This document shows positions 1-64,000 of a stretch of 64,000 nt of DNA, piece after piece; positions within the stretch are counted from its first letter, which is position 1, and each line of letters starts with the position of its first letter. The stretch is taken from the IMG/VR virus record IMGVR_UViG_3300042363_000209; one strand, given 5' to 3'. This stretch comes from a virus. Lineage: Duplodnaviria; Heunggongvirae; Uroviricota; Caudoviricetes. Below the pieces are notes generated by a model that was given only the letters and a program-made list of their open reading frames with translations, had not been told where the DNA came from and made no database searches. Both the position numbers and the translations under genes were made by a program.

Positions 1-3000
1 TCAGGAACTAGTGGGTCTTCAGGCTCATCTGGAACATCAGCAATAGATGGCACATCTGGAACTAGTGGAACTAGTGGAACCAGTGGTGCTGATGGTAGTA
101 ATGGTACATCTGGTTCATCAGGTACTTCTGGAGAAACAGGTGACCAATTTGCAACAACTTCTACTACATCGTTTACATTAGGTAGTAATGGAGCCATTGT
201 TGTAGGAACACAACTTGCATATACAGTAGCTCAATCTATTGTAATAGCTTATGATATAAACAACTTCCAAGAATGTGAAGTGGTATCTTATAACCCAGCT
301 ACTGGTGGATTAATTTTTGGCACTCCAACTAGAACAGTTGGTAGTGGTACATATACAAGCTGGATAGTTAACTTAGACGGTGCTTCTGGAGGAGATGGTT
401 CTTCTGGAACATCTGGCACTACTGGAACTTCAGGATCTTCTGGGACTAGTGGTTCTTCTGGAACTGCTGGAACAACAGGAACCAGTGGTACAAGTGGCAC
501 GACTGGAACAAGTGGTTCTAGTGGTACATCTGCAATTGATGGAACTAGCGGTACAAGTGGCACAACTGGAACTAGTGGAACAGCTGGTACAAGTGGAACA
601 TCAGCTATTGATGGAACATCTGGTACAACTGGAACCTCAGGAACTAGTGGCACAACAGGTACAAGCGGTACATCTGGTTCAAGTGGAACATCTGCTACCA
701 ATGGTACAGGTGGTACTAGTGGATCAAGTGGAACAAGTGGCACATCAGGAATTGATGGTACAAGTGGATCTAGTGGAACTACAGGAACAAGTGGAACCTC
801 AGGTTCTTCTGCAACTAGTGGAACATCTGGTTCAACAGGTACATCTGGAACTAGTGGAACAAGCGGCTCTTCAGGAACTGCTGGTACTACTGGTACCTCA
901 GGAACTTCTGCAATAGATGGAACAAGTGGAACATCTGGTACCACTGGTACGTCAGGTAGTGGTGGTACTTCAGGTACCTCAGGTACAACTGGTATAGATG
1001 GTACTAACGGAACTTCTGGCACAACTGGTACTAGTGGTACTAGTGGGTCAACAGGTACGTCTGGCACAAGTGGAACATCTGGTGTAGACGGAACAAGTGG
1101 TACCTCAGGTACAAGTGGAACTTCTGGTACAAGTGCTATTGATGGCACAAGTGGTACTAGTGGAACAACTGGTACAAGTGGTACTAGTGGAACTAGCGGT
1201 ACTAATGGTACTGGTGGAACTAGTGGAACTAGTGGATCTACAGGTACTTCAGGCTCTAGTGGAACTACTGGTACAAGTGGATCATCTGGTACAAGTGGTA
1301 GTTCTGGATCTAGTGGAACTAATGGAACTGGTGGCACTTCAGGTACAACAGGAACAAGTGGTTCTAGTGGAACTAATGGAACTGGTGGAACTAGTGGTAC
1401 ATCAGGATCTAGCGGTACAACTGGAACTTCAGGAAGCTCAGGTACAAGTGGAACAACTGGTACAAGTGGTTCTACAGGAACTAGTGGTACGTCTGGTACA
1501 ACAGGAACTAGTGGATCTAGCGGAACAAGTGGAACAAGTGGTACTTCAGGTACGGCTGGTACATCAGGTATAAATGGTATATCTGGAGGACTTGTATACT
1601 ATCTAAATCAATCATTAAATACAAATACGGCTTTTGGTACTCCTACTTATAAACAATTTTCATCAACTGCTACAGGTGGTGCAGAACAAACTGTAGTTAC
1701 AAATATAGCGGCAGACACAAGAACATTAATTGCAACTTTTGCAACTGATAGTGGTGTACCAAATATAACAAATATACCTTCAGGTCTTTGGGCTTTCGTA
1801 ACACACCTTTCAATTGATACAAATAGAAATGTTGCAGTAGATGTAGAATTATACAAGTATACAACTGGTGGTGTTTCTACTCTTTTAGGAACTACAAACA
1901 TTGATACAGAATCAATGAGCAATGGTGTTATTAAAGAATTTTTTACAGATTTATTTTTGCCACAAACCACATTAAATGCAACAGATAGACTTTATTGTCA
2001 AATTTATGTTGAATTTACTGGTGGTGGTGCTAATCATAATATAACTTTTTATACAGAGGGTACGAGTAACTACTCATACGCTCAAACAACATTCAATGCT
2101 CCTTCAGGAACATCAGGTACCACTGGAACAAGTGGAACTGATGGATCTTCAGGAACTTCTGGTACATCAGGAACAAGCGGTACCACTGGTACTTCAGGTT
2201 CAACTGGTACAAGTGGAAGCTCTGGTACAACAGGTACATCTGGCTCTTCTGGTACATCTGGTTCATCTGCAACTTCTGGTACCACTGGTACATCAGGAAG
2301 TTCAGGAACTAATGGAACTGGAGGTACCTCTGGTACAAGTGGAACTTCAGGTTCTAGTGGTACTAATGGAACTGGTGGTACAAGTGGAACAAGTGGCACA
2401 ACTGGAACCAGTGGTACAACAGGTACTAGTGGAACTAGTGCAACAAGTGGTACATCAGGTACCACAGGAACATCAGGATCTTCTGGTGTTAGTGGTAGTA
2501 ATGGAACTAGTGGTACGTCAGCAACTTCAGGAACTTCAGCTACTAATGGAACTGGCGGTACTTCAGGTACTACTGGAACATCAGGCTCTTCAGGCTCTTC
2601 AGGTACTAATGGTACAGGTGGTACATCTGGAACTAATGGTACAGGAGGAACTTCTGGAACAACTGGAACCTCAGGCACATCTGGTATAAACGGTACATCT
2701 GGCACAACAGGAACAAGTGGAACTAGTGGAATAAACGGTACATCAGGTACAACTGGTACCTCTGGCACTTCTGGTGTTAATGGATCAAATGGTACTTCTG
2801 GAACTACAGGAACTAGCGGTTCTTCTGGCACTGCTGGTACATCAGGTATTAATGGTACATCAGGTACCACTGGCACAAGCGGTACTACTGGTACCTCTGG
2901 AACAAGTGGATCAAGTGGTATTAATGGTACATCTGGAACTGCTGGTACAACTGGTACTAGTGGTACATCAGGAGCTGCAGGATCTCCAGGAGCTCCTGGA

Positions 3001-5868
3001 ACTAATGGTACATCTGGATCTTCTGGATCTAGTGGTGTGAATGTTGGTTCTAGTGCTGTTATTATTGCTGGTACAGGGACTGCTTCATCTGTTAGATGTG
3101 GTGCTTCAAACACTGCTTCAGGAAATTGTAGTTCTGTATTAGGTGGTGCTGGTAACACAGGTGATTTTGCATATTCATTTATTGGTGGTGGTTGTCAAAA
3201 CCATGCTTCAGGTAACTTCCATGGAACTATTGTTAATGGACAAGGTAACTGTACTAATGCAAATTATAATTTTATAGGTAATGGATTAAATAACGTAGCC
3301 TCAGGTACACAATATAATACAGTTGTAAATGGAGCATCTAACACTGCAAGTGGAGATTATGCTTTTATAGGAAATGGTTTTGGTAATAGTGCTGCTGGAC
3401 AATGTTCATTTGTTGGAAGTGGAACTTTTAATGGAGCTAATGGAACATCTGGTGTGGTAGTTGGTGGTCAAAATAACTCTGCTAATGGATCATTTTCAGC
3501 AGTATTAGGAGGTTGTGGTAATACTGCAATGGGAGCATATTCTGGTGTATTTGGATGTGGTTTATCAAACAGTTTATCATGTTCATTCATGGCTAACTGC
3601 TTTGTACAACCTAATTTAAGTAATGCAATGATAGGTGGATGTGCTGTATGTGCAGGACCTTTGGGTGAGCTTATTGCTTACACTGCTTCAAGTGGAGGTG
3701 GTGTAATGGTTGCTGGTAGTGCTCCTGGTTCAATTCAAGGTAATGGATTTTCTAACACAGCAAGTGGATATTGTTCTAGTGCTTTAAGTGGTACTACCAA
3801 TGCTAGTTCTAGCAACGGATCAGTTATTACTGGTGGTGGATTCAACAGTAACTCTGGAATGTATTCATTCATTGGAGGAGGTTTCTTTAACAATGTAATT
3901 TCTGCAAGCTGTTCAGTTATTAGTGGTGGTAATAACAACTGTGTTTGTTCATCTAGTTCAACAATATCTGGTGGTGTATTTAACAAAATATTATCAAGTA
4001 CAAACTGTTCTACAATTAGTGGTGGTGCATGTAATATTATTTGTACTAATTCTGCTGGTAATTTAATTGCTGGTGGTAAGTCTAACACTGTTAGTAGTTA
4101 TGCCAGCTGTAATGTAATTGGAGGCGGTGATATCAACATGATTGGAACAGGTTCAACACATGGTGTAATTGCTGGTGGTACTTTTCATAATATTGGTAAT
4201 TACTCAGGTAACAATGTTATATCTGGAGGATTTATGAATAACATTGGCAGTAATGGTACTAGTGGTACTATATCTGGAGGAAGCATGAATACTATTAGTG
4301 GATATGTAACTGGTGCAACTATAACTGGAGGACAGGGTAATTTTGCTACTGCAAACTATTCAACTGTATCTGGATGTGGTTTAATGAATTCATTAGCATG
4401 TACACACATGGTTAATGATTTAGCAATCACTTCATTTGCTCCATACGTTGGAATGGGTTGTAGTATAAGCTTTGATGGCTTTGGTAAATTATGTTTAACT
4501 GCTGGTGGTGGTGGTGGATCAAGCATTATGGTACTAGGAATGGGAGCTGGTTCTACAGAAAGATGTGGTAACTTTAACACGACAGGAGGTACTAACTCTG
4601 GAGCGTTAAGTGGTTTCTTTAACAATGCAGGTGGAAGTTCGTCAGTAATTGCTGGTGGTGAAGCAAATAACAATAGTGCAGCTTGTTCATTTATTGGAGG
4701 TGGATTTAATAATTTTACGGCTAGTAGTTATCCTTTTAATAATATTGGGATGACAATTGGTGGTGGTGTTAATAATAAAGTGTGCGTTAGTTATGGAACA
4801 ATAGGTGGAGGATGTTGTAATACTATTGGAGCTTCAGGAAGTTCAGGGTTTTCTACTATTGGTGGTGGAAAGCTTAATAATGCAAATGGAGATTATTCAA
4901 CAGTTAGTGGTGGATATTCTAACAGTGCTTCAGCTTACTTTACCTTTATTGGTGGTGGACGATCCAATGGAGCATTTGCTGAAGGTGCTGCAGTTGCTAG
5001 TGGTTTTTATAATAACGCTATGAGCTGCCGTTCTTTTGTTGGTGGTGGTGAAATGAATATGGCTAGTGCATGTAGTTCTGCTATTATAGGAGGTACTATG
5101 AATAATGCAGGTGGTAATTGTTCAGTTATTGTAGGAGGTTCTGGTAACACGACTAGCAGTGCATATTATGCTAGCTTCCCTAGTTATGGTTTCATTGGAG
5201 GTGGACAAACCAATTGTAATTATGGTGGTTGGGGTTTCATTGGAGGTGGTAGTAACAATACTATAGCTGGAGGTAATATGTTTAGTAGTAGTATGAAGTC
5301 AGGTATTCTTGCTGGATATCAAAACTATGTAAGTTCAGAAATGAGTGGTATTCTTGCTGGACAATCTAACAACGCAATGGCTGCAGCTTCTGCTGTTACT
5401 GGTGGTTGTTTCAACATGAGTATGGGAATAGGAAGTGTTGTAAGTGGATGTCAGATAATGTCAACAGACTCATTTGTAAATCATGCTAGTTGTTTCAAGG
5501 CTGCTAATTTAAATCCAGGAGGTGCAATTTGTGCAAATGCTACTGGAATGATTGTTTTAAATACATCTGATGCTAGATTAAAGTGTTGCATTCAACCTGT
5601 TGGATATCAGCTTTGTGATGTTAGCAAATTAGTTCCTTCATTCTATGAATTCAATAGTGCTAATAAAGCTAATGGAGAAGGAAAACAAGTAGGATTCATT
5701 GCTCAACAAGTTAAAGACGTAGTACCTGAATCAGTAAAAATGACCTTTAGTGGATACTACTCATTTGATTCATCAAAACTAATACCTATTTTAACCAAGG
5801 GTGTGCAAATTTTGATATCTTGTGTAGATTCATTAACTTTACAGTTAGAAGAATTAAGAAATAAATAA
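1..5868 (+). CDS. Collagen-like tail fiber/receptor-binding protein, 5'-partial. Frame 1 is open from base 1 with no stop before the GTG at 280. It has two Gly-X-Y tracts (mostly G-T-S/G-T-T triplets) around a ~170-aa globular insert, a long Cys-rich glycine beta-roll repeat region, and a C-terminal intramolecular chaperone/auto-processing (S74-like) domain.
   Basis: Translation from nt 1 gives SGTSGSSGSSGTSAIDG..., so the ORF extends upstream of the window. There are hundreds of uninterrupted GXY triplets. Residues ~926-1740 carry repeats of the form GGxxNxASGxxSxIGGG (YadA-head/beta-roll-like). The C-terminus ...KQVGFIAQQVKDVVPESVK... matches the conserved motif of endosialidase/T5 L-shaped-fiber C-terminal chaperone domains. 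Confidence 0.8.
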   Translation, partial: SGTSGSSGSSGTSAIDGTSGTSGTSGTSGADGSNGTSGSSGTSGETGDQFATTSTTSFTLGSNGAIVVGTQLAYTVAQSIVIAYDINNFQECEVVSYNPATGGLIFGTPTRTVGSGTYTSWIVNLDGASGGDGSSGTSGTTGTSGSSGTSGSSGTAGTTGTSGTSGTTGTSGSSGTSAIDGTSGTSGTTGTSGTAGTSGTSAIDGTSGTTGTSGTSGTTGTSGTSGSSGTSATNGTGGTSGSSGTSGTSGIDGTSGSSGTTGTSGTSGSSATSGTSGSTGTSGTSGTSGSSGTAGTTGTSGTSAIDGTSGTSGTTGTSGSGGTSGTSGTTGIDGTNGTSGTTGTSGTSGSTGTSGTSGTSGVDGTSGTSGTSGTSGTSAIDGTSGTSGTTGTSGTSGTSGTNGTGGTSGTSGSTGTSGSSGTTGTSGSSGTSGSSGSSGTNGTGGTSGTTGTSGSSGTNGTGGTSGTSGSSGTTGTSGSSGTSGTTGTSGSTGTSGTSGTTGTSGSSGTSGTSGTSGTAGTSGINGISGGLVYYLNQSLNTNTAFGTPTYKQFSSTATGGAEQTVVTNIAADTRTLIATFATDSGVPNITNIPSGLWAFVTHLSIDTNRNVAVDVELYKYTTGGVSTLLGTTNIDTESMSNGVIKEFFTDLFLPQTTLNATDRLYCQIYVEFTGGGANHNITFYTEGTSNYSYAQTTFNAPSGTSGTTGTSGTDGSSGTSGTSGTSGTTGTSGSTGTSGSSGTTGTSGSSGTSGSSATSGTTGTSGSSGTNGTGGTSGTSGTSGSSGTNGTGGTSGTSGTTGTSGTTGTSGTSATSGTSGTTGTSGSSGVSGSNGTSGTSATSGTSATNGTGGTSGTTGTSGSSGSSGTNGTGGTSGTNGTGGTSGTTGTSGTSGINGTSGTTGTSGTSGINGTSGTTGTSGTSGVNGSNGTSGTTGTSGSSGTAGTSGINGTSGTTGTSGTTGTSGTSGSSGINGTSGTAGTTGTSGTSGAAGSPGAPGTNGTSGSSGSSGVNVGSSAVIIAGTGTASSVRCGASNTASGNCSSVLGGAGNTGDFAYSFIGGGCQNHASGNFHGTIVNGQGNCTNANYNFIGNGLNNVASGTQYNTVVNGASNTASGDYAFIGNGFGNSAAGQCSFVGSGTFNGANGTSGVVVGGQNNSANGSFSAVLGGCGNTAMGAYSGVFGCGLSNSLSCSFMANCFVQPNLSNAMIGGCAVCAGPLGELIAYTASSGGGVMVAGSAPGSIQGNGFSNTASGYCSSALSGTTNASSSNGSVITGGGFNSNSGMYSFIGGGFFNNVISASCSVISGGNNNCVCSSSSTISGGVFNKILSSTNCSTISGGACNIICTNSAGNLIAGGKSNTVSSYASCNVIGGGDINMIGTGSTHGVIAGGTFHNIGNYSGNNVISGGFMNNIGSNGTSGTISGGSMNTISGYVTGATITGGQGNFATANYSTVSGCGLMNSLACTHMVNDLAITSFAPYVGMGCSISFDGFGKLCLTAGGGGGSSIMVLGMGAGSTERCGNFNTTGGTNSGALSGFFNNAGGSSSVIAGGEANNNSAACSFIGGGFNNFTASSYPFNNIGMTIGGGVNNKVCVSYGTIGGGCCNTIGASGSSGFSTIGGGKLNNANGDYSTVSGGYSNSASAYFTFIGGGRSNGAFAEGAAVASGFYNNAMSCRSFVGGGEMNMASACSSAIIGGTMNNAGGNCSVIVGGSGNTTSSAYYASFPSYGFIGGGQTNCNYGGWGFIGGGSNNTIAGGNMFSSSMKSGILAGYQNYVSSEMSGILAGQSNNAMAAASAVTGGCFNMSMGIGSVVSGCQIMSTDSFVNHASCFKAANLNPGGAICANATGMIVLNTSDARLKCCIQPVGYQLCDVSKLVPSFYEFNSANKANGEGKQVGFIAQQVKDVVPESVKMTFSGYYSFDSSKLIPILTKGVQILISCVDSLTLQLEELRNK

Positions 5869-5897
5869 TTTAAAAAACAAAAATAAAAAATAAAGTT

Positions 5898-6242
5898 ATG
5901 TTAGTAGCTAAAATTAGTCCAAGTGCATCTTTCTCTGAAAAAGATGAGAACCCATTCAGTTCTGCAACAGTTGCATCATTTGATCACTTAGGAGTGATTG
6001 GTGTAAACTATATTCCAGGAAATGAAAAACATGAGTTTGTAGTTGTTTATGGCAACATCAAAAATGTAAATGATGTAGATTATTTACAGAGAGCTCCTCA
6101 ACGTACACAACTTGTGTTAACTGCTGCAGAAGTAGCTAACTGGGGTACAAACGATGAAGAGTTGTTTCAAATTGTTGCAGCTAAATTAGGAACATCTGTA
6201 GTGGAGTTCAAAGAAGTTAGCAATAACCTTAATGTATTGTAA
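5898..6242 (+). CDS. Hypothetical protein (114 aa), immediately downstream of the fiber gene
   Basis: Complete ORF with the same upstream context AAAATAAAGTTATG as the gene at 18928. No recognisable motif. Confidence 0.5.
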   Translation: MLVAKISPSASFSEKDENPFSSATVASFDHLGVIGVNYIPGNEKHEFVVVYGNIKNVNDVDYLQRAPQRTQLVLTAAEVANWGTNDEELFQIVAAKLGTSVVEFKEVSNNLNVL

Positions 6243-6269
6243 TATTAATTTAAGGTGAAGTAATAAAAA

Positions 6270-6297
6270 AAGCCCAGTTAATTCTGGGCTTTTTTGT
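6270..6297. terminator. Bidirectional rho-independent terminator between converging fiber (+) and decoration (-) operons
   Basis: Hairpin AGCCCAG-TTAATT-CTGGGCT preceded by an A-run and followed by TTTTTTG. Confidence 0.7.
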
Positions 6298-6301
6298 TTT
6301 A

Positions 6302-7123
6302 TTATTTACTATATCTAAATGTGTCATAGAACCATTTGTAATTGGTATAGATCCAATCTGTTACGTCCTTACCTAATAACTCTTTGGCTTTACTTCTTAC
6401 AGGTTCAAGTTTTGTACGAATAACGTGATCACCAAATGCACCGTACACTTCATCATCTTCTTTAGTTACTTGCTCAATGTGATCAAAGTCATGTTGATAA
6501 TATGTTAATCCTAGATATTCATATATCTTAATCATTGTAGTATCTGGATATAAACATAAGTCTTCAAACTTTACAAATAACATTTTGTTATTAATTCCTG
6601 TTCTAAATATCTCACTAAGTCTTTCAAGAGCAAGTCCTACAGGAGGTTGTGATGCCCATATGTCTATACGCTTAGGTACAGTGGTTCCTTGTCCTTTAGC
6701 CCAATCTAAAATATCAGATTGCTTCTCTGGATGTTTTCTAAAGTTACCTTCCATAGATGCAAATACATCACGTAAGTCTCTCACCATACAAATGATTTTT
6801 GGTTCTTCATTGTGTACAAACTGTAAGAAATCATAGTGTATGCCCCAACCTCTGCTTTTATCTATAACATATTTCTTATCTGTAATAGCATTGTAGAAAG
6901 CATCCATACCAGATTTAGCAAATGCTTGCCATCCTTTTTTCATAAGTTCAGCATCTTGAGCTTTAAACTCAGTAGAGTTAGTGTAATTAGCACGTGCTCC
7001 AAATATTAATTCAAGTACACCAGACGTAGGTGTAGCATATATATCAGGGTTCTGTGCAAGAATGTTTTGTAACAATGTAGATCCTGACCTAGGTAAAGAA
7101 CTTTGATAGAATATTTTTTCCAT
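6302..7123 (-). CDS. Sulfotransferase-family protein (PAPS-dependent)
   Basis: N-terminal 5'-PSB-like P-loop (SSLPRSGSTLLQNIL), size 273 aa, and an adjacent APS-kinase-like gene. Confidence 0.6.
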   Translation of the reverse strand: MEKIFYQSSLPRSGSTLLQNILAQNPDIYATPTSGVLELIFGARANYTNSTEFKAQDAELMKKGWQAFAKSGMDAFYNAITDKKYVIDKSRGWGIHYDFLQFVHNEEPKIICMVRDLRDVFASMEGNFRKHPEKQSDILDWAKGQGTTVPKRIDIWASQPPVGLALERLSEIFRTGINNKMLFVKFEDLCLYPDTTMIKIYEYLGLTYYQHDFDHIEQVTKEDDEVYGAFGDHVIRTKLEPVRSKAKELLGKDVTDWIYTNYKWFYDTFRYSK

Positions 7124-7989
7124 TATTTTAAAGATTTAATTACATTGTTTATATTAAACATTTCAGACTCATTATTGTAAGGAAACTCTATAAGCTCACC
7201 TGATATATTATATTTGTTCAAATAAGAGTTTCTTAGTTCAGAGGAACTTGTTTCTGGATTAGCTGTAATGTTTGTATGAATATCATATCCAAATACATTA
7301 GGAACATTTACAACCCATAGTACAGTGGATGGTTTATTCAAAGCAGCTGCAGCATGTTGACCAAAGCTATCCATCATTAATCTTTTATCACTTATACTTA
7401 TAAGTACAAGAAGTGCTCTGAATGTATCAGTTACAGGAAATGTACCTTCATAATTTATTTGATCTTCTCTTCTTATGTGAACAATATTATACTGTTCTTT
7501 AAATTCATGTATAACATTCTCCACCACATAACTAGGAATATCTCTAGCCCATGAGTATTTAACATCAGATTCAGTCCCACCATTTGTTTGTAGTAGCAAA
7601 ATAGGTTTATCAGATATGAACTTCTTACTAAAGAAATCTATTTCTCTTTTTGTAAGAAATAATTCTCCAACAGTTTTAGTTACAGGTAAGTCATATAGCT
7701 TACACCAAGTTTCAATAAGATGTTCTTCTTGTTTGATGTGCTTTGTTTCTAGATAAGGATCATGTGCAAACAATATAATCTCTTGATTCTCAATGTACTC
7801 CTTATAGAAATAAGCTTGTTGACCAAAGCCATAAGCTCTATCCACATTAGGATTACCTAAAAATACATCTGGATAACCAGAGACAACAATCAGTTTACAA
7901 TCAGGGTACTTAGTTTTTATTGAAGCACACACAGCTGTGGAGGCAATCACCTTGCCTATACCACCATTAATTTGAAATATTATATTCAT
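7123..7989 (-). CDS. GT9-like glycosyltransferase (heptosyltransferase family)
   Basis: N-terminus NIIFQINGGIGKVIASTAVCASIKTKYPDCKLIVV resembles the GT9 'ILIIRxxxIGDVIxxTP' signature. The start overlaps the upstream gene (ATGA-type coupling). Confidence 0.5.
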   Translation of the reverse strand: MNIIFQINGGIGKVIASTAVCASIKTKYPDCKLIVVSGYPDVFLGNPNVDRAYGFGQQAYFYKEYIENQEIILFAHDPYLETKHIKQEEHLIETWCKLYDLPVTKTVGELFLTKREIDFFSKKFISDKPILLLQTNGGTESDVKYSWARDIPSYVVENVIHEFKEQYNIVHIRREDQINYEGTFPVTDTFRALLVLISISDKRLMMDSFGQHAAAALNKPSTVLWVVNVPNVFGYDIHTNITANPETSSSELRNSYLNKYNISGELIEFPYNNESEMFNINNVIKSLK

Positions 7990-8372
7990 AGTTTACCTTC
8001 TTTTTTCATTTGTTCTCTAATTTGTGTAGCAGATATATCATGTATCTCTTGTGGTGGTACATGTTCAACGACATCATAACCCACCCCTCTTCCAAAGTTT
8101 ATAGACTCAATATCAGGGATAATTATAAGTCTCACCTTACCTTCTTCAATTAAATCATTTAATGCTTCTGCTAAGTTCATCATGATTTGATACGCAGACC
8201 ATGGATTCTTTTCATCCTCTTTAACATCTCTTACACATAGCAACACCTTCTTTCCCTGGTTCAATTGTTGATCAATTAACCATCTGTGACCAGCGTGCCA
8301 TGGTTGCCATCTTCCTATGAACATTGCATACCCATCCGTCTTACGGTTTCCCTCAGCTAAAATATTCTGCAT
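7986..8372 (-). CDS. Small HxGH nucleotidyltransferase (cytidylyl/adenylyl-transferase-like, TagD/HldE-domain-II class), 128 aa
   Basis: Motif FIGRWQPWHAGH equals the (F/G)xFDxxHxGH signature. The C-terminal ISATQIREQM resembles TagD ISTTKIKEEI. Length equals a minimal CTP_transf_like domain. Confidence 0.6.
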   Translation of the reverse strand: MQNILAEGNRKTDGYAMFIGRWQPWHAGHRWLIDQQLNQGKKVLLCVRDVKEDEKNPWSAYQIMMNLAEALNDLIEEGKVRLIIIPDIESINFGRGVGYDVVEHVPPQEIHDISATQIREQMKKEGKL

Positions 8373-8794
8373 ATACGCTTGATTTTATCTAAACTGTCTT
8401 CAATAGAAGTGTTAGAAGTGTTAATAATTAAATCTACATTATCCATGTGAGGAACTTCAAAGTCTTTCACTTTAAAGTCATCTCTACCTCTATCTTCTTC
8501 ATAGATGAGATATATCCATTTGACATCTCTAGTTAGTTTATTAAGATGTTCTCTAGCTTCTTCATAAGGATACACTAGTGATAACACTATGTTATAGTTT
8601 TTAGCTTTATTTAAATAGTGTGCTATATCACTGGCTCTGTTTAAGTTCTTAATCCTACCTTCTCTACTGTAGTCTTTATTCTTAAACATATCTCTTAATT
8701 CATCACCATCTATGTGATGAAATCCCTCTGCTATAAATTTTTTAGCAAGGGTTGTTTTACCTGATGCAGGTTGACCAAATAATACTATTATCAT
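8357..8794 (-). CDS. Adenylylsulfate (APS) kinase-like P-loop kinase
   Basis: Walker A VLFGQPASGKTTLAKK, followed by IDGDELRDMF...SREGRIKNLNRASDIAHYL. This parallels CysC LDGDNVRHGL...EDRAENIRRVGEVAKLF. Confidence 0.6.
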   Translation of the reverse strand: MIIVLFGQPASGKTTLAKKFIAEGFHHIDGDELRDMFKNKDYSREGRIKNLNRASDIAHYLNKAKNYNIVLSLVYPYEEAREHLNKLTRDVKWIYLIYEEDRGRDDFKVKDFEVPHMDNVDLIINTSNTSIEDSLDKIKRICRIF

Positions 8795-11700
8795 AGTAAG
8801 TGTTTTATTTTATTAATTACTGTTTCTGCAGATATACCTTTATGACATTCAAATTGTCTGTCAGTTCCTTTATGTACAGGACACCAATCCCAATCACCTT
8901 TGTCAAACTTAAAGTTAGGATTGTTCCAACAACCATGACATAAGTTTGTATCTGTAATTCTTAAACAATTAGATTGAAACTCATGATCTGCTTCTGTAAA
9001 GTTACTAATCATTACAGTTTGCTTACCCATCATCCAAGCTAACCAGCTCAGTCCTGAGCTTAATCCTATAAAGAACTTACTATTCCAGATCATATTGATA
9101 GTGTTATCCATAGAAGTATCTTCTATCTGTGTACAGTTATCAAATGGATTTTTTTCTTTAGATACATTGTACACCTTGTATCCATGATCAACTAGATAGT
9201 TAATCAAAGCCTGCCAACCTTGCTTGGTCCAGAACTTACATCCTGATGTACTGTTTGTAGCAATAGTTACAAATGTATCTTTACCACTAAATTTAACTGG
9301 TTCATAAGCAAATCTAGGTCTAATCTCTTTCCATTCTAATCCTAGTATGTTAGTAGCTGCTTTCTGTAAAGGAATAGTGTTACACAACACAGGTTCTTTA
9401 TCTTTACCGTATCTCCAGCCAACAATGTACTGACCATGAATATTACCCACTACACTTCCTGGAGTGATAAACTCAAGCTCTGGATACGCTTTCTCAAACA
9501 AGAAATTCTTATATGTGCTCACTACAACATGACAGTTGTGTTTCTTTCTGAATTCATTGCAATACGGTATCCAGGCAATAGTATCACCTAATGATTGACT
9601 ATCTATACAGATGTATACACGCTTACCTTCATAGTTTAACGTTTCTTCAAAGATGAGTTCTCCATCTTCCCATACCATAGCTGTCCACTTGGTAAACCAT
9701 TGTCTATTTAACTTAACCCAACGGTTGCTAGTAATTGTATTTTCATAATGGCAAACCCCTTTCTCATCAAAGAATTTGATTAAGAAGTTACTATCACTGT
9801 TTCCTGTAATTTCTAAGGTGGGACTCTCTACAAATAACAAAGATATATTCACCTTTGTTTTCTTCTTTTTTCTAGGAACAATGGGTATATCAAGTGTTTT
9901 GTTATACAAGTGTAAATGATTTTGTGCAAATCTGTTATCTGGTATGTCATGAAAAACAACACCAACAGGATATTTTTCATTCACTTCATCTAAATCACTA
10001 TCTATAGGTAGGATGTATCTAGTAAACATATCTTCATACTGAGGAAGATTTCTAGCTACTACAGGAAGTGCATAGCTGATCGCTTCTCTAAGTACAAGAG
10101 GATTACATTCCCATGTGCTGTTAAACATGAATATGTCTGCAGCTTTTAAGAATATATCTACATCATTTCTCTCTCCCCATATCTTTACATTCTTTGGTAA
10201 GTTTTCCATCAACGGTTCCCAGTAGTCTTTAAAGTTGGGGGCTTGATTACCTACAAAATGGAAGTCCATACTAGGATATTTTCTAGCTATCTCTATTCCT
10301 TCTTTCTGATTCTTTCCTGGAGTCCACAGTCCTACGTTTACAACATTAGGTCTGTTCAGATTAAATCCTAACTCATCTTTAGCATCCACTTTATGTACAA
10401 TACTTGGTCTCTTATCTTCTATAGGGAATTCAATTACATCTTTATAAGCCTTCATGTTAGCAAATGTCTTATAATGATATGGTGTACAGAAAGCATAAGC
10501 TTCTGGTTCATACTTCTTAAGTTCGTCAGGATTAAACCAAACGTTATGACATGTCTCAACTATTCTCCAGGTTCTATCAGGAGCATACAATGCATCTAAT
10601 AACTGAGGGCTTATTTGATTAAAACTCTCAAACCCTTCTAACATTTCTTCTACATGTACAACATCAATGCTATTCTTTTTGATGATGTCAATGAGCTCCA
10701 TCTTGTTTTCTCCTAGTGTAAACATCCTGTTTTCAGGCAATAGCTTTTTGATTTCATTCTTCTGTACAACATACACAGGACTGAAGTCAGAGTACTCCAC
10801 TACATAAATTCGTACGAAATGTTGTAGTTCTTGCACTCTTTTTAGGAGGAAACCAGGCATACCACCTGTAGATAAGTGAGGAGCTAAGAACAATACACTT
10901 AGTTGTTTCTCTGCACTCTCTAGAGTTTGTATCATCTTATTCATCACCTTTGGATCTTTCTCTCCATGTAAGAATAATAACTTATGTTTATTATCTGGTA
11001 ATCTTGACCAGCTTCCGTGGTGCTTCCCCCACTCAAGCTTATCGTAGATGTCTTCTATTCTATCTAGGCTAGCATTGGTGTAGATGTAAGGTAGGCCATC
11101 TAACACTCCCCACTTCCACAATAACACGTTAGCTATTGTTTCTTCATGGTATGGAGCATACCACTCATGGTTAGCCATCACTTTAGGATGAGTACACATC
11201 CAGTACCACTCATCTAAGAAATCAAAGCAGTAATGGTTGGCTACAAAATAACCTGTTTGTCTATATCTCTGTCTAACATATTGATTGACACCAAACAATT
11301 CACATGCTGGTGCTTCTAATGTTGTAGACATATCTTCTCTAGTATCAGCCCCACCTCTACCATTGATGTGTAGATAGTCATAAATACCCTCTACAAAATA
11401 GGGATAGTTCATTTTAGGATACATATCAAAGATGCTATCAACATATTCTGTGGCTACACTATCAGAGTCTATATAAGCTACTGTATGAGCACAGTTTAAT
11501 AGAGCATCTTTAACAATCATTGGACGTTCTATCAACAGTCTATAAACATTCTTATCACTTCTATCAATGTATTTGTTGATAGAAAGCTTTGGTAGATTAG
11601 ACTTCCACATAATTGTTGTAGCACCAGGAATATCTGCAATAGTATCTAATAAATATACGTAGATGGGAAGCTCGCTATATCTTCTTATAGAAGCTACACA

Positions 11701-12288
11701 AGCTTTAACGGTAGGAACATAAGATGCATTTGCATATAAAACGTACGCTTTTTCAGCTTTTATATGCTTATTCGTATAATACCCATACAAATGATTACTG
11801 TAAAGTTCAACTAGCTGGGGGTATCTAGTCTTCATTACCCTGTGAGTTAGGTCTTCCTGGAGATGGGTTTCGTATGTATTACCATACTCTTCACCATCTT
11901 GAGCCATCATATATGGTACAGCCACTAAACATTCTTTGCCTGCATCTGTTATATCTGTAATAAGCTTCTGACCTTCTTCAGCTGTAAGATGTTCTAGTAT
12001 ATCTCCTAGGATGATGTAGTCATATTCTGACCAGTCAAACTCACGGATGTCTGCATTGTGTACTGTTCCGTACCAATCTTTCAGTTTGAATTCTTCAATG
12101 TAAGGGGCCCAAGCTTCAACAGCATCTATATCATAACCAATATCTTCTAAAAGCTTAGCATAAGTACCCTGTCCAGGACCAACATCTAATATCTTTTTAT
12201 GTGTAGGAACATGATGTTCAAAGTATTTCTTAATCTCAGGTTTGTAAAAAGTATAACTATTTGGCATAATGCTGGTTATTTTGAACAA
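8791..12288 (-). CDS. Giant multidomain decoration enzyme (1165 aa). N-terminal class-I SAM methyltransferase, followed by GT-A (GT8-like DxD), GT-B (GT4-like) and a C-terminal GT9-like domain.
   Basis: Four domain signatures in order: SAM motif I ILDVGPGQGTYAKLL; a DxD motif, AYIDSDSV; a GT-B region, FMFNSTWECNPLVLREAISYALPVVARN; and a C-terminal CHGCWNNP... segment with GT9-like layout. Confidence 0.55.
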   Translation of the reverse strand: MFKITSIMPNSYTFYKPEIKKYFEHHVPTHKKILDVGPGQGTYAKLLEDIGYDIDAVEAWAPYIEEFKLKDWYGTVHNADIREFDWSEYDYIILGDILEHLTAEEGQKLITDITDAGKECLVAVPYMMAQDGEEYGNTYETHLQEDLTHRVMKTRYPQLVELYSNHLYGYYTNKHIKAEKAYVLYANASYVPTVKACVASIRRYSELPIYVYLLDTIADIPGATTIMWKSNLPKLSINKYIDRSDKNVYRLLIERPMIVKDALLNCAHTVAYIDSDSVATEYVDSIFDMYPKMNYPYFVEGIYDYLHINGRGGADTREDMSTTLEAPACELFGVNQYVRQRYRQTGYFVANHYCFDFLDEWYWMCTHPKVMANHEWYAPYHEETIANVLLWKWGVLDGLPYIYTNASLDRIEDIYDKLEWGKHHGSWSRLPDNKHKLLFLHGEKDPKVMNKMIQTLESAEKQLSVLFLAPHLSTGGMPGFLLKRVQELQHFVRIYVVEYSDFSPVYVVQKNEIKKLLPENRMFTLGENKMELIDIIKKNSIDVVHVEEMLEGFESFNQISPQLLDALYAPDRTWRIVETCHNVWFNPDELKKYEPEAYAFCTPYHYKTFANMKAYKDVIEFPIEDKRPSIVHKVDAKDELGFNLNRPNVVNVGLWTPGKNQKEGIEIARKYPSMDFHFVGNQAPNFKDYWEPLMENLPKNVKIWGERNDVDIFLKAADIFMFNSTWECNPLVLREAISYALPVVARNLPQYEDMFTRYILPIDSDLDEVNEKYPVGVVFHDIPDNRFAQNHLHLYNKTLDIPIVPRKKKKTKVNISLLFVESPTLEITGNSDSNFLIKFFDEKGVCHYENTITSNRWVKLNRQWFTKWTAMVWEDGELIFEETLNYEGKRVYICIDSQSLGDTIAWIPYCNEFRKKHNCHVVVSTYKNFLFEKAYPELEFITPGSVVGNIHGQYIVGWRYGKDKEPVLCNTIPLQKAATNILGLEWKEIRPRFAYEPVKFSGKDTFVTIATNSTSGCKFWTKQGWQALINYLVDHGYKVYNVSKEKNPFDNCTQIEDTSMDNTINMIWNSKFFIGLSSGLSWLAWMMGKQTVMISNFTEADHEFQSNCLRITDTNLCHGCWNNPNFKFDKGDWDWCPVHKGTDRQFECHKGISAETVINKIKHLL

Positions 12289-12326
12289 AATTAGTATATT
12301 TGTTGTAAATAAACAACAAAATTTTT

Positions 12327-12695
12327 ATGCAAATAGAAGTAAGTATTGGGGAAGTTGTGGACAAATGGACCATCCTTTCCATCAAGGCTTTGAACATTAC
12401 AGACAAAGACAAACTTAAGAACGTTTTTGTTGAGAAAAACTACTTAAATACAGTGATTGACCCTGAAATTCTACACGATCCACTAGTAGATGATCTACTT
12501 AAGACAAACAAAGCTCTTTGGGATGTGGAAGACTTGCTCAGAGACTTTGAAAGAGCTGGTAGTTTTGGCCCAGAATTTGTTGATCTGGCTAGGTCAGTGT
12601 ACAAATTGAATGATAAAAGAGCACATATTAAAAAAGAAATTAATATCAAGTACTTCTCTGAGTTTGTAGAGGAGAAATCATACAACCCTTACTAA
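12327..12695 (+). CDS. Hypothetical protein (122 aa); first gene of the rightward block after a divergent AT-rich promoter gap
   Basis: Complete ORF with no motif. Confidence 0.45.
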   Translation: MQIEVSIGEVVDKWTILSIKALNITDKDKLKNVFVEKNYLNTVIDPEILHDPLVDDLLKTNKALWDVEDLLRDFERAGSFGPEFVDLARSVYKLNDKRAHIKKEINIKYFSEFVEEKSYNPY

Positions 12696-12731
12696 AAAAA
12701 GATTTGGTTATATCAAATCTTTTACATAGTT

Positions 12732-12950
12732 TTGCTCATACATATGCCATTGGTAAAGAGACACATAGCTAAGACTATTAGCTATAGAATAATCAGCACC
12801 GTAATAGGTTTCCTAATAATGTGGTGGATCAGTGATTCTATCAAGGTGGGGGCTGCCTTTGGGGTAGCTGAGCTTATCTACAAGCCTGTTCAATACTATC
12901 TTCACGAACGTTTCTGGTACAAGTGGATTAAGTACGGATTGAAGAAATAA
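12732..12950 (+). CDS. Small membrane protein (one TM)
   Basis: Hydrophobic stretch IISTVIGFLIMWWI. Confidence 0.4.
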   Translation: MLIHMPLVKRHIAKTISYRIISTVIGFLIMWWISDSIKVGAAFGVAELIYKPVQYYLHERFWYKWIKYGLKK

Positions 12951-13026
12951 AATTTTATTTATAAACTACATAGAATGATCTTCTCCCAAATAGGGGGACA
13001 GGCATTCTATTTTCTATTTTTAAAAA

Positions 13027-13332
13027 ATGACAACAAAACAAGAAAATTCTTCTATTGCAACATTTAAAGTTTGGATATTTCCAAGCTTAGTATCAATAGT
13101 TAGTCTTCTAATCTGGAATGATGTTAATGAAATCAAGTCTGATGTAAAGATGTTGATGGCTCAATCTAATGTAGACAAGACACGTATTGATAATTTAGAA
13201 AGAGTAGTTTATAATAAAACAGCATCTCTTCCCTTTGATTTACCTAGTACAGACTTAGAAATGGAAAGCTATGCTATTCTACCTAACAAAAAAACAATTA
13301 AAAATAAAAAATATGAAGAAATTCTTTTCTGA
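13027..13332 (+). CDS. Hypothetical protein with N-terminal TM
   Basis: ORF with hydrophobic segment WIFPSLVSIVSLLIW. Confidence 0.4.
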   Translation: MTTKQENSSIATFKVWIFPSLVSIVSLLIWNDVNEIKSDVKMLMAQSNVDKTRIDNLERVVYNKTASLPFDLPSTDLEMESYAILPNKKTIKNKKYEEILF

Positions 13333-13564
13333 TTTATTTGATGACAGCAACTCAATCAATGAGAAGGCTGTAATTGGCTTTGCTTCTTTTGTAATCATGA
13401 TAATATTTGCTTTGACAGATATTGTTACAGGGGCTATGAATAAACCGTTGTTAGTTAATGAGTTCATATATGACTCATTTAAAATCTTGACTATAGCTTG
13501 TTTTGGTATTGCTTCTATAGATAAATTTATTAATAAGAGAAACCAAACTGAAGATAATGAATAA
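13313..13564 (+). CDS. Hypothetical membrane protein (start moved to internal ATG MKKFF..)
   Basis: Using the upstream ATG at 13271 would overlap the previous gene by 62 nt. The ATG at 13313 leaves a 20-nt overlap. Carries a TM segment. Confidence 0.35.
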   Translation: MKKFFSDLFDDSNSINEKAVIGFASFVIMIIFALTDIVTGAMNKPLLVNEFIYDSFKILTIACFGIASIDKFINKRNQTEDNE

Positions 13565-14156
13565 ACTACTTAGTGTTGTAATTGTTGTTTTACTAGCATT
13601 TATATTTTTTCAAAATGATGGGTGCACTTACATAGACAAAAAGTCTGAAATAGTAACTGTACATGACACTACTTGGCAGGTTCATGACTCATTGATTGTT
13701 AAGAAGATAAAGATCAAAGAGACAATACATGACACTATTGCCACTCCTCCAGAATATATAGCAGACACAAACTATTTAACTCTTAAGCTTCAGTATGAAG
13801 CGTTAGTATCAGATTTTTTAGCTAAGAATGTTTATGCTGACACAGTGAAGTTGGATACATTAGGTTATGTAGCTGTAGCTGATACAGTGTATAAAAATGA
13901 ATTACTAAATAGATCTTATAAATACAACTATAAGGTTCCTACAGTCACTGTAACAACCACCATTACTAAGTATGCTCCTAATAAAGGTGCTCTATTTATA
14001 GGGGGGGGTATTGCAAGTGATAGGAATAGTTTGAATATTTTACAAGGAGGGCTATTGTATAAATCTAAAAAAGATAAAATATTTGGATTAAATATTGGAA
14101 TCAACAATAATAGTCAAGTTATATATGGTTTTCAATCATATTGGAAAATTAAATAA
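13557..14156 (+). CDS. Secreted/exported hypothetical protein (signal peptide)
   Basis: N-terminal hydrophobic leader LLSVVIVVLLAFIFF. Confidence 0.45.
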   Translation: MNKLLSVVIVVLLAFIFFQNDGCTYIDKKSEIVTVHDTTWQVHDSLIVKKIKIKETIHDTIATPPEYIADTNYLTLKLQYEALVSDFLAKNVYADTVKLDTLGYVAVADTVYKNELLNRSYKYNYKVPTVTVTTTITKYAPNKGALFIGGGIASDRNSLNILQGGLLYKSKKDKIFGLNIGINNNSQVIYGFQSYWKIK

Positions 14157-14161
14157 AACAC

Positions 14162-14323
14162 ATGAAAAAAATTATTGAACTTGTCAAAAGCCTTTTTGGT
14201 GAAGGCTCTTTTGCTAAAAAACTATTAACTATCAAAAGCTTAGAGAAAGAAGTTAAAGCTGTAGTTAATGGTTCTGAAGAGAAAATAGAAAAAGTTAACT
14301 ATAAAAAGAAAAAGAAAAAATGA
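14162..14323 (+). CDS. Small Lys-rich ORF (53 aa) below the ORF-track threshold
   Basis: An ATG..TGA ORF found by hand-translating the gap. Its stop overlaps the endolysin start (ATGA). Confidence 0.3.
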   Translation: MKKIIELVKSLFGEGSFAKKLLTIKSLEKEVKAVVNGSEEKIEKVNYKKKKKK

Positions 14324-14925
14324 ATTTAGATAAATTAAAAGGACACATTCCTGACACAGTGATTGCTCAAATCCCTGCTGTACAAGAGAAGTTTGAGATC
14401 AATACTCCTTTACGTTTAGCTCATTTCTTGGCTCAATGTGGACATGAATCTGGTGGCTTTAAAGCTGTTTCAGAGAACTTAAACTACGGTGCTGCTGGTT
14501 TACAGAGCATCTTTAAAAAATACTTTACTCCTGTGAGTGCTAAGGAATATGAACGCAAGCCTGAAAAGATTGCTAACATTGTTTACGCTAACCGTATGGG
14601 TAATGGTCCTCAAGCTAGTGGAGAAGGATACAAGTTTAGAGGACGTGGTTACATACAGTTAACTGGTAAAGATAACTACACAGCTTTTGATAAGGTGGTA
14701 GAAGATGATATATTAGTTAGTCCAGATCTTGTAGCTACAAAGTACCCACTTTTATCTGCAGCTTGGTTCTTCCATAAGAATGGATTACATAAGATTGCTG
14801 ATGAGGGGGCTACAGATGCTGTGGTTACTAAGGTGACTAAACGTGTTAATGGTGGAACAATTGGTCTACCAGATCGTATAAAACATTTCAACGAATACAA
14901 TAACCTATTAAACGGAAGTATATAA
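14320..14925 (+). CDS. Endolysin, glycoside hydrolase family 19-like (lysozyme/chitinase-type)
   Basis: LAHFLAQCGHESGGF matches the GH19 catalytic signature (AFLAQxSHETG). Confidence 0.65.
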   Translation: MNLDKLKGHIPDTVIAQIPAVQEKFEINTPLRLAHFLAQCGHESGGFKAVSENLNYGAAGLQSIFKKYFTPVSAKEYERKPEKIANIVYANRMGNGPQASGEGYKFRGRGYIQLTGKDNYTAFDKVVEDDILVSPDLVATKYPLLSAAWFFHKNGLHKIADEGATDAVVTKVTKRVNGGTIGLPDRIKHFNEYNNLLNGSI

Positions 14926-15317
14926 TGACACAAGAAGAAAGGAATGAAAAGATATCTGAGCAACTGGCAGCTGATAAAAGTAAGTCAGGGTTGGTAGAGA
15001 AGTTAGTTTTCACACTTTTACCTATTTGTGTATCAGCTATTGGATGGTTATTGACTCAAGTGAGTACCTTAAACAACCAGATAACTGTTTTAAATAATAA
15101 GATAGCAGTGGTAGTAACTACTGAAAATAAAGCTATTCCTCCACAGGGAACTACTATTGAGATGGAGGCTATTAGAGCGGCAGCAGCACAAAGCAGAGCT
15201 GATATGAAGATGGAAATCATACAAAAAATGACTGATATTAAAGAATCTGCAGCAACTGAAAGAGCAGAGATCAAACAGCGTTTAGCTGTATTAGAATACA
15301 AAAACAAATTAAGATAA
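14925..15317 (+). CDS. Single-TM coiled-coil protein, holin or i-spanin candidate
   Basis: One TM (LVFTLLPICVSAIGWLL) followed by a coiled-coil periplasmic part. Directly follows the endolysin with an ATGA overlap. Confidence 0.4.
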   Translation: MTQEERNEKISEQLAADKSKSGLVEKLVFTLLPICVSAIGWLLTQVSTLNNQITVLNNKIAVVVTTENKAIPPQGTTIEMEAIRAAAAQSRADMKMEIIQKMTDIKESAATERAEIKQRLAVLEYKNKLR

Positions 15318-15619
15318 TGGCAGCGAAAAAAGACTTAAATGTATCAGCAAATCCTTTACCTATAAGTTTTAAGGAGTTTGCTAAAAACCCAATAGTGGGC
15401 ACCCTTTTCTTGGTGCTCATTGCTATTTCATATCTATACATAGATGTTCGTACAACATTCAAAGAGCAGGCAACTTCTCAGAATGTACGTATTGAAAAGG
15501 TGGAAGGTAGATTAGATAAGGTGCAGGAAGCATTAAGAGTTAGTGACAGTACTAAAGCTGTGACTACCACTCAATTACAAACTCTACAACAATTAGGTGC
15601 AATCAAAAAACTTAAATAA
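15317..15619 (+). CDS. Single-TM coiled-coil protein, holin/spanin candidate
   Basis: TM IVGTLFLVLIAISYLYI plus coiled coil. Translationally coupled to its neighbour. Confidence 0.4.
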   Translation: MAAKKDLNVSANPLPISFKEFAKNPIVGTLFLVLIAISYLYIDVRTTFKEQATSQNVRIEKVEGRLDKVQEALRVSDSTKAVTTTQLQTLQQLGAIKKLK

Positions 15620-15620
15620 T

Positions 15621-15950
15621 ATGAAAAATATATTATATATATTAGTATTATTTGCATATGGATGTCAAATTGGTACAGCTCAGCAAGTTGATGGAACAGC
15701 TAAGGAAGATAAGGAATTTGAACTTCTACTTAACAAAGTTTCAGAAAACAATAAGGCTGGTGCAGCTGTACAAGAAGGTGCTACCAAAGCACAAACAAAA
15801 ATAGTAAACCAAGCAGTTAACCAAATAGTATCGTTAAAAGCAGAGGTTAGTTCATTAAAATCTGAATTAAATGATGTTAAAAGTAAACTTGATAGTAATC
15901 TTAGTGACACTGGTGTCAAATTTAGGTTATTGCCAGTATCCAATCGTTAA
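15621..15950 (+). CDS. Lipoprotein-like protein with coiled-coil, o-spanin candidate
   Basis: Signal peptide MKNILYILVLFAYGC with a Cys after the hydrophobic core. Starting at the ATG at 15621 avoids overlap with the previous gene. Confidence 0.4.
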   Translation: MKNILYILVLFAYGCQIGTAQQVDGTAKEDKEFELLLNKVSENNKAGAAVQEGATKAQTKIVNQAVNQIVSLKAEVSSLKSELNDVKSKLDSNLSDTGVKFRLLPVSNR

Positions 15951-16260
15951 GAAAATAGGAAATGATTCTGTTGTAGTTATGACCTTGAAACAGGCAAACA
16001 CTATAAATGATAAGTTTCAATCTAATCAAACTACAATTGATTCGTTGAAGACGTATGTTTATATAAAAGATAGCATTATAAGCAAAGACAAAATAACATA
16101 CGATAGCTTGCATGCAGTTACAAATCAGTACAGAGCAAGATATGATGAAAGATTAAATATGCGTATCCCTATTGCTAAAGATAATAGCGGATGGGAGTTT
16201 GCTCAAAAAATGGTATTGGTTGGTGTTATAGTATTACAATTCTTCACTATAAAAAGATAA
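15871..16260 (+). CDS. Membrane protein with N-terminal signal/TM and C-terminal TM; overlaps the previous gene by 80 nt in another frame
   Basis: MMLKVNLIVILVTLVSNLGYC leader and a C-terminal LVGVIVLQFF. The overlap is typical of lysis cassettes but the start is uncertain. Confidence 0.35.
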   Translation: MMLKVNLIVILVTLVSNLGYCQYPIVKKIGNDSVVVMTLKQANTINDKFQSNQTTIDSLKTYVYIKDSIISKDKITYDSLHAVTNQYRARYDERLNMRIPIAKDNSGWEFAQKMVLVGVIVLQFFTIKR

Positions 16261-16268
16261 AAATCAAC

Positions 16269-16397
16269 ATGGCAAAGGCTAAAGGAGGATCATCCTCACA
16301 AAAAGTAAATTTTGGAAAACGTAAAGGTGGCAAAGCTGCTAAATCACAAGGTCCAAAAGACAAACCAGTAAAGAAATATAAAGGTCAAGGTAAGTAG
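16269..16397 (+). CDS. Very basic small protein MAKAKGGSSSQKVNFGKRKGGKAAKSQGPKDKPVKKYKGQGK
   Basis: Uses the internal ATG of track ORF 16191..16397. Composition resembles the MATVKK array proteins. Confidence 0.35.
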   Translation: MAKAKGGSSSQKVNFGKRKGGKAAKSQGPKDKPVKKYKGQGK

Positions 16398-16545
16398 TAA
16401 TACTACCAATATACAAACATTTCTAAACTAAAATCTATAACTAACTTGATTAGAGTTGAGTTAATTAATTTGGTTATACCAATTTTATAAACCTCATTGA
16501 TTATAGTAAAAAACAACATATCTTTGAAAATTAATTTTTTATAAC

Positions 16546-16701
16546 ATGGCAATACCAGCAAGGCCCATAGGGCAAGATCCAGTTTCACAACAATTGTGGA
16601 ACATCTCAAAACAAATGGAACAGTTGATTGGACAAGTTGGAGCTGTAGTTAAAAACACTGCAGGCTTAACTACCACAACTACCACTACAACAACCCCTTA
16701 A
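16546..16701 (+). CDS. Small ORF (51 aa) ending in a poly-Thr tail (TTTTTTTTTP)
   Basis: Hand-translated: MAIPARPIGQDPVSQQLWNISKQMEQLIGQVGAVVKNTAGLTTTTTTTTTP. Confidence 0.3.
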   Translation: MAIPARPIGQDPVSQQLWNISKQMEQLIGQVGAVVKNTAGLTTTTTTTTTP

Positions 16702-16712
16702 ATAAAATAAAA

Positions 16713-16910
16713 ATGGCAAATTTACAAGCGTTACAAGCAGAATTAGAAGCAACAGATAAAGCAATTCAAGAAGCAAGAAAGGCTCAGATTGATGCACTTA
16801 TTGCAGCAAAAGCAGCTGAAGAAGCAGCAAAAACTCCAGCAGATTATGAAGCTGAATTACAAGCTCAACTTGATGTTAAGAAAGCTTTATTAGCTGGTCT
16901 TCAAGCATAA
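16713..16910 (+). CDS. Ala/Glu-rich coiled-coil small protein
   Basis: ORF. Heptad-like Ala/Lys/Glu composition. Confidence 0.4.
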   Translation: MANLQALQAELEATDKAIQEARKAQIDALIAAKAAEEAAKTPADYEAELQAQLDVKKALLAGLQA

Positions 16911-16939
16911 GTATTTATCTAAACCAACAATAACTACAT

Positions 16940-17956
16940 ATGAAGGATTTAAAGTTTATCTGTGCTCAGCCAGATGATACTTACTATACTTGGCAAGTAC
17001 ATGCCTGGTTAGAAAGTTTAAAAGAAATTGGGCACTTGGACAAAGCAATTGTGTTAATATACACTCCTAGCTTTAGAGAAAAAAGTGATAAATGGCAAAA
17101 GATAGTTGATCTGTATCCAGAAGCAGAGTTTGCTTTCTATAAAGACACAGGAGATGTAAGTAAATACTTAGGAGTTTATATTCCTGTTTTACGTCCATAT
17201 GTCTTGATGAGATACTTTCAGGAACACCCTGAGATGATAAGCAAAGCAGTGTTCTACTGTGACTGTGATATTCTGTTTACAGATAAATTTGATGTAGAGA
17301 AGTATAGAGACGATGAAGTCTGCTACTTGTCTGACACAAACAGCTACATAAATGCTTCATATTTTGATAGTAAAATAAAAGATGTTCTTCCTGCTAAGCT
17401 AGAAGAATACAAAACTAGAGATGTCCTAGCTGAGCTTACAAGCTTAATAGGAATCAATAGAGAAATAGCTGAAGCTAACAACGAACATTCAGGAGGAGCT
17501 CAATACTTCTTAAAGAATGTGGATGCTACCTTCTGGAAGAAGGTGATGAATGACTGTATTGTTATTCGTAGCTATCTTCAACATATAAACAAAGAGTTCT
17601 TTGGTAGTGAAGATAAAGGATTTCAAAGCTGGTGTGCAGATATGTGGGCCGTGTTATGGAACCTTTGGTTAAGAGACCAAGAAACTAAAAACATCCCTGA
17701 GATGGATTTCTCTTGGGCAACAGACCCAATTGAAAAGGTGGAGAAACTAGGACTCTTTCATAATGCAGGAGTGACAGCTAAAACAATGTATGGCTACCCT
17801 GCGTTCTATAAAGGAACATACCACACAGGTAAAGATCCTTTCAGTGATAGTCACATGTATGTAGTGCATACTAGTGATGAGTCTAAAAAACATGGTACAT
17901 ATTACTATGTTAAAAAACTATTAGAATTAAAAAACAAATATAACCTTAACTATTAA
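16940..17956 (+). CDS. Hypothetical protein (338 aa), possible GT-A-type glycosyltransferase
   Basis: Possible DxD-like FYCDCDILFTDKFD. Otherwise unassigned. Confidence 0.3.
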   Translation: MKDLKFICAQPDDTYYTWQVHAWLESLKEIGHLDKAIVLIYTPSFREKSDKWQKIVDLYPEAEFAFYKDTGDVSKYLGVYIPVLRPYVLMRYFQEHPEMISKAVFYCDCDILFTDKFDVEKYRDDEVCYLSDTNSYINASYFDSKIKDVLPAKLEEYKTRDVLAELTSLIGINREIAEANNEHSGGAQYFLKNVDATFWKKVMNDCIVIRSYLQHINKEFFGSEDKGFQSWCADMWAVLWNLWLRDQETKNIPEMDFSWATDPIEKVEKLGLFHNAGVTAKTMYGYPAFYKGTYHTGKDPFSDSHMYVVHTSDESKKHGTYYYVKKLLELKNKYNLNY

Positions 17957-17975
17957 CCTAATTAAAAACAAAATT

Positions 17976-18176
17976 ATGGGAAGCAATCAAAATTTAAAAG
18001 CTTACGTCCGCTATGATGGTAGTGGTAGAGTAGTTGCAGGTAGTCTTATCTTTAGAAGAAAGAAACCTACAGTTGGAAGATGGCATGAAATCGCTATAAC
18101 AGAATGTTGTGAGTATGTGCCTACAACTAGTACAACTAGTACAACTAGTACTACAACTACAGCTATTCCAGAATAG
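17976..18176 (+). CDS. Small protein with C-terminal (TST)n tail
   Basis: Ends ...VPTTSTTSTTSTTTTAIPE, encoded by the ACAACTAGT tandem repeat at 18121..18160. Confidence 0.35.
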   Translation: MGSNQNLKAYVRYDGSGRVVAGSLIFRRKKPTVGRWHEIAITECCEYVPTTSTTSTTSTTTTAIPE

Positions 18177-18191
18177 TAAAAACCAAACAAC

Positions 18192-18596
18192 ATGGCAAAA
18201 TCATTGTTCCCTGATGAGATGATGAAATCAGGAGAATTAAACTTGGAAACAATAGCTGGGAAGCTTACGTATTTTCATGAGCAATTGCACTTAACTCATT
18301 GGCAAACAAAGAGTTATGCTGAGCACCAAGCTTTAGGAGGATTGTATGATTATGTACATGATTTCAAAGATGGTGTAATAGAGAAACTTATGGGCTATAC
18401 AGGCAAACGTCCTGCTCCATACAAGATAGAACCTCTTACAAATTGTACAGGAAACGAGTGTGTTTCAAATCTTTTATCTTTTGCATCTTCATTAAAAAGT
18501 TATGCTGAAGCAAACAGCTATCACGATATAGCTAATTTAGCTGATGCATTAAGCGGTGAAGCAGCTAAAACGAAATATCTATTAACTCTGTCTTAA
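18192..18596 (+). CDS. Hypothetical protein (134 aa)
   Basis: ORF. Stop overlaps the next start (TAATG). Confidence 0.45.
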   Translation: MAKSLFPDEMMKSGELNLETIAGKLTYFHEQLHLTHWQTKSYAEHQALGGLYDYVHDFKDGVIEKLMGYTGKRPAPYKIEPLTNCTGNECVSNLLSFASSLKSYAEANSYHDIANLADALSGEAAKTKYLLTLS

Positions 18597-18886
18597 TGCA
18601 GATAAACAAAAAATACTTCCCTAAGGTGATGCAAGATAATGAAATGATTTATTTTGCTCACCTAGAGGGAATAATTGACTCAATAGATGAACTATCTACT
18701 TTGGAGATAGTTAAAAATCCTCGCTCCTATCATTTTAGATTGGCTCCTAGTGTACCAAAATACACTGAGTCTCTTTTGCAGGAGCTATTGAAGTTTCATA
18801 ATATGTTTAAAATCAGACTAGAGTTATCTAAAAGTATTAAAAATTCATCTACTATTACGTTTGAAATAAATTTGGAAGATTCGTAA
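18596..18886 (+). CDS. Hypothetical protein (96 aa)
   Basis: ORF, coupled to the upstream gene. Confidence 0.4.
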   Translation: MQINKKYFPKVMQDNEMIYFAHLEGIIDSIDELSTLEIVKNPRSYHFRLAPSVPKYTESLLQELLKFHNMFKIRLELSKSIKNSSTITFEINLEDS

Positions 18887-18927
18887 CAAATATATATCTT
18901 CGCTATTAAACCAAAAAAAATAAAGTT

Positions 18928-19197
18928 ATGTCAGAAGAAATTCAAGAAGTTGGACAAGAAGCTCCAAAATTTGATCCTAATAAGAAATATACATGGGCTG
19001 GTGATGTTAGCATTGTAGTTTCTGGTGCAGAGTTTGGTGCAATTTTAAATGCTTTACGTGGTGTTACATCAACTCAAGAAGCACAAGCATTGTTCTTAGC
19101 TGCAGAAACTGCAGATAAAGTAGAAGCTATTTTAGCAAGAAATGTTGAAATTGGCATTATTGTAGAAGCTCCAGAAGTTCCTAAAGCAAGTTTATAA
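18928..19197 (+). CDS. Hypothetical protein (89 aa)
   Basis: ORF preceded by AAAATAAAGTTATG, the same leader as the gene at 5898. Confidence 0.45.
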   Translation: MSEEIQEVGQEAPKFDPNKKYTWAGDVSIVVSGAEFGAILNALRGVTSTQEAQALFLAAETADKVEAILARNVEIGIIVEAPEVPKASL

Positions 19198-19207
19198 ATA
19201 ATATATC

Positions 19208-19354
19208 ATGGCCACTGCTAAGAAAAATTGGATACAAGATGCTGTTAACCCTAAACATAAGGGTTATTGCACTCCAATGACTAAAGCTACATGCACTCCT
19301 AAAAGAAAAGCATTAGCTAAGACTTTCAAAGCGATGGCTAAGAAACGTAAATAA
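19208..19354 (+). CDS. MATAKK-family small basic protein, member 1 (48 aa)
   Basis: MATAKKNWIQDAVNPKHKGY...AMAKKRK. Stop overlaps the next ATG (TAATG). Below the track length cutoff. Confidence 0.45.
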   Translation: MATAKKNWIQDAVNPKHKGYCTPMTKATCTPKRKALAKTFKAMAKKRK

Positions 19355-19548
19355 TGGCAACTGTAAAAAAACCTACTCCTGTTCCAAATGGTCATCTAAT
19401 TAAAAAAGATGGTACATCATTAAAGAAAGGTGGCAAGATAGATGCTTTTAGTAAAGTTAAAAGAGCTATGAAGCCTAAGAAAGAAAAGATGTGGATGGAT
19501 AAGGTTAAGAAAGATATATTTAAAGTTAAACCTGTTAAAAAGAAATAA
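19354..19548 (+). CDS. MATVKK-family small basic protein, member 2
   Basis: MATVKKPTPV.... Lys-rich (about 30% K). Confidence 0.5.
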   Translation: MATVKKPTPVPNGHLIKKDGTSLKKGGKIDAFSKVKRAMKPKKEKMWMDKVKKDIFKVKPVKKK

Positions 19549-19850
19549 TGGCAACAGTTAAAAAGGTTATGAAATCTGGTGGGAGCACACCTGCTTGGAC
19601 TCGTTCTGAAGGGAAAGATCCAAAGGGTGGTCTTAATAGAAAAGGTGTAGCAAGCTATAGAGCTGCTAATCCAGGTTCTAAATTAAAGATGGCTGTCACA
19701 ACTAAACCTTCTAAACTTAAAGCTGGTTCTAAGGCTGCAGGTAGACGTAAATCTTTTTGTGCAAGAATGTCAGGAGTTAAAGGACCTGCAAAAAAACCTA
19801 ATGGTGAACCAACAAGGAAAACATTAGCATTAAGAAAATGGAATTGTTAA
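19548..19850 (+). CDS. MATVKK-family small basic protein, member 3
   Basis: MATVKKVMKSGGSTPAWTRSEGKDPKGG... Confidence 0.5.
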   Translation: MATVKKVMKSGGSTPAWTRSEGKDPKGGLNRKGVASYRAANPGSKLKMAVTTKPSKLKAGSKAAGRRKSFCARMSGVKGPAKKPNGEPTRKTLALRKWNC

Positions 19851-19862
19851 AACAATAATATT

Positions 19863-20246
19863 ATGGCAACAGCAAAGAAAGTAGCAAAAGCTCAAAGCGG
19901 TAAAGATGTCCCTAAAGGATATGTCCGTGGTGAAATGACTAATAGACTATACAAGAAAGAAGCAATGGATAAACATCAATCTGATATGGCTGATGCTTTA
20001 GACAGACAAGCTGGTCTTGGTAAATATGCTCCTAAGAAAAATCCTGCTATTAAAAACAATCCTCTTAAAGAAAAAGCTGTTCCTAAAAAGAAAATGAAAG
20101 CAGGTGGTATGTTAAAACGTGCTGATGGTTCTTATTCTCAAAGAGGACTTTGGGATAACATCAGAGCTGCTAAAGGATCTGGAAAGAAACCTACAGCACA
20201 AATGTTAAAACAAGAGAAAAAAATTAAAGCTAAATCTAAAAAATAA
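19863..20246 (+). CDS. MATAKK-family small basic protein, member 4
   Basis: MATAKKVAKAQSGKDVPKGY... C-terminal KMKAGGMLKR motif. Confidence 0.5.
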   Translation: MATAKKVAKAQSGKDVPKGYVRGEMTNRLYKKEAMDKHQSDMADALDRQAGLGKYAPKKNPAIKNNPLKEKAVPKKKMKAGGMLKRADGSYSQRGLWDNIRAAKGSGKKPTAQMLKQEKKIKAKSKK

Positions 20247-20251
20247 TTAAA

Positions 20252-20614
20252 ATGGCAACAGTTAAAAAGATGAAAAAAGCTCAAGATGGTATGGCTTTTA
20301 AAATGAAAAAAGATGCAAGAGAAGGTAAGGAAATGGTATCAAAAATAAAAGAAGCTAACAAAAAATCAGATTCAACTAATCGTAAAACAGGTATGAATTT
20401 TGACAAGAAAAGTTTTGATTCATTACCTAAATTACCAATGAAAAAATCTAAAGATGGTTCTTCTTTTGGTATGTTATCAGTAAAAGCTGGTGTTGACAAA
20501 AACCCTAATGCTACATTTGCAGATAAGATTGCAGGTGCTAAGAAAAAAGCTATGTCTGGTACATCTATGATGAAAAAAGGTGGTATGATTAAAAAATCTA
20601 TTAAAAAGAAATAA
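20252..20614 (+). CDS. MATVKK-family small basic protein, member 5
   Basis: MATVKKMKKAQDGMAF... C-terminal MMKKGGMIKK. Confidence 0.5.
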   Translation: MATVKKMKKAQDGMAFKMKKDAREGKEMVSKIKEANKKSDSTNRKTGMNFDKKSFDSLPKLPMKKSKDGSSFGMLSVKAGVDKNPNATFADKIAGAKKKAMSGTSMMKKGGMIKKSIKKK

Positions 20615-20615
20615 A

Positions 20616-21113
20616 ATGGCAACTGTTAAAAAAGCAAAAAAATATCAAGGCGGTGGTGATGTTCCTTCATGGGCTTCTAAAGTTAATAAACAGACAGAAG
20701 ATGAAAGAAAAAATCCTGCTTTAGGTGATGAAAGACGTAGAAAAGCAGATAGTACAGCAATGGCTAATTGGAAAAAAGCAGCTAACTTTGAACGTGCTTA
20801 CCATAAAAAAGAAGGAAACAAAATTGAAGATAGAAAAAGTGGTTCTACTGCATACACTGTTTTAGCTAAGAAAAAAGAAATGAAAACTGGTGGTGCTGTT
20901 AAAAAGTACAAATCTGGCGGTAGTCTATCTGGATTAAAAGCTTCTAACAAGCGTGTTGGTCCTGTAGATCCTAAAGGTGCTTACACCACAGTGCAAAAAA
21001 GAACACTAGCAGGTGCTAAAGGTAAAGCTGTTTTAAAGAAAGATAAACAATTAGGTGCTACTAAGATGAAAATGGGTGGTGCTATGAAAAAATGTAAGTA
21101 TGGCTGCAAGTAA
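20616..21113 (+). CDS. MATVKK-family small basic protein, member 6
   Basis: MATVKKAKKYQGGGDVPSW.... KMKMGGAMKKCKYG and KTGGAVKKYKSGG motifs. Confidence 0.5.
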   Translation: MATVKKAKKYQGGGDVPSWASKVNKQTEDERKNPALGDERRRKADSTAMANWKKAANFERAYHKKEGNKIEDRKSGSTAYTVLAKKKEMKTGGAVKKYKSGGSLSGLKASNKRVGPVDPKGAYTTVQKRTLAGAKGKAVLKKDKQLGATKMKMGGAMKKCKYGCK

Positions 21114-21273
21114 TATGACTGCTGGTAAAGCTAAGAAATCAGGTGCACCTCGTAAAGCACCAAAGGTACCAGCTCCTAAACCAATCAATGGTAATTATAT
21201 GAAGGAGTCTGATACAAAGTTACAAAGAAAGAGTCCTATGCTTCCTATGAAGCAGAAGAGACTTTCAAAATAA
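21100..21273 (+). CDS. MA..-start small basic protein, member 7 (57 aa, frame-shifted overlap with member 6)
   Basis: MAASNMTAGKAKKSGAPRKAPKVPAPKP... Could alternatively start at the ATG at 21115. Confidence 0.35.
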   Translation: MAASNMTAGKAKKSGAPRKAPKVPAPKPINGNYMKESDTKLQRKSPMLPMKQKRLSK

Positions 21274-21412
21274 AGAGTACTTCTCCTGCATCCCATAAGA
21301 ACTGCACGCTCAGGTTGTGGTAACCCATTCTAGACAGGGCCCCTTAAAGAAGTCATAAATTCCCCCCTTATAGTCTCAGTATTATAAGTCTGCTCCTTAT
21401 GGGAGTAAAAGA

Positions 21413-21437
21413 AAAGCCCCTATTTGGGGCTTTTTTC
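21413..21437. terminator. Bidirectional terminator at the convergence of the + block and the long - block
   Basis: AAAAGCCCCTATTTGGGGCTTTTTTC. GC hairpin flanked by A-run and T-run. Confidence 0.7.
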
Positions 21438-22151
21438 ATTTAGAAGAGTATGTAAATATCTCATAAAGCTTTTATGTCTTATATAATGATGTGTTACATG
21501 TTTATGTAAAAATGTAACATCTTCTTCTGTAAGGTCAGCTAGCATCTTAGGTACATAACTATCTCCTTCTTTCCAAAGGTCATTGAAATATCTTTGAAAT
21601 GGAAACCAGCCATTTAGATATAGTCTATGTAAAACATTTGAATCTAAAAACTTATCATAGATTTTTATCTGGTTCTCTTTTAACCATGTGCCTATACAAA
21701 CATCTTCATATCCATAACCTTTTACAGTCATAGGTTGACAATTTTTAATCAGTTGTGGAGATATAAAATAACCACATCCCCCTGATGGATAATCTAGTTC
21801 AGGTTCTTTTGTATAAGACCCTTTCATACTATATCCGTATACAGCAGTTTTACTAAAGAATGTAATCACTTCTTCAAATAAAGGAATGTTAAGTATTGCA
21901 TCATCATCAATGAAGACTAACCAATCATATGCATCAAGTTGGTCAGTAGTCCTAACCAGGTTAATGAAGTTGACTGTCTTCTCTTCATTGCTTTGATAAT
22001 CATCTTTGTCAGAACAAGATATCTCATTAGGTCTCCCTGTAAGTTTATCTGTAAGACATACATAATCAAGAGCAGATAACCACGTTTCAAGGCAGTTATC
22101 TACTCTGTCAGTATGTTTATGACTAGTTTTTAATACAATTTTGTATTTCAT
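21420..22151 (-). CDS. GT31/Fringe-like glycosyltransferase (beta-1,3-glycosyltransferase fold)
   Basis: DWLVFIDDDAIL (DDD motif) and YPSGGCGYFISPQLI (the GT31 'SGGAGYVLS' motif). Confidence 0.5.
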   Translation of the reverse strand: MKYKIVLKTSHKHTDRVDNCLETWLSALDYVCLTDKLTGRPNEISCSDKDDYQSNEEKTVNFINLVRTTDQLDAYDWLVFIDDDAILNIPLFEEVITFFSKTAVYGYSMKGSYTKEPELDYPSGGCGYFISPQLIKNCQPMTVKGYGYEDVCIGTWLKENQIKIYDKFLDSNVLHRLYLNGWFPFQRYFNDLWKEGDSYVPKMLADLTEEDVTFLHKHVTHHYIRHKSFMRYLHTLLNEKSPK

Positions 22152-22438
22152 TACCAGATTTGAATTATGTCAAATGGTGATACCAAGATTGCACGGTCAT
22201 CATCTTCATTGATTGGGACTAATGTAGCTTTGTTTAAAGCTGCTGGATCTACTAATACATAGTCTCCTGCTTTGATTTCTGTAACAATAGTGCCCACTTG
22301 TAACACTTTTAACTTAGACATTTTGTTAAGCAATTCTCTTTGTAATGCTTCTTTAGTATTGTCATCCACAATTAACTTACTATTGTCATCTTGTGGAGGC
22401 ATCTCTAATAAAATTCTATTTCCTAATAACTTTGGCAT
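22151..22438 (-). CDS. GroES/gp31-like co-chaperonin
   Basis: 95 aa. N-terminal NRILLEM (compare GroES RVIVKR). Mobile-loop-like region. C-terminal ILVSPFDIIQIW (compare GroES ...SESDILAIV). Confidence 0.45.
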   Translation of the reverse strand: MPKLLGNRILLEMPPQDDNSKLIVDDNTKEALQRELLNKMSKLKVLQVGTIVTEIKAGDYVLVDPAALNKATLVPINEDDDRAILVSPFDIIQIW

Positions 22439-22440
22439 GA

Positions 22441-22725
22441 TTAATTATTTAAACTGTTAAATCTTGCAACATCTTCATCAACTAAACTAATCTCTGTTGA
22501 ATAAGTGTTACGTTGTCTTTTAATTCCTCTTTGTTTTCCTGTCTTAGGATCAATATCTGGAACATCTTCTGAACGGTCATGTGCATCATCTAATAAGACT
22601 AACACTTTGTTCTCATCCATTTGTACTGATCTAATAACCTTATTTAGGTTAAAGCTGTCTGTGAAGACTTTACCGTCTTCTGTCTTTCTTGTGTAAAAGA
22701 ATAAATTGCTCATTTTAATTTTCAA
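22441..22725 (-). CDS. Hypothetical protein (94 aa)
   Basis: ORF. Confidence 0.4.
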   Translation of the reverse strand: MKIKMSNLFFYTRKTEDGKVFTDSFNLNKVIRSVQMDENKVLVLLDDAHDRSEDVPDIDPKTGKQRGIKRQRNTYSTEISLVDEDVARFNSLNN

Positions 22726-22981
22726 TTTTATCTGGGTTATTTAAATCTGTCATTCTTTGAACTAATATGTTTTCATAATTTTGCATAGTAGTCAATTGAT
22801 TATCTAGCAAACGTTTATGAAAGTAATTTACACTTTTAAAATCAGGACTCATTGTCATAAAAGTTTTTAACTTTTCAATCTTACCTGATAATTCAATTCT
22901 TTCAATGTGAAGTTTAGACTGTAAAGGTAAATCTACTTCTTGTTTTTCTTCTGGAACATTGTCCCATTCTGATGCGATCAT
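22715..22981 (-). CDS. Hypothetical protein (88 aa)
   Basis: ORF. Confidence 0.4.
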   Translation of the reverse strand: MIASEWDNVPEEKQEVDLPLQSKLHIERIELSGKIEKLKTFMTMSPDFKSVNYFHKRLLDNQLTTMQNYENILVQRMTDLNNPDKIEN

Positions 22982-23415
22982 TTCGTTATATTTATTTGGT
23001 TATCTAATTGCTTTGATAGGTATTGTAATTGATATGCATAAATTTCTTCTGTAGTATCATTTAAGGGAACACCTGCCCATTCCATTATATTCACTGCAGC
23101 ATGAAACAGTTCATGATTGATGATATCTACATGACTTCCATAAGGCATCCAAATTATAATAGGATTACCATTTTGTGTAGGAAATGTAGCAGCTCTACAA
23201 TCAAAGTTTTCAGCTGTAACAGAACTGTCTAGATTAGCTCTTACATAATTAGCAGCAAAAGTTGTATCGTCTGTAATAAGAACTTGTACATCCAGGTCAA
23301 ACATGCTTCCAGGTAATGTAACTAATTCATATTTAACTGTTAAATCCTCAGCACTTTTACATGATGAGTATAATATTGCTATTATAACAATAGATAATAA
23401 GATTTTAGATTTCAT
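22978..23415 (-). CDS. Secreted/lipoprotein-like minimal zincin (HExxH) protein
   Basis: Signal peptide with Cys (ILYSSC). INHELFHAAVNIMEW carries the HExxH motif. Confidence 0.4.
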   Translation of the reverse strand: MKSKILLSIVIIAILYSSCKSAEDLTVKYELVTLPGSMFDLDVQVLITDDTTFAANYVRANLDSSVTAENFDCRAATFPTQNGNPIIIWMPYGSHVDIINHELFHAAVNIMEWAGVPLNDTTEEIYAYQLQYLSKQLDNQINITK

Positions 23416-23797
23416 ATTTATTTTTTAATTGTTCACGTTTAATATTAACTTCTTCATACTTATACATATCATTCTCAACATTAGAGTGTTCATCTAATGT
23501 CAAAAGTATGATATTTTCTTCATCCAAAGAAGCATCAGGATATTTTTCTTTTGGTAGTATGTGGTGAAAATATACTGAGAGAGGCTCCCCAACCAAGGGA
23601 AGCCCACTAATCTCAGATAAATGTTGTCTTTTCTTCCAGATTTGTAAGAAGAACTCTCTCATTACGTCAATCTTCCGTATTACTTCATTTTTTTTGACAC
23701 TTTTTGTCAAATTTTGTGCAGCAATTCGTTTTCTAGGTTTATGTTGAAAGCAATATTCTCCATCACATCTCTTACCACAGGTTTTACAGGTAGGCAT
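23405..23797 (-). CDS. Cys-rich zinc-finger protein, possible HNH-like nuclease
   Basis: N-terminal CKTCGKRCDGEYCFQH. HHILPKEKYP...LTLDEHSNVEN could be an H-N-H arrangement. Confidence 0.3.
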   Translation of the reverse strand: MPTCKTCGKRCDGEYCFQHKPRKRIAAQNLTKSVKKNEVIRKIDVMREFFLQIWKKRQHLSEISGLPLVGEPLSVYFHHILPKEKYPDASLDEENIILLTLDEHSNVENDMYKYEEVNIKREQLKNKYEI

Positions 23798-24237
23798 TAT
23801 TGCACACCAGTTGAACCAAATCCACCTTCTCCTCTTTCAGACTCTTCAAGTTCAGGTACTTGGGTAAGGTCTGCAATCATAACTGGTTCAAAATAGATCT
23901 GAGCAACTCTTTCACCTACACCATAAGGAAACTGATTTTCTGTTATAGTTCCTTTTAATGATGTAAATACAGCTTTCCATTCACCACGGTAGTCTGCATC
24001 AATTATACCAAAAGAATTGTTTAAAACCCAATCATATTTAGTTAGATTACTTCTAGGTACAATAATTCCTTTATATCCTACAGGAATTTCTGTTTTAAAA
24101 CCTAAACCCACTATAATCTTGTTAGTAGCATTAGATGTAATATCATGTGCATATACATCAAAACATGCTGCATACTTAGAGCCTTTTACAGGCATTTTTA
24201 CGTCATCGCTGACTTTCTTAAATTTCACTTGTATCAT
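23797..24237 (-). CDS. dut: dUTP diphosphatase (dUTPase)
   Basis: Canonical motifs PRSNL, GIIDADYRGE and C-terminal RGEGGFGSTG. Confidence 0.9.
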   Translation of the reverse strand: MIQVKFKKVSDDVKMPVKGSKYAACFDVYAHDITSNATNKIIVGLGFKTEIPVGYKGIIVPRSNLTKYDWVLNNSFGIIDADYRGEWKAVFTSLKGTITENQFPYGVGERVAQIYFEPVMIADLTQVPELEESERGEGGFGSTGVQ

Positions 24238-25255
24238 CTTCTTCTGTTTTAGTTTCTGTTTGATTAATTTTAGTTATAATTTCTTTTTTGATTTCATCAT
24301 AGAATTCTTGATTATCAGTAAGCATACTCTTAAATTGTTCAAGATCATACTTATGTTCACCAATAGTCATTGTTTTACCATACTTTCTACCAATACCAAA
24401 ATCATTGATAAGAGTCATGATTTCATCAAGCTTATCAATACCTAAACCATATACAATCTCAAATTGAGCTAGTTTATATGGAGGACACATCTTATTCTTA
24501 ATAGCTTTCACCTTGGTAATATTACCATAGTTTACATCACCATCTTTGGCTAAGCTTTTGCTCACCTCAATTCTACAATCTGTGTAAAACTTAAGAGCAT
24601 GTCCACCTTGTGTAGTTGTTGGATTACCAAACATCACACCAATCTTCTCTCTATATTGAGAGATGACAATGAGACATACATTATGTTCTGATAGAGCAGA
24701 TTTAAGTTTTGGATAGGCATTACTATTTAGTCTAGATTTATAACCAATAGTACTATCACCCACCTCACCATCTAATTGTTTCTTAGGAATCAATGATGAA
24801 TCTGAGTCAATAATGATGAGACCTACCTCACCAGTGTTAATCATTTCCATAGCAATGTTAAAACCTTCCTCACCACATGATGGTTGAGCAATCAATAACT
24901 CACTAGTGTTAACACCAATAGCTTCAAAGTAATTCTTATCAACAGCATGTTCGCCATCAATATAAACCACCTTGTTACCTTTCTTCTGAGCTTCAGCTAC
25001 AACGTGTCCACAAATAGTAGACTTACCTGTACCTTCCCAGCCCATTAGTTCATACATTTTACCTTTAACAAATCCACCAACACCTAATGTAATGTAATCA
25101 AATCCAATAGAACCTGTTGAGATGACATCATAGTCACCACTGTCTTTTGAATCAAGTGTAAGTACTGTACCTACACCATAAGTCTTGTTTAATTTATCAA
25201 GAGCTTCTTGGAATTTAGAGACACCGCTGTCTACTGTTTTTGCTGCTTTAGCCAT
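24218..25255 (-). CDS. recA: RecA/UvsX-family recombinase
   Basis: Walker A GWEGTGKSTI. Second segment VVYIDGEHAVD, then QPSCGEEGFNIAMEMINTGEVGLIIIDSDSSL. This parallels RecA FIDAEHALD...QPDTGEQALEI...VDVIVVDSVAAL. Confidence 0.85.
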   Translation of the reverse strand: MAKAAKTVDSGVSKFQEALDKLNKTYGVGTVLTLDSKDSGDYDVISTGSIGFDYITLGVGGFVKGKMYELMGWEGTGKSTICGHVVAEAQKKGNKVVYIDGEHAVDKNYFEAIGVNTSELLIAQPSCGEEGFNIAMEMINTGEVGLIIIDSDSSLIPKKQLDGEVGDSTIGYKSRLNSNAYPKLKSALSEHNVCLIVISQYREKIGVMFGNPTTTQGGHALKFYTDCRIEVSKSLAKDGDVNYGNITKVKAIKNKMCPPYKLAQFEIVYGLGIDKLDEIMTLINDFGIGRKYGKTMTIGEHKYDLEQFKSMLTDNQEFYDEIKKEIITKINQTETKTEEDDTSEI

Positions 25256-25392
25256 TATTTAACTGTTTTTGTTTGAGAGCAAATTTACTGAAATTGTATG
25301 ATATTTCCATAACTTTTTTGGATAATTGGAACAAAAAACCCCCACCATAAAAATGGCAGGGGTTATATAAGACACACATTAAACAAAAACAG

Positions 25393-25435
25393 TTACGCAA
25401 TATTACGCATATTTATGCACACTTACGTAATATTA
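25393..25435. promoter_or_regulatory. Direct repeats TTACG(C/T)AATATTACGCATAT / TTACGTAATATTA upstream of recA (putative operator)
   Basis: Three copies of TTACG[CT]A(A)TAT within 43 nt in the recA 5' region. Confidence 0.3.
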
Positions 25436-25645
25436 TCATTTATTTTCTTTTTCTAACTTTTTGTTACCTTTTTTAACAGGTTTAGTGTATGGACAATGCC
25501 TACAGTTGTTACCACAGCAAAATCCCCTTTCTTTCAAGTATTCTTCTGTAAAGACCACCTTGTCTTTGTCCAGATAATACAGATTAGGCGATTTCACAAG
25601 CACCTCCTGCACAGGCTGCAACTTGACCAAAATCAACGTTGTCAT
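25436..25645 (-). CDS. Small Cys-rich zinc-ribbon protein
   Basis: CCGNNCRHCPY. Its 5' end overlaps the 3' end of the RNR gene. Confidence 0.35.
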   Translation of the reverse strand: MTTLILVKLQPVQEVLVKSPNLYYLDKDKVVFTEEYLKERGFCCGNNCRHCPYTKPVKKGNKKLEKENK

Positions 25646-27506
25646 CCATCTCTATCACCTTTGTTAAATCTATTTCTTGTACAGAAGCAATACGTTTGTT
25701 GTATTCTTCTTCTGTGATATCTTCAAATGGAGCTTGTTGATATGAGCCACCAAAGAATGGTAGTACAGACAAGCCATTATACGTCTCTCTGTTATCCCAC
25801 ATCCAGGCACCCACTTCTTTCCACTCATCAGCAATAGAAACAGTAGCACTTACATTGTGTGTATTAGCCCCATTGATATGACCTGGTTTAACCCATTCTG
25901 TAGAGAACTTCTTAACACGCTCTAATGTATCTATTGGAGACTCTGTACGGAAAATAGATCCTTCTGGTGCTTTAACAGGAATACGTACACAAACTGTATC
26001 TGTAGGACGTAACACATCATCTTCGCACAATTCAGGATGGTTAATCATTAAGTATAATGCAATAGCTTCATTCTTGTTAAATCTCATTGTACGTAAGTAG
26101 TATGGAGCATGCCAAGCATGAATACCACTAGCTGTACCTAAGACCAAACTAGTTGTTCCTGAAGGTTTAATACATGTAATACGAGCTGCTTCGTTGGTGC
26201 CAATAAATCCAGAGATATCTCTATTTACTGTCTTAGCTGTATTAGCTACTAGTTCTAGGTCATATTTAAGGATTTCTCCACTTCCTATACCTGTCATACC
26301 AATTCCTAATAAAGCGTCTTTTTGGGTTGTTTTAGACCAAATAGGACGTAGGTAATGAAAGTCATAAAACCCTGCTTGTAATGTACCAAAGAATGCAGCT
26401 ACTGCTACACGGTTGTTAAGATCTTCTTGATTCTCAACATCGCTTACATTCACTTCACATAGATTACAGAACTGGAAAGGACGTAATCCAATCTCACAAC
26501 AAGGATTAGTTCCCCAATCTAGGTCGTTAGACCAATAGATACCTGGTTCACCACTTCCTGATGCTTCAATTCTTTTCCATAAAGCCATAAATTCAGCTTC
26601 ATCTACTTCACCTCTCTTTAACACTGCAGAGTTATTACTTCTACCACGTTGTTCGTTTAGTTCCCACCAGTTGCCATACTTACATGTAATCATTTCCTCA
26701 TCATCATGGCTGAATAGACTAATCATAGCACTTCTTCTAATACCACCTGCTAGCACTGAGTTAGCAATATGACACATAATATCATGAGCTTCTAAAGGAG
26801 ATAGTTTACTACCATCTTCTTTTCTTTCCATGATAGCATCAATATGAGCTAATGCAATCTTTAATGGTTCTGGACCTGGGGCTTTACCACCAGCTGTTAC
26901 TAGTCTAGCTCCTTTATGTCTAATAGCTCTAAAGTCAAACTTAGGCTTTTGACCACCTTCAAAGTAAAACTTCATTAACATCTTTACTGAGTCAGCCCAG
27001 CCCATAATAGAATCTTCTATAAGATAGTTACGATGCTTGTAAGTTTCTTGTTTCTTAATAGCTGGTAACTGCTCTACATGATGCTTTTGTACAGAAAAAC
27101 CTACACCTGAACCTCCTAGTAATAAAAACATAGTCTCACTGAAACTATATAAGCTATCTACAGGTAAGTAAGCACAGTTGTAACCTCTTGCGTTGTTCAC
27201 TTCCATTGCTGGACCTGCAAACTGCAAAGCTCTCATAGATGGCAAAATCTTCTTTTCTCTGATAAACTTAGCACTTTCTACAATTGCTAATTCTAATTTA
27301 GGATACTTCTTGATCATCATTACTTGATATCTATCCACTATTTCATCCCAAGTTTCTCTTCTTTGTAGCTGGGGATTGTGCTTAGCGTACTTGCTAAACA
27401 CAGTAATCTTTCCTAAGGCATCTAATCCTAAATCCATGTTTGTTTGTTTTAATATATGTAAAAAAATGAGGGTTGCAAATGTACAACCCTCATTTTTATA
27501 AACCAA
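25584..27506 (-). CDS. nrdJ: Ribonucleotide reductase, class-II-like (adenosylcobalamin type) catalytic protein
   Basis: Active-site NPCCEIGL (class II NPCGE-type, versus class I SNLCxEI), GGSGVGFS, and a C-terminal Cys cluster CAGGACEIA. No separate small subunit nearby. Confidence 0.6.
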   Translation of the reverse strand: MVYKNEGCTFATLIFLHILKQTNMDLGLDALGKITVFSKYAKHNPQLQRRETWDEIVDRYQVMMIKKYPKLELAIVESAKFIREKKILPSMRALQFAGPAMEVNNARGYNCAYLPVDSLYSFSETMFLLLGGSGVGFSVQKHHVEQLPAIKKQETYKHRNYLIEDSIMGWADSVKMLMKFYFEGGQKPKFDFRAIRHKGARLVTAGGKAPGPEPLKIALAHIDAIMERKEDGSKLSPLEAHDIMCHIANSVLAGGIRRSAMISLFSHDDEEMITCKYGNWWELNEQRGRSNNSAVLKRGEVDEAEFMALWKRIEASGSGEPGIYWSNDLDWGTNPCCEIGLRPFQFCNLCEVNVSDVENQEDLNNRVAVAAFFGTLQAGFYDFHYLRPIWSKTTQKDALLGIGMTGIGSGEILKYDLELVANTAKTVNRDISGFIGTNEAARITCIKPSGTTSLVLGTASGIHAWHAPYYLRTMRFNKNEAIALYLMINHPELCEDDVLRPTDTVCVRIPVKAPEGSIFRTESPIDTLERVKKFSTEWVKPGHINGANTHNVSATVSIADEWKEVGAWMWDNRETYNGLSVLPFFGGSYQQAPFEDITEEEYNKRIASVQEIDLTKVIEMDDNVDFGQVAACAGGACEIA

Positions 27507-27521
27507 GAAAATTAGAAAATT

Positions 27522-27773
27522 CTATCTAATCAATTCTCTTATTTTATGTCCTAATTCTGCATCATTTGAATGATTCTTAACCAACTTAGTTATTTCCTTA
27601 TTTTGGTCCATAATCTTCTGCAAATACAGTGTTGCGTCCATCAATTCTTCCTGGAGATGCTTGAGATAGTTATCCTTATTGTTAGCTTCTAGAGTGGTAC
27701 CGTATTTGGTTTGTCCTATTCCACTACGCTGAGCATACTTCTCAATCACTTCCAATACTATTTGATCACTCAT
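27522..27773 (-). CDS. Hypothetical protein (83 aa)
   Basis: ORF. Confidence 0.4.
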   Translation of the reverse strand: MSDQIVLEVIEKYAQRSGIGQTKYGTTLEANNKDNYLKHLQEELMDATLYLQKIMDQNKEITKLVKNHSNDAELGHKIRELIR

Positions 27774-28138
27774 AACTTCTCATTTAAGATTTCAAATGCT
27801 GCTTCAATTGCTCTAGTTTCTGCTGCTATTCTTGTAAGAAAGTCATTACTTTCTACTTGTCCTCCATCAAATGAATATCTGAAACAATTATTCTCAAGAT
27901 CTACAGTGATTTGAATATAAATCTCATGAGCATCAAATGCATCAAACAATGCTCTAGGCATTGCATCTATCATTTTAGCCACGGTATCATTGTCTATACC
28001 CTGCTCTTTAGCAAAATCTTTAAAGTTTTCTGGAAGGTTTTCTGAATCTTCTATAGAATCTAGGAATTTACCTAAATAAAAATCTTTAACGACACTGGCT
28101 GCTTTGCCATAATTTTCTAATAATTCTTGACTATTCAT
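27770..28138 (-). CDS. Hypothetical protein (122 aa)
   Basis: ORF, coupled. Confidence 0.4.
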   Translation of the reverse strand: MNSQELLENYGKAASVVKDFYLGKFLDSIEDSENLPENFKDFAKEQGIDNDTVAKMIDAMPRALFDAFDAHEIYIQITVDLENNCFRYSFDGGQVESNDFLTRIAAETRAIEAAFEILNEKL

Positions 28139-28355
28139 AATTTGTTTTTAAGTTACGTGATTCTAATTTCTTACCATTTTCTTTCCACCAGTCTCTTTCA
28201 TAAGACCATTCGTTTGGTTCTGGATAGTGTTGTTTGTTTTCTTCTACACTATCAAAAAGCATACCATTCTTTACACTCTCCATTTTACAGAAGAGGACAG
28301 TAGCTTCTTCACCAAACTGGTTAACAAGCTCTTCTAATACTTCATGATTATACAT
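28131..28355 (-). CDS. Hypothetical protein (74 aa)
   Basis: ORF. Confidence 0.35.
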   Translation of the reverse strand: MYNHEVLEELVNQFGEEATVLFCKMESVKNGMLFDSVEENKQHYPEPNEWSYERDWWKENGKKLESRNLKTNYE

Positions 28356-28896
28356 TTTCTTTAAATTTATCTAAATTAAGAGTTTCGTTTTCTTCAAAGA
28401 ATCCATCCCAAACTTCCATATCATCATCTAGTTCCATATCAAGCTTTTCTTCCCAAAATTTCTTTAAATCTTGAGTTTTATTAAAGATACGGAATTGAAG
28501 ACTTATTTTAGTAGAATAGTTTTCATCTGGACTTGTAAATGATTTTGGGAATATACCCTGGAATTTAACAGATGTTTTAGAATATTTACCTTGTTTAATT
28601 AACTCAAAGTCAGACTTTAATCTTTCATTAAGTACATAAACTACTACCACATAACCATCTTCATAGTCATAATCATCTATAATAGATTTGGTACGCTCAT
28701 ATTCTTCATCTAAAAATTCTTTAAATTTATCAATGTTTTCAGGTTTAAAGAGGAGATATACAGCATTTTCATACTGTACATCTCTTCTACCATCTTTGAT
28801 ATAACCATTGATAAATATATTATCTCGCAATTTATCTCTACTAATACTTAATGTAGGAACAATAAATATTGTTGTAACAGTTTTATCAAATTTCAT
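28348..28896 (-). CDS. Hypothetical protein (182 aa)
   Basis: ORF. Confidence 0.4.
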   Translation of the reverse strand: MKFDKTVTTIFIVPTLSISRDKLRDNIFINGYIKDGRRDVQYENAVYLLFKPENIDKFKEFLDEEYERTKSIIDDYDYEDGYVVVVYVLNERLKSDFELIKQGKYSKTSVKFQGIFPKSFTSPDENYSTKISLQFRIFNKTQDLKKFWEEKLDMELDDDMEVWDGFFEENETLNLDKFKENV

Positions 28897-29975
28897 TAAC
28901 CTAATTTTACTACACCATTATTTAAATAGTTTTCTCTAGAAATATTCCATTTATCATTCTCAATAGCCCATTGAAGGTCTTCTATTAAAGAAGCAACACC
29001 TGGATACTCTCTTCCTTTGTGCTCAAATCCAGCACGAGCATCCACCATATTTATATCAGACATTTTATAAATTAATGGAGAGCTATAATTTGTACTGTCA
29101 CAAACAATAAACTTAGGATAAAGTATTTTGTAATCTCCATAGCCCATTTCACTAGCCCAAAACTCTGCAGCTTTATGATATAGAAATCCTTGGAGGTAGG
29201 CTCTTCTGTACAAGTAATACTCATCATAGAAGTTCTCTACAGACCAAGTACATTTCAAATCATACACCTGAACTGTCTTTGCTTCATGATCTACAATCAT
29301 TTTGTCCATCATAGACTTAAAGAAATGACCAAACACTTCATATCCCTCAACTTGTAATTGGTTATATACAGAATATCTAGCACTATTAACTAAGTTTACA
29401 ATAGATGCTATGAAATCATTAGTCTTTAACTCTTCTACAATCTTAGTAGCATTATCTACTTCCTGCATTGTAACAACAGTTAATCCTCTACGTCTCACTT
29501 CAACCATCTCTTTGAAATACACCTCAGCATCAGTTCCTAAGAACTTACCAAGTACAGCATCTAATTTGATCTTGAATCCTGAATCAACATGTGCATCTCT
29601 AGTTAATTCTTCAAACGCTCTAGTTACTACACCGTCTTCATTTGTAGCTGCAAGTGTATGCTTACACAATGCTTCTACGAAATCTAACATCATTGCTGTT
29701 GGTGCACTGCTAACAACTGACATGTGGAAACGGTTGTCAAACTCTTCTGGTTCTAACAACAATGTTTCAACCACTCTACCTGTAACGGCAGCTTTACTGT
29801 CTTCATCTTCAACGTGTTCATTAAGAATGTACTTTTTGTGATACTTCTTACGATTTGTTGAGAATTCTTTTAAGCTTGAACTACTGTCCATCTTAACTGC
29901 TCTGTACTGAGCTTCTGTTTTTGTTTGTCCGCTAATCATGTTTGTTTTGTTTAAAATCATTAATAATTGTTTCAC
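28896..29975 (-). CDS. Hypothetical protein (359 aa), possible PD-(D/E)XK nuclease
   Basis: QVYDLKCT resembles an (D/E)xK element. Weak evidence. Confidence 0.3.
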   Translation of the reverse strand: MKQLLMILNKTNMISGQTKTEAQYRAVKMDSSSSLKEFSTNRKKYHKKYILNEHVEDEDSKAAVTGRVVETLLLEPEEFDNRFHMSVVSSAPTAMMLDFVEALCKHTLAATNEDGVVTRAFEELTRDAHVDSGFKIKLDAVLGKFLGTDAEVYFKEMVEVRRRGLTVVTMQEVDNATKIVEELKTNDFIASIVNLVNSARYSVYNQLQVEGYEVFGHFFKSMMDKMIVDHEAKTVQVYDLKCTWSVENFYDEYYLYRRAYLQGFLYHKAAEFWASEMGYGDYKILYPKFIVCDSTNYSSPLIYKMSDINMVDARAGFEHKGREYPGVASLIEDLQWAIENDKWNISRENYLNNGVVKLG

Positions 29976-30174
29976 TCATTCTTCTAATCTCCATGGGTAC
30001 TTGTTTAAACCACCATCTCACTTCCATTTCATACTCACGTCCATTTTCATCAAACCCTCTTGGATTGATAAGCCAGAACATGTATGTTTTGTCATTAAAT
30101 TCAACAGATCCTTCATGCCATATTTCAGTGAAAGAAGGTTTTTTGTTGATGCTTACAGTTATTGCATTTTCCAT
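29932..30174 (-). CDS. Hypothetical protein (80 aa)
   Basis: ORF. Confidence 0.35.
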   Translation of the reverse strand: MENAITVSINKKPSFTEIWHEGSVEFNDKTYMFWLINPRGFDENGREYEMEVRWWFKQVPMEIRRMSETIINDFKQNKHD

Positions 30175-30175
30175 A

Positions 30176-30490
30176 TTAATAATCTATTTCTTCAGGTTCC
30201 CACTTATATCCATATAAGAAATAATCTGGCCCCCCTATTTTACTTTTATACTTATCTTTTGATGTATAAGTACGTTTACTAACTAACTCATCTGGTGTCA
30301 ACACCATAAAGTCAATTCCATATTTAATTTTGACTGATTCGTTATCATCAATAGACTTCTGTACTTCAAAGTCACGTAGGTGAACTCTTCCTCCAAAGTC
30401 TGATTTTACTTTAATCTCTTTCATCTTTATCTTTTTTTGTTTTAATGTTATGGCATGCTTCACATAGCACTTGTAAGTTTTCTTGTTCAC
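30176..30490 (-). CDS. Hypothetical protein (104 aa)
   Basis: ORF. Confidence 0.35.
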   Translation of the reverse strand: MNKKTYKCYVKHAITLKQKKIKMKEIKVKSDFGGRVHLRDFEVQKSIDDNESVKIKYGIDFMVLTPDELVSKRTYTSKDKYKSKIGGPDYFLYGYKWEPEEIDY

Positions 30491-30827
30491 AGAACAATCT
30501 TTCTACAAATCCTGGTAAGTCTTGAGCACAGTTTAATGAACCTGCAGGGGTGATATGATCTACATTTACCAGTTTCTCTGGGAACCAATCTCCACAACAA
30601 GCACATTTGTATTCAAACTTTTGTCTTTTACTAGGACCTTTGTAAGCTCTACGAGCTTTTAATTTACATTCACTAATAGGTTTCCACCATCTAGATTTCT
30701 GTCTCAATCCACTTCTAATGAAACTCCAGAACCCTGACTCTGTCATAGTACCAGCATTCCTAGTTTTAGGAACTCTTGGTTTTCTAGGAGCAGCAGGCTT
30801 TCTTTTGTTTGCTTTTTTCTTTATCAT
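30411..30827 (-). CDS. HNH endonuclease
   Basis: CACCGDWFPEKLVNVDHITPAG....CEACHNIKTK gives a CxxC...H...N...CxxCH arrangement. Basic N-terminus. Confidence 0.6.
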   Translation of the reverse strand: MIKKKANKRKPAAPRKPRVPKTRNAGTMTESGFWSFIRSGLRQKSRWWKPISECKLKARRAYKGPSKRQKFEYKCACCGDWFPEKLVNVDHITPAGSLNCAQDLPGFVERLFCEQENLQVLCEACHNIKTKKDKDERD

Positions 30828-30872
30828 ATATTATATTTAATAGCCCAGGGATTTCTCCCTGGGACTACAAAT

Positions 30873-32438
30873 TTAATCAATTGTAACGATTCTTCCTGAA
30901 ATTTCTTCTTTAATTTCATCAAGACTCCTAACAATTGTATACACTTCTACAGCAGATAGAGCAGGTAAGTTGAAATCATACTTCTTAGCTTCTGCAGTGA
31001 ATCCTTCTTTAGCTTTCTCAGCCAAGTTTTGCAATTCGCGAATCGCATAAGACTCATCTAACTGTAATGTATCAAAATCTAAATCATGTAAGATTTCTGT
31101 TGCTTCTTCACGTGGCACAGTCATAATTGGTAAATACTCATAGCATCTACCCTTACTCTCACCAATACCTACAACCTTCATTGGATTGATAAGTACAAGT
31201 ACAGATGTGTCACCACAACCTACATAATGAATCTCATCAGATGTAAAGTGTAAACCTTCAGCACCACAGTCATCAGTATTCCATCTGCACTTTTCCATAG
31301 GCATACTTACTGGTCTACCAATTCTGATGTCAAATGTTCTTGTATGAGCATCTGTGAATCTATTCTCTGCTCTATTAGGCAAATCAAGATATAGCTCAGT
31401 TAAGTTACCAAGGTTTTCACCTTCAATTGCAAGAACAAGATCTTCATATTCGCCTGTACCATTACACTCTGGACACTCTTCACTATCTTCCCATTCATCA
31501 CACTCAGGAATAGTTCCTGTACCATCACAATAAGAACATGTACATGTTTCTTTTTTATACATAGCATCTTCATGAACCATTTTATATTCACCATCTTTTA
31601 AGAAGATAGTATAATCATCTGGTTTCTTCTTCCATACAGCTTTCACCTTATTATAAGCATTACTTACAAAGTGCACAAGCTCAGTAGAACCATGAAGTGT
31701 AACAACATTACGTAATGCTACAAAGAATCCTTGTTTAGTGATGCTGAAGCTATTCTTCTTCAAGAAGCCATATAACTTATCTGCCACTTCAGCTCTTGGA
31801 TTCAAGCAACACCACATGAAGAAACGCTTAAGTGCTTGATACTCTTCATCTTCTATTACAAGAGCATTCATTTCATCTATATCAGCCATTCCATTATAAG
31901 AATAACTACCAATGATTTCTAAGAACTCTTCCACCATCAAAGGTGGGATACTTCTGTTGATACCCTTAAGATATAAACTACCGTGTTTCATCTCAAAATC
32001 ATCAAACTTAGCTAGGAACTCAGCACCTTTCTGAACAGCTTTAGCTTTCTCATACTCAGCTTCAGCTTGTCTTCTTTGGTCTTTAACCTCTTGTGTACTA
32101 ACAAGATCTAGTAAACATGCTTCTGATTTACATAGCTTAGCTGCAGTAAAATCATCTGCTGTAGCTGGAGTTTTGGTAATGATATTGCCATCATTCAATA
32201 CAATAGTCAATGTATCATTAACCATTTTGATGTTTATATAGGGCTTTGTGTAACTAGTTGGCCCTGTCCATGTACTGCTTGAATTCCAATTAGCATTGGG
32301 ATTGAAAGCAGAATTAAAAGAAGGAGCCTGAGCCCCTTCTTCTTTATCCAATTCATTGAACGCTTGTTCAATTTTGTTTTCTACTACTTTTTCAATTGTG
32401 CGTTCAATAGCACTTTTAAACCATTTTAAACTTAGCAT
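30873..32438 (-). CDS. Hypothetical protein (521 aa) with DnaJ-type CxxCxGxG zinc-finger pair
   Basis: CTCSYCDGTGTIPECDEW....CPECNGTGEY. Confidence 0.4.
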   Translation of the reverse strand: MLSLKWFKSAIERTIEKVVENKIEQAFNELDKEEGAQAPSFNSAFNPNANWNSSSTWTGPTSYTKPYINIKMVNDTLTIVLNDGNIITKTPATADDFTAAKLCKSEACLLDLVSTQEVKDQRRQAEAEYEKAKAVQKGAEFLAKFDDFEMKHGSLYLKGINRSIPPLMVEEFLEIIGSYSYNGMADIDEMNALVIEDEEYQALKRFFMWCCLNPRAEVADKLYGFLKKNSFSITKQGFFVALRNVVTLHGSTELVHFVSNAYNKVKAVWKKKPDDYTIFLKDGEYKMVHEDAMYKKETCTCSYCDGTGTIPECDEWEDSEECPECNGTGEYEDLVLAIEGENLGNLTELYLDLPNRAENRFTDAHTRTFDIRIGRPVSMPMEKCRWNTDDCGAEGLHFTSDEIHYVGCGDTSVLVLINPMKVVGIGESKGRCYEYLPIMTVPREEATEILHDLDFDTLQLDESYAIRELQNLAEKAKEGFTAEAKKYDFNLPALSAVEVYTIVRSLDEIKEEISGRIVTID

Positions 32439-32449
32439 GTTTTTGTTTT

Positions 32450-34810
32450 TTAAATTGTTTGTAATTCTTCAATTGTGTCTTCTGTTAATACTTCTTCCAA
32501 GGATGCATCTTCATTGAGCTTTATAGTGTAGTGCTCAAGGTTCACCTTGTGTTTATTATATTTAAATAGATCAACATAAGCTTTTAATAAATCTTTATCA
32601 ACTCCACCATAATAAGAATTAATTTGTCCCATTAGTGGATTTAAGAATGTAAGTTTGTTAAATACTTCTTCTACCTGCTTGTACACAACTAGTATTTCCT
32701 GGTCAAATAAGTTTTGTTCTAAAGCTAGCTCTAACACTATATCTTTAGTCTTATTGTCACAATAGTTTTTAGAATACTTGTTATCGTACTGTCTTATCAC
32801 TTCTAACTTATCATAAAGATCTGTAGAGATTTGCTTAACAACCTCAGTTCTTTTAAAAGTGTTAGTATACTTGTTTGTCATTCTCTCAACAAGAAACTGT
32901 GTAGCCATTGTTCTAAATGGTCTGTTTTTTCCTTCCATAAATTTTTCTAATGTTATCCAGTTATGTAAATCTGCTTTCTGTAAATTATCTATTGTAGCTT
33001 GAGCAACAATAACAAAGTTTGCATGATCGTTAAATAAAGACCAGAGCTTATCTAACTTCTCTCTTTGCTCTTCTTTAGCATACACATGCAGTTTATTAAC
33101 TTTATGAACATCTTCTAACTTAAATGTTGTAGGAACAAACTTAGAATGTCTATCAGAATATGTAATCTCTGTTTTGGTAGCAACCTTACCAGAGAATTCA
33201 CCTTTCATTCTAACCTTCTTAACACCATTCACTGTTACAGGATTAGATAACACCTTCATTCTCTTAGCTTTCTGAGTATCTATCCATGTTTGTGGAATAT
33301 CAATAGCATCTACATCAATGAAATCTTTAGAATATAAACTAATTACATACTGGAATTCTGTGATGAGTTGTCTCCATTGACTCTTTGGATAGTTCTTAAG
33401 ACCTAAAATAGAATGATAATACTTATTGTAATCAATAGATTCACCCTTCATTAATTGAAAAGGCTTTTCTTTCTTTACAAACAAGTGACATTTGCTGCTA
33501 TCACCAAGTAAGCTTCTCATGTAATCTTGCTTATTCTTAGCAAGTCTGTCAGAGAATAGATAAATGTTACCAGCATTGTAAGAACTAATGTCTTGAATTC
33601 TTAGGTTACCACCCCAATAATTCTTTGCATTATTGAATCTGTTTCCTTGGTATCTAAACTTTATTTGATACTCAGCTAACATATACTCCTTGTTCTGCTC
33701 AGCCATTCTCTTAAGATCTAACAAATCTACACCTTCAAGTTTAGGTTGTTTCAAAGGAATAGTTGCATACTTAAGAAGTTCATCAATCTCAATTCTATCT
33801 TCTTCTTTTCTATAAAAGCTTGGTAAGTATTTACGTCTTTCTCCATAAAAGCTCATGATAGAATCAATATTAGCTTTATCAGAAATTGATTCATTGAACT
33901 TCTCCATGAATACATCTGCCACCTGAGCTAGCTTATTAAGAATAACTTGCTTAGCTTCCTGTGTATATCTGATAGCTTCTCTATTTGGTGTAGGGAACAA
34001 TCCATCACTAAGACTAAAACGTAAAGCTATCTTGATATTAATCCTTTCAATACCAAGCTTCTCCCAGTCAATTGGATAACTAACATTGTCCAAACATAAA
34101 TGCATGTAATTGTTAGTAGCTATACTAGAGAATTGGAAATGTTCAGCTCTGTGAATTGTAAAATCATTAGTAACAGCATAACTAATACTATTATCTACAT
34201 CAAAATACACATTCTCAAAATAAGCTAATTGCTCTCTAATCTTACTAGTGAAACTGTGTCTATCATAATAGTTCACAGGTACAATCACCTTTACACCATT
34301 TGGTTCTTCTGTAGCTTTTTCATACAGAAGATCAATACTATTTGTTTCTTCTCCTTCGTACATCATGTACTTGCGTTCCATACCATCTTTTCTAGCTACA
34401 AAATAGAAGCTAGAACTGTAAGCTAGTGGGGCTTTGAAACCTAAGCCCATCATACCTAACTCTGTATTGCTGTTACGCTTGGTTGATTTACCATATTTGC
34501 TGATAATGTTAACTACATCATCTGCATCTAAACCAATACCAAAATCTTCAACAGCAAATTCATATGTATCTGCCTGATTGTTTCTCTTAAATGAGACAAT
34601 AATAGGTCTGTCACTCCCAGCTCTTCTGTGACTATCTAGTGCATTGGATGCACATTCTCTGATAGTAGAGCCTATTGAATCTGAATATAGATTCTTACTT
34701 AACATCTGCATCAATACTTGTGCAGAATCTAAGTCTAATGACATTTTCACAGTTTCCTGTGATTCTCCTTCTTGGAGGATGTGTGCTTCTGTTTGTTTTT
34801 CTAAGATCAT
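32450..34810 (-). CDS. GHKL (Bergerat-fold) ATPase, Hsp90/HtpG-like N-terminal domain, 786 aa
   Basis: IRECASNALDS (compare Hsp90 ELISNASDALDK). VEDFGIGL. GMMGLGFKAPLAYS (compare GQFGVGFYSAF). Confidence 0.5.
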   Translation of the reverse strand: MILEKQTEAHILQEGESQETVKMSLDLDSAQVLMQMLSKNLYSDSIGSTIRECASNALDSHRRAGSDRPIIVSFKRNNQADTYEFAVEDFGIGLDADDVVNIISKYGKSTKRNSNTELGMMGLGFKAPLAYSSSFYFVARKDGMERKYMMYEGEETNSIDLLYEKATEEPNGVKVIVPVNYYDRHSFTSKIREQLAYFENVYFDVDNSISYAVTNDFTIHRAEHFQFSSIATNNYMHLCLDNVSYPIDWEKLGIERINIKIALRFSLSDGLFPTPNREAIRYTQEAKQVILNKLAQVADVFMEKFNESISDKANIDSIMSFYGERRKYLPSFYRKEEDRIEIDELLKYATIPLKQPKLEGVDLLDLKRMAEQNKEYMLAEYQIKFRYQGNRFNNAKNYWGGNLRIQDISSYNAGNIYLFSDRLAKNKQDYMRSLLGDSSKCHLFVKKEKPFQLMKGESIDYNKYYHSILGLKNYPKSQWRQLITEFQYVISLYSKDFIDVDAIDIPQTWIDTQKAKRMKVLSNPVTVNGVKKVRMKGEFSGKVATKTEITYSDRHSKFVPTTFKLEDVHKVNKLHVYAKEEQREKLDKLWSLFNDHANFVIVAQATIDNLQKADLHNWITLEKFMEGKNRPFRTMATQFLVERMTNKYTNTFKRTEVVKQISTDLYDKLEVIRQYDNKYSKNYCDNKTKDIVLELALEQNLFDQEILVVYKQVEEVFNKLTFLNPLMGQINSYYGGVDKDLLKAYVDLFKYNKHKVNLEHYTIKLNEDASLEEVLTEDTIEELQTI

Positions 34811-34812
34811 AA

Positions 34813-35175
34813 TTAAAAGTTTACTTCTATGTTAAATTCTTTAAGGATTTCTTTTGCTTCAATAATGTTTTCTATGTCTTGTTGTTCTGTAATATTATCT
34901 CTATTTAATTTGAGAATTCTTGTGTCTCTTGGTGTATTTACATAACTCTTCCAGATTCTGGTAAGTTTCCAAGGTTTATTATGATCAGCATATGCTGAGT
35001 CTTTGTTTGCTTTTTCCCACCAAATTTTAGAGCTTACAACTCCTGATGGTGTAAAATACTGAAATGTACCACCTCTACCTTGACCATAATAAATACCAAG
35101 ACTAAAATCATTACCATTAGATATGGCAACTAAATCACCTTTGTGGATATCTCCACCAACTTTTACTTTATACAT
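34813..35175 (-). CDS. Hypothetical protein (120 aa)
   Basis: ORF. Confidence 0.4.
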   Translation of the reverse strand: MYKVKVGGDIHKGDLVAISNGNDFSLGIYYGQGRGGTFQYFTPSGVVSSKIWWEKANKDSAYADHNKPWKLTRIWKSYVNTPRDTRILKLNRDNITEQQDIENIIEAKEILKEFNIEVNF

Positions 35176-35187
35176 AATTGTTTTTGT

Positions 35188-35907
35188 TTAAAATGGTGTA
35201 CCGTCTAACCATTCAATTTGAAAATTATTATTGTCTTTTATCACCTTGTTAACCATTCTGAATACATCTCCAGATTCCCATTCTGTATTCCTATAGCTAG
35301 CTGATGCAGGATGTGTAGTTGTGAAACTCCATACAAATGGATTTGCATACCTAGCATACTGTGCAGCATCTTTGCCTAAGAATATATAAGGAACTTGTTG
35401 AGGATTTAAAATCTCCTCTATGACATACTTTGTGAACGGTTCCCACAGTTTGATATGACTACCTGCTTTGTTAATCTCAGTGGTGAGAGATGCATTAAAC
35501 ATTAATACACCCTGATGAGCTAGATAGCTTACATCTGGATTAGTCTTGTCACAATAAGCACATAGTCCATTATACACTTCTCTTTCAATTGCTCCATAGA
35601 ACTGTTCTAATGAAGGCTGTAATACACCAGTGGTGGAACAGCCCATCAATAAACCATCTGCTACAGGACTTCCTTGTTTAAGTGTGTGATATGGAGCCAT
35701 ACCCATCATTACAATCTTAAGCTCATCTAGTGGGGTCTCCATAAAACATCTATAGACATTAGAAGACAGAGGAGCAATCTTCTTGCCCCTCTGACTCTCT
35801 GACTTAAGAAATTTATAGATTTCATCACAAGCTTCGCTCTCAATAAATGGTCTCATCTTTAAGTGCCAACTCTCATGAAACTGATCTTTAAATTTTTCCC
35901 AATTCAT
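35188..35907 (-). CDS. ung: Uracil-DNA glycosylase (family 1-like)
   Basis: IVMMGMAPYH (compare VVILGQDPYH). HQGVLMFNASLTTE...AGSH...LWEPFT (compare GVLLLNTVLTV..HSH..GWE.FT). Confidence 0.65.
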   Translation of the reverse strand: MNWEKFKDQFHESWHLKMRPFIESEACDEIYKFLKSESQRGKKIAPLSSNVYRCFMETPLDELKIVMMGMAPYHTLKQGSPVADGLLMGCSTTGVLQPSLEQFYGAIEREVYNGLCAYCDKTNPDVSYLAHQGVLMFNASLTTEINKAGSHIKLWEPFTKYVIEEILNPQQVPYIFLGKDAAQYARYANPFVWSFTTTHPASASYRNTEWESGDVFRMVNKVIKDNNNFQIEWLDGTPF

Positions 35908-35908
35908 A

Positions 35909-36673
35909 TTAAAATATTGATAATTGATTAAGCATTATTTCTCCTTGCTCATAATCCATTGGTGTAGCATCATATGCATAATCATTAAAGAACTTATGTG
36001 CTTGGATATGATTCTCCATCCAAAGACTAGGATGTACTTCTTTCATAGCAAAGGTGGTATAGTTATACAACTCCCATAAGCTATCAGGTGCACCATAATC
36101 ATGTGTAGGATTCGTCATCTCTCTGCTAATAATGTTCATCTGTGTAGACTGGATGAACTGTTCTTCAATCATCATTCTACCAATCAACTCAGCTTTTATA
36201 CGTCTAGTGATTTCAATCTGCTTCATATTCTCTCTTTGAGTTTGCATCAACTTGAATGAGTCTGCAGCTGTCTTGATATAATCTCCAATAGCCTGTGGTG
36301 TGAAAGATTGAATCTCACCAACATGCTTCTTCTTGAATGCACCGTAGTCACCAGACACACAACCATTAGAACAAATTAATATACGTGTACCAATAGCAAA
36401 CTTTAATGTAAGTTGCTTGTTGTAGCTATTCTGCCAACCAACTTGTAATTGCATCTCACTATCTGCAACATTACTGATAGAGAATCTACCATTAGCAATC
36501 TGACCATTAGCAGCTGCTGAGTATGTTTGCTTGTCTAAAATGAAACCAGCTTTGCTAATACCATCTAATGTAAGGTCTATTAATTGACCATGTGAAACAG
36601 GCTTATATGTTCTTGTCTGTGCAGGAACTGGTGTGTTGAGAATTAACTCTTTTGTTGTGTTATAAATTTCCAT
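35909..36673 (-). CDS. Hypothetical protein (254 aa)
   Basis: ORF. Confidence 0.45.
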   Translation of the reverse strand: MEIYNTTKELILNTPVPAQTRTYKPVSHGQLIDLTLDGISKAGFILDKQTYSAAANGQIANGRFSISNVADSEMQLQVGWQNSYNKQLTLKFAIGTRILICSNGCVSGDYGAFKKKHVGEIQSFTPQAIGDYIKTAADSFKLMQTQRENMKQIEITRRIKAELIGRMMIEEQFIQSTQMNIISREMTNPTHDYGAPDSLWELYNYTTFAMKEVHPSLWMENHIQAHKFFNDYAYDATPMDYEQGEIMLNQLSIF

Positions 36674-36817
36674 CTTGTGTTAATTTAATTTCTGTGTTAA
36701 AATATTTTGATAATATACCTTCTAGGTTTTCTATTCCTATACATTCTACTTCATCTCCTTCAGAGGTTTCTAACCATTCTACATTATTTTGAATGATTTC
36801 TTTTAAGTTTTGTATCG

Positions 36818-37822
36818 TCATAAAATGTTTTTGTTAATTAAATACTTTTCTATTGTTTCTAATCCGTGGACTTTTGCAAGATCTGCCCAATCTTTAATCC
36901 CTTCAGCTAAATACTTACGTGGGACGTTAGCATAACCAAAATCAAACAATTTAGTAATTTGTTGTGAGTTAGTTACACCTGTGACATCACTGTCAAAACT
37001 TAATATCTGGCTATCAGAATTGGCTTTTAGGTATTCTACATTGTCTTCTGAGAAACAACCTATGCCCTCATTCTGTACAGCACAGCTACATGGGAATATC
37101 TTCTTCATCACCATATAGTCTTTCTTACTCTTATTGATAAATGCTACGCTGCAGTTAACTATATCTTCTTTACCGTCCATTACGGTGATTGGAACATTAT
37201 TAGGAATCCATTTGTGTTTCTTGTCTTCAAATGGCCTATATATCTTCCAATATTGTCCTTCATATAGATAACCAAATGTCATTTCTTCATCTTTAAGTGC
37301 AAACTTGCTCTTATTAAGAAATACATTCTTTATAGCATATACATTATTATCTCTAAGGTCTTGAAGATCTATGTGATATTGATTCCAATACTTAAGTTCT
37401 CTACTAGTGAACTTTCTGGTACTCACCTGGATGATAGAGTATCTCTTCTCAATCTGAGGCTGTTTGTATTCAGAGACTATCTTTTTATACTCTTCTGTTG
37501 ATTTACCATTACTGATACCTAACCCAAAGTCTTTATCTATAAGCTTTAGTGTGTCTATCATATTTGGTAGCATGAACAGCTTTTGTACAAAGTTAAAACA
37601 GTCACCTCTCAAACTTGTATCAGCAAAGTCTATAAATGATATATAACCAAGTTTGTTACCAATAACAAATGATGGATTATTCTCTTTCCTAAATGGAGAA
37701 TATGTAACCCTATTAAGTTTCCAATCATGATCTGGCATATAGAATCTAAATATATCATATTCAGATATCTTGCTGAGCACCGCTTCTATAGACAATTTTG
37801 TCTTCTTCACTCCTTTAATCAT
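36818..37822 (-). CDS. Hypothetical protein (334 aa), possible primase-like protein with degenerate zinc ribbon
   Basis: VTYSPFRKENNPSFVIG...GYISFIDFADTSLRGDCFNFVQ parallels DnaG CPFHDEKTPSF...YHCFGCGAHG..IDFV, with Cys replaced by Ser. Location within the replication block. Confidence 0.3.
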   Translation of the reverse strand: MIKGVKKTKLSIEAVLSKISEYDIFRFYMPDHDWKLNRVTYSPFRKENNPSFVIGNKLGYISFIDFADTSLRGDCFNFVQKLFMLPNMIDTLKLIDKDFGLGISNGKSTEEYKKIVSEYKQPQIEKRYSIIQVSTRKFTSRELKYWNQYHIDLQDLRDNNVYAIKNVFLNKSKFALKDEEMTFGYLYEGQYWKIYRPFEDKKHKWIPNNVPITVMDGKEDIVNCSVAFINKSKKDYMVMKKIFPCSCAVQNEGIGCFSEDNVEYLKANSDSQILSFDSDVTGVTNSQQITKLFDFGYANVPRKYLAEGIKDWADLAKVHGLETIEKYLINKNIL

Positions 37823-37882
37823 GATACATGTTTAATAAAAAAGCCCCACATTTCTGTGAGGCTTTTGTTGAGGATTTATATT

Positions 37883-38758
37883 TTAATAATCACCATCATC
37901 TTCAGCAATCACCTTGTCAGATGCTACCAGATTATCATCAGAGTTATAGTCTCTCAAGTCTTTTAGTGTATAAAAGTCTTTACAACCATACTCGCCTGTA
38001 ACGTTAATTACAAAACGCTCATGAGGTTTCAAATCTTTAGATTTCTTGGCACGTATTGCTTTCAAGTTATCAGATGCACTATAATCAAGTAATCTGAAGT
38101 TCTTTAAGGCATATGCAGGTAAGAATGCTTTGTTGTAGATAGTTTGATACTCCTTAGGACCATCTTCTTTCTCTACAGTTTTGATAGCTGCTAATGCAAT
38201 TACATTTGTAGCATATTCACCACCCACTTGACTCTTTAAGTCTTTAACATTACCTTTCATTAACTTAGACCACTCAATCTGTAATGTAGATTCAGCATCA
38301 CGTAAGTCAAGATTACCCATCCAAGTACGTAAGAAGTTGTATAAATCTTCTTCACCTACATAAGCTACACGATATTCTCTACCTGAGAACCATGTTGGTA
38401 AATTGTTTACATCATCAGCCCAAGAACACATACCTACAGCATTGATATACTGCTTCTTAGTAGCATCTTTGTTTTCTTTCTCTTTGTTTTCCAAGAAGAA
38501 AGTCACCTTGAACTTGTCTTTGTTCTTAACTTCTTCCAACCAAACATCTACACGCAAAATGGTGTTACCATCATTGTTCTTGCTTAGATACTCAGTTGCT
38601 TTACTGTCTTCTTTCAATTCCATTCCTAGAATGTCCTTGTACTCTTCTGTAGTTGGGTTAATTGTCACTACTTCAGCTTCAAATAAACCTACTTTCTTCG
38701 CAAACTCTTTGTTGTCAAACTGTTGCGATTCTCTTTTTTTGCCTCCAATGTTACTCAT
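37883..38758 (-). CDS. Putative single-stranded DNA-binding protein
   Basis: Acidic C-terminal tail ...SDKVIAEDDGDY, typical of phage SSBs. Replication-module location. No strong OB-fold motif seen by eye. Confidence 0.3.
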   Translation of the reverse strand: MSNIGGKKRESQQFDNKEFAKKVGLFEAEVVTINPTTEEYKDILGMELKEDSKATEYLSKNNDGNTILRVDVWLEEVKNKDKFKVTFFLENKEKENKDATKKQYINAVGMCSWADDVNNLPTWFSGREYRVAYVGEEDLYNFLRTWMGNLDLRDAESTLQIEWSKLMKGNVKDLKSQVGGEYATNVIALAAIKTVEKEDGPKEYQTIYNKAFLPAYALKNFRLLDYSASDNLKAIRAKKSKDLKPHERFVINVTGEYGCKDFYTLKDLRDYNSDDNLVASDKVIAEDDGDY

Positions 38759-38782
38759 TGTTTTCTCTGTTTTTGTTTATGA

Positions 38783-39454
38783 TTAATTATAATACTCGTC
38801 TATTGCATTTACAACTGATTGTAAATTGTTTGGAATCTTTACTTCTGTAAACATACCGTCTGGACTCTTAGCTGGATACTTTCTAAAACGATTAGTTAAG
38901 AAATTATAATTAGCTGAGCCATCTTTGTTGTCTTCAACATGTGTGTATAAGCACACAGTTAACAAACCTTCAAGAACAATCTGATTATCAATTAACTTAC
39001 CTGCTGTTTTAATCTTATATCCTATAATCTCACCACCATCTTCAATAGTTTCAGGGTGTGTAAAATAGAACACTTTGATATCATCACGTAAGCGTCTTGC
39101 TTCTCTGAATAGTTCCACCATATCTCTAGCCATTAGAGTGAATTTGGTAAAACCAACCTCTGTAGCTTTAGATACAATATTGAATCCCATAATGTAATTA
39201 GAGTCTTCAATAATGATGTTCTTGATGTGAGGAGCTTTTTCTGAAATCACTCGTAATAACTTTGTGATTTCAATTGCATCATCTACCTCTTTGTAGTTCT
39301 TGCTCTCCAAATTGTACAACTTCTCTGCTCCCTTAAAAGGTAATTCCTTTTTAGCAACGTTGATGATGTAAGTTTCCTTTGGATCTAAATGTTTGATTGA
39401 TGTGGATTTTCCTGTACCAGTGGCACCCACGATACCAATTAATTTGCTTGACAT
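38783..39454 (-). CDS. P-loop NTPase (223 aa)
   Basis: Walker A GIVGATGTGKSTS. Confidence 0.5.
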   Translation of the reverse strand: MSSKLIGIVGATGTGKSTSIKHLDPKETYIINVAKKELPFKGAEKLYNLESKNYKEVDDAIEITKLLRVISEKAPHIKNIIIEDSNYIMGFNIVSKATEVGFTKFTLMARDMVELFREARRLRDDIKVFYFTHPETIEDGGEIIGYKIKTAGKLIDNQIVLEGLLTVCLYTHVEDNKDGSANYNFLTNRFRKYPAKSPDGMFTEVKIPNNLQSVVNAIDEYYN

Positions 39455-39457
39455 ATT

Positions 39458-39670
39458 TTAACTGTTTTGTTCGTCCAAAGATACATTAATTTCATCAGTT
39501 TTCAAAATATTTATTTTAGGTTTTAATATTTCTGGATTAGCTATAACCTCTAAATAAAAGGCTTCTGCAGAAGTTTTTTGTGCAAACCATTTAATATTGG
39601 CACCATCAATTTTTACTAAAAACATAGTACCACTTCCTATGGAAGTCTCTTCAATTAATTCTATTTTCAT
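39458..39670 (-). CDS. Hypothetical protein (70 aa)
   Basis: ORF coupled to the helicase gene. Confidence 0.35.
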   Translation of the reverse strand: MKIELIEETSIGSGTMFLVKIDGANIKWFAQKTSAEAFYLEVIANPEILKPKINILKTDEINVSLDEQNS

Positions 39671-40767
39671 ATGTATTTTATTTTGTTTTTGTCAAAGAAC
39701 TCTAACGCTTTATTGAGCCATTTCTTTTCCACTTCTTCCGTGGAACACACTATGTATATGTGTGCTTTTTTGTCTGGTGTATTATACTCCATAGCCATGC
39801 ATCTATTAATCTTTTGTGCTAGATTTTCACCATTGCTATCAAAGTAATTGATAATCACACGGTTAAGTGGTTTATACGTAACACCAGTGTTTCCAATCTT
39901 TACAACAGCAAGGTGATTACCCTCACCATTAGCAAAGTCTTCAAACACTTCTTTATCTCCTGCTTTAGAATGATACACAGGAATGCCTAAACTATCAGCA
40001 ATACTAGTGACACCACAGAATACCAATACACGTTCATCTCTGTGCTTTTCTAACAGTTTTTGAGTTAAACAAAGCTTTGCTACACTGTTCTGTACAATTC
40101 TCATTCTGGCTAGACGTAAGAACATAGTTGCCTTACCTTGTCTTTCCATTTGATCTATTACCCATCCATATGCATCAAACTGTTTCTTCTCAGTTTTCCA
40201 CTTACCCTTATAGTTGTATTTAATTACATCATCTAAAGGAGTGGTTACCACTGTTATTTCATAGTCTACAATAACACCTTCTTCAATAGCTTGTTCTATT
40301 GGATATTCTGCCAATACATTCAGTCCAAGCTCTTCTCTAAGCGTTTTCTCTGTATAGCTAGATAGCGTACCAGTTAAACCAAGTACATTTATGCATTTTA
40401 GCTCCTTTACAGCCTCTATTTGTGCTTCTGAGAGTAAATGTATCTCATCAAGTACAACTAAGTCATAAACAGCTTCTGTGTGCTTTTTAATGGATAAATG
40501 AGTGGTATACGTTATATTAGGATTATTATACTTTCTAGCGTTGAAATCCTCTTCCCAAGATGTTTTAATCTTTAAATCAGGATAGGCTATTAGTATATTG
40601 ATATCCTTATCTAGTTTCTCTAGTATGTTAATGGTAGTATAAATCTTACCAAATCTAGGACATAGATTAAGAATACCAAACTTACCGTGCTCTAAGAATA
40701 TATTAGCAAATTCTTGCTGTCTATTATCCCTTAAAGTAGGCTTCTGGTTCTTCTGGAGGGTTGCCAT
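39667..40767 (-). CDS. SF2 (DEAH-type) helicase
   Basis: Motif I LCPRFGKIYT. Motif II LVVLDEIHLL. Motif III-like GLTGTLS. Confidence 0.6.
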   Translation of the reverse strand: MATLQKNQKPTLRDNRQQEFANIFLEHGKFGILNLCPRFGKIYTTINILEKLDKDINILIAYPDLKIKTSWEEDFNARKYNNPNITYTTHLSIKKHTEAVYDLVVLDEIHLLSEAQIEAVKELKCINVLGLTGTLSSYTEKTLREELGLNVLAEYPIEQAIEEGVIVDYEITVVTTPLDDVIKYNYKGKWKTEKKQFDAYGWVIDQMERQGKATMFLRLARMRIVQNSVAKLCLTQKLLEKHRDERVLVFCGVTSIADSLGIPVYHSKAGDKEVFEDFANGEGNHLAVVKIGNTGVTYKPLNRVIINYFDSNGENLAQKINRCMAMEYNTPDKKAHIYIVCSTEEVEKKWLNKALEFFDKNKIKYI

Positions 40768-40939
40768 GGTTTATAATTATTGTATGTGACCAAAATAACC
40801 ATTCTATATTAATTGCTACATACGGATCAAACTCCTGTATGTTGTTCATAATAGCTACAGTTGGTATCAGGACTACCTGCCACCAATGGCTATCTTTGCT
40901 TGGTAAAGTGTTGTACACTTTGCTTGTTATTCTCATGTT

Positions 40940-42007
40940 TTATTTGTTTAGGAAATACGTTTTATTTAATACAGAACTATAGTCATCTTCAGTCATGTCT
41001 CTTTGTCTTGGTAGCTCTTTGAACATACCAATTTGACCTAGGAATCCTAAGCCTATTCTTACATCATCCTCACCATAACTATTCTTAATTAGTCTTAGTG
41101 ATCTAAAATACTTAGCACCAAAATCATCTGTTAGTCTGTTAAGATCGTAACCAGATGGGTCTGCCACCTTATATCTCATAGGATCAAACAATGCTAATAC
41201 AACATCAGCATCATCCTGTGTAGAACTTGATTCTTTGAAATCTTCTAGTCTTGGCTCAACGTCACCATTCTTTAGTCTCATTTGATTAGAGATGTCACGG
41301 TTAAACTGACTAACAACCACTGGACTAAATCCATACATATCTCTAGAATATCTTAGCTCATCAGACATCTTGTCAATAGCTTGCTTTTTTGTAGGCTGGT
41401 CCTTAGTAATCTTCAATAGACCAATATGATCAACAATAACAAGTGTAACTGCATTCTCATCATTAGGAACGTATTTCTTGTTATATTTATCTATTTCTTC
41501 TATTGTACCATTAGCTAATGCATGTTCTTTTAGATGCTTAGCAATACCTATAGCGTTCTCTGGACCATCAATGATTGTCATCACTTCATTCATCTCTCCC
41601 ATGTAATCTTCATACATTAGAAATAGATCATGTTCGTCATGAGTCATCTTATCAGTCCAACCAAGCATTTTATTAACAGGAATGATTATCCCTTGGTCTA
41701 AGAATATTTTACGAGATACCCATTTAGCAAACTTGTATGTTCTACTACGCTCCATGGATCTGTATATAATCTTCAGTTTAATGTTTGTCTTGTTCTCTTT
41801 GCTTATGTACCAATCAAATGGATTAAGTACATATGCATCATCAATGAATGATGTTTTACCAGAACCAGTTAGTCCGCCCACAAGAGTATACATAGACTTT
41901 CTAATGCCTATATATCTGTTCAATCTGTTAAAGCCCATAGGAATACCATTGTTCCTACCGTCCATACCGTCTTGAACTGCTTTCTTTAAATCGTCAAAAC
42001 TACTCAT
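40940..42007 (-). CDS. DnaB-like (SF4) replicative helicase
   Basis: LVGGLTGSGKTSFIDD (Walker A), VIVDHIGLL, SPVVVSQFNRD (compare DnaB VIALSQLNR). Confidence 0.6.
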   Translation of the reverse strand: MSSFDDLKKAVQDGMDGRNNGIPMGFNRLNRYIGIRKSMYTLVGGLTGSGKTSFIDDAYVLNPFDWYISKENKTNIKLKIIYRSMERSRTYKFAKWVSRKIFLDQGIIIPVNKMLGWTDKMTHDEHDLFLMYEDYMGEMNEVMTIIDGPENAIGIAKHLKEHALANGTIEEIDKYNKKYVPNDENAVTLVIVDHIGLLKITKDQPTKKQAIDKMSDELRYSRDMYGFSPVVVSQFNRDISNQMRLKNGDVEPRLEDFKESSSTQDDADVVLALFDPMRYKVADPSGYDLNRLTDDFGAKYFRSLRLIKNSYGEDDVRIGLGFLGQIGMFKELPRQRDMTEDDYSSVLNKTYFLNK

Positions 42008-42195
42008 ATTTTACTTTTTTCAAATTCTTCTTGTGTTGTGAAATCAACGTGTTCTTCGCAGTCTTCACACCATCTATCTCCACTATCATCACTACAGTCA
42101 CTTGCAAACTCACCAGAGTTTACATATTGCCAAACTTTTAATTGGATAGAATCTGCTGATCCACATTTTTCACATACCAAAATTTCATTTTTCAT
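42004..42195 (-). CDS. Small zinc-ribbon protein
   Basis: CEKCGS...CEDCEEH. Confidence 0.35.
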   Translation of the reverse strand: MKNEILVCEKCGSADSIQLKVWQYVNSGEFASDCSDDSGDRWCEDCEEHVDFTTQEEFEKSKI

Positions 42196-42818
42196 ATATC
42201 TGTTCCTCCTCTTACTATTGGTTCTTCAACCACGGTTTTACCTTCTCTAATTAATTCAATGAAGGGCTCAAATGTTCTTTGATTTAAATACGTGAGACTA
42301 TTCTGCATAAACGTTAACCTATTGGTCTTTGTTTTTACAGAATTCTCTTTCTTCTGAAGCACTTCATATTCTAATGCTGCTATCATTTCCTTGATAGTAT
42401 ATTCACCTTCAGCTAGAATAGCGTAAAGCTTGACTTTACAGTCATCTTTCTTTACACGCATGCTTCTTGTACCTGTGAAAGGTTGTTTTTTGTGTGTGAA
42501 TGTGTCTGTACCTGGATAAGCTTTCCACCACTCATCAAAATCATTAGCATCTTTTTTCTGCTTAACGAACTTTGTTTCTGGTGTACCAGCTTCATCTAGA
42601 AATCCTAATACAGATTTACCAATGACAGTGAGCTTAAAAGATTCACTAATTAAACCTTTTCTTCTCACTGTCTGGCAAAGCATTTGTAGTTTTGGATCTG
42701 AACACATTTGTTCCACATCAACACCTTCTTCCACAAGTTTAAGGAAATAGATTATATCTAGCGTATAGCCAGCTTTAATAATCTCCTCAAAATGGTAGTG
42801 CGTTACTGTGATGTTCAT
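42192..42818 (-). CDS. Hypothetical protein (208 aa)
   Basis: ORF. Confidence 0.4.
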   Translation of the reverse strand: MNITVTHYHFEEIIKAGYTLDIIYFLKLVEEGVDVEQMCSDPKLQMLCQTVRRKGLISESFKLTVIGKSVLGFLDEAGTPETKFVKQKKDANDFDEWWKAYPGTDTFTHKKQPFTGTRSMRVKKDDCKVKLYAILAEGEYTIKEMIAALEYEVLQKKENSVKTKTNRLTFMQNSLTYLNQRTFEPFIELIREGKTVVEEPIVRGGTDI

Positions 42819-43005
42819 GTTGTTTGTCTAATATATTGTGTTTGTCAACAACTGTTATTATTGCTGGTTTTCTATGTAATTCTCTATGAATTTCATCAGA
42901 AATCAACTGTTTTTCTTCATGCAAATATATGAAATCTTTTAGAGCTTCACGCTCCCAATCCTCAGTTATTTGTAGGTTTTTTTTCATCTTTCTTATATTT
43001 TTCAT
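42787..43005 (-). CDS. Hypothetical protein (72 aa)
   Basis: ORF. Confidence 0.3.
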   Translation of the reverse strand: MKNIRKMKKNLQITEDWEREALKDFIYLHEEKQLISDEIHRELHRKPAIITVVDKHNILDKQHEHHSNALPF

Positions 43006-43195
43006 TGTTCCAAAAGTAACTACAAGATAATGTTACAACACCTAAATTAGCATTGTGTTCATCTAGCATCATGTTCACTTTATATGGAGGGTCTGAGAAA
43101 AATGATTGACCTAAATCATCAGCTGTTGCTGTATATCTGTGGCATGTAAGTCTTAGCATACAACTACCACCTTTGCACATTGAAATATCTGGCAT
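42962..43195 (-). CDS. Hypothetical protein (77 aa)
   Basis: ORF. Confidence 0.3.
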   Translation of the reverse strand: MPDISMCKGGSCMLRLTCHRYTATADDLGQSFFSDPPYKVNMMLDEHNANLGVVTLSCSYFWNNEKYKKDEKKPTNN

Positions 43196-43196
43196 A

Positions 43197-43472
43197 TTAT
43201 TTGGTTTTATGATTAATGTAAATACGTAATGTTTTTTGTGTATCTTCTAATAAAGCTATCACTTTAGAATTCTTATCCCAATTATAATACTTAACCACAC
43301 CATCTTCTACAACCTCAATTTGTGTAACTAGTGTAGTGTTTAATATATTTTTACTAGGTAGAGGTAGTTTGTTTAGGGATATGTCCCTTGTACTCATTGG
43401 TCTGTGATAAGGATATTTTCCTGACATATGTTTAGTTTTAATTATTCTGCTGCATAACCAAAGAATATCCAC
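43197..43472 (-). CDS. Hypothetical protein (91 aa)
   Basis: ORF. Confidence 0.35.
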   Translation of the reverse strand: MDILWLCSRIIKTKHMSGKYPYHRPMSTRDISLNKLPLPSKNILNTTLVTQIEVVEDGVVKYYNWDKNSKVIALLEDTQKTLRIYINHKTK

Positions 43473-44047
43473 TCTCCATCTCTTTCAGTAGTGGATTTCT
43501 TGTATGTTATCTTAGCTACTGTCTTATTAGCTTTATCAAGAACCTTCTCCATTGTTATATATGTAGATTCTATTGTCTTTTCTGTATGTGCTCTAGCTTT
43601 TGTAACAGCTTCGCCTTTAGTAAGATATGCACCAATAAAAGTATCATAACCAGAATATACAAAATACTTAAGTATCCACTTCTTGGTACCAGGTGTAACT
43701 ATGTGCTCCACTTGAGACTTAGTCTTATTTTTATTAGGAACAGGTTTTAGAACACATATAGCTGAACAATCACGTTTGTTCATAGTATGACTATCAAATC
43801 TGTCACGTATGTAAGTAGATACATCATTAAACTTACTTTTATTATATGCTTCTGTTTCATCTCTAAATCCATGAGTAGTACTAATTGTACCATTATATCC
43901 TTCTTGATGACCATATTCATCTTCAGCTATTTCACAAACTCTTTTATATGCTTCTTCTGCTGTTTTACCAGTACTTCTTTCTTTAAATTGACATGCTCCC
44001 ATAATTATCTGTTTAAAATTTGATCTAATTGTTGTTGTGCGTCCCAT
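43442..44047 (-). CDS. Hypothetical protein (201 aa)
   Basis: ORF. Confidence 0.4.
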   Translation of the reverse strand: MGRTTTIRSNFKQIIMGACQFKERSTGKTAEEAYKRVCEIAEDEYGHQEGYNGTISTTHGFRDETEAYNKSKFNDVSTYIRDRFDSHTMNKRDCSAICVLKPVPNKNKTKSQVEHIVTPGTKKWILKYFVYSGYDTFIGAYLTKGEAVTKARAHTEKTIESTYITMEKVLDKANKTVAKITYKKSTTERDGEWIFFGYAAE

Positions 44048-44184
44048 CTAGAATAGAATGGACCGCTGTGTTTCTTTTTTCTAGGTATCATAGTAAATAT
44101 CCACCAATTAATCATCCTTTTTCCAAGTGAAGATCTTTGCCCCACTTGAACAGGTCTTACTATATATTTTTGTTCAGGCATAAA

Positions 44185-44439
44185 TTAGTCTTTTATACGT
44201 AAACCAAATTCTAAATCAAACCAGTCAAAGTTTGCTTCCGCTCTTCCTTTGTTTATTTTAAATACTTTTTTCATTAATGGTATAGCGTATGCTTTAAACT
44301 CCTGATGTTGTTGTGAAGTCATAGTCCATTTACTGTACCATTCTTTTGTCATATATGCTTCTTGCATAGACTTACCAATCATGTTTAATTGATAATCAAC
44401 TAGATGATTACCTATATTTTCTCTATTTATCTTTGCCAT
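44185..44439 (-). CDS. Hypothetical protein (84 aa)
   Basis: ORF. Confidence 0.35.
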   Translation of the reverse strand: MAKINRENIGNHLVDYQLNMIGKSMQEAYMTKEWYSKWTMTSQQHQEFKAYAIPLMKKVFKINKGRAEANFDWFDLEFGLRIKD

Positions 44440-44627
44440 TAGAATGTATCTATTTGTTTAATTATTTCATCGTAGTCATAGATGTCTTCTTCTTGATCTG
44501 CTTTCATTAATAGTTTTGCAGCTACTTTAGCACATTTTTTAGCTACATCTATACCTGTATATGGATCTTGTCCTATAATTGGTAGGAATTCCATTACTAG
44601 TTCTGCTGCTTTATGTTTGTTGTCCAT
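44439..44627 (-). CDS. Hypothetical protein (62 aa)
   Basis: ORF. Confidence 0.3.
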   Translation of the reverse strand: MDNKHKAAELVMEFLPIIGQDPYTGIDVAKKCAKVAAKLLMKADQEEDIYDYDEIIKQIDTF

Positions 44628-44628
44628 G

Positions 44629-44979
44629 TTATTGTTGTTTAGCTACATCAATAAACCATTTGATAGCTGCAAGTTCTGCTGCTTCATATGAATCATTGTT
44701 TTGTAATAATTGTGTTGTTGGTCCATAGTGTATAACAGCTATATTTGTTTTACCTATAGAATAAGTGAACTCATACTTCTCTCTGAAGAATCTAAATGCT
44801 TGTTGATAAAGTGGTGCTTGTACACAATTATTAATATTAATAGAATCATTTCTATATATGAGCCATTTTAACTCTAAATATTCTTCTCCTTCTCCTAAAT
44901 AATGTGCAGCACACTTCTCATTAAATCCTAGTTCTTTAAGGTCTAATGATTCTTGATATGGTAAAAATTCTTTTTTCAT
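44629..44979 (-). CDS. Hypothetical protein (116 aa)
   Basis: ORF coupled to polB. Confidence 0.4.
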   Translation of the reverse strand: MKKEFLPYQESLDLKELGFNEKCAAHYLGEGEEYLELKWLIYRNDSININNCVQAPLYQQAFRFFREKYEFTYSIGKTNIAVIHYGPTTQLLQNNDSYEAAELAAIKWFIDVAKQQ

Positions 44980-46931
44980 TAGAATAAATTTAATTGATTT
45001 GGATTAACAATAATTTTTCTTTTCTTACCTTCAAGCTGTATCTTATATACAATACGCTCAGCACGCTCTATATAATATGCGTGGTTAATGTTATCTAGAG
45101 AATGGTCTTTGCTTAGTTTATTACAAACTGTCATTAGCCATTCACCTGCTTCCACTTGTGACACATCTGCAGCATTAGTTGTACAATCAGGATTCTTTAT
45201 CTTTAAGAGCTTTTCTCCTGTATTAGATACATAATAACGAATCAACTTATTGTACACTGTTCTTTTAGCACCAGCTACACCTTCATAATGAAAGTCTTTG
45301 CTAGCCTTTTGCCTTAACGCAAAATCATATATATTATTATGATTGGTGATAGTGTCAGCAATAGGTATATTGTGAACAAAATACTGTTCAAGAGCCAAAG
45401 GAATAACACGACCAGACTTATTTTTATGAAGCTCAAAATCTGTGAGGAAATCGCCTTTCTTTTTAATTTCTCCATTTGTTTTAATTGCTAAATAGTCATT
45501 TACTGTTGAGAATATAATCTTAGCATAATCTGTACGCTCTAGTTCATATGTAGTTAGTTCCATCCACCATTTGTTTAACTCATGCATTTTTTGCAATAGT
45601 TCCTTCTTTATCTGAACTGTAACACCATCTGTATTAGCTGATATAACATGTATACCATTTAATTCATAGGCTTCAATTAGCATAAGTAAACTAAGCTCAC
45701 CTGTAATAGTGGTGAACATGGTTAGTTGTCTATCATAGATCCAGTTTTGCATGTCAGAGCTTTTACCATACACAGAGTTAACTGCTAACTTCAACGCTCC
45801 AACAATACCTGCTATCTTCTTATCTTTCTTAGCTAATGGCTTGAGTTCTAGTCTCTTCTCAAACATCTGTTTGTATCCTCTAAGAAACTCTTTACCTAAA
45901 TGCTGTGGATAGCGACCATTGTTAATGATAATAGCTGGATAGTATGAACTAACATCCCAATCAATAATTTCTACATCTTCATCAGCTTCAAATATCTTGG
46001 GCTTGTTCTCTGTATGTAAACCACCCTTAGCAAACGTATATGTATTATCATAGAATACTAATGACTCTTTAAAATCATCAGTGAGCGTAAAGATTTGTTT
46101 CTTTATATGCTTTAAGAATCCTTGTAGTTCTGGTGTCTGGAATGTTACATAATCAGCTATACAGTTTCTAGCTTTAACTTCTTTACGAAAGTATCCTTTC
46201 TTTGGTAGTTCACTATATTGTATACCTTTCTCTTGACAATAATATTTCTTAATCATTTCATCACCTATCTTACTATCTGAATAGTTAAGACATGGTATGT
46301 TAAACTCTTCTTCAATATCTTGTCTGAGCTCTATCTGATTGTTATCCTTATATAATGGATGTTCAGTGACACCTGTTGTTACCAAATAGAATTCATAAGT
46401 GGCATATATATCATTACGACAGTAATCAATAGTTAGTTCTATTTCATCATCTGTCATGTTAGTCTTTGTATGATGAATGGGCATCTCTTCAATGTTCTCT
46501 AGATCCATCTCAAACTCTAATCTTTTCAATGATACACGTCTGTTCTTATTATCATAATGATTCACCCTAAACAAATCAATTTGCTTATTAGCTAGCCATT
46601 CTTCCCTATATTCTGGGAATACATCATAGTTTGCATCATGTATTATATCTGCAGCCTTCTGAGCTATCAATGCACATACATCTAGTGCACCTATTTCATG
46701 CCAGTTCTGATGATTGCGTATGATCCACTCAACCACTTGACTGTCAAAGCGTAGATTGTTATAACCTACCCAATAGAAGTCTTTGTAGTCTTCTGTCATT
46801 CTAACAAAGGCATCAATTTGGTTTGTATTTTTACTCACCTGGAATTCATGCCATTGCTGTGTTTCAGGATTATATATACAAACTAGAAACAGCTCCTGCA
46901 TGGTTTCTATATCATAGATGAGTACGTTCAT
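44979..46931 (-). CDS. Family B DNA polymerase (compact, 650 aa) with 3'-5' exonuclease domain
   Basis: Exo I IYDIET. Motif A DWDVSSYYPAII (DxxSLYPS). Motif B KLAVNSVYGKS (KxxxNSxYG). Motif C ISANTDGV (DTD). Confidence 0.8.
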   Translation of the reverse strand: MNVLIYDIETMQELFLVCIYNPETQQWHEFQVSKNTNQIDAFVRMTEDYKDFYWVGYNNLRFDSQVVEWIIRNHQNWHEIGALDVCALIAQKAADIIHDANYDVFPEYREEWLANKQIDLFRVNHYDNKNRRVSLKRLEFEMDLENIEEMPIHHTKTNMTDDEIELTIDYCRNDIYATYEFYLVTTGVTEHPLYKDNNQIELRQDIEEEFNIPCLNYSDSKIGDEMIKKYYCQEKGIQYSELPKKGYFRKEVKARNCIADYVTFQTPELQGFLKHIKKQIFTLTDDFKESLVFYDNTYTFAKGGLHTENKPKIFEADEDVEIIDWDVSSYYPAIIINNGRYPQHLGKEFLRGYKQMFEKRLELKPLAKKDKKIAGIVGALKLAVNSVYGKSSDMQNWIYDRQLTMFTTITGELSLLMLIEAYELNGIHVISANTDGVTVQIKKELLQKMHELNKWWMELTTYELERTDYAKIIFSTVNDYLAIKTNGEIKKKGDFLTDFELHKNKSGRVIPLALEQYFVHNIPIADTITNHNNIYDFALRQKASKDFHYEGVAGAKRTVYNKLIRYYVSNTGEKLLKIKNPDCTTNAADVSQVEAGEWLMTVCNKLSKDHSLDNINHAYYIERAERIVYKIQLEGKKRKIIVNPNQLNLF

Positions 46932-46933
46932 AA

Positions 46934-47149
46934 TTAAAAGCTTATTTGTGGTGTAACAAAACTGAATTTTATAGGCTCACCTAATTCATAAATTTCAAGT
47001 TTACCGTCAGCATCTAAATATGTATCAGGATTTTCATTGAAATCATCAATGATATCTTGTTTTGTACCTACTACCCATGCTTCTGTATTTTCATACATTA
47101 CAACATATTGTTTTTGTTTAGCTGGTTTAGCTATTGTTTTCTTTTTCAT
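46934..47149 (-). CDS. Hypothetical protein (71 aa)
   Basis: ORF. Confidence 0.35.
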   Translation of the reverse strand: MKKKTIAKPAKQKQYVVMYENTEAWVVGTKQDIIDDFNENPDTYLDADGKLEIYELGEPIKFSFVTPQISF

Positions 47150-47312
47150 AATTAGTTTCGTTTATTTCGTTTAGATTGATACACTGCTCTCACTTCATCT
47201 AATTTCTTTAAGAATTCTCTGTTCTCAGAGCGTTCATTGTCCCACAGTGTGGATACATTAAACTTGCGTGCCCAATCATTGAATGTAATTTGTTGTTCTA
47301 TTTTAATTGCCA

Positions 47313-47552
47313 TTATTCTGTTTCGTTAGTATGTATATTCTTAAATTTATCTGCAGCTATACTGTCTTGTTCTTCTAATAGCTCTAATGCTATTTCATAT
47401 CTAGTAAGGTTTACATTACTAATATATAGTTCATCATATATTGAATCTATTCTGTTTTGTAGGAGAGTATTTTCTCTCTTTAAACTTGCTGTTTCATAAC
47501 CAGCTGCAAATAACACAATTGCTGCTATTGCAAATAATATTGCTGTTTTCAT
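47313..47552 (-). CDS. Small secreted/membrane protein (79 aa)
   Basis: N-terminal hydrophobic leader AILFAIAAIVLFAAG. Confidence 0.35.
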   Translation of the reverse strand: MKTAILFAIAAIVLFAAGYETASLKRENTLLQNRIDSIYDELYISNVNLTRYEIALELLEEQDSIAADKFKNIHTNETE

Positions 47553-47706
47553 AGGTTATTTGTATGTTTTAATATATTCTTTAATACACCATTTAATCAT
47601 ATCCCATAGATAATATCTCTGTTTAGACTTGGTTAGTTTGTACAAACCTTCATAATAACTAAAATATTTGTTCATAATGTGTAATTTAATGCACTAAATT
47701 AGAAAT

Positions 47707-47973
47707 TTATTTCTTTTTTGCTGCTTTTGTTGGTGTTTTAGGCAACTTATTGCTCTTTTTAGAACTATATTTCTCTTTTCCTTCAAGAGCTGTTAGTAAT
47801 GCAGCACTGAATATTTTAAGCAATTCTTTATCTTCTTCCATTACGCTAGCTAATCCAGCACCAAGTCCTGCACCATTTGAATCATCATGATATATAATGT
47901 CTACATGATTACCACGTATACTCATAAAGAAATGAGCATTCATGTCTTCTACCTTTAATTTACTTTTTGCCAT
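47707..47973 (-). CDS. Hypothetical protein (88 aa) with Lys-rich tail
   Basis: ORF. Confidence 0.35.
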   Translation of the reverse strand: MAKSKLKVEDMNAHFFMSIRGNHVDIIYHDDSNGAGLGAGLASVMEEDKELLKIFSAALLTALEGKEKYSSKKSNKLPKTPTKAAKKK

Positions 47974-47999
47974 GTTGTGTTTTTTAATTGTTAATGTTG

Positions 48000-48410
48000 T
48001 GGAGGTGAGGGGAGTTGAACCCCTGTCCAGACAAGTGATAATAATACCATTCTTACATGCTTAGATCTGAAGCTGTTCATGTACATTTACTTAGAGCAAT
48101 TACAATGTATTACTACATAGTCCTAAGCACTTCTAATCAGTAGTTGGGATCGCAGGGTTTGCTATCTACCACCACTCTATTTTGACATAATAGAGAAAAC
48201 GCTTGTAACTTTCTGTTTCCAGGTTGTTACCACCCAGTTGACTAAGCAGCTAATGCTAACTCAGAAGCGAAAGCCATAGCAATAATGCTAGCACCTTCTT
48301 CAACACGCTCAGATTGACTCTTTACGGTTATTGTTTAGAACTTGTTTACCTGTTCCAAGGCTTGCATGTGATACTACCAGCCTCATGTCTGTCAAAGCCA
48401 GTACACCCCC
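48000..48410 (-). ncRNA. ssrA: tmRNA (ssrA), phage-encoded, about 410 nt
   Basis: The minus-strand RNA starts GGGGGUGUACUGGCUUUGACAG... (tmRNA 5' acceptor/D-analogue). It contains a tag reading frame ...GCU UUC GCU UCU GAG UUA GCA UUA GCU GCU UAG (…AFASELALAA-stop). It ends ...GGACAGGGGUUCAACUCCCCUCACCUCCA (T-arm plus acceptor 3' strand complementary to the 5' GGGGGUG). Confidence 0.85.
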
Positions 48411-48411
48411 A

Positions 48412-48609
48412 TTATGTATTTCTATCTAAAGATATATTCTTACAGAATCTGATTTCTTTATTACTCAATGTCCATATTTCACCATTATCCATGGCACAAG
48501 TAAATAGAAGATTATGCTCCTGGCTATAATCTATAACCAAGAAAGCATAACCTTCCATTCCATCAGAATATCTCATGATAGGTATCATTGGATTCAGTTG
48601 AAGAATCAT
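48412..48609 (-). CDS. Hypothetical protein (65 aa) abutting the tmRNA 5' end
   Basis: ORF. Confidence 0.3.
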   Translation of the reverse strand: MILQLNPMIPIMRYSDGMEGYAFLVIDYSQEHNLLFTCAMDNGEIWTLSNKEIRFCKNISLDRNT

Positions 48610-48720
48610 TCTTTTTCTTTTTAATTATGTTGCCATCTTTATCAATGAATGGAGCCCTATGAAATTCATAGGACATCCATACAATGACAGTTAGCATCAC
48701 AAAGATAACGATATATATCA

Positions 48721-48939
48721 TTATTTGTAGGATTTAAATCTGATAAATCTAGACTTTTCTTGTGTATACTCATTTGTAGGTGTATACATATATCTACCAT
48801 TCTTAATCTGTAATCTATTAGCAGCTGTTTTAGCTGAAGCATTACGATAGATGGATTCAATTAAGTTATCTGCACTAGGTACATAACTTAATACCTGAAT
48901 GTGTGCAAAGTCTTTACTTGATGCAATTAATGTTGCCAT
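48721..48939 (-). CDS. Hypothetical protein (72 aa)
   Basis: ORF. The alternative overlapping ORF 48666..48860 was judged less likely. Confidence 0.3.
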   Translation of the reverse strand: MATLIASSKDFAHIQVLSYVPSADNLIESIYRNASAKTAANRLQIKNGRYMYTPTNEYTQEKSRFIRFKSYK

Positions 48940-48944
48940 GGTTG

Positions 48945-49673
48945 TTATTTTAATTTTGTGAATAATTCTACTAGTTTACCATCTTCTTGTGTAGCCAGTA
49001 TAAACTCTTTTTTGTTCTTTTTAAGATTTTCTAAGAATTTAGGATGATTGTATTTACTTGTGTTTCTTACAAACTTAACATACTCTCTACATAAGTATTT
49101 GTTTTCCATTCTATTCATTCTAGGAACAACTTTTAATACATCTGTTAGATTGTTTAATATATTAACATTCTTTGCTTCGTCAATTATTTTAAACTCTCCA
49201 CATTTGATTTTTCTAGTTACATTGCCACCATCTGATATATAATTACATAATACAGAAGATAATATACCCATGTCAAAATCATACACTTGATAGTAATGAT
49301 TAAGCTTTACATAATCAGGAACTAATGAACTCCATGCTGTAATATAATCAGTTAGAGCCCAGTTTTTAGATGATGCATTTAATAATGCTATCTTCTCTAC
49401 TAGTTCCACCTTGTCTTTAACAGTGATTGTTACATATGGAATATCCATATTGTTCCTAATCAATGCATTGAACAAATGCTGACCATCAATGATGTACATT
49501 TTCTTTTTACCATCAACAAATGATATCTCAGCTGCTACAACAGGTCTAATAATACCCATTTTGTTCACTGAGTTTGCTAATTTAGTCACCTGAGCTGGAT
49601 TAATAGCTCTGTTAATACCTGCTAGGTAATAAAATGACTGTTTACTGTCTTTTTTCAATGTTAAGATTTTCAT
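48945..49673 (-). CDS. ParB/Srx-fold N-terminal-domain protein
   Basis: GINRAINPAQV, then IIDGQHLFNAL (compare ParB IIAGERRWRAA / DGHHR). Confidence 0.45.
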   Translation of the reverse strand: MKILTLKKDSKQSFYYLAGINRAINPAQVTKLANSVNKMGIIRPVVAAEISFVDGKKKMYIIDGQHLFNALIRNNMDIPYVTITVKDKVELVEKIALLNASSKNWALTDYITAWSSLVPDYVKLNHYYQVYDFDMGILSSVLCNYISDGGNVTRKIKCGEFKIIDEAKNVNILNNLTDVLKVVPRMNRMENKYLCREYVKFVRNTSKYNHPKFLENLKKNKKEFILATQEDGKLVELFTKLK

Positions 49674-49894
49674 GTTTTCTGTGTTTTATTTTTAGATTTT
49701 TTATAATGTTTACTAGCTTGTTGTTGTCTAAGTACTTGCTTAGGTATGTCATCTATTATTGGTTGTATTACCTGAAACCGTGGTTTAAGTGGTAATGGTA
49801 TATTAAGAAAGCTCATTGCTCCCTTATCTACATCATCTTTATATCTACCATCTATAAACTTACGTTCACCTGGTTTAGCATCTATCCTTCTCAT
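49670..49894 (-). CDS. Hypothetical protein (74 aa)
   Basis: ORF. Confidence 0.35.
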   Translation of the reverse strand: MRRIDAKPGERKFIDGRYKDDVDKGAMSFLNIPLPLKPRFQVIQPIIDDIPKQVLRQQQASKHYKKSKNKTQKT

Positions 49895-50082
49895 TATGCA
49901 AGAGTTAGTTGTTTTAGATATTTTACTTGTCTTTCTCTATCCCATAGATTCATCATGTCTTGAGCCTTATCTGTTAGTTTGGATCTGTTATATGCAATAC
50001 CAACTTTAAGTTCTCTAGCCCATTCAGTGAATGATAGTTGTTGTTCAGGAACAACTGTTGATTGTGTTTTAATGTTCTCCAT
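49894..50082 (-). CDS. Hypothetical protein (62 aa)
   Basis: ORF. Confidence 0.3.
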   Translation of the reverse strand: MENIKTQSTVVPEQQLSFTEWARELKVGIAYNRSKLTDKAQDMMNLWDRERQVKYLKQLTLA

Positions 50083-50109
50083 AATTAAATTGATTAATAA
50101 TTAAATAAA

Positions 50110-50652
50110 TTAGTCTTCTGGTTCATCATCTGGATTATCATCCATCTCATCCCAATATTCATCATCATCAGGATATTCATTGTCATCTTGATCATATAAA
50201 TAGTCATCCTCATCCCATAATAGTCTAAGTGTTACCTTATCCATGTATAGCACTGGAACAGCTAAGCCATCTTCAAAGGCTAAGTCTTCTATTTCTATCT
50301 CAAGCTCACCATTATAATCTGATAGTATAAGATTGATGTCTTTGAGCTCTATGTCTCTGAGTTCATCTGTACCTGGTCCATCATCCCACCAACCTACCTC
50401 ATCAGGTGCTGCTAATGCAACAGCCTTTTCATCAGGATTAGCTGTATATGATACAACAACAGGCATAATAGGACAACCATTTATTTGTATATAAGCCTCT
50501 TGATCTTCTGGTGTGTGACCTAATAGAAATACTCTATCATATGTATATCTTTTACCATATATGGTGTCTGTAATTGTTTGTTTAAACCACATGCCTGGTT
50601 TTAGTTTTTCAGGCATATATGAGTCAAATGTTAGTTTTGCTTTTATGTACAT
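50110..50652 (-). CDS. Hypothetical protein with strongly acidic C-terminal tail (180 aa)
   Basis: C-terminus ...DQDDNEYPDDDEYWDEMDDNPDDEPED. Confidence 0.4.
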   Translation of the reverse strand: MYIKAKLTFDSYMPEKLKPGMWFKQTITDTIYGKRYTYDRVFLLGHTPEDQEAYIQINGCPIMPVVVSYTANPDEKAVALAAPDEVGWWDDGPGTDELRDIELKDINLILSDYNGELEIEIEDLAFEDGLAVPVLYMDKVTLRLLWDEDDYLYDQDDNEYPDDDEYWDEMDDNPDDEPED

Positions 50653-50672
50653 TTTTGTTTGTTTTTAATGTA

Positions 50673-51083
50673 TTATCTATATCTGTTATGATAGTCATAA
50701 CAAGAATAACATACTTTAGCTATATAATCTCCTTTTGCAGATGTATGTAGATAAAGTTCTGCTCTTCTGTCACCAAAGCTACCATCTAATGAATCACCAC
50801 ATTCTTCACAAATGTATTTCTCTTTAGAACCAAATGTAATAGTGTCATATGAAGACATATCTATCTCATCATGATTATCAAGAATTGGTTCTTGCCCTTC
50901 AGCAACTATGTCTGCTGGTAGATAACCAATACCATCTAATATATCCTGTAATGTTACAGTGAATACACCTTTGTCTGTTAATGACTCAAGTATGTCATGT
51001 CTGTTAAAGAACTCTTTGCATATATCATGGTCAAAATACCAATCAATAAATGATTGTTTATCAATCAATAAGGTTTTAGTCAT
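50673..51083 (-). CDS. Cys-rich zinc-finger protein (136 aa)
   Basis: CEECGD...CYSCYDYH. Confidence 0.4.
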   Translation of the reverse strand: MTKTLLIDKQSFIDWYFDHDICKEFFNRHDILESLTDKGVFTVTLQDILDGIGYLPADIVAEGQEPILDNHDEIDMSSYDTITFGSKEKYICEECGDSLDGSFGDRRAELYLHTSAKGDYIAKVCYSCYDYHNRYR

Positions 51084-51314
51084 ATAATTGTTTGTTTAAT
51101 GATGAAATAAATAAGGACCCAGCTAGGGGAAGCTGAGCCCTATATCTACCAACACACACATCTAAAATCCTAATAGTTCTAAATCTTGTGCGTTAGCCTC
51201 AATTGAGACTATTGTGTGTTTAATACTTTCTATTCTATATTTAAAGTTTGCTATCATTTTAAATATATAAAACTCTTGAGGTGTTAACTGTATTGTTTTC
51301 ATCTTATTGCTATA

Positions 51315-51584
51315 TTAATGTGAGTTTTTAGATAGGTTAAATCTAACCTTTGTGTCTTTAATTTGATCTAAACATTCGTCATAACCCTTAAAATAGTAAT
51401 ATGTTTCCACTCTACATATATAACTATCAATAAGTAAATAACCTCCAAAATATCCAATAACGGACATTAAAGAGATGAGTGCAAGCTTCTCATTACTGTA
51501 TTCAACAGCTAATGGAAAGAGTATGATTAACACTGTTGTAATCATAATCATAGCAATACCAAGGTACAATTCAAATTTTTTCAT
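51315..51584 (-). CDS. Small membrane protein (two TM)
   Basis: Hydrophobic segments IAMIMITTVLIILFPL and LISLMSVIGYFGGYLL. Confidence 0.35.
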   Translation of the reverse strand: MKKFELYLGIAMIMITTVLIILFPLAVEYSNEKLALISLMSVIGYFGGYLLIDSYICRVETYYYFKGYDECLDQIKDTKVRFNLSKNSH

Positions 51585-51846
51585 AAATAATGTGTGTTAA
51601 AAGATTGTGTAATAATGTGTTGTAAAGAATATAGATTTTGTGCCTCAATCTACAAAGCCTCTATTCAATGAAGTAGAACAGATAAACTCCTATATTATCT
51701 TTGCCATAGGTTAACTTTACCTACTACGCAACGCATTTGTTTTGGTGCATGATATTGTCTTTGTACACTGCATGATGATAGTAACATAACTATAACCATT
51801 GTAGCAAAGAACCATGCTAACATTGTTGGTACTTCTTTTTTCATAA

Positions 51847-52074
51847 CTAATTGATTTTAAATAGTTTAATAGAATCAAAGTCTTTTTCATCACCTGTCAT
51901 ATACAATATAGACATCATAATGAAATAGAATGCATAACATATAATGTATGGTGTAGAAGAAATAGCATCTTGGTATACAAATGCAAATCCAGATACTAAT
52001 AAGAAGAATAGGACAATTACATATGGTACTGTCCATAGAGCTAATAAGTTAGCAATGTGTTTGATTAAGTTCAT
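51847..52074 (-). CDS. Small membrane protein (two TM)
   Basis: Hydrophobic segments. Confidence 0.3.
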   Translation of the reverse strand: MNLIKHIANLLALWTVPYVIVLFFLLVSGFAFVYQDAISSTPYIICYAFYFIMMSILYMTGDEKDFDSIKLFKIN

Positions 52075-52168
52075 GTGTTGTTTATTAAATGATTGATTAA
52101 TAATGTGTTATATAATATATATCGCCTTTGGTACGCTAAAGGCTAATGACAGAGATATATATTATGTG

Positions 52169-52786
52169 TTATATTACAACTGTGTCTGATGTATTGATCT
52201 TTCTAAATAGATTATGAATGTTCATATCACTGTCAACAGTTCGTACATATATGTATTTGTGCTCATCAGTGTTTAATAGAACAACAGCAGCAAATGCATC
52301 TTCCCAATACTCCTGACCATATCTTAATGCAATAGAGTTTAAACCACCATAACTAGTGATTTCTCCATCTGAATTGGCACAAAATACCATTGTCTCTTGC
52401 ATCATTAGATTTGTAGAGGCAACAACATACTCTGGATGAAGTTCTTGTTCATAATCACGTTCATCAGTGATAACATCTGTGTGCTCCTCATAATCATAAT
52501 CAGGATAATCTATATCATCAGGATAGTCTATATCCTTTGGATCATCAGCATGATATGATAAGAAGGAAGCATTATAGTCTTTCCACTCCCAACAATCATT
52601 CTCCATATAAGGAGTTTTAATTGTATTAGAATAAAGACTAACAACAATGATGTCTTCACCATTGGTTAATTGTTCATTAACATCAGGCCAATTTCCATGA
52701 TGTACTTTTGTTTCGTTGGTTGTTCTGTTGATGATGTAATACATGTTTTTTCTATTTAATGCTATATATATTGTATTGAATAGCAT
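52169..52786 (-). CDS. Hypothetical protein (205 aa)
   Basis: ORF. Confidence 0.4.
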   Translation of the reverse strand: MLFNTIYIALNRKNMYYIINRTTNETKVHHGNWPDVNEQLTNGEDIIVVSLYSNTIKTPYMENDCWEWKDYNASFLSYHADDPKDIDYPDDIDYPDYDYEEHTDVITDERDYEQELHPEYVVASTNLMMQETMVFCANSDGEITSYGGLNSIALRYGQEYWEDAFAAVVLLNTDEHKYIYVRTVDSDMNIHNLFRKINTSDTVVI

Positions 52787-52944
52787 GATTAGTTAATAGT
52801 GATTTGGTATATGATTATCCTGTGAGGGTTACACACCTTCTCTTGTGTTCACAGATAAGTTATTGATTATTAGCAGTTTATTATGCTTGCTGTGCCTATT
52901 TCCCACAACCCCTAACCCCTACACCCACTTGTATATGTAATAAT

Positions 52945-52976
52945 GAAAGAGAGCACAATTTAATGCACTCTCTTTC
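52945..52976 (-). terminator. Hairpin immediately 3' of the 52987..53493 gene
   Basis: GAAAGAGAGCACA-atttaa-TGCACTCTCTTTC, a 12-13-bp stem. Confidence 0.35.
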
Positions 52977-52986
52977 ATATTAGTGA

Positions 52987-53493
52987 CTACCAAACATCAG
53001 ATACTGATGCAACATTACTCTTCGCAGGAGCAACAGGCATCTTAACCTTAACGCGAGAACCACCTTCTGGATTACTAATGATATACTTAACGACTTGTTC
53101 GCCTGTTTCATCACTAATCAAAGGTATTGTATTATCAATATCTTGGAAGATTGGTTGCTCTTGAATTGGATAGTTCAACATATCAGCAAGCTTGATAGAC
53201 TTGTTACGAAGCTTTGCACTCAATGGACGACTGAACCACAATAAACCGTAGTCAGATGTACCTTCATAATTAATTTTAAGAGTGACAGCTTGGTCAGTCT
53301 TAACATTCATTACAGGATAGTTAACATTATCACTCAATGATAATTCTTCGCTATCTACAAGATAGTCTTGTAATGTGCCTGCCAACACACGCTCTGTGGT
53401 GCCGTTAGTTTCAGGTGCATTTCTTCTGATGTTAAAAATTGCAGGCTTTTTAGCTACTGCTGTCTTTGCTGTTTTTGTTTGTGGCTGTGCCAT
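52987..53493 (-). CDS. Hypothetical protein (168 aa); first gene of the leftward block next to the control region
   Basis: ORF. Confidence 0.45.
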   Translation of the reverse strand: MAQPQTKTAKTAVAKKPAIFNIRRNAPETNGTTERVLAGTLQDYLVDSEELSLSDNVNYPVMNVKTDQAVTLKINYEGTSDYGLLWFSRPLSAKLRNKSIKLADMLNYPIQEQPIFQDIDNTIPLISDETGEQVVKYIISNPEGGSRVKVKMPVAPAKSNVASVSDVW

Positions 53494-54449
53494 AATGTGT
53501 TTTTGTTCAGATTGTGTTCTGTTCCCAATGTTTAATTGTGTCTTTGAGACCCCTGGGGGCTACCCCAATCGCTCAAATCACAGGAGGGGTCACCATGTGG
53601 AGTAGCCTCTCCTCCCATGGATAAGGGGGTTGTAACATCTAGAAAAAAATTTTGTAAAATAGTTCCACATGGAACCTTGGGTATAATCATCTGAGGACCA
53701 ATGGCTTAAGTGGCCCCTGTGTTAAATGTTCCATGGCCCCATGTTAAATGTTTGCATGAATTTTTCCAAATGTTTCATGCACCCATTTTTATACTTACAG
53801 TATAAATTGCACCCATAAATTAAACTTTGCCCCCATTTTTCGTAACAAATAACTATATAAATATGTTACAAGAGTGTCACAGTTTTTCAAATATTTGTGA
53901 CACACTTCCAGGTTTGGCTGTGTTTCACTTCCTGATTTGGCAAGTTATAACAAGTCTATATTCTGCCAAAAGTCAAGCTATGGCTTTACCCATCTTACGT
54001 TTTGTCAAGCTATAGCTTTACATATTGTTCACATTTTCCTTCTGTTCACGTATTCGTGAACAAGCTTTGTTTGTGAACATAATGTGTCTTATAAGGGATA
54101 TGCTCAGCTTAACAATGTTGCTTTTATAACACATTATGGTATGTTATGGTGTATAGTGATGGAATGTTCCACCAAAATTATAAACTCCTGTTGTATCAAA
54201 ACTATAATATTTTGCAAGTTTTGATAATAGGTGAAAATAAATTTGGTAGTTTCAAAATAGTCTTCGTAACTTTGGGGGGGATTTAGGGGGGGCCCTAAGT
54301 ACATCTAATCAGCTAATACACTATCTACAATTTATTGGTAGAATATAATGGATTATAAAAATAGTGCATAATATAGCATTCCTATTCCAGATAACTAAAA
54401 TAGTTATTTGACAATCAAAGGAATATACATACCTTTGCTTTAACTAATT
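53494..54449. promoter_or_regulatory. ~950-bp non-coding divergent control region (candidate promoters, operators, possible origin)
   Basis: No ORF of 60 aa or more. Contains, in order: GC-rich blocks at 53551..53640; TATAAT at 53682..53687; direct repeats GTTAAATGTT x2 and GCACCCAT-like x3 at 53717..53835; inverted repeat GTGTCACA-N14-TGTGACAC at 53874..53903; nested TGTTCAC/GTGAACA palindromic array at 54026..54079; and two G7 runs at 54274..54292. Confidence 0.6.
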
Positions 54450-54812
54450 ATGGAACCAACAAACAACAAGAAGCTAATTGTTCAGAAAATGAAGAGACCA
54501 GTGGGGGATTCCTACGCTGTGGCTGAGAAGTATTACAATATACTGTCAGCTGTGAATGGTCTTGGATTGACAGAACGTGAGGTGCAATTGATTGCTTTCA
54601 CAGCCATCAAAGGTAACATCTCCTATGCCAATGTTCGTCAAGAGTTCTGTGAGAAGTACAAAAGCTCGCCCCCAACCATCAACAACATCATCTCCAAACT
54701 TAAACGTATTGGTGTATTTGTCAAGGACGGTACCAAGGTGAAGGTCAACCCAGTCATCATCCTAGACTTTGAGAAAGACATTGTCTTACAAATAACTGTA
54801 AGTCATGGATAA
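54450..54812 (+). CDS. Hypothetical early protein, possible HTH regulator (120 aa)
   Basis: First ORF of the rightward block. LTEREVQLIAF resembles an HTH segment. Weak. Confidence 0.35.
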   Translation: MEPTNNKKLIVQKMKRPVGDSYAVAEKYYNILSAVNGLGLTEREVQLIAFTAIKGNISYANVRQEFCEKYKSSPPTINNIISKLKRIGVFVKDGTKVKVNPVIILDFEKDIVLQITVSHG

Positions 54813-55158
54813 GCCAATCTCAATGTCAGTGAAGGATTATCTAGTCAGGACACTAGCTGTTAAGATGATGGTTTCAGAGAAGACAATTGAGACAGTGGTC
54901 AATCATCAGTTCCAATCAGCCAATGAGGCAATGGACTTAAATGACAGCATAGAAATTTCTGGATTTGGAAAGCTCTTCTTTAACAGGAAGAAGGCAGGAA
55001 AGAAGGTGGAGAAGCTAAATGCTAAAAAGCTAGCTATGGAACGTATTATTAATGATGTTAATACGTCTGAGCAAAAGAGAAAGTCTTCTATTGTCACATT
55101 AGAAAAGACAATAGTGCAGATAAACCAACTTAAACCAAGAACTACATATGAAGATTAA
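54805..55158 (+). CDS. Hypothetical protein (117 aa)
   Basis: ORF coupled. Confidence 0.4.
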   Translation: MDKPISMSVKDYLVRTLAVKMMVSEKTIETVVNHQFQSANEAMDLNDSIEISGFGKLFFNRKKAGKKVEKLNAKKLAMERIINDVNTSEQKRKSSIVTLEKTIVQINQLKPRTTYED

Positions 55159-55447
55159 CTTCTCCCAGATATATGAGGGTTGGAAAAATAACCTTTTCCC
55201 AGCTGAGAATATGAGAACTTACATTAAACAAGTGAGTGATGAAAGAATGGCTATATGTGAGGAGTGTGATCTCATATCAACAAAACATAAAACTGTCAGA
55301 CCTGATGTACATTGCACAAATTGTGGATGTATGTTAATTGCTAAAACAAAATGTTTATCATGTGACTGTCCTCTTAAGAAATGGGAAGCTGTTATAGCCA
55401 ATGTAGAAGAGGAGGAAGCATTAAAAAAAGAAGTTCATGGACAATAA
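55148..55447 (+). CDS. Cys-rich zinc-finger protein (99 aa)
   Basis: CEECD...CTNCGC...CLSCDC. Confidence 0.4.
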   Translation: MKINFSQIYEGWKNNLFPAENMRTYIKQVSDERMAICEECDLISTKHKTVRPDVHCTNCGCMLIAKTKCLSCDCPLKKWEAVIANVEEEEALKKEVHGQ

Positions 55448-55715
55448 GGTAATGCATATTAAGAAGATTCACCTAGATAATTTTATAGAAATCTTAGTAG
55501 ATCTCTATAATAAAGGTGTGGACTATATTGATATTACAGGTGCTCCAGATGATAATCAAGAGAGTGATCAAGATAGGATGGCTGTATCATTTACAAAAGA
55601 CTATATGATGGAAGGAGCTGAAGAAAACTTTAAAAATGTTCCTATACAAGGAATGGATATAAGTGAGCTTCTGAATCAAAAACTGTCTGATAAAGACTTG
55701 AATGATTTAATATGA
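55437..55715 (+). CDS. Hypothetical protein (92 aa)
   Basis: ORF. Confidence 0.35.
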   Translation: MDNKVMHIKKIHLDNFIEILVDLYNKGVDYIDITGAPDDNQESDQDRMAVSFTKDYMMEGAEENFKNVPIQGMDISELLNQKLSDKDLNDLI

Positions 55716-55993
55716 GTAAAAAGAACAACTACGAAAAAGCTCTTTATATACTACAAGAACTACATAAAGACTTTCCTACATACAATTTAGGAAGGCATCT
55801 TGCTACAGCTCTTAGTGATTATGGAGATATATGGGGGATGACAGACAAAGAATTAGTCTTTGCTTTGGAAAAATATAAGACAGAGATTGAAATGGACGTT
55901 CCACATACAGATGAGTCTGAGATTGATAAGATTATAAAAGAAGGTATGGACCTTGATAATATACTAAAAGAAGAAGAAGATGGCGACTATTAA
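55712..55993 (+). CDS. Hypothetical protein (93 aa)
   Basis: ORF. Confidence 0.35.
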   Translation: MSKKNNYEKALYILQELHKDFPTYNLGRHLATALSDYGDIWGMTDKELVFALEKYKTEIEMDVPHTDESEIDKIIKEGMDLDNILKEEEDGDY

Positions 55994-56312
55994 AAAAACT
56001 ACATATATAAACACAGAGCTTGAATGGGCAGAAGCACAGCTTGTTTCCTGGAAAGCTTATGTAAATGCAAACCCACTACATGAATTGAAAGATAGAATTG
56101 AGTGGAAGCCTACAGCTAAAGGAGGAATGTTACCTATGGTAATAGCTAGTATTGAAGCTCAGGGTAAGTTTGTACAGGAGACAATGAAGAACTACCTTGC
56201 TCTAGTAGAAGTGGTAGATAAGCTAAGAAACATGGAAGAAGCTAAGGTGGAAGTGAGAGGAAAGGGTGAGTTGTCAGGAGCTGCTGCTGAGTTTTTAGCA
56301 AATAGAAAATAA
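55980..56312 (+). CDS. Hypothetical protein; terminase small-subunit candidate by position
   Basis: 110-aa ORF immediately upstream of and coupled to the large terminase. No motif. Confidence 0.3.
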   Translation: MATIKKTTYINTELEWAEAQLVSWKAYVNANPLHELKDRIEWKPTAKGGMLPMVIASIEAQGKFVQETMKNYLALVEVVDKLRNMEEAKVEVRGKGELSGAAAEFLANRK

Positions 56313-58354
56313 TGATTGAACTACAAAACATAGATTACAAAGATTGGTTCATAAATCAGAAACGTATTCCTGATAAGGAATCTGCTGAATGTAAACCGTT
56401 CTTTGATTTCCATAGAGAATTATGTTTAAATGGTGCTATGATGGGGGGTGTGTATATCAACCCCTTTTTATATTGGCACCTAAATATATGGCACACTGAG
56501 GTGGATGTCATAGATGATAGAGGAAGAATTGCACAAAAATATGCTAATCCGTTTTTAAGAGATAATGAGTGGCTGGTAACAAACGAAATTGATAGAGCCC
56601 AACAGGAAAAAAAGGGCTTGGTTATTCTAGGTATTAGACGTTTTGCTAAATCCGTTCTTGAAGCATCCTATATTGCATGGGGTGCAACATTTGATGAGAA
56701 CTCCCAGAATATTATTGCTGGTTTGAATGCACCAGATATAAAACTTATTACGGATAAAATAGATAAAGGATTAAACTTTATCCCTGAGTATTGGAGATGG
56801 CAGAGAATTGAGGATAACTGGAAAAACCAGGTCACATTAGGTATTAAAACCAAATCTGGTGAACGTATCCCATTCTCTTCCATTCTGATACGTAACCTTG
56901 ATGAAGGTAATAATGAAGAAGCAATTGCAGGTACAAAACCACGTAAATTAATTATAGATGAGATTGGTAAAGGAAATTTTCTTAGAGGTTTACAGGCGGC
57001 TATACCAGGTTTCACTACACCCTATGGTTGGGGATGTTCTCCAATTCTCACAGGCACTGGTGGTGATATGAAGAAATTTCAGGATGCAAAATCCCTGATG
57101 TTTGACGTAGACAACTTTAATTTCCTTACATATAATAATGCAAAAGATGATAAGCGTATACATGGCTTATTCATCCCAGCTAAATATAGAATGGAAGCTA
57201 AAGAGAAATCTACATTAGGAGCTTTCTTAAATGAGCCTACTGGATCAGACTTATATAACGTTGAAATGTTAGTGGGTGATGAGGAAAGAGCTAAAGAGAT
57301 TACAGAGAAGAACCTAGAAAGACTTAAAAAGGCTGGAGATAGAATTGCTTATTTGAAGGAGAAGATGTACTACCCAATGGAGGTGGATGATATCTTCTTG
57401 AATGAGGATACAAACATCTTTGATATTGAATCAGCTAAGAGACAGAAAACCAGACTGTTACAACAAGAAAGAACAGGAACTCCTGTTACATTGTTCTCTG
57501 GAGAAAATGGTATTGAGCATGAGTTTACAGACAAGCTTCCTATATCTAACTTTCCATTAAAGAACAGTGATACAAAAGATGCTCCTATAGTTATATATGA
57601 ATTCCCTGTAGAAAACCCTCCTTATGGATTGTATGTAGCAGGAGTTGACCCTTATAGACAAGGTAAGTCTGTGTATTCAAGTTCACTTGGTTCTGTATTC
57701 ATATATAAAAGAATGCATGAAATTAGTGGTGAGAAGTATCAAGATATGTTCGTAGCTTCGTATTGTGCAAGACCTGATAAGAAAGAGATTTGGGAAGAAC
57801 AAGCTAGACTTCTTATTAAGTATTACAATGCAAGAACACTGTGTGAGAATGATGATATATCATTTATAGAATATATGAAGGCCAAAGGGGATGCTCACTA
57901 TTTAGAGAAACAACCTGAATGGCTTAAAGAAATTGTTCCAAACACAACAGTTAAAAGAGATTATGGAATTCATCGTTCAAGTGACAAAATAATTGAGTAT
58001 CTTCACACCTGCTTAAAGAAGTATATGGAGTCTGTGATATTCAAAGAAACAAATGAGGCTGGTGATACTATAAGAGAAGTTCTAGGGGTGAGTAAGATAT
58101 TTGATCCTGTATTGCTTGAAGAGATTATACAATACAATGATTCAGGTAACTTTGATAGAATCATTGCTGCAGAGTTAGCCATTGCACAAGCATTAAAGAT
58201 GGACCCTATTATGGGTAAGATTGGTGGAACATCTGATGATAGAGTGAAGGCAATGTTTAGTAAGAAGAAAGGAAACGTACTGTTTACAGAATCAAGAGGT
58301 GGGATGTTTGGAACCTCTCATAATAAATATAAAAGAAATAAATTGTTTACATAA
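56312..58354 (+). CDS. terL: Terminase large subunit
   Basis: ATPase Walker-A-like LVILGIRRFAKSVLE, Walker B KLIIDEIG, and C-terminal RNaseH-like nuclease segment LYVAGVDPYRQGKS. 680 aa. Followed by the portal gene. Confidence 0.7.
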   Translation: MIELQNIDYKDWFINQKRIPDKESAECKPFFDFHRELCLNGAMMGGVYINPFLYWHLNIWHTEVDVIDDRGRIAQKYANPFLRDNEWLVTNEIDRAQQEKKGLVILGIRRFAKSVLEASYIAWGATFDENSQNIIAGLNAPDIKLITDKIDKGLNFIPEYWRWQRIEDNWKNQVTLGIKTKSGERIPFSSILIRNLDEGNNEEAIAGTKPRKLIIDEIGKGNFLRGLQAAIPGFTTPYGWGCSPILTGTGGDMKKFQDAKSLMFDVDNFNFLTYNNAKDDKRIHGLFIPAKYRMEAKEKSTLGAFLNEPTGSDLYNVEMLVGDEERAKEITEKNLERLKKAGDRIAYLKEKMYYPMEVDDIFLNEDTNIFDIESAKRQKTRLLQQERTGTPVTLFSGENGIEHEFTDKLPISNFPLKNSDTKDAPIVIYEFPVENPPYGLYVAGVDPYRQGKSVYSSSLGSVFIYKRMHEISGEKYQDMFVASYCARPDKKEIWEEQARLLIKYYNARTLCENDDISFIEYMKAKGDAHYLEKQPEWLKEIVPNTTVKRDYGIHRSSDKIIEYLHTCLKKYMESVIFKETNEAGDTIREVLGVSKIFDPVLLEEIIQYNDSGNFDRIIAAELAIAQALKMDPIMGKIGGTSDDRVKAMFSKKKGNVLFTESRGGMFGTSHNKYKRNKLFT

Positions 58355-60936
58355 TGGCAATTATAAGATATACAAAAGACGCAACAATTAGGTATGCCTA
58401 TTTAAACATCTTCCCTGATCAGTTTAAAACTGAGAAGGAAAAGATGGATGAGAGTTGGATAAAGAATACAATGGACTACTTTGCAAACAAAGCTTACGCT
58501 GAGTATGTAAAGAACCGTGATACGTTTGTTAAGAACTACGATCTTGTTAAGGGTATTTTAAGACATGAGGATTTTTACCAAGAACCTGAGGTGAGAAGTT
58601 TTACAGATATGCTAACAGCTGATTTACAGCTTCCTGCATATGTAAAACATTATTCTATAATGACAACACCTATTAATGAATTAGTAGGTGAGATTTCTAA
58701 ACGTCCAGATGCTTTCCGTGTGAAGGCATTTGATGATGATAGTAAGTCTGAAGAGCTTGAATTTAAAACAAGTATATTACAAGATTATGTAATTAATCAA
58801 GCTCAGTCTAAAATACAAGAACAAGCTGATTTAAAAGGAGAAGAAATCTCTGACGAAGACTTGCAAAAAATGACAATGGAGGATGTAAAAGATCAACTTG
58901 ATTCTTATACATCTGTTGCAGAGAAGTGGGCTAATCATGTATTAACAGCTCAGAAAGCTGAGTTTATTTTAAAAGAAAAAAGTGAAGATGCGTTTAGAGA
59001 TTTATTAATTTCTTCTAGAGAGTTCTATCATGTATATGAAGATAACTCAAAAGTTGGATTTAATATTGAGGTGGCTAACCCTAAGAATACATTCTTCTTA
59101 ACTACACCAGATAGAAAATATATTTCAGATCCTTCAGGACGTGCACAAGGAGCATATGCTGCTGGTACAGTTATGGTGATGGAACTATCTGAGATTATTG
59201 AAACGTTCCCTGATATCACTAAAGAAGAGATTGATCACTTACGTAGTTCATTACAAGACTATGGTTTGATTAACGTACGTGAATCTAATCTAGGTAATCC
59301 TAATGCTATTCCAGGTATTGATTCAGTACAATATGATACATATGATCCATTAGTGTTACAAACAAGAATGGTAATTGAGTCTGAAATGAAAGAGAACAAT
59401 GATGGCTTACAAGACTTCTTAGGTCTTACATCTAATGTTAGTTCATTTGGTTACAAGTATGTTGTTGTACGTACATATTGGATTTCTAAAAAGAAGATTG
59501 GTAAATTAATTTACTTAGATGAGTTAGGTAATGAGCAATCTTTACTAGTAGATGAAAACTACAAATCTGGAACTATTCCTACACAACAATCGTTAGAGTG
59601 GGGATGGATTAATGAATGGTACCAAGGAGTTAAGATTGGTCCAGACATCTATCATATTAAACCATATAAATTACTTCCTTATTGTCCTATCATTGGATTA
59701 GTACATGAAGTTAAGAATACAGAAGCTAGAAGCTTGGTAGATATGATGAAACCTTTTCAGGTTCTTTATAACGTTTGTATGAATCAATTATACAAGCTGT
59801 TAGAAAAAGAAGTTGGTAAGGTGTATTTAACATCTATTAGACATATTCCTATTCCTAAAGATGGAGATGCTCAAGATGCTCTTGATGTATGGGAAATGGA
59901 AGCACGTAACCGTGGTGTAATGTTTATTGATGACTCTCCAGAAAATTTGAAGAGCCCATCATCATTTAACCAGTTCCGTGATATTGATCTTACACGTACG
60001 CAAGAGATCCAATCTAGATATACACTAGCTCAACAATTAAAGAATGAGTGTTGGGAATTGATAGGTATGTCTAGACAACGTATGGGATCTATTTCAGCTA
60101 GTGAATCAGCTACAGGTACTAACACTGCTATTACACAATCATATTCTCAAACTGAGCCTATATTTGTTGCACATGAATACGTATTAGGTCAGCTTTATCA
60201 AGCTATAATTGATGCATCACTATATGTAGAAGCTAAAAAACCTGAGTCAACTATTTCATATATTACTAACGAAGGAGAATCTGCATTTGTACAAGTGAAT
60301 GGTACAGATCTTAAGTTCCGTGATCTTAAAGTGTATTTAACTAATAGACCAGAAGATCAGAAAATGTTTAATGAAATTAGAGGCTTATCTCAAGCTGTTT
60401 TACAAAACGGTGGTTCATTACATGATATCATTGAGCTTTACAGCACTAACTCTGTACGTCAGATGAAGAAGGTGTTTAAGACACTTAAAGATCGTCAAGA
60501 TCAAATGCAAGATCAACAAATGCAACAAAAGCAACAAGAACTTGAGCAACAGCAACAGCAATCTATGGCAGCTATTGAAAGTGCTAAACAAATGCAAGCT
60601 GAAAAAATAGCTCATGATGATTATCAAAATGCATTAGACAGAATTAATAAGAAAGAAATTGCTATTATTTCTGCTGAATCTAAAGGGGGATTACCAGATA
60701 CAGACATAAATGGAGTTCCTGATGCTTTAGAAGTTGATAAATTAATGCGTGAACAAACAAAAGCTGCTAATGATTATCAATTAAAAATGAACGATATTCA
60801 ATCTAAAAATACATTAGCTTTACAAAAACTTGAAGTAGAAAAAGAAAAGTTAAAAGTATCTAGAGAGAATCAAGCAAATGATTTAGCTATTGCTAAAGAG
60901 AATGCTAAAGGTAGGGCGAACAAGAAAACTAAATAG
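58354..60936 (+). CDS. Putative portal protein (860 aa) with Gln-rich coiled-coil C-terminus
   Basis: Position immediately after terL with a TAATG overlap. Size. No diagnostic motif visible by eye. Confidence 0.45.
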   Translation: MAIIRYTKDATIRYAYLNIFPDQFKTEKEKMDESWIKNTMDYFANKAYAEYVKNRDTFVKNYDLVKGILRHEDFYQEPEVRSFTDMLTADLQLPAYVKHYSIMTTPINELVGEISKRPDAFRVKAFDDDSKSEELEFKTSILQDYVINQAQSKIQEQADLKGEEISDEDLQKMTMEDVKDQLDSYTSVAEKWANHVLTAQKAEFILKEKSEDAFRDLLISSREFYHVYEDNSKVGFNIEVANPKNTFFLTTPDRKYISDPSGRAQGAYAAGTVMVMELSEIIETFPDITKEEIDHLRSSLQDYGLINVRESNLGNPNAIPGIDSVQYDTYDPLVLQTRMVIESEMKENNDGLQDFLGLTSNVSSFGYKYVVVRTYWISKKKIGKLIYLDELGNEQSLLVDENYKSGTIPTQQSLEWGWINEWYQGVKIGPDIYHIKPYKLLPYCPIIGLVHEVKNTEARSLVDMMKPFQVLYNVCMNQLYKLLEKEVGKVYLTSIRHIPIPKDGDAQDALDVWEMEARNRGVMFIDDSPENLKSPSSFNQFRDIDLTRTQEIQSRYTLAQQLKNECWELIGMSRQRMGSISASESATGTNTAITQSYSQTEPIFVAHEYVLGQLYQAIIDASLYVEAKKPESTISYITNEGESAFVQVNGTDLKFRDLKVYLTNRPEDQKMFNEIRGLSQAVLQNGGSLHDIIELYSTNSVRQMKKVFKTLKDRQDQMQDQQMQQKQQELEQQQQQSMAAIESAKQMQAEKIAHDDYQNALDRINKKEIAIISAESKGGLPDTDINGVPDALEVDKLMREQTKAANDYQLKMNDIQSKNTLALQKLEVEKEKLKVSRENQANDLAIAKENAKGRANKKTK

Positions 60937-60938
60937 TT

Positions 60939-61469
60939 ATGTTTGATAAACTGATTGAGATTATATCTAATTGGTGGTTACAACTAACCCCAATAATTAT
61001 AATAAGAGATTACGAGAAAGCTGTATTACTTAGGTTTGGAAAATTTAAAAAAGTTCTTGAACCTGGAATACATTTGAAAATTCCAATGTTTGACGAGGTG
61101 ATTGACCAGCATGTTGTCACTACAACATTAAGTCTTGATGCACAATCTTTGTATACAGCAGATAAACAGAATATTGTTGTGAAAGGATTGATTAAATATA
61201 AGATAGCTGACGTTAAAATATTCTTATTAGAAGTTTGGGATGCTCAAGATGCTATATCAGATATGGCACAAGCTATCATTAAAAATGTCATTATGTCTAT
61301 GACATTAGATGAGTGTACAGATGCTGAAATTGATAACACTCTTACTAAGAAAGTGAGGGTGGAAGCTAAGAAGTGGGGGGTTGAAGTTCAACAAGTTACA
61401 CTCACTGACCTAGCTCCAATAAGAAGCATTAGACTTATAAATGACAACTTTATTAATAAATTAGATTAG
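60939..61469 (+). CDS. SPFH/band-7 (stomatin/prohibitin/HflK-C-like) domain protein
   Basis: IIIIRDYEKAVLLRFGKFKKVLEPGIHLKIPMFDEVIDQHVVTTTLSLD..QSLYTADKQNIVVKGLIKYKI matches the SPFH signature (V.EGERAVV.RFGK..RVL.PGLHF.IPFID.V..VD.R...LD...Q...TKDN..V.VDAVV.YRV). Confidence 0.55.
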   Translation: MFDKLIEIISNWWLQLTPIIIIRDYEKAVLLRFGKFKKVLEPGIHLKIPMFDEVIDQHVVTTTLSLDAQSLYTADKQNIVVKGLIKYKIADVKIFLLEVWDAQDAISDMAQAIIKNVIMSMTLDECTDAEIDNTLTKKVRVEAKKWGVEVQQVTLTDLAPIRSIRLINDNFINKLD

Positions 61470-61589
61470 AGTAAAAAATATTAATGCTATATTATCTTAA
61501 ATAATGATCTATATAGAGCTTCATCTCTTTGATATTAATTTACTATAGTATACTTTTACATTACAAAACCAATTAAAACTCAACTACAT

Positions 61590-62876
61590 ATGGCTGAAAA
61601 TCTAGATAATCCAGGTTTTGGGAACTTTAGTATCCAAGATACAATGGAAATGGGAATGGGCAACGCTGAATTGTTAAACGATTTAATGGGCCCTGATAGT
61701 GCTACATCTAATCCTGATGACATTAAGGATATTAATGACACTCCCCCTCCTGCTCCTGATAAAAAAACTACTTCTGCAAATTCAGGTAAAAAACCTGATG
61801 CAGACAATTCTAGTGATGACACTTCTGATAAAAAACCTGATGAAAAGAAATCTTTAACAGACTTCTTATTAGGTGGAGACGATGAAGAAGATGGTGATGA
61901 TTCAGAAGATACTGATAATCAACCAGTTGCAAAAACTAGTAAACAAGATAGTAAACAAGATGATGCTGATGAAGAGGAAGGAGATGATGCTCCTGAGTCA
62001 ACATTTTCATCTTTATCTAAAGACCTTTTCAAACTGGGTGTATTCACTCAAGGAGAAGATGAAGAAGAAGAACCAATTACAACTCCAGAACAATTCTTAG
62101 AGAAGTTTAATGCTGAGAAAAAGAAAGGAGCTATTGAAGTGGTTGATAACTTCATTGGTCAATTTGGAGAAGATTATCGTAATGCATTTGATGCCATATT
62201 TGTAAAAGGAGTTGATCCTAAAGATTACTTTGGTACATATAACCAAATTCAATCATTTGCTGAAATGGATCTTGCACAAGAAGCAAATCAGGTTTCTGTA
62301 ATTAAACAAGCTTTAGCTGATCAAGGATTTGATCCTGAAGATGTTACATCTGAAGTTGAAAGACTTAAGAACTACGGAGATCTTGAAAGTGTTGCTACAA
62401 AGCATCACAAGGTCTTAGTAAAGAAAGAAGCTGTAAAGCTTCAAAAAATGGAACAAGAGAAAGAAGTACAATTACAACAACAAGCTCAATATAAACAGCA
62501 ATATGCTAATAATGTAACCCAAGTGTTACAAGACAAGCTAAAAGCAAAAGAGTTTGATGGTATTCCTCTTAATCCAAAACTGGCTGGTGAACTACAAGAT
62601 TTCTTAGTAACAGATAAGTACAAGACAAATTCTGGTGAAACATTAACAGACTTTGATCGTACTATTCTAGAACTTAAACGTCCTGAGAATCATGAAAGAA
62701 AAGTGAAAGTTGCTCTTTTACTTAAGATCTTGGAAAAAGATCCTACACTTTCTACGATTCAAAAGAATGGTGTCACCAAAAAGTCAAATGAATTGTTTGG
62801 TGAGGTAGCCAGACAGGTTAGTAAAAGTGCTGTGAAATCTAAACAACCAGTCAAAGCTAACTCATGGTTTCAATAA
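61590..62876 (+). CDS. Acidic, coiled-coil protein; scaffolding protein candidate
   Basis: Asp/Glu-rich N-half and Lys/Glu-rich helical C-half. Lies between the portal/SPFH genes and the capsid gene. Confidence 0.4.
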   Translation: MAENLDNPGFGNFSIQDTMEMGMGNAELLNDLMGPDSATSNPDDIKDINDTPPPAPDKKTTSANSGKKPDADNSSDDTSDKKPDEKKSLTDFLLGGDDEEDGDDSEDTDNQPVAKTSKQDSKQDDADEEEGDDAPESTFSSLSKDLFKLGVFTQGEDEEEEPITTPEQFLEKFNAEKKKGAIEVVDNFIGQFGEDYRNAFDAIFVKGVDPKDYFGTYNQIQSFAEMDLAQEANQVSVIKQALADQGFDPEDVTSEVERLKNYGDLESVATKHHKVLVKKEAVKLQKMEQEKEVQLQQQAQYKQQYANNVTQVLQDKLKAKEFDGIPLNPKLAGELQDFLVTDKYKTNSGETLTDFDRTILELKRPENHERKVKVALLLKILEKDPTLSTIQKNGVTKKSNELFGEVARQVSKSAVKSKQPVKANSWFQ

Positions 62877-62913
62877 ACAATTTCAATAAACATTAATTAA
62901 AAAAATAAAAAAA

Positions 62914-64000
62914 TGGCAATTCAAACAATTCCAGGTTTAACTGGTTTTACTTACGCAAGAGTAGCTTCTATGGACAAGCGTGCTGTAGGTAAATTAACAG
63001 ATGCTAACCACTTGGAAAGCTTTCACTCTACAGAGCCAGCAGATTATGATAAGAAAATTATCAGTTTGTATACTCAAAGCTCTCTTTACAGTAATGACTT
63101 CTTGGACATGATTAACAAGAGCACTCCTTACTATATTGACAACAACAGTGATGCTTGGAAGTGGCAGGTACAAGTTCCATACAAGTTCCCTAAAATCATT
63201 GACATTCCAACAAGTACTTTAGAGCTGAGCAAGCCAGGTATTGATGGTCAAGAATTCCAATTAGTAATTGATACTAATGAGTTCTCTAAGAATGCAATTG
63301 TATCTGTAGGTACTCGTCAGTATGGTCCTCGTTTCTATGTAATCAAAGATCCAGTAAACTGGAACATGGGTTACTTATACACTTTCACTTTAGTTACAGA
63401 CAATCCAACTGTAGATTTCGTTAGTCCTAACTTCTTAAGAGTTGGTATTGAATTGGAATTAGTTGATGCTGCAATTGGTGAATTTGACCAAGACTTATTA
63501 GGTCTTCCTCGTTTAGGTGAGCAAATCACAATGTTTGAATCTTTAGGTTCTGCATATGGTTATGAGCACAAAATCACTGAGTGGGCTGATGATAAGATGA
63601 TGGTTGATGCTTCTGGTAAAGCTTTAGACATTTTAGTATATGCTCCTCAAAGACGTAACCAATTACCTTTAACTCGTAATGATGTTAAGTGGGAACCATT
63701 TATTGAGTTCTGGATGCGTAAGTCTATGTTAGAATTAAAAGTTAAGCGTATGATCTGGGCTCGTCCTGGAACTGTGAAGACTAATGGTTCTAAGCAAGAA
63801 TTAAAGCGTACTTCTGCTGGTGTATATCACAGAATGCGTAACAATGGTAACTTAGTACAATACAATCGTGGTGAGTTTACAGCTAACTTGATTCGTTCTG
63901 TATTTGGTGACTTATTCTACAGACGTGTGGATGTTAAAGACAGACGTGTTAAAATGTACACTAATGAAGCTGGCTTTGACGTATTCCAACAAGCTTTAAA
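62914..64000 (+). CDS. Probable major capsid protein, 3'-partial (open to the end of the window)
   Basis: ATG at 62914 (MAIQTIPGLTGFTYARVASMDKRAV...) stays open for 362 codons to the window edge. Position after the scaffold-like gene. Absent from the ORF track because there is no stop in the window. Confidence 0.45.

Follow-up and report, generated by a model that had tools for sequence, protein, structure and literature searches.

Organization of the locus

The stretch of DNA analyzed here (the window) comprises 64,000 nucleotides of a tailed phage (IMG/VR record IMGVR_UViG_3300042363_000209) and opens within a fiber gene of unusual length. The reading frame, frame 1 of the plus strand, runs uninterrupted from nt 1 as far as the stop codon at 5866-5868 (window 1-5868) and encodes the C-terminal 1,955 residues of a protein of 2,081 residues. 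A preliminary description made from the window alone had claimed that the gene runs on upstream. A JGI contig (L001, positions 4104-20345) that is 100% identical to the window confirms this and places the start of the gene 378 nt upstream of the window, the complete gene being L001:3726-9971. In five independent assemblies the fiber gene is base-for-base the same, and it is therefore no artifact of repeat assembly.

Other genes of the window include rIIA/rIIB and genes for RNR, DNA polymerase, terminase, and portal protein, and a second collagen fiber gene adjoins the one described here. The phage has a genome of roughly 110-118 kb, and relatives of its terminase occur in crAss-like phages and in Cellulophaga phage phi17:2. 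Megablast searches with the fiber and 20 kb of the window revealed no nucleotide relatives among deposited phages. A scan of GTDB genomes for the host yielded only distant S74 or head-plus-S74 relatives (≤33% identity), spread over Bacteroidota, Verrucomicrobiota, Planctomycetota, and others, and was uninformative.

The collagen-like stalk and its globular domains

The four structural parts recognized in the preliminary description all hold. The protein begins, upstream of the window, with a globular domain of 67 residues, which is followed by the first of three collagen-like tracts. This tract consists of 36 triplets in the full-length protein and spans the start of the window, where its C-terminal part occupies nt 1-147 (+). 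A second copy of the globular domain follows at 148-378 (+) (window residues 50-126, 77 residues) and is 44% identical to residues 4-70 of the full-length protein. Both the first tract and the 77-residue domain had been overlooked in the preliminary description. The paralogous collagen fiber encoded upstream contains the same globular domain embedded between two collagen tracts. No convincing family assignment was obtained for the domain, and PHROGs hold no family for it. The second tract, at 379-1593 (+), covers residues 127-531 with 135 triplets, no Pro, and six in-register replacements of Gly by Ala, and the third, at 2107-3042 (+), covers residues 703-1014 with 104 triplets and 2 Pro. These are the two long tracts noted earlier on either side of an insert of about 170 residues.

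In all, the stalk contains 275 in-register Gly-X-Y triplets (825 residues) with a composition of 34% Gly, 30% Thr, and 27% Ser. Thr occupies X in 72% and Ser occupies Y in 64% of the triplets. The sole replacements of Gly are the Ala residues at 12 positions, which keep the register. The Gly-X-Y periodicity that defines the Pfam Collagen family (PF01391) extends through all 275 triplets, and the fiber matches the family with an E-value of 1.6e-81. The imino acids and charge pairs that stabilize animal and streptococcal collagens are lacking, as the 825 residues include no more than 2 Pro and hardly any charged side chains. If canonical collagen geometry applies (0.286 nm per residue), the 275 triplets would form a stalk of about 236 nm. 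The near absence of Pro had been pointed out before and regarded as unusual; the first part of that statement stands and the second does not. A scan for the pattern (G-T-[S/T])6 retrieved at least 120 viral contigs, for which the median fraction of Pro is 0, so that Pro-free Thr/Ser collagen is common among uncultured phages. Strict Gly periodicity is likewise found in >40 divergent members of the fiber family and in phages unrelated to it.

The insert between the second and third tracts (YYLNQS...TTFNAPSG; 1594-2106, +) is a non-collagen domain of 171-172 residues (residues 532-702). Its sequence matches nothing in Pfam, PHROG, or the PDB. Its structure model (pLDDT 93) displays a beta-sandwich jelly-roll fold and matches the jelly roll of PepX/CocE and carbohydrate-binding modules (CBMs). 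As modeled, the insert is a jelly roll of the galactose-binding or CBM type, one per chain.

The beta-roll heads

The third collagen tract leads into a head region of 841 residues (residues 1015-1855) composed of 42 turns with the consensus I-G-G-G-x-x-N-x-A-S-G-x-Y-S-F, in good agreement with the roughly 800 residues of head-like repeats reported earlier. Gly is found at position 4 of all 42 turns and Asn at position 7 of 41. Structure prediction, which the preliminary description had proposed as a check, folds the repeats of 14-16 residues into a left-handed parallel beta-roll with a mean pLDDT of 68.8, falling to <50 in the cap region. The turns are grouped into three modules, each closed by a cap, and all three caps can be aligned with those that precede the cleavage site in homologs. 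Module 1, encoded at 3043-3705 (+), has the Cys-rich cap GCGLSNSLSC...GGCAVCAG and ends in a GGG linker, which takes the place expected for an S74 cleavage motif. In module 2, encoded at 3706-4515 (+), the cap begins GCGLMNSLAC and a GGGGG linker forms the end. Module 3 with its cap, encoded at 4516-5565 (+), would become the distal tip after the predicted cleavage. Because modules 1 and 2 keep the pre-cleavage cap and a Gly linker replaces SDxRxK, the triple head probably arose by the joining of complete head-plus-chaperone units followed by loss of the internal chaperones.

The head region contains 36 cysteines compared with 2 in the preceding 1,014 residues. They had been described as lying at recurrent repeat positions, but the alignment of the 42 turns places them only at the variable positions 5, 6, 8, and 10-15; the core positions 1-4, 7, and 9 contain none. 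The cysteines that do recur are those of the caps closing the three modules. A fixed Cys ladder, as in a disulfide stack of the insect-antifreeze type, was considered and rejected on the basis of the same profile alignment, in which no position holds more than 5 Cys and all of these positions are variable.

In Pfam, the head scores 16.1 bits with LbR_Ice_bind, below the cut-off of 30, and does not match YadA_head or UspA1_rep; homologs such as P0010 pass all three models. The fiber has neither the membrane-anchor beta-barrel of the YadA type nor a coiled-coil stalk, its C-terminus being a Peptidase_S74 domain and its stalk collagen. It works like a TAA head and is not itself a TAA. A tblastn search of 50,697 deposited phage genomes with the head module found no relative, which may in part be due to the low-complexity filter, and with the whole head region gave matches at the level of the S74 domain only. 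PHROGs contain no family for the head or the insert, and no paper on beta-roll heads in phage fibers was found in the limited library searched. Within its family the fiber is the hypervariable gene: head identities are 33-50% compared with 71-96% for the neighboring sulfotransferase.

The Peptidase_S74 domain

The last 100 residues, encoded with the stop codon at 5566-5868 (+), form a Peptidase_S74 intramolecular chaperone (PF13884), as had been proposed. The match covers residues 1856-1913 of 1,955 with 39.1 bits (cut-off 22) and an E-value of 9.2e-10. The motif SDARLK (residues 1856-1861) contains Ser1856 (nt 5566-5568) and, five residues further on, Lys1861; neither residue varies across an alignment of 11 sequences, and the motif aligns with ADLRAK in the structure of the MyRF ICA domain (7dc3). 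The predicted autocleavage site is ...VLNT|SDARLK, between Thr1855 and Ser1856. Autoproteolysis had previously been placed near SKLVPSFYEFNS; the site predicted here lies 19-30 residues upstream of that sequence.

The neighboring putative decoration genes

An ORF of 114 residues (5898-6242, +) begins 29 nt downstream of the fiber gene. Its position is kept in several related phages, and it has no convincing family assignment. A hairpin resembling a bidirectional terminator (6266-6295) marks the point at which the fiber unit and a decoration unit on the opposite strand converge. The first gene beyond the hairpin (6302-7123, -) encodes a sulfotransferase (Pfam Sulfotransfer_3 and Sulfotransfer_1) whose nearest NCBIfam model is that of the carbohydrate sulfotransferase NoeE, with a score under the cut-off of the model. 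It is always accompanied by the gene of a 288-residue protein (7123-7989, -) with weak glycosyltransferase-like similarity and no convincing family. The genes of a protein of the adenylyl/cytidylyltransferase family (128 residues; 7986-8372, -) and of an APS-kinase-like P-loop kinase (145 residues; 8357-8794, -) follow.

The largest gene of the unit (8791-12288, -), convergent to the fiber gene, encodes a fusion protein of 1,165 residues. Pfam recognizes a SAM methyltransferase (residues 16-115) and a GT4 glycosyltransferase (residues 637-756). Residues 834-1163 resemble protein O-heptosyltransferases of the TibC/Aah type: the NCBIfam equivalog model TIGR04414 matches with 246.4 bits (cut-off 200; E 4.3e-73) and TibC of the PDB (4rap) with an E-value of 1.9e-45. 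The four iron-finger cysteines (C339, C342, C358, and C370 of TibC) are conserved, CHGCW...WCP...FEC corresponding to CYGCW...WCP...FEC, and are invariant across four phage homologs. By sequence, the C-terminal domain belongs to the BAHT family (Aah/TibC). No paper on TibC-like enzymes of phages was found in the limited library. TibC and Aah are protein O-glycosyltransferases whose genes adjoin that of their repetitive substrate, and the characterized targets are Ser residues in beta-helices, not in collagen (PMC4358343).

Co-occurrence of the TibC-like enzyme with Thr/Ser collagen

Among loci of the family anchored at the sulfotransferase gene, 13 combine the TibC-like gene with Thr/Ser collagen, about 5 non-redundant cases have neither of the two, and no evaluable locus is discordant. 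Shared ancestry and inheritance of the genes as a cassette partly confound this count; in a tree of the neighboring genes, the both-present and both-absent states are interspersed. The TibC-like gene occurs in at least 544 viral contigs. In other phages, 31 loci extend for 8 kb or more to either side of the TibC-like gene, and 25 of them contain a Thr/Ser collagen ORF, which usually lies 0.4-1 kb away in convergent orientation. Most of the loci with collagen have neither a sulfotransferase nor heads. The cultured Microcystis phage Mel-JY01 (PP395634.1, 190 kb) encodes a G/S/T collagen of 202 triplets 1.7 kb from a gene of the same methyltransferase...TibC type. This collagen ORF is missing from the GenBank annotation, which lists antisense ORFs instead. 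Gene callers and GenBank records annotate antisense ORFs in place of such collagen genes, so that fibers of this kind are under-counted.

In the reverse direction, the TibC-like gene was found in 4 of 40 viral loci (~10%) anchored at Thr/Ser collagen and with ≥2 kb downstream, a comparison that is underpowered in that most of the stored stretches end inside the collagen ORF. The enzyme is accordingly no general requirement for Thr/Ser collagens. The sulfation module is distributed differently. It also adjoins collagen-free head-plus-S74 fibers on an unrelated phage contig that has 7 of 37 genes in common with the window, and it tracks adhesin-like heads, not collagen. A link between the Thr/Ser collagen and the adjacent decoration cluster, suggested from the outset, gains support from these data in that the neighbor of the TibC/Aah family co-varies with the collagen.

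Proposed function of the fiber

The ORF probably encodes a very long tail fiber or receptor-binding protein, a homotrimer with an O-glycosylated collagen stalk and an S74 domain that removes itself. From the N- to the C-terminus it would comprise the duplicated globular anchor domain, three collagen segments, the jelly roll, three heads of the UspA1/YadA type whose 42 turns would be about 20 nm long, and the S74 domain. In the proposed order of events, the S74 domains trimerize first and the trimer would nucleate folding of the heads, after which the collagen would zipper from the C- toward the N-terminus. The S74 domain would then excise itself before Ser1856 by means of the Ser1856/Lys1861 dyad, so that the adhesive tip at the distal end would be formed by head module 3. 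Because the collagen is nearly free of Pro and lacks charged pairs, its Ser and Thr residues are probably O-glycosylated, in the cytoplasm, by the convergently encoded methyltransferase-GT4-TibC-like enzyme. In a further step, the sulfotransferase may add sulfate to these glycans together with the kinase, the nucleotidyltransferase, and the 288-residue protein.

The Gly-Thr-Ser tracts could also be read as flexible, mucin-like Ser/Thr spacers, of the bottle-brush kind if glycosylated, that tether the heads without forming a triple helix. The scarcity of Pro and of charged residues fits a spacer, a triple helix of such composition would be poorly stable unless modified, as judged from host-guest propensities, and Thr-rich non-collagen ORFs (20-28% Thr) lie beside the TibC-like gene in some loci devoid of collagen. 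However, nothing would oblige a disordered linker to hold phase, and here Gly recurs with a period of three through 275 triplets with only in-register Ala substitutions, a periodicity shared by the divergent relatives within the family and by unrelated phages. Together with the strong Pfam Collagen match and the flanking domains, which are expected to trimerize, this makes mere spacers quite improbable. Assignment of the protein to the capsid or neck, where it would provide non-specific adherence to particles or mucus in place of receptor binding by the tail, would accommodate the extreme inferred length of about 260 nm and the generic adhesin and CBM types of its domains. It is very unlikely considering that every PHROG family with a match to the collagen or S74 part is a tail-fiber family, that S74 chaperones are typical of tail fibers and spikes, and that the head is hypervariable relative to its neighbors, as expected of a determinant of host range.

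As to the target of the modifying enzymes, phage glycosyltransferases often modify O-antigen, and the glycosyltransferase and sulfation genes might remodel the surface of the host, be it LPS, capsule, or an adhesin of the host, for instance as a means of superinfection exclusion, and accompany the fiber simply as part of a cassette. Cyanophage sulfotransferases annotated without a known target and the low frequency (~10%) of a TibC-like neighbor at Thr/Ser collagen genes are consistent with this possibility. It is nevertheless unlikely, since within the family the presence of the enzyme tracks that of the collagen exactly, collagen genes are neighbors of the enzyme gene in many phages of other kinds and in Mel-JY01, and the fiber and enzyme units converge on one terminator; moreover, TibC/Aah genes encode protein O-glycosyltransferases beside their own repetitive substrate (PMC4358343). 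Glycosylation of the beta-roll heads in place of the collagen, by analogy with the action of TibC on the beta-helix of TibA, is very unlikely. Head-bearing, collagen-free members of the family (L030, L034, L042, L007) are without the enzyme, most TibC-anchored loci have collagen and no detectable heads, and Mel-JY01 combines collagen and enzyme in the absence of heads.

With collagen as the preferred substrate, a more far-reaching proposal can be made, which we consider tentative and somewhat short of an even chance. Several phage lineages would carry a dedicated fiber pathway in which an enzyme of the TibC/Aah family glycosylates Pro-free (Gly-Thr-Ser)n collagen, the sugars replace hydroxyproline as the stabilizer, and a PAPS-dependent sulfotransferase module sulfates the glycans to yield a proteoglycan-like fiber. 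If so, the BAHT family would acquire a new class of substrate and extend from bacterial virulence adhesins to virions, which would be modified in a new way. The co-variation of collagen and TibC-like enzyme offers a testable answer to the question of how Pro-free collagens of phages and bacteria stay stable. Virions that are glycosylated and sulfated would differ in how they recognize receptors, in their stability in the environment, and in their recognition by the immune system, which would therefore bear on the prediction of host range and on phage engineering. In a common family of uncultured phages, heads of the TAA type are the part that is hypervariable and presumably determines host range, and three heads with vestigial chaperone junctions illustrate how fibers may grow by concatenation of modules.

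Comparison with known systems

The fiber is a new combination of known module types and not a new principle. Its heads are closest to that of UspA1 of Moraxella catarrhalis (PDB 3PR7, 3NTN) and to other YadA-like heads (BpaC, EibD, BoaA, YadA). Unlike these proteins, the fiber has no coiled-coil stalk or barrel and is hence not an autotransporter, and it carries three tandem heads with 4.3% Cys, a conserved Cys cap, and an S74 domain after the heads. The S74 domain shares its C-terminal position and the SDxRxK motif with those of the endosialidase tailspikes, the L-shaped fiber protein pb1 of T5, and MyRF, and its model matches the MyRF ICA. In contrast to these proteins, it comes after a left-handed beta-roll head, not after a triple beta-helix or an endosialidase stalk, and the upstream modules 1 and 2 have kept the pre-cleavage cap and lost the chaperone.

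BclA of the Bacillus anthracis exosporium likewise has a Thr-rich, O-glycosylated, collagen-like stalk, and sugar-pathway genes lie nearby. Its repeats are mostly Gly-Pro-Thr, and its globular, trimerizing C-terminal domain is C1q/TNF-like and is not removed. The fiber differs from BclA, which contains Pro and has no beta-roll heads, in being nearly free of Pro and in possessing beta-roll heads and an S74 C-terminus.

Foldseek/BFVD searches with the fiber retrieved, among others, proteins of the collagen-plus-S74 type from Klosneuvirus, Solivirus, and uncultured Caudovirales. Modular fibers with collagen and Peptidase_S74 occur in phages, polinton-like viruses, and giant viruses (PMC12220804); like the fiber described here they are large and modular, contain collagen repeats, and end in an S74 domain. 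No relative of the head module is detectable in any of the 50,697 deposited phage genomes. The collagen protein of Mel-JY01 differs from the fiber in having neither beta-roll heads nor an S74 domain; the corresponding enzyme is also a multidomain protein (1,226 residues), and its TibC-like C-terminus is 40% identical to that encoded in the window.

The genetic arrangement resembles that of AIDA-I/Aah and TibA/TibC of E. coli, in which the gene of a TibC-type enzyme likewise lies beside that of a long, repetitive, Ser-rich adhesin-like protein (PMC4358343). Like Aah and TibC, the phage enzyme would act in the cytoplasm, prior to export or assembly. It differs from them in being encoded by a phage, in being fused to a methyltransferase and a GT4 domain, and in that its presence follows Thr/Ser collagen and not beta-solenoid repeats.

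The fibre and its collagen-like stalk

The fibre gene is open in frame 1 of the plus strand from nt 1 of the window to the stop codon at 5866-5868. Its continuation upstream, as anticipated in the preliminary description, was confirmed with public contigs retrieved by look-up with the small ORF just downstream of the fibre. Over 16,242 bases (4104-20345) the JGI contig L001 is 100% identical to the window; there the gene starts 378 nt further upstream and, when complete (L001:3726-9971), encodes 2,081 aa. Copies of the gene from different samples, three of them complete and two partial, are base-identical, so the length of the fibre is no repeat-assembly artefact. Residue numbers used here are those of the window frame, i.e. 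the full-length number minus 126. The JGI sample numbers of the fibre contigs (L001-L006; 3300042301-3300044535) overlap those of the MAGs ME2018-06-05_3300043470 and ME2000-08-01pf_3300043466 (GTDB matches L161 and L174), which suggests, from the identifiers only, a single freshwater-lake time series.

The full protein contains 36, 135 and 104 Gly-X-Y triplets in three tracts (275 in total; Pfam Collagen, E 1.6e-81). Two tracts had been recognized, and these are present at aa 127-531 and 703-1014, but a first tract at the window edge had been overlooked, and so had the globular domain just C-terminal to it (77 aa, residues 50-126), a duplicate of the N-terminal domain of the protein (44% identity, E 6e-17). 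Gly is replaced at 12 positions, always by Ala and always in register. Thr occupies X in 72% of the triplets and Ser occupies Y in 64%, and with 2 Pro in 825 residues the tracts are indeed made of Thr, Ser and Gly with virtually no Pro. If each residue contributes 0.286 nm, as in canonical collagen geometry, a stalk of 275 triplets would be approximately 236 nm long. The composition is not unusual, as had been thought, but common in viral contigs: a scan with the DNA pattern (G-T-[S/T])6 yielded at least 120 viral loci, and among the matches listed the median was 114 triplets, the maximum 1,017 (in the phage locus L318) and the median Pro fraction 0.

The mid-stalk insert of 172 aa had no match in Pfam, PHROG and PDB sequence searches. 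In the structural model it folds as a jelly roll like that of galactose-binding domains, with one copy in each chain, and it is plausibly a carbohydrate binder. An exhaustive profile-free search found the domain in 1,776 representative proteins (337 with E <=1e-10), often near the N-terminus and in some cases flanked by collagen.

The gene immediately upstream of the fibre gene, beyond the window edge, encodes another Thr/Ser collagen fibre, 1,091 aa long (L001:424-3699). Its N-terminal motif contains Cys (MNVTCSATPCPV...), a copy of the small globular domain is embedded between two collagen tracts, and its Cys-rich C-terminal domain is different from that of the main fibre. The source annotation broke this gene into two, a gene of 620 aa and a spurious antisense ORF of 394 aa. 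Long off-frame or antisense ORFs also occur in the collagen DNA of the window (288-1337 and 2082-3158, minus strand; 380-916 and 1097-1573, plus strand). They are not genes but by-products of the GGN-ACN-WSN periodicity, which can mislead automatic gene callers.

Beta-roll heads and the C-terminal chaperone

Alignment of 42 turns with a profile made from the region gave the consensus I-G-G-G-x-x-N-x-A-S-G-x-Y-S-F; position 4 is Gly in every turn and position 7 is Asn in 41 of them. The only PDB sequence matches with E up to 1 were 3pr7 (E 5.6e-11) and 3ntn (E 7.1e-05), both of the Moraxella UspA1 head and flagged by HMMER for high compositional bias. Many metagenomic homologs contain the Pfam domains LbR_Ice_bind, UspA1_rep and YadA_head together with Peptidase_S74; the head segment of the window stays below the thresholds of these three head families (16 bits vs 30 for LbR_Ice_bind). 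An AlphaFold model of aa 1500-1955 had a mean pLDDT of 68.8, with values mostly of 75-90 at model residues 41-210. Based on the UspA1 matches, the domains of the homologs and the model, the proposed likeness to heads of trimeric autotransporter adhesins holds for the fold but not for an autotransporter identity, as the protein has no membrane anchor.

The cysteines were said to lie at recurrent repeat positions; instead, the 36 Cys have no fixed position but are scattered over variable positions and avoid the conserved core positions, and the conserved Cys of the head region are those of the caps. Three head modules (about aa 1015-1234, 1235-1506 and 1507-1855) each end in a cap with the consensus YSGVFGC...NS..CSF..N.L.ACNL.G...A(I/V)C.....G.LV. 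The cap is followed by SDxRxK in module 3 and in homologs, and by a linker of 3-5 Gly in modules 1 and 2. From this pattern we infer that the triple head probably arose by concatenation of head-cap-chaperone units with loss of the internal chaperones.

The predicted C-terminal S74 domain was found at aa 1856-1913 (Peptidase_S74, 39.1 bits; cut-off 22). Its Ser and Lys, both invariant in an 11-sequence alignment, are provided by SDARLK (1856-1861), which lines up with ADLRAK of the MyRF ICA structure 7dc3. Endosialidase, T5 pb1 and MyRF undergo S74-type self-cleavage, and by analogy the fibre is expected to be cut between Thr1855 and Ser1856. A site near SKLVPSFYEFNS, as suggested previously, does not agree with this position, since SKLVPSFYEFNS lies 19-30 residues downstream.

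The putative decoration cluster

Directly 3' of the fibre, a 114-aa ORF (5898-6242, plus strand) without a match in a search for families may encode a fibre assembly factor; the order fibre, 114-aa ORF, 288-aa gene is kept in several divergent relatives (32-38% identity). The decoration cluster lies downstream on the opposite strand, and fibre and cluster converge on a bidirectional, terminator-like hairpin (6266-6295). Its five genes encode a sulfotransferase (6302-7123), a conserved 288-aa protein (7123-7989), an adenylyl/cytidylyltransferase-family protein, an APS-kinase-like kinase and a 1,165-aa fusion protein (8791-12288). The fusion protein consists of an N-terminal SAM methyltransferase, a GT4 glycosyltransferase in the middle and a C-terminal third that matches the NCBIfam autotransporter strand-loop-strand O-heptosyltransferase Aah/TibC (246 bits vs an equivalog cut-off of 200) and the TibC crystal structure (E 1.9e-45), with all four iron-finger Cys of TibC conserved. 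The kinase (145 aa) and nucleotidyltransferase (128 aa) ORFs (7986-8794, minus strand) share 16 nt. They correspond to the two halves of the 230-residue profile phrog_10255 ('kinase'), a split that the unrelated contig L007 also shows. With the sulfotransferase added, the two could make up a minimal pathway of PAPS synthesis and transfer, although the 128-aa protein is much shorter than known ATP sulfurylases. In many related loci, as here (12327-12695, plus strand), a gene for a DUF6165 protein lies beside that of the glycosyltransferase.

The sulfation module (288-aa protein, sulfotransferase, kinase, nucleotidyltransferase) lies beside head-S74 fibres throughout the family and also in an unrelated phage contig (L007/L008), which has only 7 of 37 genes in common with the window and fibres without collagen. 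The presence of the TibC-like gene tracks that of the collagen. Of the sulfotransferase-anchored loci scorable for both, 13 combine the gene with Thr/Ser collagen and none is discordant. Both are missing from about five non-redundant cases (three in which the fibre is complete and the flanks are full, two in which the fibre is partial, and L007/L008); L021, L033, L063 and L123, apparent exceptions whose fibres extend past the locus end, were left out. In a neighbour-joining tree of adjacent genes the two states are intermixed, which indicates several independent changes. The counts within the family are phylogenetically non-independent.

A TibC-anchored scan yielded 544 or more viral contigs. 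Of the best 80 loci, 44 have an ORF for Thr/Ser collagen (Pro <=3%), as do 25 of the 31 among these with at least 8 kb on either side; in most cases it converges with the enzyme gene at a distance of 0.4-1 kb. The majority of the collagen loci contain neither sulfotransferase nor heads. The suspected link of the Thr/Ser collagen to the adjacent cluster is thus supported within and outside the family by co-occurrence with the TibC-like gene. The L107 locus encodes, next to this gene, a 3,098-aa ORF with 910 Thr/Ser Gly-X-Y triplets (11708-21001, minus strand). Five TibC-positive loci without a collagen ORF in the stretch covered have, a few kb from the enzyme gene, an ORF of 615-1,110 aa in which Thr makes up 20-28% and Cys about 3-4% (L067 825-4076, L069 2475-5789, L080 1084-4023, L104 2036-5365 and L123 4768-6612, all on the minus strand, the neighbouring fibre of L123 extending past the locus end), which may be an alternative Ser/Thr-rich substrate. 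Characterized BAHT enzymes have beta-helices as substrates (PMC4358343).

The TibC-like domain was found in four records of the 50,697 deposited phage genomes. In Microcystis phage Mel-JY01 (L052, PP395634.1) the enzyme gene lies 1.7 kb from a 202-triplet Gly/Ser/Thr collagen ORF (in 1-3052, plus strand, stop-to-stop 2-3049; G 36%, S 32%, T 21%). GenBank has two hypothetical proteins here (CDSs 1-651 and 739-2298, minus strand) with many PEVP/PLVP repeats, which are this ORF read in antisense, and CDS 2519-3052 is its C-terminus; the real fibre gene was left unannotated. A 735-kb phage (two records, LR756501 and LR756503) has a 34-triplet Ser/Thr collagen 5 kb from the TibC-like gene (LR756501), and LR756504 has no collagen within 20 kb of the domain. 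In the reverse test, anchored on the (G-T-[S/T])6 pattern, the TibC-like gene was present in 4 of 40 collagen loci with at least 2 kb downstream, a test of low power because most locus stretches end within the collagen ORF. Since Pro-free collagen is common in the scan and the reverse association is weak, the Thr/Ser composition is typical of uncultured phages and the TibC-like enzyme is not its universal partner.

Phage context and variability of the fibre

The window encodes rIIA/rIIB (rIIB/rIIA-like genes at 30873-34810, minus strand, and 56312-60936, plus strand), ribonucleotide reductase, a UvsX-like recombinase, primase, helicases, DNA polymerase, terminase and portal. A 201-aa ORF (14320-14925, plus strand) with a weak Glyco_hydro_19 match (Pfam) may be an endolysin. 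The nearest terminase is that of Leptolyngbya phage Lbo-JY46 (40%), followed by those of Cellulophaga phages phi17:2 and phi4:1 (33%) and of crAss-like phages; judged by these relatives the host is possibly cyanobacterial or a member of the Bacteroidota. The portal, too, has its relatives in crAss-like phages and Cellulophaga phi17:2.

The sulfotransferase beside the fibre, used as the query of a scan, gave 43 IMG/VR loci from the same family, some on contigs about 110-118 kb long. What varies among them is the fibre gene, whose product ranges from 686 to more than 2,700 aa and has 0-278 collagen triplets and 17-127 beta-roll turns, with the jelly roll present or absent; in some loci the fibre is divided into a collagen gene and a head-S74 gene. 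Head identity is 33-50% compared with 71-96% for the sulfotransferase, the pattern expected of a receptor-binding protein.

Proposed mechanism and relation to known fibres

On the observed domain order, folds, catalytic motif, enzyme family and co-occurrence the following scheme can be built. The S74 domains would trimerize and nucleate the heads, the collagen would zipper from the C- to the N-terminus, and the chaperone would excise itself before Ser1856; the architecture and this chaperone part are probable. The distal head, possibly along with the two proximal heads and the jelly rolls, would bind host surface glycans or proteins. O-glycosylation of the collagen Ser/Thr by the fusion enzyme, which would offset the missing imino acids, is slightly favoured. 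The sulfation module might act on the glycans or the heads, but sulfation of the fibre is a tentative and rather doubtful proposal.

Beta-roll head-S74 proteins are frequent in metagenomes and in Bacteroidota-rich bacterial genomes, and none was detected in deposited phage genomes or PHROGs at BLAST/HMM sensitivity. A limited literature search found no paper on phage TibC-like enzymes, and if confirmed the enzyme-collagen pairing would be new biology. The fibre itself combines known kinds: collagen-S74 proteins also occur in BFVD (Foldseek), and such fibres are known from phages, polinton-like viruses and giant viruses (PMC12220804).

Follow-up and report, generated by a model that had tools for sequence, protein, structure and literature searches.

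Several described systems bear on the locus analysed here. In E. coli, the autotransporter heptosyltransferases Aah and TibC (BAHT family) are associated with AIDA-I and TibA, respectively, and characterised members of the Aah/TibC family are encoded beside their adhesin substrates. Sulfate activation by Sat-CysC, PAPSS1/2 and CysDN-CysC follows a two-step logic in which sulfate is adenylylated and the product is then 3'-phosphorylated. Glycosylation of the virion in mycobacteriophages, of BclA in Bacillus and of collagen in giant viruses provides precedents for decoration of an own, partly collagen-like surface protein, although the enzyme families differ from those of the present locus, which is known here from its genes; to our knowledge, none of these three carries sulfotransferase or PAPS-supply genes. 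The nearest precedent for sulfation is likewise an in-silico prediction with a local supply of PAPS: Iyer et al. (2010, PMC2938197) proposed that bacterial sulfotransferases and PAPS synthetases sulfate the collagen-like and tail-collar proteins encoded alongside them. There, a 2OG dioxygenase hydroxylates before sulfate is added, whereas the phage operon has no dioxygenase and carries glycosyltransferases in its place, so that sulfate would probably be placed on a sugar.

The window, i.e. the whole 64,000-nucleotide stretch of DNA that was analysed, is derived from a lytic, uncultured phage of ~115 kb. An earlier, sequence-only reading had proposed a cluster of five co-directional, translationally coupled minus-strand genes at 6302-12288, and the ORF check recovered all five at these coordinates. 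The operon and its surroundings comprise the following features:

6302-7123, minus strand: sulfotransferase, 273 aa
7123-7989, minus strand: GT9-fold glycosyltransferase, 288 aa
7986-8372, minus strand: HxGH adenylyltransferase, 128 aa
8357-8794, minus strand: lid-less APS-kinase-like P-loop kinase, 145 aa
8791-12288, minus strand: four-domain fusion enzyme, 1165 aa
6266-6295, both directions: predicted bidirectional intrinsic terminator (12-bp stem, 5 GC pairs, flanking A-run and T-run)
1-5868, plus strand: tail-fibre gene, 5' end beyond the window, 1955 aa visible
5898-6242, plus strand: 114-aa ORF 3' of the fibre gene (ORF call)
12327-12695, plus strand: DUF6165 protein, 122 aa (PF19662, 2.2e-10), divergent from the operon
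21420-22151, minus strand: fringe/GT31-like glycosyltransferase (PF02434, 1.1e-6; Galactosyl_T, 8.5e-5)

Consecutive operon genes, taken from 6302 to 12288, overlap by 1, 4, 16 and 4 nt, which makes translational coupling plausible. The 128-aa and 288-aa ORFs are not chance ORFs, since they have >6000 and >2000 metagenome homologues, respectively. The predicted terminator separates the modification operon from the convergent fibre unit, and the DUF6165 gene on the other side is co-conserved with the 1165-aa gene (related loci L003, L004, L009, L010, L012-L015, L027 and L034). Elsewhere in the window, the GT31/fringe-like assignment of 21420-22151 was borne out by the PF02434 match, while the possible GT-A enzyme at 16940-17956 was not confirmed: this ORF has zero Pfam matches, and its PHROG match is a family of no known function.

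The 1165-aa fusion was divided into four domains, listed from the N-terminus:

~11911-12243, minus strand: SAM methyltransferase domain (Methyltransf_11/23, marginal in Pfam)
10879-11748, minus strand: DxD domain, residues ~181-470, with an invariant DxD
9889-10878, minus strand: GT4 glycosyltransferase domain (Glycos_transf_1, 1e-12)
8800-9789, minus strand: predicted Aah/TibC-type protein O-heptosyltransferase domain (TIGR04414, TibC)

Its C-terminal 330 residues, GT9-related according to Pfam, are homologous to Aah and TibC, matching TIGR04414 at 4.3e-73 (246 bits against an NCBIfam equivalog cut-off of 200) and TibC in the PDB (4rap) at 2.5e-44 over 307 aligned residues. The phage domain retains the catalytic Asp, the Cys4 finger that binds Fe, and three sugar-binding residues out of four; Asp110, Thr226, Lys230, Trp305 and the four iron-finger cysteines, all kept, are required for heptosylation of TibA (residues mapped against PMC4358343). 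Arg286, which binds heptose in TibC, is replaced by Thr in the fusion and by Thr, Ala or Val across the phage family, suggesting that the donor may not be ADP-heptose, and the window encodes no heptose pathway. Based on these matches, the C-terminus is predicted to be an Aah/TibC-type autotransporter protein O-heptosyltransferase. Like Aah and TibC, the phage enzyme appears cytoplasmic and soluble and is encoded beside a large, repeat-rich and Ser-rich adhesin-like protein; unlike them, it comes from a phage, shares its polypeptide with methyltransferase, DxD and GT4 domains, and is accompanied by a putative sulfation arm. Of the domains first proposed for the fusion, the methyltransferase (marginally), the GT4 and the GT9-related C-terminus thus held, whereas the GT-A (DSD) label was not confirmed: residues ~181-470 have zero matches in Pfam or the PDB, and only the invariant DxD speaks for it.

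The convergent neighbour was confirmed as a >1,950-aa, Ser/Thr-rich collagen-like fibre. It consists of proline-free collagen-like runs of G-T-S, G-T-T and G-S-S (nt ~49-1593 and ~2107-3042), a globular insert, ~840 aa of 14-residue Gly/Ser/Asn repeats and a C-terminal chaperone:

3058-5580, plus strand: adhesin-like repeat region of the trimeric-autotransporter head beta-roll type (phmmer against the PDB)
5566-5739, plus strand: Peptidase_S74 intramolecular chaperone at the fibre C-terminus (Pfam PF13884, 3.9e-10)

Its visible 1955 residues contain 239 G-X-Y triplets, 121 of them G-T-S; Ser and Thr make up ~55% of the collagen parts, and the NCBIfam collagen-like adhesin models SclB/Lcl match the protein. 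The ~840-aa repeats align by phmmer with the head of Moraxella UspA1 (3pr7, E 2.8e-11; 3ntn, 6e-5), an alignment of repeat on repeat with scores that carry high compositional bias. These UspA1-like repeats are a plausible candidate acceptor for the Aah/TibC-type enzyme; the fibre as a whole combines trimeric-autotransporter-like and collagen-like repeats in place of a classical autotransporter beta-helix. The 114-aa ORF downstream has zero Pfam and PHROG matches but is kept at 94-97% in L009/L010 and ~30% in L020-L022, where its homologue lies directly 5' of the sulfotransferase; its product might be an accessory or assembly factor of the fibre.

We infer that the enzymes of the operon act in the cytoplasm to modify a virion protein after translation, most likely the adjacent tail fibre, a plausible reading in which our confidence is about evenly balanced. 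The enzymes, the Aah/TibC domain, the UspA1-like repeats and the fibre adjacency all favour the sulfo-glycosylated fibre originally proposed, of which the supply of activated sugar by the 128-aa enzyme (see below) is very unlikely. The sulfotransferase call was verified: the 273-aa protein matches Sulfotransfer_3 (5.2e-17) and Sulfotransfer_1 (5.9e-12) in Pfam, as the sequence-only reading had anticipated, has a PRSGST 5'-phosphosulfate-binding loop at its N-terminus, and has cyanophage homologues annotated as sulfotransferase. In related phages the 288-aa GT9-fold gene mostly adjoins the sulfotransferase. When sought in other phage genomes, the gene set was found beside fibre genes in two phage types. 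In the window's own lineage the sulfotransferase/GT9-like/kinase/adenylyltransferase module adjoins collagen-like fibres, and in an unrelated, sheath-bearing lineage it lies directly 3' of that phage's own S74-chaperone tail fibre and additionally includes a GT1, a GT-A-like protein and Methyltransf_21.

Host-modifying morons, too, typically lie next to a fibre gene, and the operon might instead remodel an envelope glycan of the infected host (LPS core, O-antigen or capsule), blocking superinfection or keeping progeny from re-adsorbing to lysed cells, with the fibre not being the acceptor. This is consistent with the weak resemblance (1.9e-9) of the sulfotransferase to the carbohydrate sulfotransferase NoeE, its sole characterised distant relative, with the occurrence of the cellular kinase-adenylyltransferase pair in capsule and polysaccharide loci with Wzz, Wzi and ABC exporters, and with cyanophage sulfotransferases that do not adjoin fibres. 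We nevertheless consider it rather unlikely. The TibC-family domain passes the equivalog cut-off of a protein-specific enzyme and keeps the needed residues, and the module adjoins fibre genes in both phage types. Further, Pfam profile search revealed no flippase, Wzx/Wzy or lipid-carrier transferase in the operon, no TM segment was predicted in any of its five proteins, which all appear soluble, and the Pfam survey of the window turned up no integrase or lysogeny genes.

The sulfation arm proposed for the fibre requires PAPS, and two small operon proteins are candidates for making it. The APS-kinase-like call for the 145-aa protein was upheld by PF01583 (8.6e-10, 39.3 bits against a Pfam cut-off of 21.1) and by its best PDB sequence matches, the APS kinases 2yvu and 8a8h. 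It keeps the P-loop, DGD..R, R..N..R and S.V.PY motifs and, unlike CysC, lacks ~19 aa of lid. The 128-aa protein has an HxGH nucleotidyltransferase fold (CTP_transf_like, 6e-5; AF2 model with pLDDT 91.9), but its TagD/HldE-like label was imprecise: its closest relatives by sequence and structure are NadM/archaeal NMN adenylyltransferases, from which it is predicted to descend. The ATP-sulfurylase model of Pfam fails to recognise it (E 0.045), and compared with Sat it is small (110-130 aa in the family vs the ~200-aa catalytic core of the ~390-aa Sat) and has no QxRNP sulfate motif. As in PAPS synthases, however, an APS-family kinase with P-loop and DGD is partnered by a member of the HxGH superfamily.

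The partnership itself is clear. From the adenylyltransferase side, the kinase is directly upstream in 82/84 viral loci, and from the kinase side the adenylyltransferase is next in 78/80; in 65/76 cellular loci holding the adenylyltransferase the kinase is paired or fused. The adenylyltransferase is therefore a near-obligate kinase partner in phages, bacteria and archaea. Fusions of homologues with canonical, full-length APS kinases (170-230 bits, with E as low as 9.5e-69) occur in either order, as in PAPSS, and these fusions together with the pairing statistics place both genes in the PAPS arm. Near the pair we found sulfotransferases of four families (Sulfotransfer_1/3, Sulfotransfer_1, Sulfotransfer_2 and Sulfotransfer_5), sulfotransferase-GT fusions, capsule loci and a CysQ-like Inositol_P gene. 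Neither Sat nor CysDN is encoded in the rest of the window. The 128-aa enzyme is a predicted minimal ATP sulfurylase converting sulfate to APS.

An improbable alternative is that some other phosphate ester (NMN, giving NAD, or X-P) is adenylylated by the 128-aa enzyme and the product then receives a 3'-phosphate from the kinase, in parallel with dephospho-CoA kinase or the cytidine-diphosphoramidate kinase of C. jejuni, with PAPS coming from the host and the sulfotransferase adjacency partly coincidental. APS-kinase homologues with other substrates exist (Cj1415), and the closest relatives are, again, NMN adenylyltransferases. In phages of Xylella, Stenotrophomonas and Xanthomonas, fused versions are surrounded by early/nucleotide-metabolism genes, with no annotated sulfotransferase nearby; none is seen either around the pair in many jumbo-phage loci whose 10-kb flanks are complete, and jumbo-phage copies adjoin a DNA methylase and a DHH-like protein. 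In one Acidobacteriota locus an adenylyltransferase-kinase fusion adjoins CysD and CysN, which would make a second ATP sulfurylase redundant there. Against this, the family lacks the ~40-aa segment that forms the nicotinamide (NMN) pocket in archaeal NMN adenylyltransferases (1f9a, 1ej2) and has gained near-invariant, family-specific Arg48 and Gly94-Arg95 ('GRGVGY'); the protein scores far below the NCBIfam cut-offs, and its near-obligate partner is APS-kinase-like, no NadV or Nudix partner having been found for the family. The fusions to canonical APS kinases and the independent links to four sulfotransferase families and the CysQ-like gene also favour PAPS synthesis. The original suggestion of a sugar-1-phosphate nucleotidyltransferase (HldE domain II/HldC-like) feeding ADP-sugar to the two GT9-type enzymes is highly improbable, and sugar activation by this enzyme very unlikely, as the gene tracks the kinase while a 288-aa GT9-like homologue occurs in only ~24/84 of the same viral loci, its fusions are to APS kinases with no GT9/pfkB fusions in the sample examined, and NMN adenylyltransferase, PPAT and ATP sulfurylase are ranked ahead of cytidylyl- and heptose-transferases among its relatives. 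The window encodes no sugar-activation gene.

For modification of the fibre, we propose that the 128-aa adenylyltransferase would convert ATP and sulfate to APS, and the lid-less kinase would phosphorylate its 3'-OH to yield PAPS, the two acting as a ~270-aa PAPS synthase. The TibC-like domain would attach a first sugar, from host ADP-heptose or a related ADP-sugar, to Ser/Thr of the UspA1-like beta-roll repeats and/or the G-T-S collagen triplets. The glycan could then be lengthened by the GT4 domain, the DxD domain and the 288-aa GT9-fold enzyme, and capped by the methyltransferase and the sulfotransferase.

The tiny two-enzyme PAPS kit predicted here is uncharacterised and widespread in marine bacteria and archaea. 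If the proposed pathway is true, its product would be a negatively charged, methylated glycan coat on the fibre, which could stabilise the proline-free triple helix and could tune adsorption or shield the fibre from proteases or grazers.

The five open reading frames that the sequence-only reading had described on the minus strand between 6302 and 12288 proved to be real, at the positions it gave them. The region is laid out as follows:

1..5868 (+), collagen-like tail-fibre gene, 5' end beyond the window
6266-6295, strong bidirectional terminator, between the operon and the convergent fibre gene plus a 114-aa ORF
6302-7123 (-), 273-aa sulfotransferase, followed by the gene of a 288-aa GT9-like protein (-)
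7986-8372 (-), 128-aa adenylyltransferase
8357-8794 (-), 145-aa kinase
8791-12288 (-), 1165-aa protein with a methyltransferase, a DxD/HGEK domain, a GT4 and a TibC-like C-terminal domain

Successive operon genes overlap by 1, 4, 16 and 4 nt, in order, and none of the five proteins has a hydrophobic stretch that could form a TM helix. The window (GC ~33%) is that of a tailed phage, with genes for rIIA/rIIB, a UvsX/RecA-like recombinase, ribonucleotide reductase, DNA polymerase, the large terminase and a P22-like portal. The large terminase shares no more than 40% identity with its counterpart in Leptolyngbya phage Lbo-JY46 and 33% with those of Cellulophaga phages phi17:2 and phi4:1; at the DNA level, comparison of the region with cultured phages returned nothing useful, only short patches of 69-72%. 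Many metagenomic contigs, 110-117 kb long, carry genes near-identical to those of the window, and one such contig belongs to the bin of a Cytophagia MAG; as to a possible host, the taxa named by bins are Cytophagia and Flavobacteriia. The phage replication module also holds a full-length tmRNA gene (47997-48410, minus strand; Rfam RF00023, 88 bits, cut-off 47), for which ARAGORN gives a tag peptide ending in ASELALAA.

Judged by its sequence, the C-terminal domain of the 1165-aa protein (residues ~834-1163) is an autotransporter-type protein heptosyltransferase. It scores 246.4 bits against NCBIfam TIGR04414 ('autotransporter strand-loop-strand O-heptosyltransferase', Aah/TibC), where the equivalog cut-off is 200 (E 4.3e-73; profile positions 28-373 of 374), and matches the sequence of the TibC crystal structure with E 2.5e-44 over 307 residues. 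When the residues discussed in the TibC structure paper (PMC4358343) were mapped onto the HMMER alignment, the catalytic base Asp110 and the Fe-finger Cys339/342/358/370 were found to be kept and invariant across the phage family; of the residues that bind ADP-heptose in TibC, Thr226, Lys230 and Trp305 are retained and Arg286 has given way to Thr (Thr, Ala or Val in phage relatives), and Pro300 of TibC is Ser in the phage domain, as in Aah. Homologues of the domain occur in megaphages of 636-735 kb and in Microcystis phage Mel-JY01, where it ends a 1226-aa fusion annotated 'FkbM methyltransferase' and lies beside a structural protein. The Aah/TibC enzymes characterised so far work in the cytoplasm, where they O-heptosylate serines in large adhesins built of repeats. 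No other single argument for a protein acceptor of the operon is as strong as this one.

As for the remaining domains of the fusion, GT4 (PF00534, residues 637-756) reaches 48.3 bits against a cut-off of 26.4, and the class I SAM methyltransferase passes the Pfam cut-offs marginally (Methyltransf_11, 23.8 vs 21.2; Methyltransf_23, 27.1 vs 27). The middle domain (residues 181-470), a candidate GT-A/GT8 domain with D-x-D and H-G-E-K motifs invariant in seven family members, has no match in Pfam, nor in the PDB when searched with a 7-sequence profile. Divergent from the 1165-aa gene lies that of a DUF6165 protein (12327-12695, plus strand; weak DUF4254 match), which co-occurs with it in at least 10 related loci and could assist the glycosyltransferase as an accessory factor. 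Farther away, the 338-aa protein at 16940-17956 (plus strand), once labelled a possible GT-A, was not confirmed as such; its match is phrog_4417, and it is co-conserved within ~8 kb of the module in related loci L009, L010, L013, L014, L018, L022, L029 and L033-L035.

The domain searches bore out much of what had been proposed from sequence alone, with Sulfotransfer_3, APS_kinase, GT4 and Methyltransf_11/23 over their Pfam cut-offs; PF01075, expected for the 288-aa protein, gave no match. That protein has no Pfam match at all, PDB phmmer and PDB profile searches were empty or weak, its NCBIfam similarity to RfaQ (E 0.003) covers the N-terminus only, and hhalign gave a probability of 10.5% against the TibC-like domain. 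Its identity is resolved through a structure model alone, which predicts a GT9-type GT-B fold; in this respect the earlier GT9 assignment stands as to fold, and sequence membership of PF01075 or the NCBIfam heptosyltransferases does not. The 273-aa protein belongs, as had been proposed, to the PAPS-dependent sulfotransferases: it matches Sulfotransfer_3 (PF13469; 5e-17, 63.3 bits vs a Pfam cut-off of 27) and Sulfotransfer_1 (PF00685; 6e-12, 46 bits vs 22), and has the 5'-PSB loop PRSGST at residues 11-16. Among named proteins, the sole distant relative is NoeE (1.9e-9, far under the cut-off), which sulfates a Nod-factor sugar. Homologues of ~28% identity annotated 'sulfotransferase' are carried by Synechococcus phages S-SKS1, S-SRM01 and S-SCSM1 in contexts that differ from the window's, and a 2023 paper called the role of phage sulfotransferases unclear (PMC10580990). 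The frequent adjacency of the sulfotransferase and 288-aa genes suggests that the sulfated sugar is the one added by the 288-aa GT9-like enzyme.

The visible 1955 aa of the fibre contain 239 proline-free G-X-Y triplets (G-T-S 121, G-T-T 32, G-S-S 31), a globular insert and a Peptidase_S74 chaperone. Further, ~840 aa of 14-residue Gly/Ser/Asn repeats match the head repeats of UspA1, a trimeric autotransporter of Moraxella (3pr7, 2.8e-11), a match of repeat on repeat with high compositional bias. With these UspA1-like, Ser-rich repeats, the neighbour of an autotransporter-type glycosyltransferase itself encodes an autotransporter-like protein; lying ~3 kb from the TibC-like enzyme, the fibre is a candidate substrate only. 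Glycosylated Thr stabilises Pro-poor collagen helices, as in Riftia cuticle collagen, which would give a structural rationale for modification of the fibre.

Ser/Thr-rich collagen-like ORFs flank the module in the window's lineage (L003, L009-L012, L014, L023), and as these loci are syntenic relatives they do not count as independent. Greater weight falls on L001, a contig of 180 kb that encodes sheath and baseplate and has a different fibre ('NTAVG' repeats and an S74 chaperone), after which come, in order, a GT-A-like gene, GT1, Methyltransf_21, a homologue of the 114-aa ORF, the sulfotransferase, the GT9-like gene, the kinase and the adenylyltransferase. In the close relative L003, a Trp_halogenase-family gene (5862-7097) lies between the fibre genes and the GT9-like and sulfotransferase genes, which resembles the cyanophage gene neighbourhoods of halogenase, dioxygenase and sulfotransferase reported earlier (PMC2938197). 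Taking the Aah/TibC-type domain together with the gene order of L001, we lean slightly towards a virion protein as the acceptor. Remodelling of the host envelope, the main alternative, appears unlikely to us; cellular relatives of the kinase and adenylyltransferase do lie, with Sulfotransfer_5 (1.8e-47), within Wzz/Wzi/GT4 capsule loci of Marinimicrobia (17 loci), and on the other side stands the action of the heptosyltransferase family on protein serines.

The donor for sulfation would come from the kinase and the adenylyltransferase. The description of the 145-aa protein as APS-kinase-like was upheld: it passes the Pfam threshold for APS_kinase (PF01583; 39.3 bits vs 21.1), its best PDB relatives are APS kinases, and it stays under the NCBIfam cut-offs (apsK, 35.4 vs 138.7; PRK05541, 44 vs 127). 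Alignment to canonical APS-kinase domains shows the P-loop, DGD..R, R..N..R and S.V.PY to be kept, with the Walker A P-loop GQPASGKTT at residues 7-15, and IDGDELR, GRIKNLNR and SLVYPY match column for column the canonical domain of the protein P0184 (230 bits). The role of the Walker A P-loop in APS kinase has been described, and D87/D89 are essential in hPAPSS1 (PMC11697783). Missing from the window's kinase, and from other short phage kinases, are ~19 residues of the mobile lid (KGLYKK...FTGID.PYE).

The best sequence matches of the 128-aa enzyme are NadM/archaeal NMN adenylyltransferases. Its motifs GRWQPWHAGH and ISATQIR correspond to NadM-type GRxQPxHxGH and ISxTxxR, and the fold is present; HAGH (residues 26-29) is near-invariant across the adenylyltransferase family, and the HxGH motif is required in hPAPSS1 (PMC11697783). 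A full-length NadM-type match is absent: the alignment covers profile positions 5-80 only, the protein has 128 aa vs 168-181 aa, and its scores lie far under the NCBIfam cut-offs (37 vs 127; 32.5 vs 181). Relative to NMN adenylyltransferases, ~40 acceptor-pocket residues are missing, and near-invariant Arg48 and Gly94-Arg95 have been gained. Against ATP sulfurylase (PF01747) the enzyme yields E 0.045 and 13.6 bits vs a cut-off of 24.3, no ATP sulfurylase is among its profile matches to the PDB, and it has GRWQP, not the sulfate-binding motif QxRNP of ATP sulfurylase. By sequence, then, it falls outside the Sat family. The rest of the window encodes neither Sat nor CysD or CysN.

The two genes are closely tied. 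The kinase lies directly upstream of the adenylyltransferase in 82 of 84 related viral loci; counted from the kinase side, the adenylyltransferase is next in 71 of 80 and within 3 kb in 7 more. In cellular genomes, scanned with an alignment of 12 sequences, the kinase is adjacent or fused in 65 of 76 loci holding the adenylyltransferase gene; these belong to SAR406/Marinimicrobia, Flavobacteriales, Marinoscillum, Marine Group III archaea, Nitrospiraceae and CPR bacteria, and the pair is chromosomal in SAR406, in Flavobacteriales and in archaea of Marine Group III. At 90% identity, the adenylyltransferase alone amounts to >6000 clusters. Fusions to full-length APS-kinase domains (up to 230 bits, E 9.5e-69) occur, in both orders, among representatives with 45-52% identity, and PHROG 10255 is an adenylyltransferase/APS-kinase fusion in Xylella, Stenotrophomonas and Xanthomonas phages. 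In Xylella phage Salvo (L007 2381-3076, 6578-7324) the fused gp32 ('kinase') lies 4 kb from an annotated 'cysteine dioxygenase', which may be another link to sulfur metabolism in a cultured phage.

Sulfotransferases of several kinds recur beside the pair. Besides the Sulfotransfer_5 of the Marinimicrobia capsule loci, 23 loci have the window's type, L064-L070 an unrelated Sulfotransfer_1, L055 and L086/087 proteins of Sulfotransfer_2, L091 a Sulfotransfer_3 with glycosyltransferases, and an Acidobacteriota MAG two sulfotransferase-glycosyltransferase giants. A CysQ-like Inositol_P gene accompanies the pair in 9 Flavobacteriales loci; in Bacteroidota and in Marine Group III archaea its neighbours include MetK, AhcY and a homocysteine methyltransferase. 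Cumulatively, we consider it likely that the pair supplies PAPS. Since the 128-aa enzyme holds the place of ATP sulfurylase, it most likely makes APS for the kinase, an assignment to which we give roughly even confidence; caveats to it are the enzyme's sequence, which places it outside Sat, an Acidobacteriota locus in which CysDN adjoins the adenylyltransferase-kinase fusion, and the jumbo-phage loci described next. A role of the pair unrelated to PAPS is improbable in view of these neighbours, with several jumbo-phage loci on the other side in which, with full flanks, no sulfotransferase was found near the pair and a DNA methylase and a DHH-like gene are present instead. The sugar-activating role first proposed for the 128-aa enzyme was rejected, and is very improbable, because co-occurrence and fusion tie it to the kinase and the sulfate arm; no heptose-pathway gene was found in the rest of the window.

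Several further features of these loci were recorded. In jumbo-phage loci L036-L043 (317-321 kb), where no sulfotransferase was detected and genes for the N6/N4 DNA methylase and the DHH-like protein come immediately after the pair, a 780-aa collagen-like ORF (~114-2456; 193 GXY triplets, low Ser/Thr) is encoded ~8-10 kb upstream. A DNA-modification role for the pair, prompted by this methylase neighbour, was considered, and no further link was found. A ~71-aa gene directly follows the adenylyltransferase in 42 of 84 viral loci and may be a third module component; it is DUF2061 in L001 (10384-10814), L002 (992-1422) and L090 (10034-10261), also follows the canonical APS-kinase fusion in a T4-like phage, and is not in the window. 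In some marine Bacteroidota, a second CTP_transf_like paralogue, of 132 aa, separates kinase and adenylyltransferase (L255 7545-7940; equivalents in L241, L248, L254, L259, L260). A search of Bacteroidota and Marine Group III loci for a SAM riboswitch upstream of the pair found none; the sole element, a SAM-II (long-loop) riboswitch in a marine Bacteroidetes SAG (L242 9496-9554, plus strand), lies downstream of the kinase-adenylyltransferase-MetK region and probably controls the next gene.

Based on these data, we propose that the 128-aa enzyme would convert ATP and sulfate to APS and the 145-aa kinase APS to PAPS, while the TibC-like domain would start O-glycosylation on Ser/Thr of the fibre; the GT4 domain, the DxD domain and the GT9-fold enzyme would extend the glycan, and the methyltransferase and sulfotransferase would finish it. 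We regard the chances of this overall picture, in which the sulfate donor is made locally and the fibre is glycosylated, methylated and sulfated, as evenly balanced. Taken singly, Aah/TibC heptosylation, PAPS synthases, sulfotransferases and the glycosylation of virions are already known, and bacterial collagen-like and tail-collar proteins were predicted in 2010 by Aravind's group to be sulfated by co-encoded enzymes (PMC2938197). In the literature found, coverage of which is incomplete, there was no characterised phage sulfation system, mini adenylyltransferase-kinase module or mini ATP sulfurylase.

The finding carries the specific prediction of a new ATP-sulfurylase class. In its full form, which we put forward tentatively and consider less likely than not, the 110-130-aa enzyme derived from NMN adenylyltransferase would be a third, minimal class; with the (often lid-less) APS kinase it would make up a PAPS synthase smaller than any known so far. 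The module is common in SAR406/Marinimicrobia, marine Flavobacteriales and Marine Group III archaea, and thousands of phages carry it. Here it would feed sulfation of a glycan set by the phage's autotransporter-type heptosyltransferase on its own adhesin-like collagen fibre, and no sulfated phage particle would have preceded this one. Should the small enzyme indeed make APS, annotation based on Sat/CysDN under-counts sulfate-activating capacity, which concerns the marine sulfur cycle, and a ~270-aa PAPS synthase would be a handy tool for enzymatic sulfation. An autotransporter-type protein heptosyltransferase fused to three further modifying domains and acting on a fibre both collagen-like and autotransporter-like would extend its family beyond enterobacterial virulence factors. 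If true, sulfation would add a novel form of post-translational modification to phage virions, next to their glycosylation, which has been recognised recently, and it would matter for adsorption, host range and stability and for how grazers or immune systems recognise the particle.

Follow-up and report, generated by a model that had tools for sequence, protein, structure and literature searches.

The core proteins VII, V and mu of adenoviruses are protamine-like condensers of DNA, which adenain cuts at (M/I/L)XGG-X. In phage T4, the internal proteins (IPs) are packaged with the DNA in hundreds of copies and injected, and they share with Alt a capsid-targeting sequence (CTS) at the N-terminus (PMC7697877). 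Polyvalent proteins are likewise predicted to be packaged and injected (PMC5512222). The heads of crassviruses hold up to ~5 MDa of cargo protein in a dedicated protein cargo zone, and this cargo is thought to cross the tail partly unfolded (PMC10172136). Here we describe a cassette of small, strongly basic proteins in a marine crAss-like phage, to be set beside these systems.

The array lies on the plus strand at 19208-21273 of the window (the whole 64,000-nucleotide stretch of DNA that was analysed) and consists of seven back-to-back basic ORFs of 48, 64, 100, 127, 120, 165 and 57 aa, here called p1 to p7 (Table 1). An ORF check recovered these seven consecutive genes of 48-165 aa exactly where the earlier note had placed them, and public gene callers predict the same seven on metagenome contigs. 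Their coupling is as tight as described, with stop/start overlaps or gaps of 1-12 nt, and the junction DNA is indeed repeated (AAATAATGGCAAC / TAAAATGGCAAC; repeat families D1, D2 and D6). The reported richness in lysine and arginine was also borne out: these residues make up 26-34% of each protein, and every protein carries a net charge of +13 to +30. No signal peptide or transmembrane segment is predicted in the array proteins, and searches of Pfam and PHROG gave no enzymatic domain in any of the seven. An artefact of tandem DNA repeats was considered and rejected because purifying selection acts on the ORFs (pN/pS 0.03-0.2 against one close relative; 0.03 for p1 and 0.07 for p7).

The strand of the array also carries the terminase, portal, capsid, tail-fibre and endolysin genes and is convergent to the replication block, so the cassette is probably expressed late. 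On L034, a metagenome contig that has this phage's scaffold-like gene and reaches past the end of the window, the major capsid protein is a crassvirus MCP (PF23898, E 8e-27). The array had been placed between the lysis genes and a block terminator. The terminator is there, as a hairpin that is a bidirectional intrinsic terminator and closes both the plus block and the convergent minus block (Table 1), but the lysis neighbour is a loose one, since the endolysin gene (14320-14925) lies 4.3 kb and ~10 genes upstream. Similarly, a small basic ORF at 16269-16397 that had been likened to the array does exist, and relatives have kept it, but it is outside the cassette and has no module in common with it.

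Table 1. Features of the cassette and its flank, in coordinates of the window
Feature	Coordinates	Strand	Content or evidence
DUF5856 (Dps/ferritin-like) gene, first of the cassette	18192..18596	+	Pfam DUF5856, E 2.8e-14
96-aa gene, second of the cassette	18596..18886	+	synteny in every relative, at 53-99% identity
Acidic 89-aa protein, net charge ~-7	18928..19197	+	always shortly upstream of the basic array
p1, 48 aa	19208..19354	+	tag MATAKK + module A
p2, 64 aa	19354..19548	+	tag MATVKK + module B + lineage-specific K-rich tail
p3, 100 aa	19548..19850	+	tag MATVKK + linker VMKSGG + DUF6321 (module C)
p4, 127 aa	19863..20246	+	tag MATAKK + module M + linker KMKAGG + module D
p5, 120 aa	20252..20614	+	tag MATVKK + K-rich helical-looking N-half + module G + MKKGG linker tail
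p6, 165 aa	20616..21113	+	tag MATVKK, YQGGGDVPSW, helical N-domain, two linkers, module E, KCKYGCK tail
p7, 52 aa from likely start (57 aa from 21100)	21115..21273	+	module I
GC-rich hairpin with A-run and T-run flanks	21412-21434	.	sequence; terminator scan match on the minus strand; RNA fold hairpin

The earlier note read the array as a paralogous family of seven. When the first six residues were cut off and Smith-Waterman scores were compared with those of shuffles, the similarity of the bodies was at background for 19 of the 21 pairs (z<=1.1), and the pairs that rose above the shuffles were just p5-p6 (z 3.5) and, by a small margin, p2-p7 (z 2.6). Iterated jackhmmer profiles built from relatives also cross-match weakly, at 12-16 bits, the exception being the match of the p5 profile on p6, which comes through chimeras; P0015 joins the N-half of p5 to the module E of p6. 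This profile test is confounded by chimeric proteins and is read qualitatively, and the weak cross-matches apparently come through such proteins and through linkers. Neither of the internal motifs thought to unite the array survived inspection: the N-terminal GG-DVP-W/Y motif is present in just two to three of the seven proteins, and KMKxGG, taken for a C-terminal signature, is actually a linker that occurs at any position. The MAT(V/A)KK start holds for six proteins and fails for p7, whose 'MAASNM' start is probably an artefact. Those residues are what the conserved KCKYGCK-stop DNA of p6 yields when read in the +1 frame, and the counterpart of p7 in relatives without an upstream KCKYGCK tail starts MT(A/S)GKAKK, so that translation of p7 likely begins at the ATG at 21115.

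Seven true paralogues, arisen when a single small basic ancestor was duplicated in tandem and since diverged except at the N-terminus and in a few motifs, would nonetheless account for genes so alike in orientation, tight spacing and composition, six of them with the tag. The excess of p5 and p6 over composition and the K(A/Y)QxGxDVPxxY that follows the tag in both p4 and p6 are in keeping with this origin, and the junction repeats, 20-58 nt of DNA, could drive unequal crossing-over. It is opposed, however, by the background scores of nearly all pairs once the tag is removed, by the finding that a large and tightly conserved family of its own exists for every body, and by the occurrence of the bodies standalone or recombined in relatives, and in unrelated phages without the others, while the weak profile cross-matches look attributable to chimeras and linkers. 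The earlier note had itself held that merely compositional similarity would speak against paralogy; beyond the six-residue tag and the short linkers, compositional is what the similarity is, as judged from the sequences. The tandem duplication model is largely refuted, and we consider it very improbable.

The cassette is a mosaic, in which distinct short conserved peptide modules are joined by a common start tag and Gly-Gly linkers. The pool comprises at least 10 modules (A, B, B2, C (= DUF6321), D, E, F, G, J, I and the KCKYGCK tail), strung together by K-rich [hydrophobic]-[K/R/Q]-x-G-G linkers, with M-A-T-(V/I)-K-K heading whichever module opens a gene. The linker [LMYFIV][KR]xGG occurs 7 times in the 681 aa of the array, against 0.28 in composition shuffles (maximum 3 in 2000), and 7 times in the 17,897 aa of all window ORFs >=90 aa, four array members included. 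Gene boundaries are mobile, and relatives fuse, split and re-order the same modules. A common start peptide together with similar composition is easily mistaken for tandem paralogy.

Module A of p1 (NWIQxAVNPKHKGYCTPMTKATCTPKRKALAKTFKAM) has two conserved Cys and a TPKRK motif; p1 has 310 homologues at 75-97% identity, many of them standalone (46-84 aa), and module A sits as a fusion behind other modules in L009, L011, L013 and L027. Module B of p2 reads PVPNGxLIKKxGxxLKxGG, and in relatives module B2 replaces the K-rich tail of this protein. The two modules of p4 are DVPKGYVRGEMTNRLYKKEAMDKH.. (M) and MLKRADGSYSQRGLWDNIRAAKGSGKKPTAQMLKQEKKIKAK (D), and that of p5 is SSFGMLSVKAGVDKNPNATFADKIAGA (G), with variants in L013, L023, L024 and L028. 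Among the 1075 homologues of p6, module E (GGSLSGLKASNKRVGPVDPKGAYTxVQKxTLAGAKGKAxLKKDKQLGATKM) is 80-96% identical and the N-halves are divergent. AF2 modelled the N-domain of p6 (residues 25-81) with pLDDT 76-84, and module E, the most conserved stretch, with pLDDT ~55 and without secondary structure; Foldseek found no match in the PDB for this model. Module I (KAPKV..P..MKEsDTKLqRKSPMLPMKQKRLSK) makes up p7, the gene that invariably closes the cassette. Conserved Cys pairs are present in most modules, and the conserved modules are predicted to be non-helical and devoid of an amphipathic helix. Pfam and PHROG match p3 alone; for the other six proteins, Pfam gave nothing even at E values of up to 1, and its models of known nucleic-acid binders, ribosomal proteins and HU/IHF among them, match none of the seven. 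When the sequences of p3, p4 and p6 were searched against the PDB, nothing meaningful came up, an avidin match (E 0.0014) being a Gly/Ser-linker artefact. Mimicry of ribosomal proteins was rejected too, as neither model nor fold matches turned up.

About 20 related, uncultured marine phages of ~105-125 kb, whose capsid gene is of the crassvirus type, have the array at the same position. The order is that of a Dps-like gene, the 96-aa gene, the acidic 89-aa gene, 5-9 small polycationic genes and the fixed last gene, and the lineage is present on many metagenome and IMG/VR contigs, Tara samples among them. Megablast of 17-23 kb of the window against a phage collection gave no match, nor did tblastn of p6 against phages, in the latter case probably because of low-complexity masking. 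The DUF5856 gene precedes the array in ~20 relatives, and its product belongs to PHROG 858 ('starvation-inducible' / DNA-binding). No Pfam or PHROG match was obtained for the 96-aa product. The acidic 89-aa gene (pN/pS 0.04) was recovered by tblastn before the array in all relatives with enough flank, at 27-99% identity, and its product is a possible chaperone or partner of the basic proteins. In relatives we also find module F, an EF-hand/dockerin-like Ca-binding module; together with the Cys pairs, it would be better suited to an extracellular (virion) phase than to the cytoplasm.

The module with the widest record is DUF6321 (PF19846), which p3 matches over profile positions 1-72 of 72 at 75.7 bits (E 4.7e-21; gathering score 28.5 bits). 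It has two conserved Cys and a C-terminal WNC, and its model has no fold match. DUF6321 occurs in several hundred T4-like cyanophage records, in many pelagiphages and in T7-like cyanophages, and the version in this phage has 45-67% identity to those in phages that infect cyanobacteria, SAR11 and Methylophilales. In cyanomyoviruses it forms the C-terminus of 150-990-aa low-complexity proteins, whereas here it is a 100-aa standalone gene with a lineage-specific tag and linker. For one such cyanophage cluster, T4-GC119, the entry on purified virions of S-SM1 reads 'Structural protein, Y, 13' (PMC3037559 Table S8). We checked the mapping of cluster to gene against S-ShM2 coordinates, and the GC119 protein of S-SM1 (SSM1_115) carries a C-terminal DUF6321 (E 2.8e-22), although at 495 aa its virion peptides may derive from parts outside the domain. 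GC119 was undetected by virion proteomics of S-PM2 and Syn9 (PMC3037559). As for T7-like phages, the DUF6321 gene lies between the scaffold and capsid genes in HTVC119P and between the capsid and tail-tube genes in P-SCSP1d, and a BFVD member of the family is annotated 'Virion protein'. In the pelagiphage Greip, the gene is among small genes beside the replication/recombination module and not among head genes. The 18-46 kb part of Syn5 (virion proteomics known) has no DUF6321, and a literature search for the domain found no paper.

Module D of p4 also points to the virion, through fusions. p4 retrieved 1030 cluster representatives at E<1e-3, and module D was found inside the SLT-domain proteins P0491 and P0420 and the ART-PolyVal protein P0502. 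In a protein of the 'internal virion protein with endolysin domain' type (SLT), it is the N-terminus; the gene comes just after the portal, scaffold-like and MCP genes, and this portal and the one in the window fall into a single PHROG. Several of the large module-D proteins open with a similar K-rich ...[YM][QK]xGG N-terminus. Modules C and D stand in neighbouring genes in three unrelated phage types, and modules also occur inside 500-1400-aa virion-type proteins.

The reading that we tentatively favour, at a little under an even chance, is that the cassette encodes late-expressed polycationic proteins that are co-packaged with the DNA, as analogues of the T4 internal proteins. Indirect evidence (the S-SM1 virion protein, the podovirus capsid neighbours and the module D fusions) points towards co-packaged or ejected DNA-associated roles. 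The proteins would be produced late and in large amounts and would enter the roomy crassvirus-type head together with the genome, where the net charge of ~+140 per set would bind and partly neutralise DNA; at infection, they would exit the head with or ahead of the DNA. By analogy with crassvirus cargo, small disordered proteins would easily cross the tail partly unfolded. We infer packaging of the seven proteins, DNA binding and ejection alike, as well as any targeting role of the tag. The virion evidence concerns module C, within a 495-aa cyanophage protein, and the conservation of the predicted-unstructured modules exceeds the needs of simple charge neutralisation. The placement of DUF6321 in Greip, the results for S-PM2 and Syn9, the selection on the tag at the mRNA level, the tag-like start of a non-basic gene (both below) and the lack of a prohead protease or other processing enzyme in the ~74 kb examined also run against this reading.

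Several other readings were weighed against co-packaging. The modules could act inside the cell without being packaged, binding nucleoid DNA, the ribosome or rRNA, mRNA or replicating phage DNA, and serving host shutdown or the organisation of phage DNA. The extreme conservation of modules predicted to be disordered, E and DUF6321 above all, suggests folding on a conserved, virion-independent partner, and this would agree with the Greip gene standing outside the head module, with GC119 being unreported in Syn9 and S-PM2 virions and with the Dps-like, DNA-binding-type gene that opens the cassette. Nevertheless, the genes are in a late-oriented block and not among early or replication genes, a DUF6321 protein was found in S-SM1 virions, module D has been joined to SLT proteins of the internal-virion type and to ART-PolyVal proteins, and no known nucleic-acid binder was matched in Pfam, so we regard an intracellular role as somewhat unlikely. 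In another reading, which we find decidedly unlikely, the tag and the [hydrophobic]-[K/R/Q]-x-G-G motifs would be processing sites. Cleavage would free basic peptides of ~30-60 residues that are injected along with the DNA, and each of them would adopt its fold on some component of the host that is universally conserved, such as the ribosome, RNA polymerase or DNA. The same peptide set could then come from separate genes, from fusions or from the tails of SLT/ART proteins, which would explain the mobile gene boundaries, the conservation of up to 96% in predicted-disordered modules and the presence of DUF6321, D and J in phages of Bacteroidota, cyanobacteria, SAR11 and Methylophilales. Finally, a cationic peptide is known to replace spanins in phage PhiKT (gp28, 'disruptin'), and the array proteins, strongly cationic and encoded in one strand block with the endolysin and small membrane-protein genes, could be lysis peptides of this kind acting on the outer membrane, or else external capsid cement or decoration. 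Their distance from the endolysin gene is filled with unrelated genes, though; a signal peptide, a transmembrane segment and a predicted amphipathic helix in the conserved modules are all missing, and the same modules occur in the 500-1400-aa virion-type proteins and beside podovirus capsid genes; we consider this reading very improbable.

A further alternative concerns the tag. MA[TVAS][VIMATS]KK is present on 87 of 120 homologues, irrespective of the module that follows. A search of all six frames of the window for the array hexapeptide pattern gave one occurrence outside the array, at 55980, where a non-basic gene upstream of TerL starts MATIKK (DNA ATGGCNAC); the helicase gene that ends at 40767 on the minus strand starts MATLQK, also from ATGGCNAC. 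Of 37 instances of the tag, 33 (89%) have GCA as their second codon, against 32% GCA genome-wide, so the conservation of the tag is at least partly at the level of the mRNA (translation start). The tag could then be merely a translation signal, MAT(V/I)KK in its AAATAATGGCAAC context serving as an optimal start and re-initiation site independent of Shine-Dalgarno for a Bacteroidota host; translation would thereby be coupled and strong, and the peptide would have no role. Besides the codon bias and the two non-array genes, this would agree with the Shine-Dalgarno motif being found in 0 of 61 genes, with the A-rich upstream regions and with the standalone modules of relatives that start MAK.. 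or MKKKMQSGG instead. On the other hand, the Thr and Lys codons of the tag are ordinary while its amino acids are fixed, position 4 stays hydrophobic (I/V/M/A), and the conserved peptide after the tag (xKKAQxG / KKYQxGG) is also internal in fusions like P0084. Moreover, MAIQTI is the start of the capsid gene, which is presumably expressed more than any other, so this phage does not simply use the tag as its start for high expression. We judge a pure translation signal rather unlikely; it rivals the targeting-tag part of the co-packaging model and leaves the packaging part untouched.

The modules recur across some of the most abundant phages of the ocean, and none has a described function. If the proteins are indeed packaged and bind DNA or are injected, they would represent a shared, horizontally traded toolkit of marine phages for genome condensation or host takeover, and foreign cargo could be brought into crAss-like capsids by means of their tags and linkers. 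The cassette would in that case also exhibit a rarely documented form of gene evolution, in which mini-modules split and fuse freely where conserved linkers join them.

Among known systems, adenoviruses resemble this phage in having polycationic core proteins, with a Gly-Gly cleavage motif that superficially recalls the [LMYF][KR]xGG linkers. The virus lineages are unrelated, however, and the hydrophobic residue is at P4 there and at P5 here; adenain sites and double-glycine bacteriocin leaders were both rejected for wrong register and want of a protease, and no CE-clan protease was found. The likeness to crassviruses (PhiCrAss001 gp45, gp46 and RNAP subunits) lies in the capsid family (Crass_capsid). 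Known crassvirus cargo is of 60-277 kDa and largely helical; to our knowledge no small basic cargo has been described, and a literature search on small basic virion proteins of marine crAss-like phages found nothing relevant. With polyvalent proteins and podovirus internal virion (ejection) proteins, such as SLT proteins of the T7 gp16 type, the array has module D and the xKxGG linkers in common; such proteins are encoded after head genes, and their packaging and injection are predicted or known. At 48-165 aa and devoid of an enzymatic domain, the array proteins are not polyvalent in the sense of Iyer et al. 2017, which asks for at least two domains of disparate, mostly enzymatic activity in a single polypeptide, but they look like the non-catalytic 'beads' of polyvalent proteins laid out as separate genes.

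A parallel in design is with IPI, IPII and IPIII of T4, which are likewise small basic proteins from neighbouring genes, with a short common N-terminal peptide and unrelated bodies. There is no sequence similarity to IPs or CTS, so the likeness of the tags is one of analogy, and neither a gp21-type prohead protease nor an LxE/IxE cleavage motif was seen here. In T4, the larger injected ADP-ribosyltransferase Alt bears the tag too; here, it is SLT and ART-PolyVal proteins that have the same modules and a similar K-rich ..GG N-terminus. Whereas the T4 IPs are lineage-restricted and fast-evolving, the bodies of this cassette are mosaics of mini-modules with Gly-Gly linkers, conserved across phages of different bacterial phyla.

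The array consists of seven head-to-tail ORFs, p1 to p7 in gene order, whose neighbouring stop and start codons either overlap (TAATG) or have 1-12 nt between them, in agreement with the earlier note. The basic composition that it reported was confirmed too (K+R of 26-34%, net charge of +13 to +30), as was the repetition of the junction DNA (AAATAATGGCAAC / TAAAATGGCAAC, repeat families D1, D2 and D6). Public gene callers predict the same seven genes, and pN/pS against a close relative is 0.03-0.2, hence the genes are real. The shared N-terminal tag, MAT(V/A)KK, opens six of the seven ORFs but not p7, whose MAASNM start is probably spurious: it is the conserved KCKYGCK-stop DNA of p6, read in the +1 frame. 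In relatives without the KCKYGCK tail, p7 counterparts begin MT(A/S)GKAKK, which is equivalent to the ATG at 21115. The terminator proposed at the end of the block does exist, and its bidirectional hairpin (21412-21434) closes the cassette, that is, the region from the DUF5856 gene through p7. Between p7 and this hairpin lies a 140-nt non-coding stretch (21274-21411) that is GC-rich for the genome. A 171-nt fold over this region reaches -46.6 kcal/mol and is more stable than shuffles (z -2.6); no Rfam family matches it, and it may be a small RNA or an element of a 3' UTR.

Features of the window and their coordinates
Feature	Coordinates	Strand	Context or evidence
Collagen-like, Gly-rich tail-fibre ORF, >1860 aa	280-5868	+	enters from window start
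Two small ORFs with long Thr/Ser-run ends	16546-16701, 17976-18176	+	
DUF5856 (Dps/ferritin-like), 96-aa and acidic 89-aa genes	18192-19197	+	ahead of array in about 20 relatives
p1	19208-19354	+	sequence
p2	19354-19548	+	sequence
p3	19548-19850	+	sequence
p4	19863-20246	+	sequence
p5	20252-20614	+	sequence
p6	20616-21113	+	sequence
p7	21100-21273 (likely start ATG 21115)	+	sequence
tmRNA gene	47997-48410	-	within replication-gene block; ARAGORN, Rfam
110-aa non-basic gene, start MATIKK	55980-56312	+	directly upstream of large terminase
SPFH/Band_7 protein (E 1.6e-26)	60939-61469	+	between portal and scaffold-like genes
Scaffold-like 428-aa protein, N-terminal third extremely acidic, C-half coiled-coil-like	61590-62876	+	

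The seven proteins had been taken for paralogues, a reading that our comparisons make very improbable. When the first six residues were cut off, 19 of 21 pairs scored at the level of shuffled sequences (Smith-Waterman); the exceptions were p5-p6 (z 3.5) and, by a narrow margin, p2-p7 (z 2.6). Iterated profiles built from relatives give weak cross-hits between array proteins, which apparently stem from chimeric proteins and linkers. Besides the tag, the array has a second common element, the linker [LMYFIV][KR]xGG, found 7 times in 681 residues versus 0.28 expected from shuffles, and 7 times in the 17,897 residues of all window ORFs of at least 90 aa, four array members included. Each body belongs to a large family of its own that is tightly conserved. 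Protein p3 is Pfam DUF6321 (module C; 75.7 bits, >8000 homologues), module A (p1) has 310 homologues at 75-97% identity, and 1030 cluster representatives carry module D, which ends p4. Module E, the C-half of p6 (~55 aa), is 80-96% identical in >1000 proteins whose N-halves are entirely different. The full inventory comprises A, B, B2, C, D, E, F (EF-hand/dockerin-like), G, J (CWxGY...NC), the KCKYGCK tail and others. Structure prediction gives p6 a helical N-domain (residues 25-81, moderate confidence) and leaves the ultra-conserved module E unstructured (pLDDT about 55), with no Foldseek match. The combination of such conservation with no fold of its own suggests that module E folds on a partner such as DNA, RNA or another protein.

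Related contigs of ~105-125 kb, about twenty in all (JGI, ENA, NCBI, IMG/VR), carry the same cassette, always in the order DUF5856 (Dps-like), 96-aa gene, acidic 89-aa gene, five to nine basic genes and a p7-like gene, after which the convergent block starts. The acidic protein (net charge about -7) might chaperone the polycations. In the basic section, modules are fused, split or re-ordered between relatives: homologue P0015 joins the N-half of p5 to module E, contig L008 fuses module B to DUF6321, L027 carries D-C and F-A fusions, and in L022 and L023 D, E and C each have a gene to themselves, beginning MAK.. or MKKKMQSGG. A K-rich xKxGG linker stands before every module, and the tag, MAT(V/I)KK(x)KKAQxG, which opens 87 of the 120 p6 homologues among the matches listed, is in effect the N-terminal form of this linker. 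The 42-aa ORF at 16269-16397 (+; MAKAKGGSSSQKVNFGKRKGGKAAKSQGPKDKPVKKYKGQGK), which had been likened to the array, is very basic but carries none of its modules and has no Pfam match; it is kept in L005, L008, L015 and L020, ending ..KYKGQG(K/R) or ..YSGQGR.

The tag itself is at least partly an mRNA-level feature, which counts against a targeting role. Codon 2 is GCA in 33 of 37 instances versus 32% genome-wide, with ordinary usage for its Thr and Lys codons. Furthermore, a search of all six frames of the window found a single additional hexapeptide of this type, at 55980, opening a non-basic product without Pfam match that may be the small terminase; this too argues against a targeting signal. 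By contrast, the tag is absent from the capsid gene. That it is purely a translation-start signal is nevertheless decidedly unlikely, and this possibility competes solely with the targeting idea, not with packaging.

The phage represents a marine crAss-like lineage, for which the phage collection contains no close cultured relative. Its portal is P22-like, and its major capsid protein (MCP) is that of crassviruses (PF23898, E 8e-27; L034 11324-12877), as read on metagenome contig L034, which has the scaffold-like gene of the window and extends past the window end. None of the 61 genes of the window has a Shine-Dalgarno motif, and a Bacteroidota-type host therefore fits. The + strand encodes terminase, portal, SPFH protein, acidic scaffold-like protein, MCP, collagen-like fibres, endolysin and the cassette, while the - strand holds replication genes (RecA/UvsX-like, RNR, rIIA/B, primase, helicases, DNA polymerase); from this layout, the cassette is most likely expressed late. 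We also observed that the crassvirus MCP and P22-like portal coexist with rIIA/rIIB homologues, a RecA/UvsX-like gene, RNR and a tmRNA (Rfam RF00023, 88 bits, gathering score 47; ARAGORN-predicted tag peptide VKSQSERVEEGASIIAMAFASELALAA). The tail-fibre ORF has a GC content of 0.42 versus 0.33 for the rest of the window, and a further collagen-repeat fibre lies past the window end (L034 18062-19924). The Thr/Ser-run ORFs, ending ..TTTTTTTTTTP and ..PTTSTTSTTSTTTTAIPE, flank a 338-aa PHROG 4417 gene and may be glycosylation substrates. Several glycosyltransferase-like genes (8791-12288) and a weak Fringe match (21420-22151) were noted nearby.

Two modules occur in virion-related contexts. Module D, with the same linkers, lies inside large SLT lytic transglycosylase proteins (P0491, P0420) and an ART-PolyVal ADP-ribosyltransferase protein (P0502); packaging and injection of such polyvalent or internal proteins are predicted or known (PMC5512222). 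On contig L036 it forms the N-terminus of an SLT protein (PHROG type 'internal virion protein with endolysin domain') whose gene follows those for the portal, a scaffold-like protein and the MCP; the L036 portal shares its PHROG with that of the window. Several large module-D proteins begin MxWLKKYKNGG, MGWLKKYQQGG or KKRYTYQTGG, similar to MATVKKAKKYQGGG of p6. The module-D profile also matches proteins whose genes adjoin a DUF6321 gene or lie two genes away from one, in pelagiphage Greip and in a cyanomyovirus, so modules C and D co-occur in three unrelated types of phage.

DUF6321 is carried by 537 phage records, which cover T4-like cyanophages, T7-like cyanophages and pelagiphages, and Methylophilales phages. 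The cyanomyovirus proteins that end in this domain form gene cluster T4-GC119, a mapping verified with S-ShM2 coordinates and S-P4 and S-SM1 annotations; SSM1_115 of S-SM1 combines a C-terminal DUF6321 (E 2.8e-22) with a J-type module. The virion presence of one DUF6321 protein is taken from the literature: Sullivan et al. 2010 (Table S8, PMC3037559) list GC119 as found in purified virions of S-SM1, with a peptide count of 13. In the T7-like podoviruses HTVC119P and P-SCSP1d, the DUF6321 gene is flanked by scaffold and capsid genes and by capsid and tail-tube A genes, respectively. As a side observation (L001, Marine virus AG-345-E15, 1975-6498; L003, Sf-FS3, 1-4267), a cytidylyltransferase-like gene in a single-cell-derived marine virus and in cyanomyoviruses precedes genes for long proteins of high charge that contain J, D-like, 'KDACYHKVK..WPSAYASG..C' and DUF6321 modules. 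The cytidylyltransferase cluster T4-GC190 was likewise detected in S-SM1 virions (PMC3037559).

Locus anatomy, purifying selection, synteny, module shuffling and the fusion partners and contexts of two modules are shown here. That the seven proteins are packaged, bind DNA and are ejected, and that their tag has any role in targeting, is inferred; we tentatively favour, at slightly under even chances, the view that they are polycationic proteins made late, placed inside the virion together with the genome and possibly injected. Against packaging count the failure to detect GC119 in S-PM2 or Syn9 virions, the position of the DUF6321 gene of Greip away from head genes, and the fact that no maturation protease was recognised in roughly 74 kb of sequence, including a prohead protease between the portal and scaffold-like genes (60939-62876 region). 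Intracellular, unpackaged binders of nucleic acid or host machinery are an unlikely alternative, and a processed 'peptide cocktail', with the GG linkers as cleavage sites, is quite improbable. That the proteins are cationic lysis peptides or external cement is scarcely credible.

Our literature search found no description of proteins built from horizontally traded mini-modules with Gly-Gly linkers, of free gene fission and fusion at such linkers, of such proteins in a marine crAss-like lineage, or of modules common to crAss-like phage, cyanophages and pelagiphages. As for co-packaged proteins in general, the heads of crassviruses contain a zone for protein cargo that can amount to as much as about 5 MDa (PMC10172136). 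Basic internal proteins that are packaged and carry a common tag are already known from T4: there, an N-terminal capsid-targeting sequence of roughly 10 residues is common to the Alt enzyme and to small, basic internal proteins, and together these are packaged in about 1370 copies (PMC7697877).
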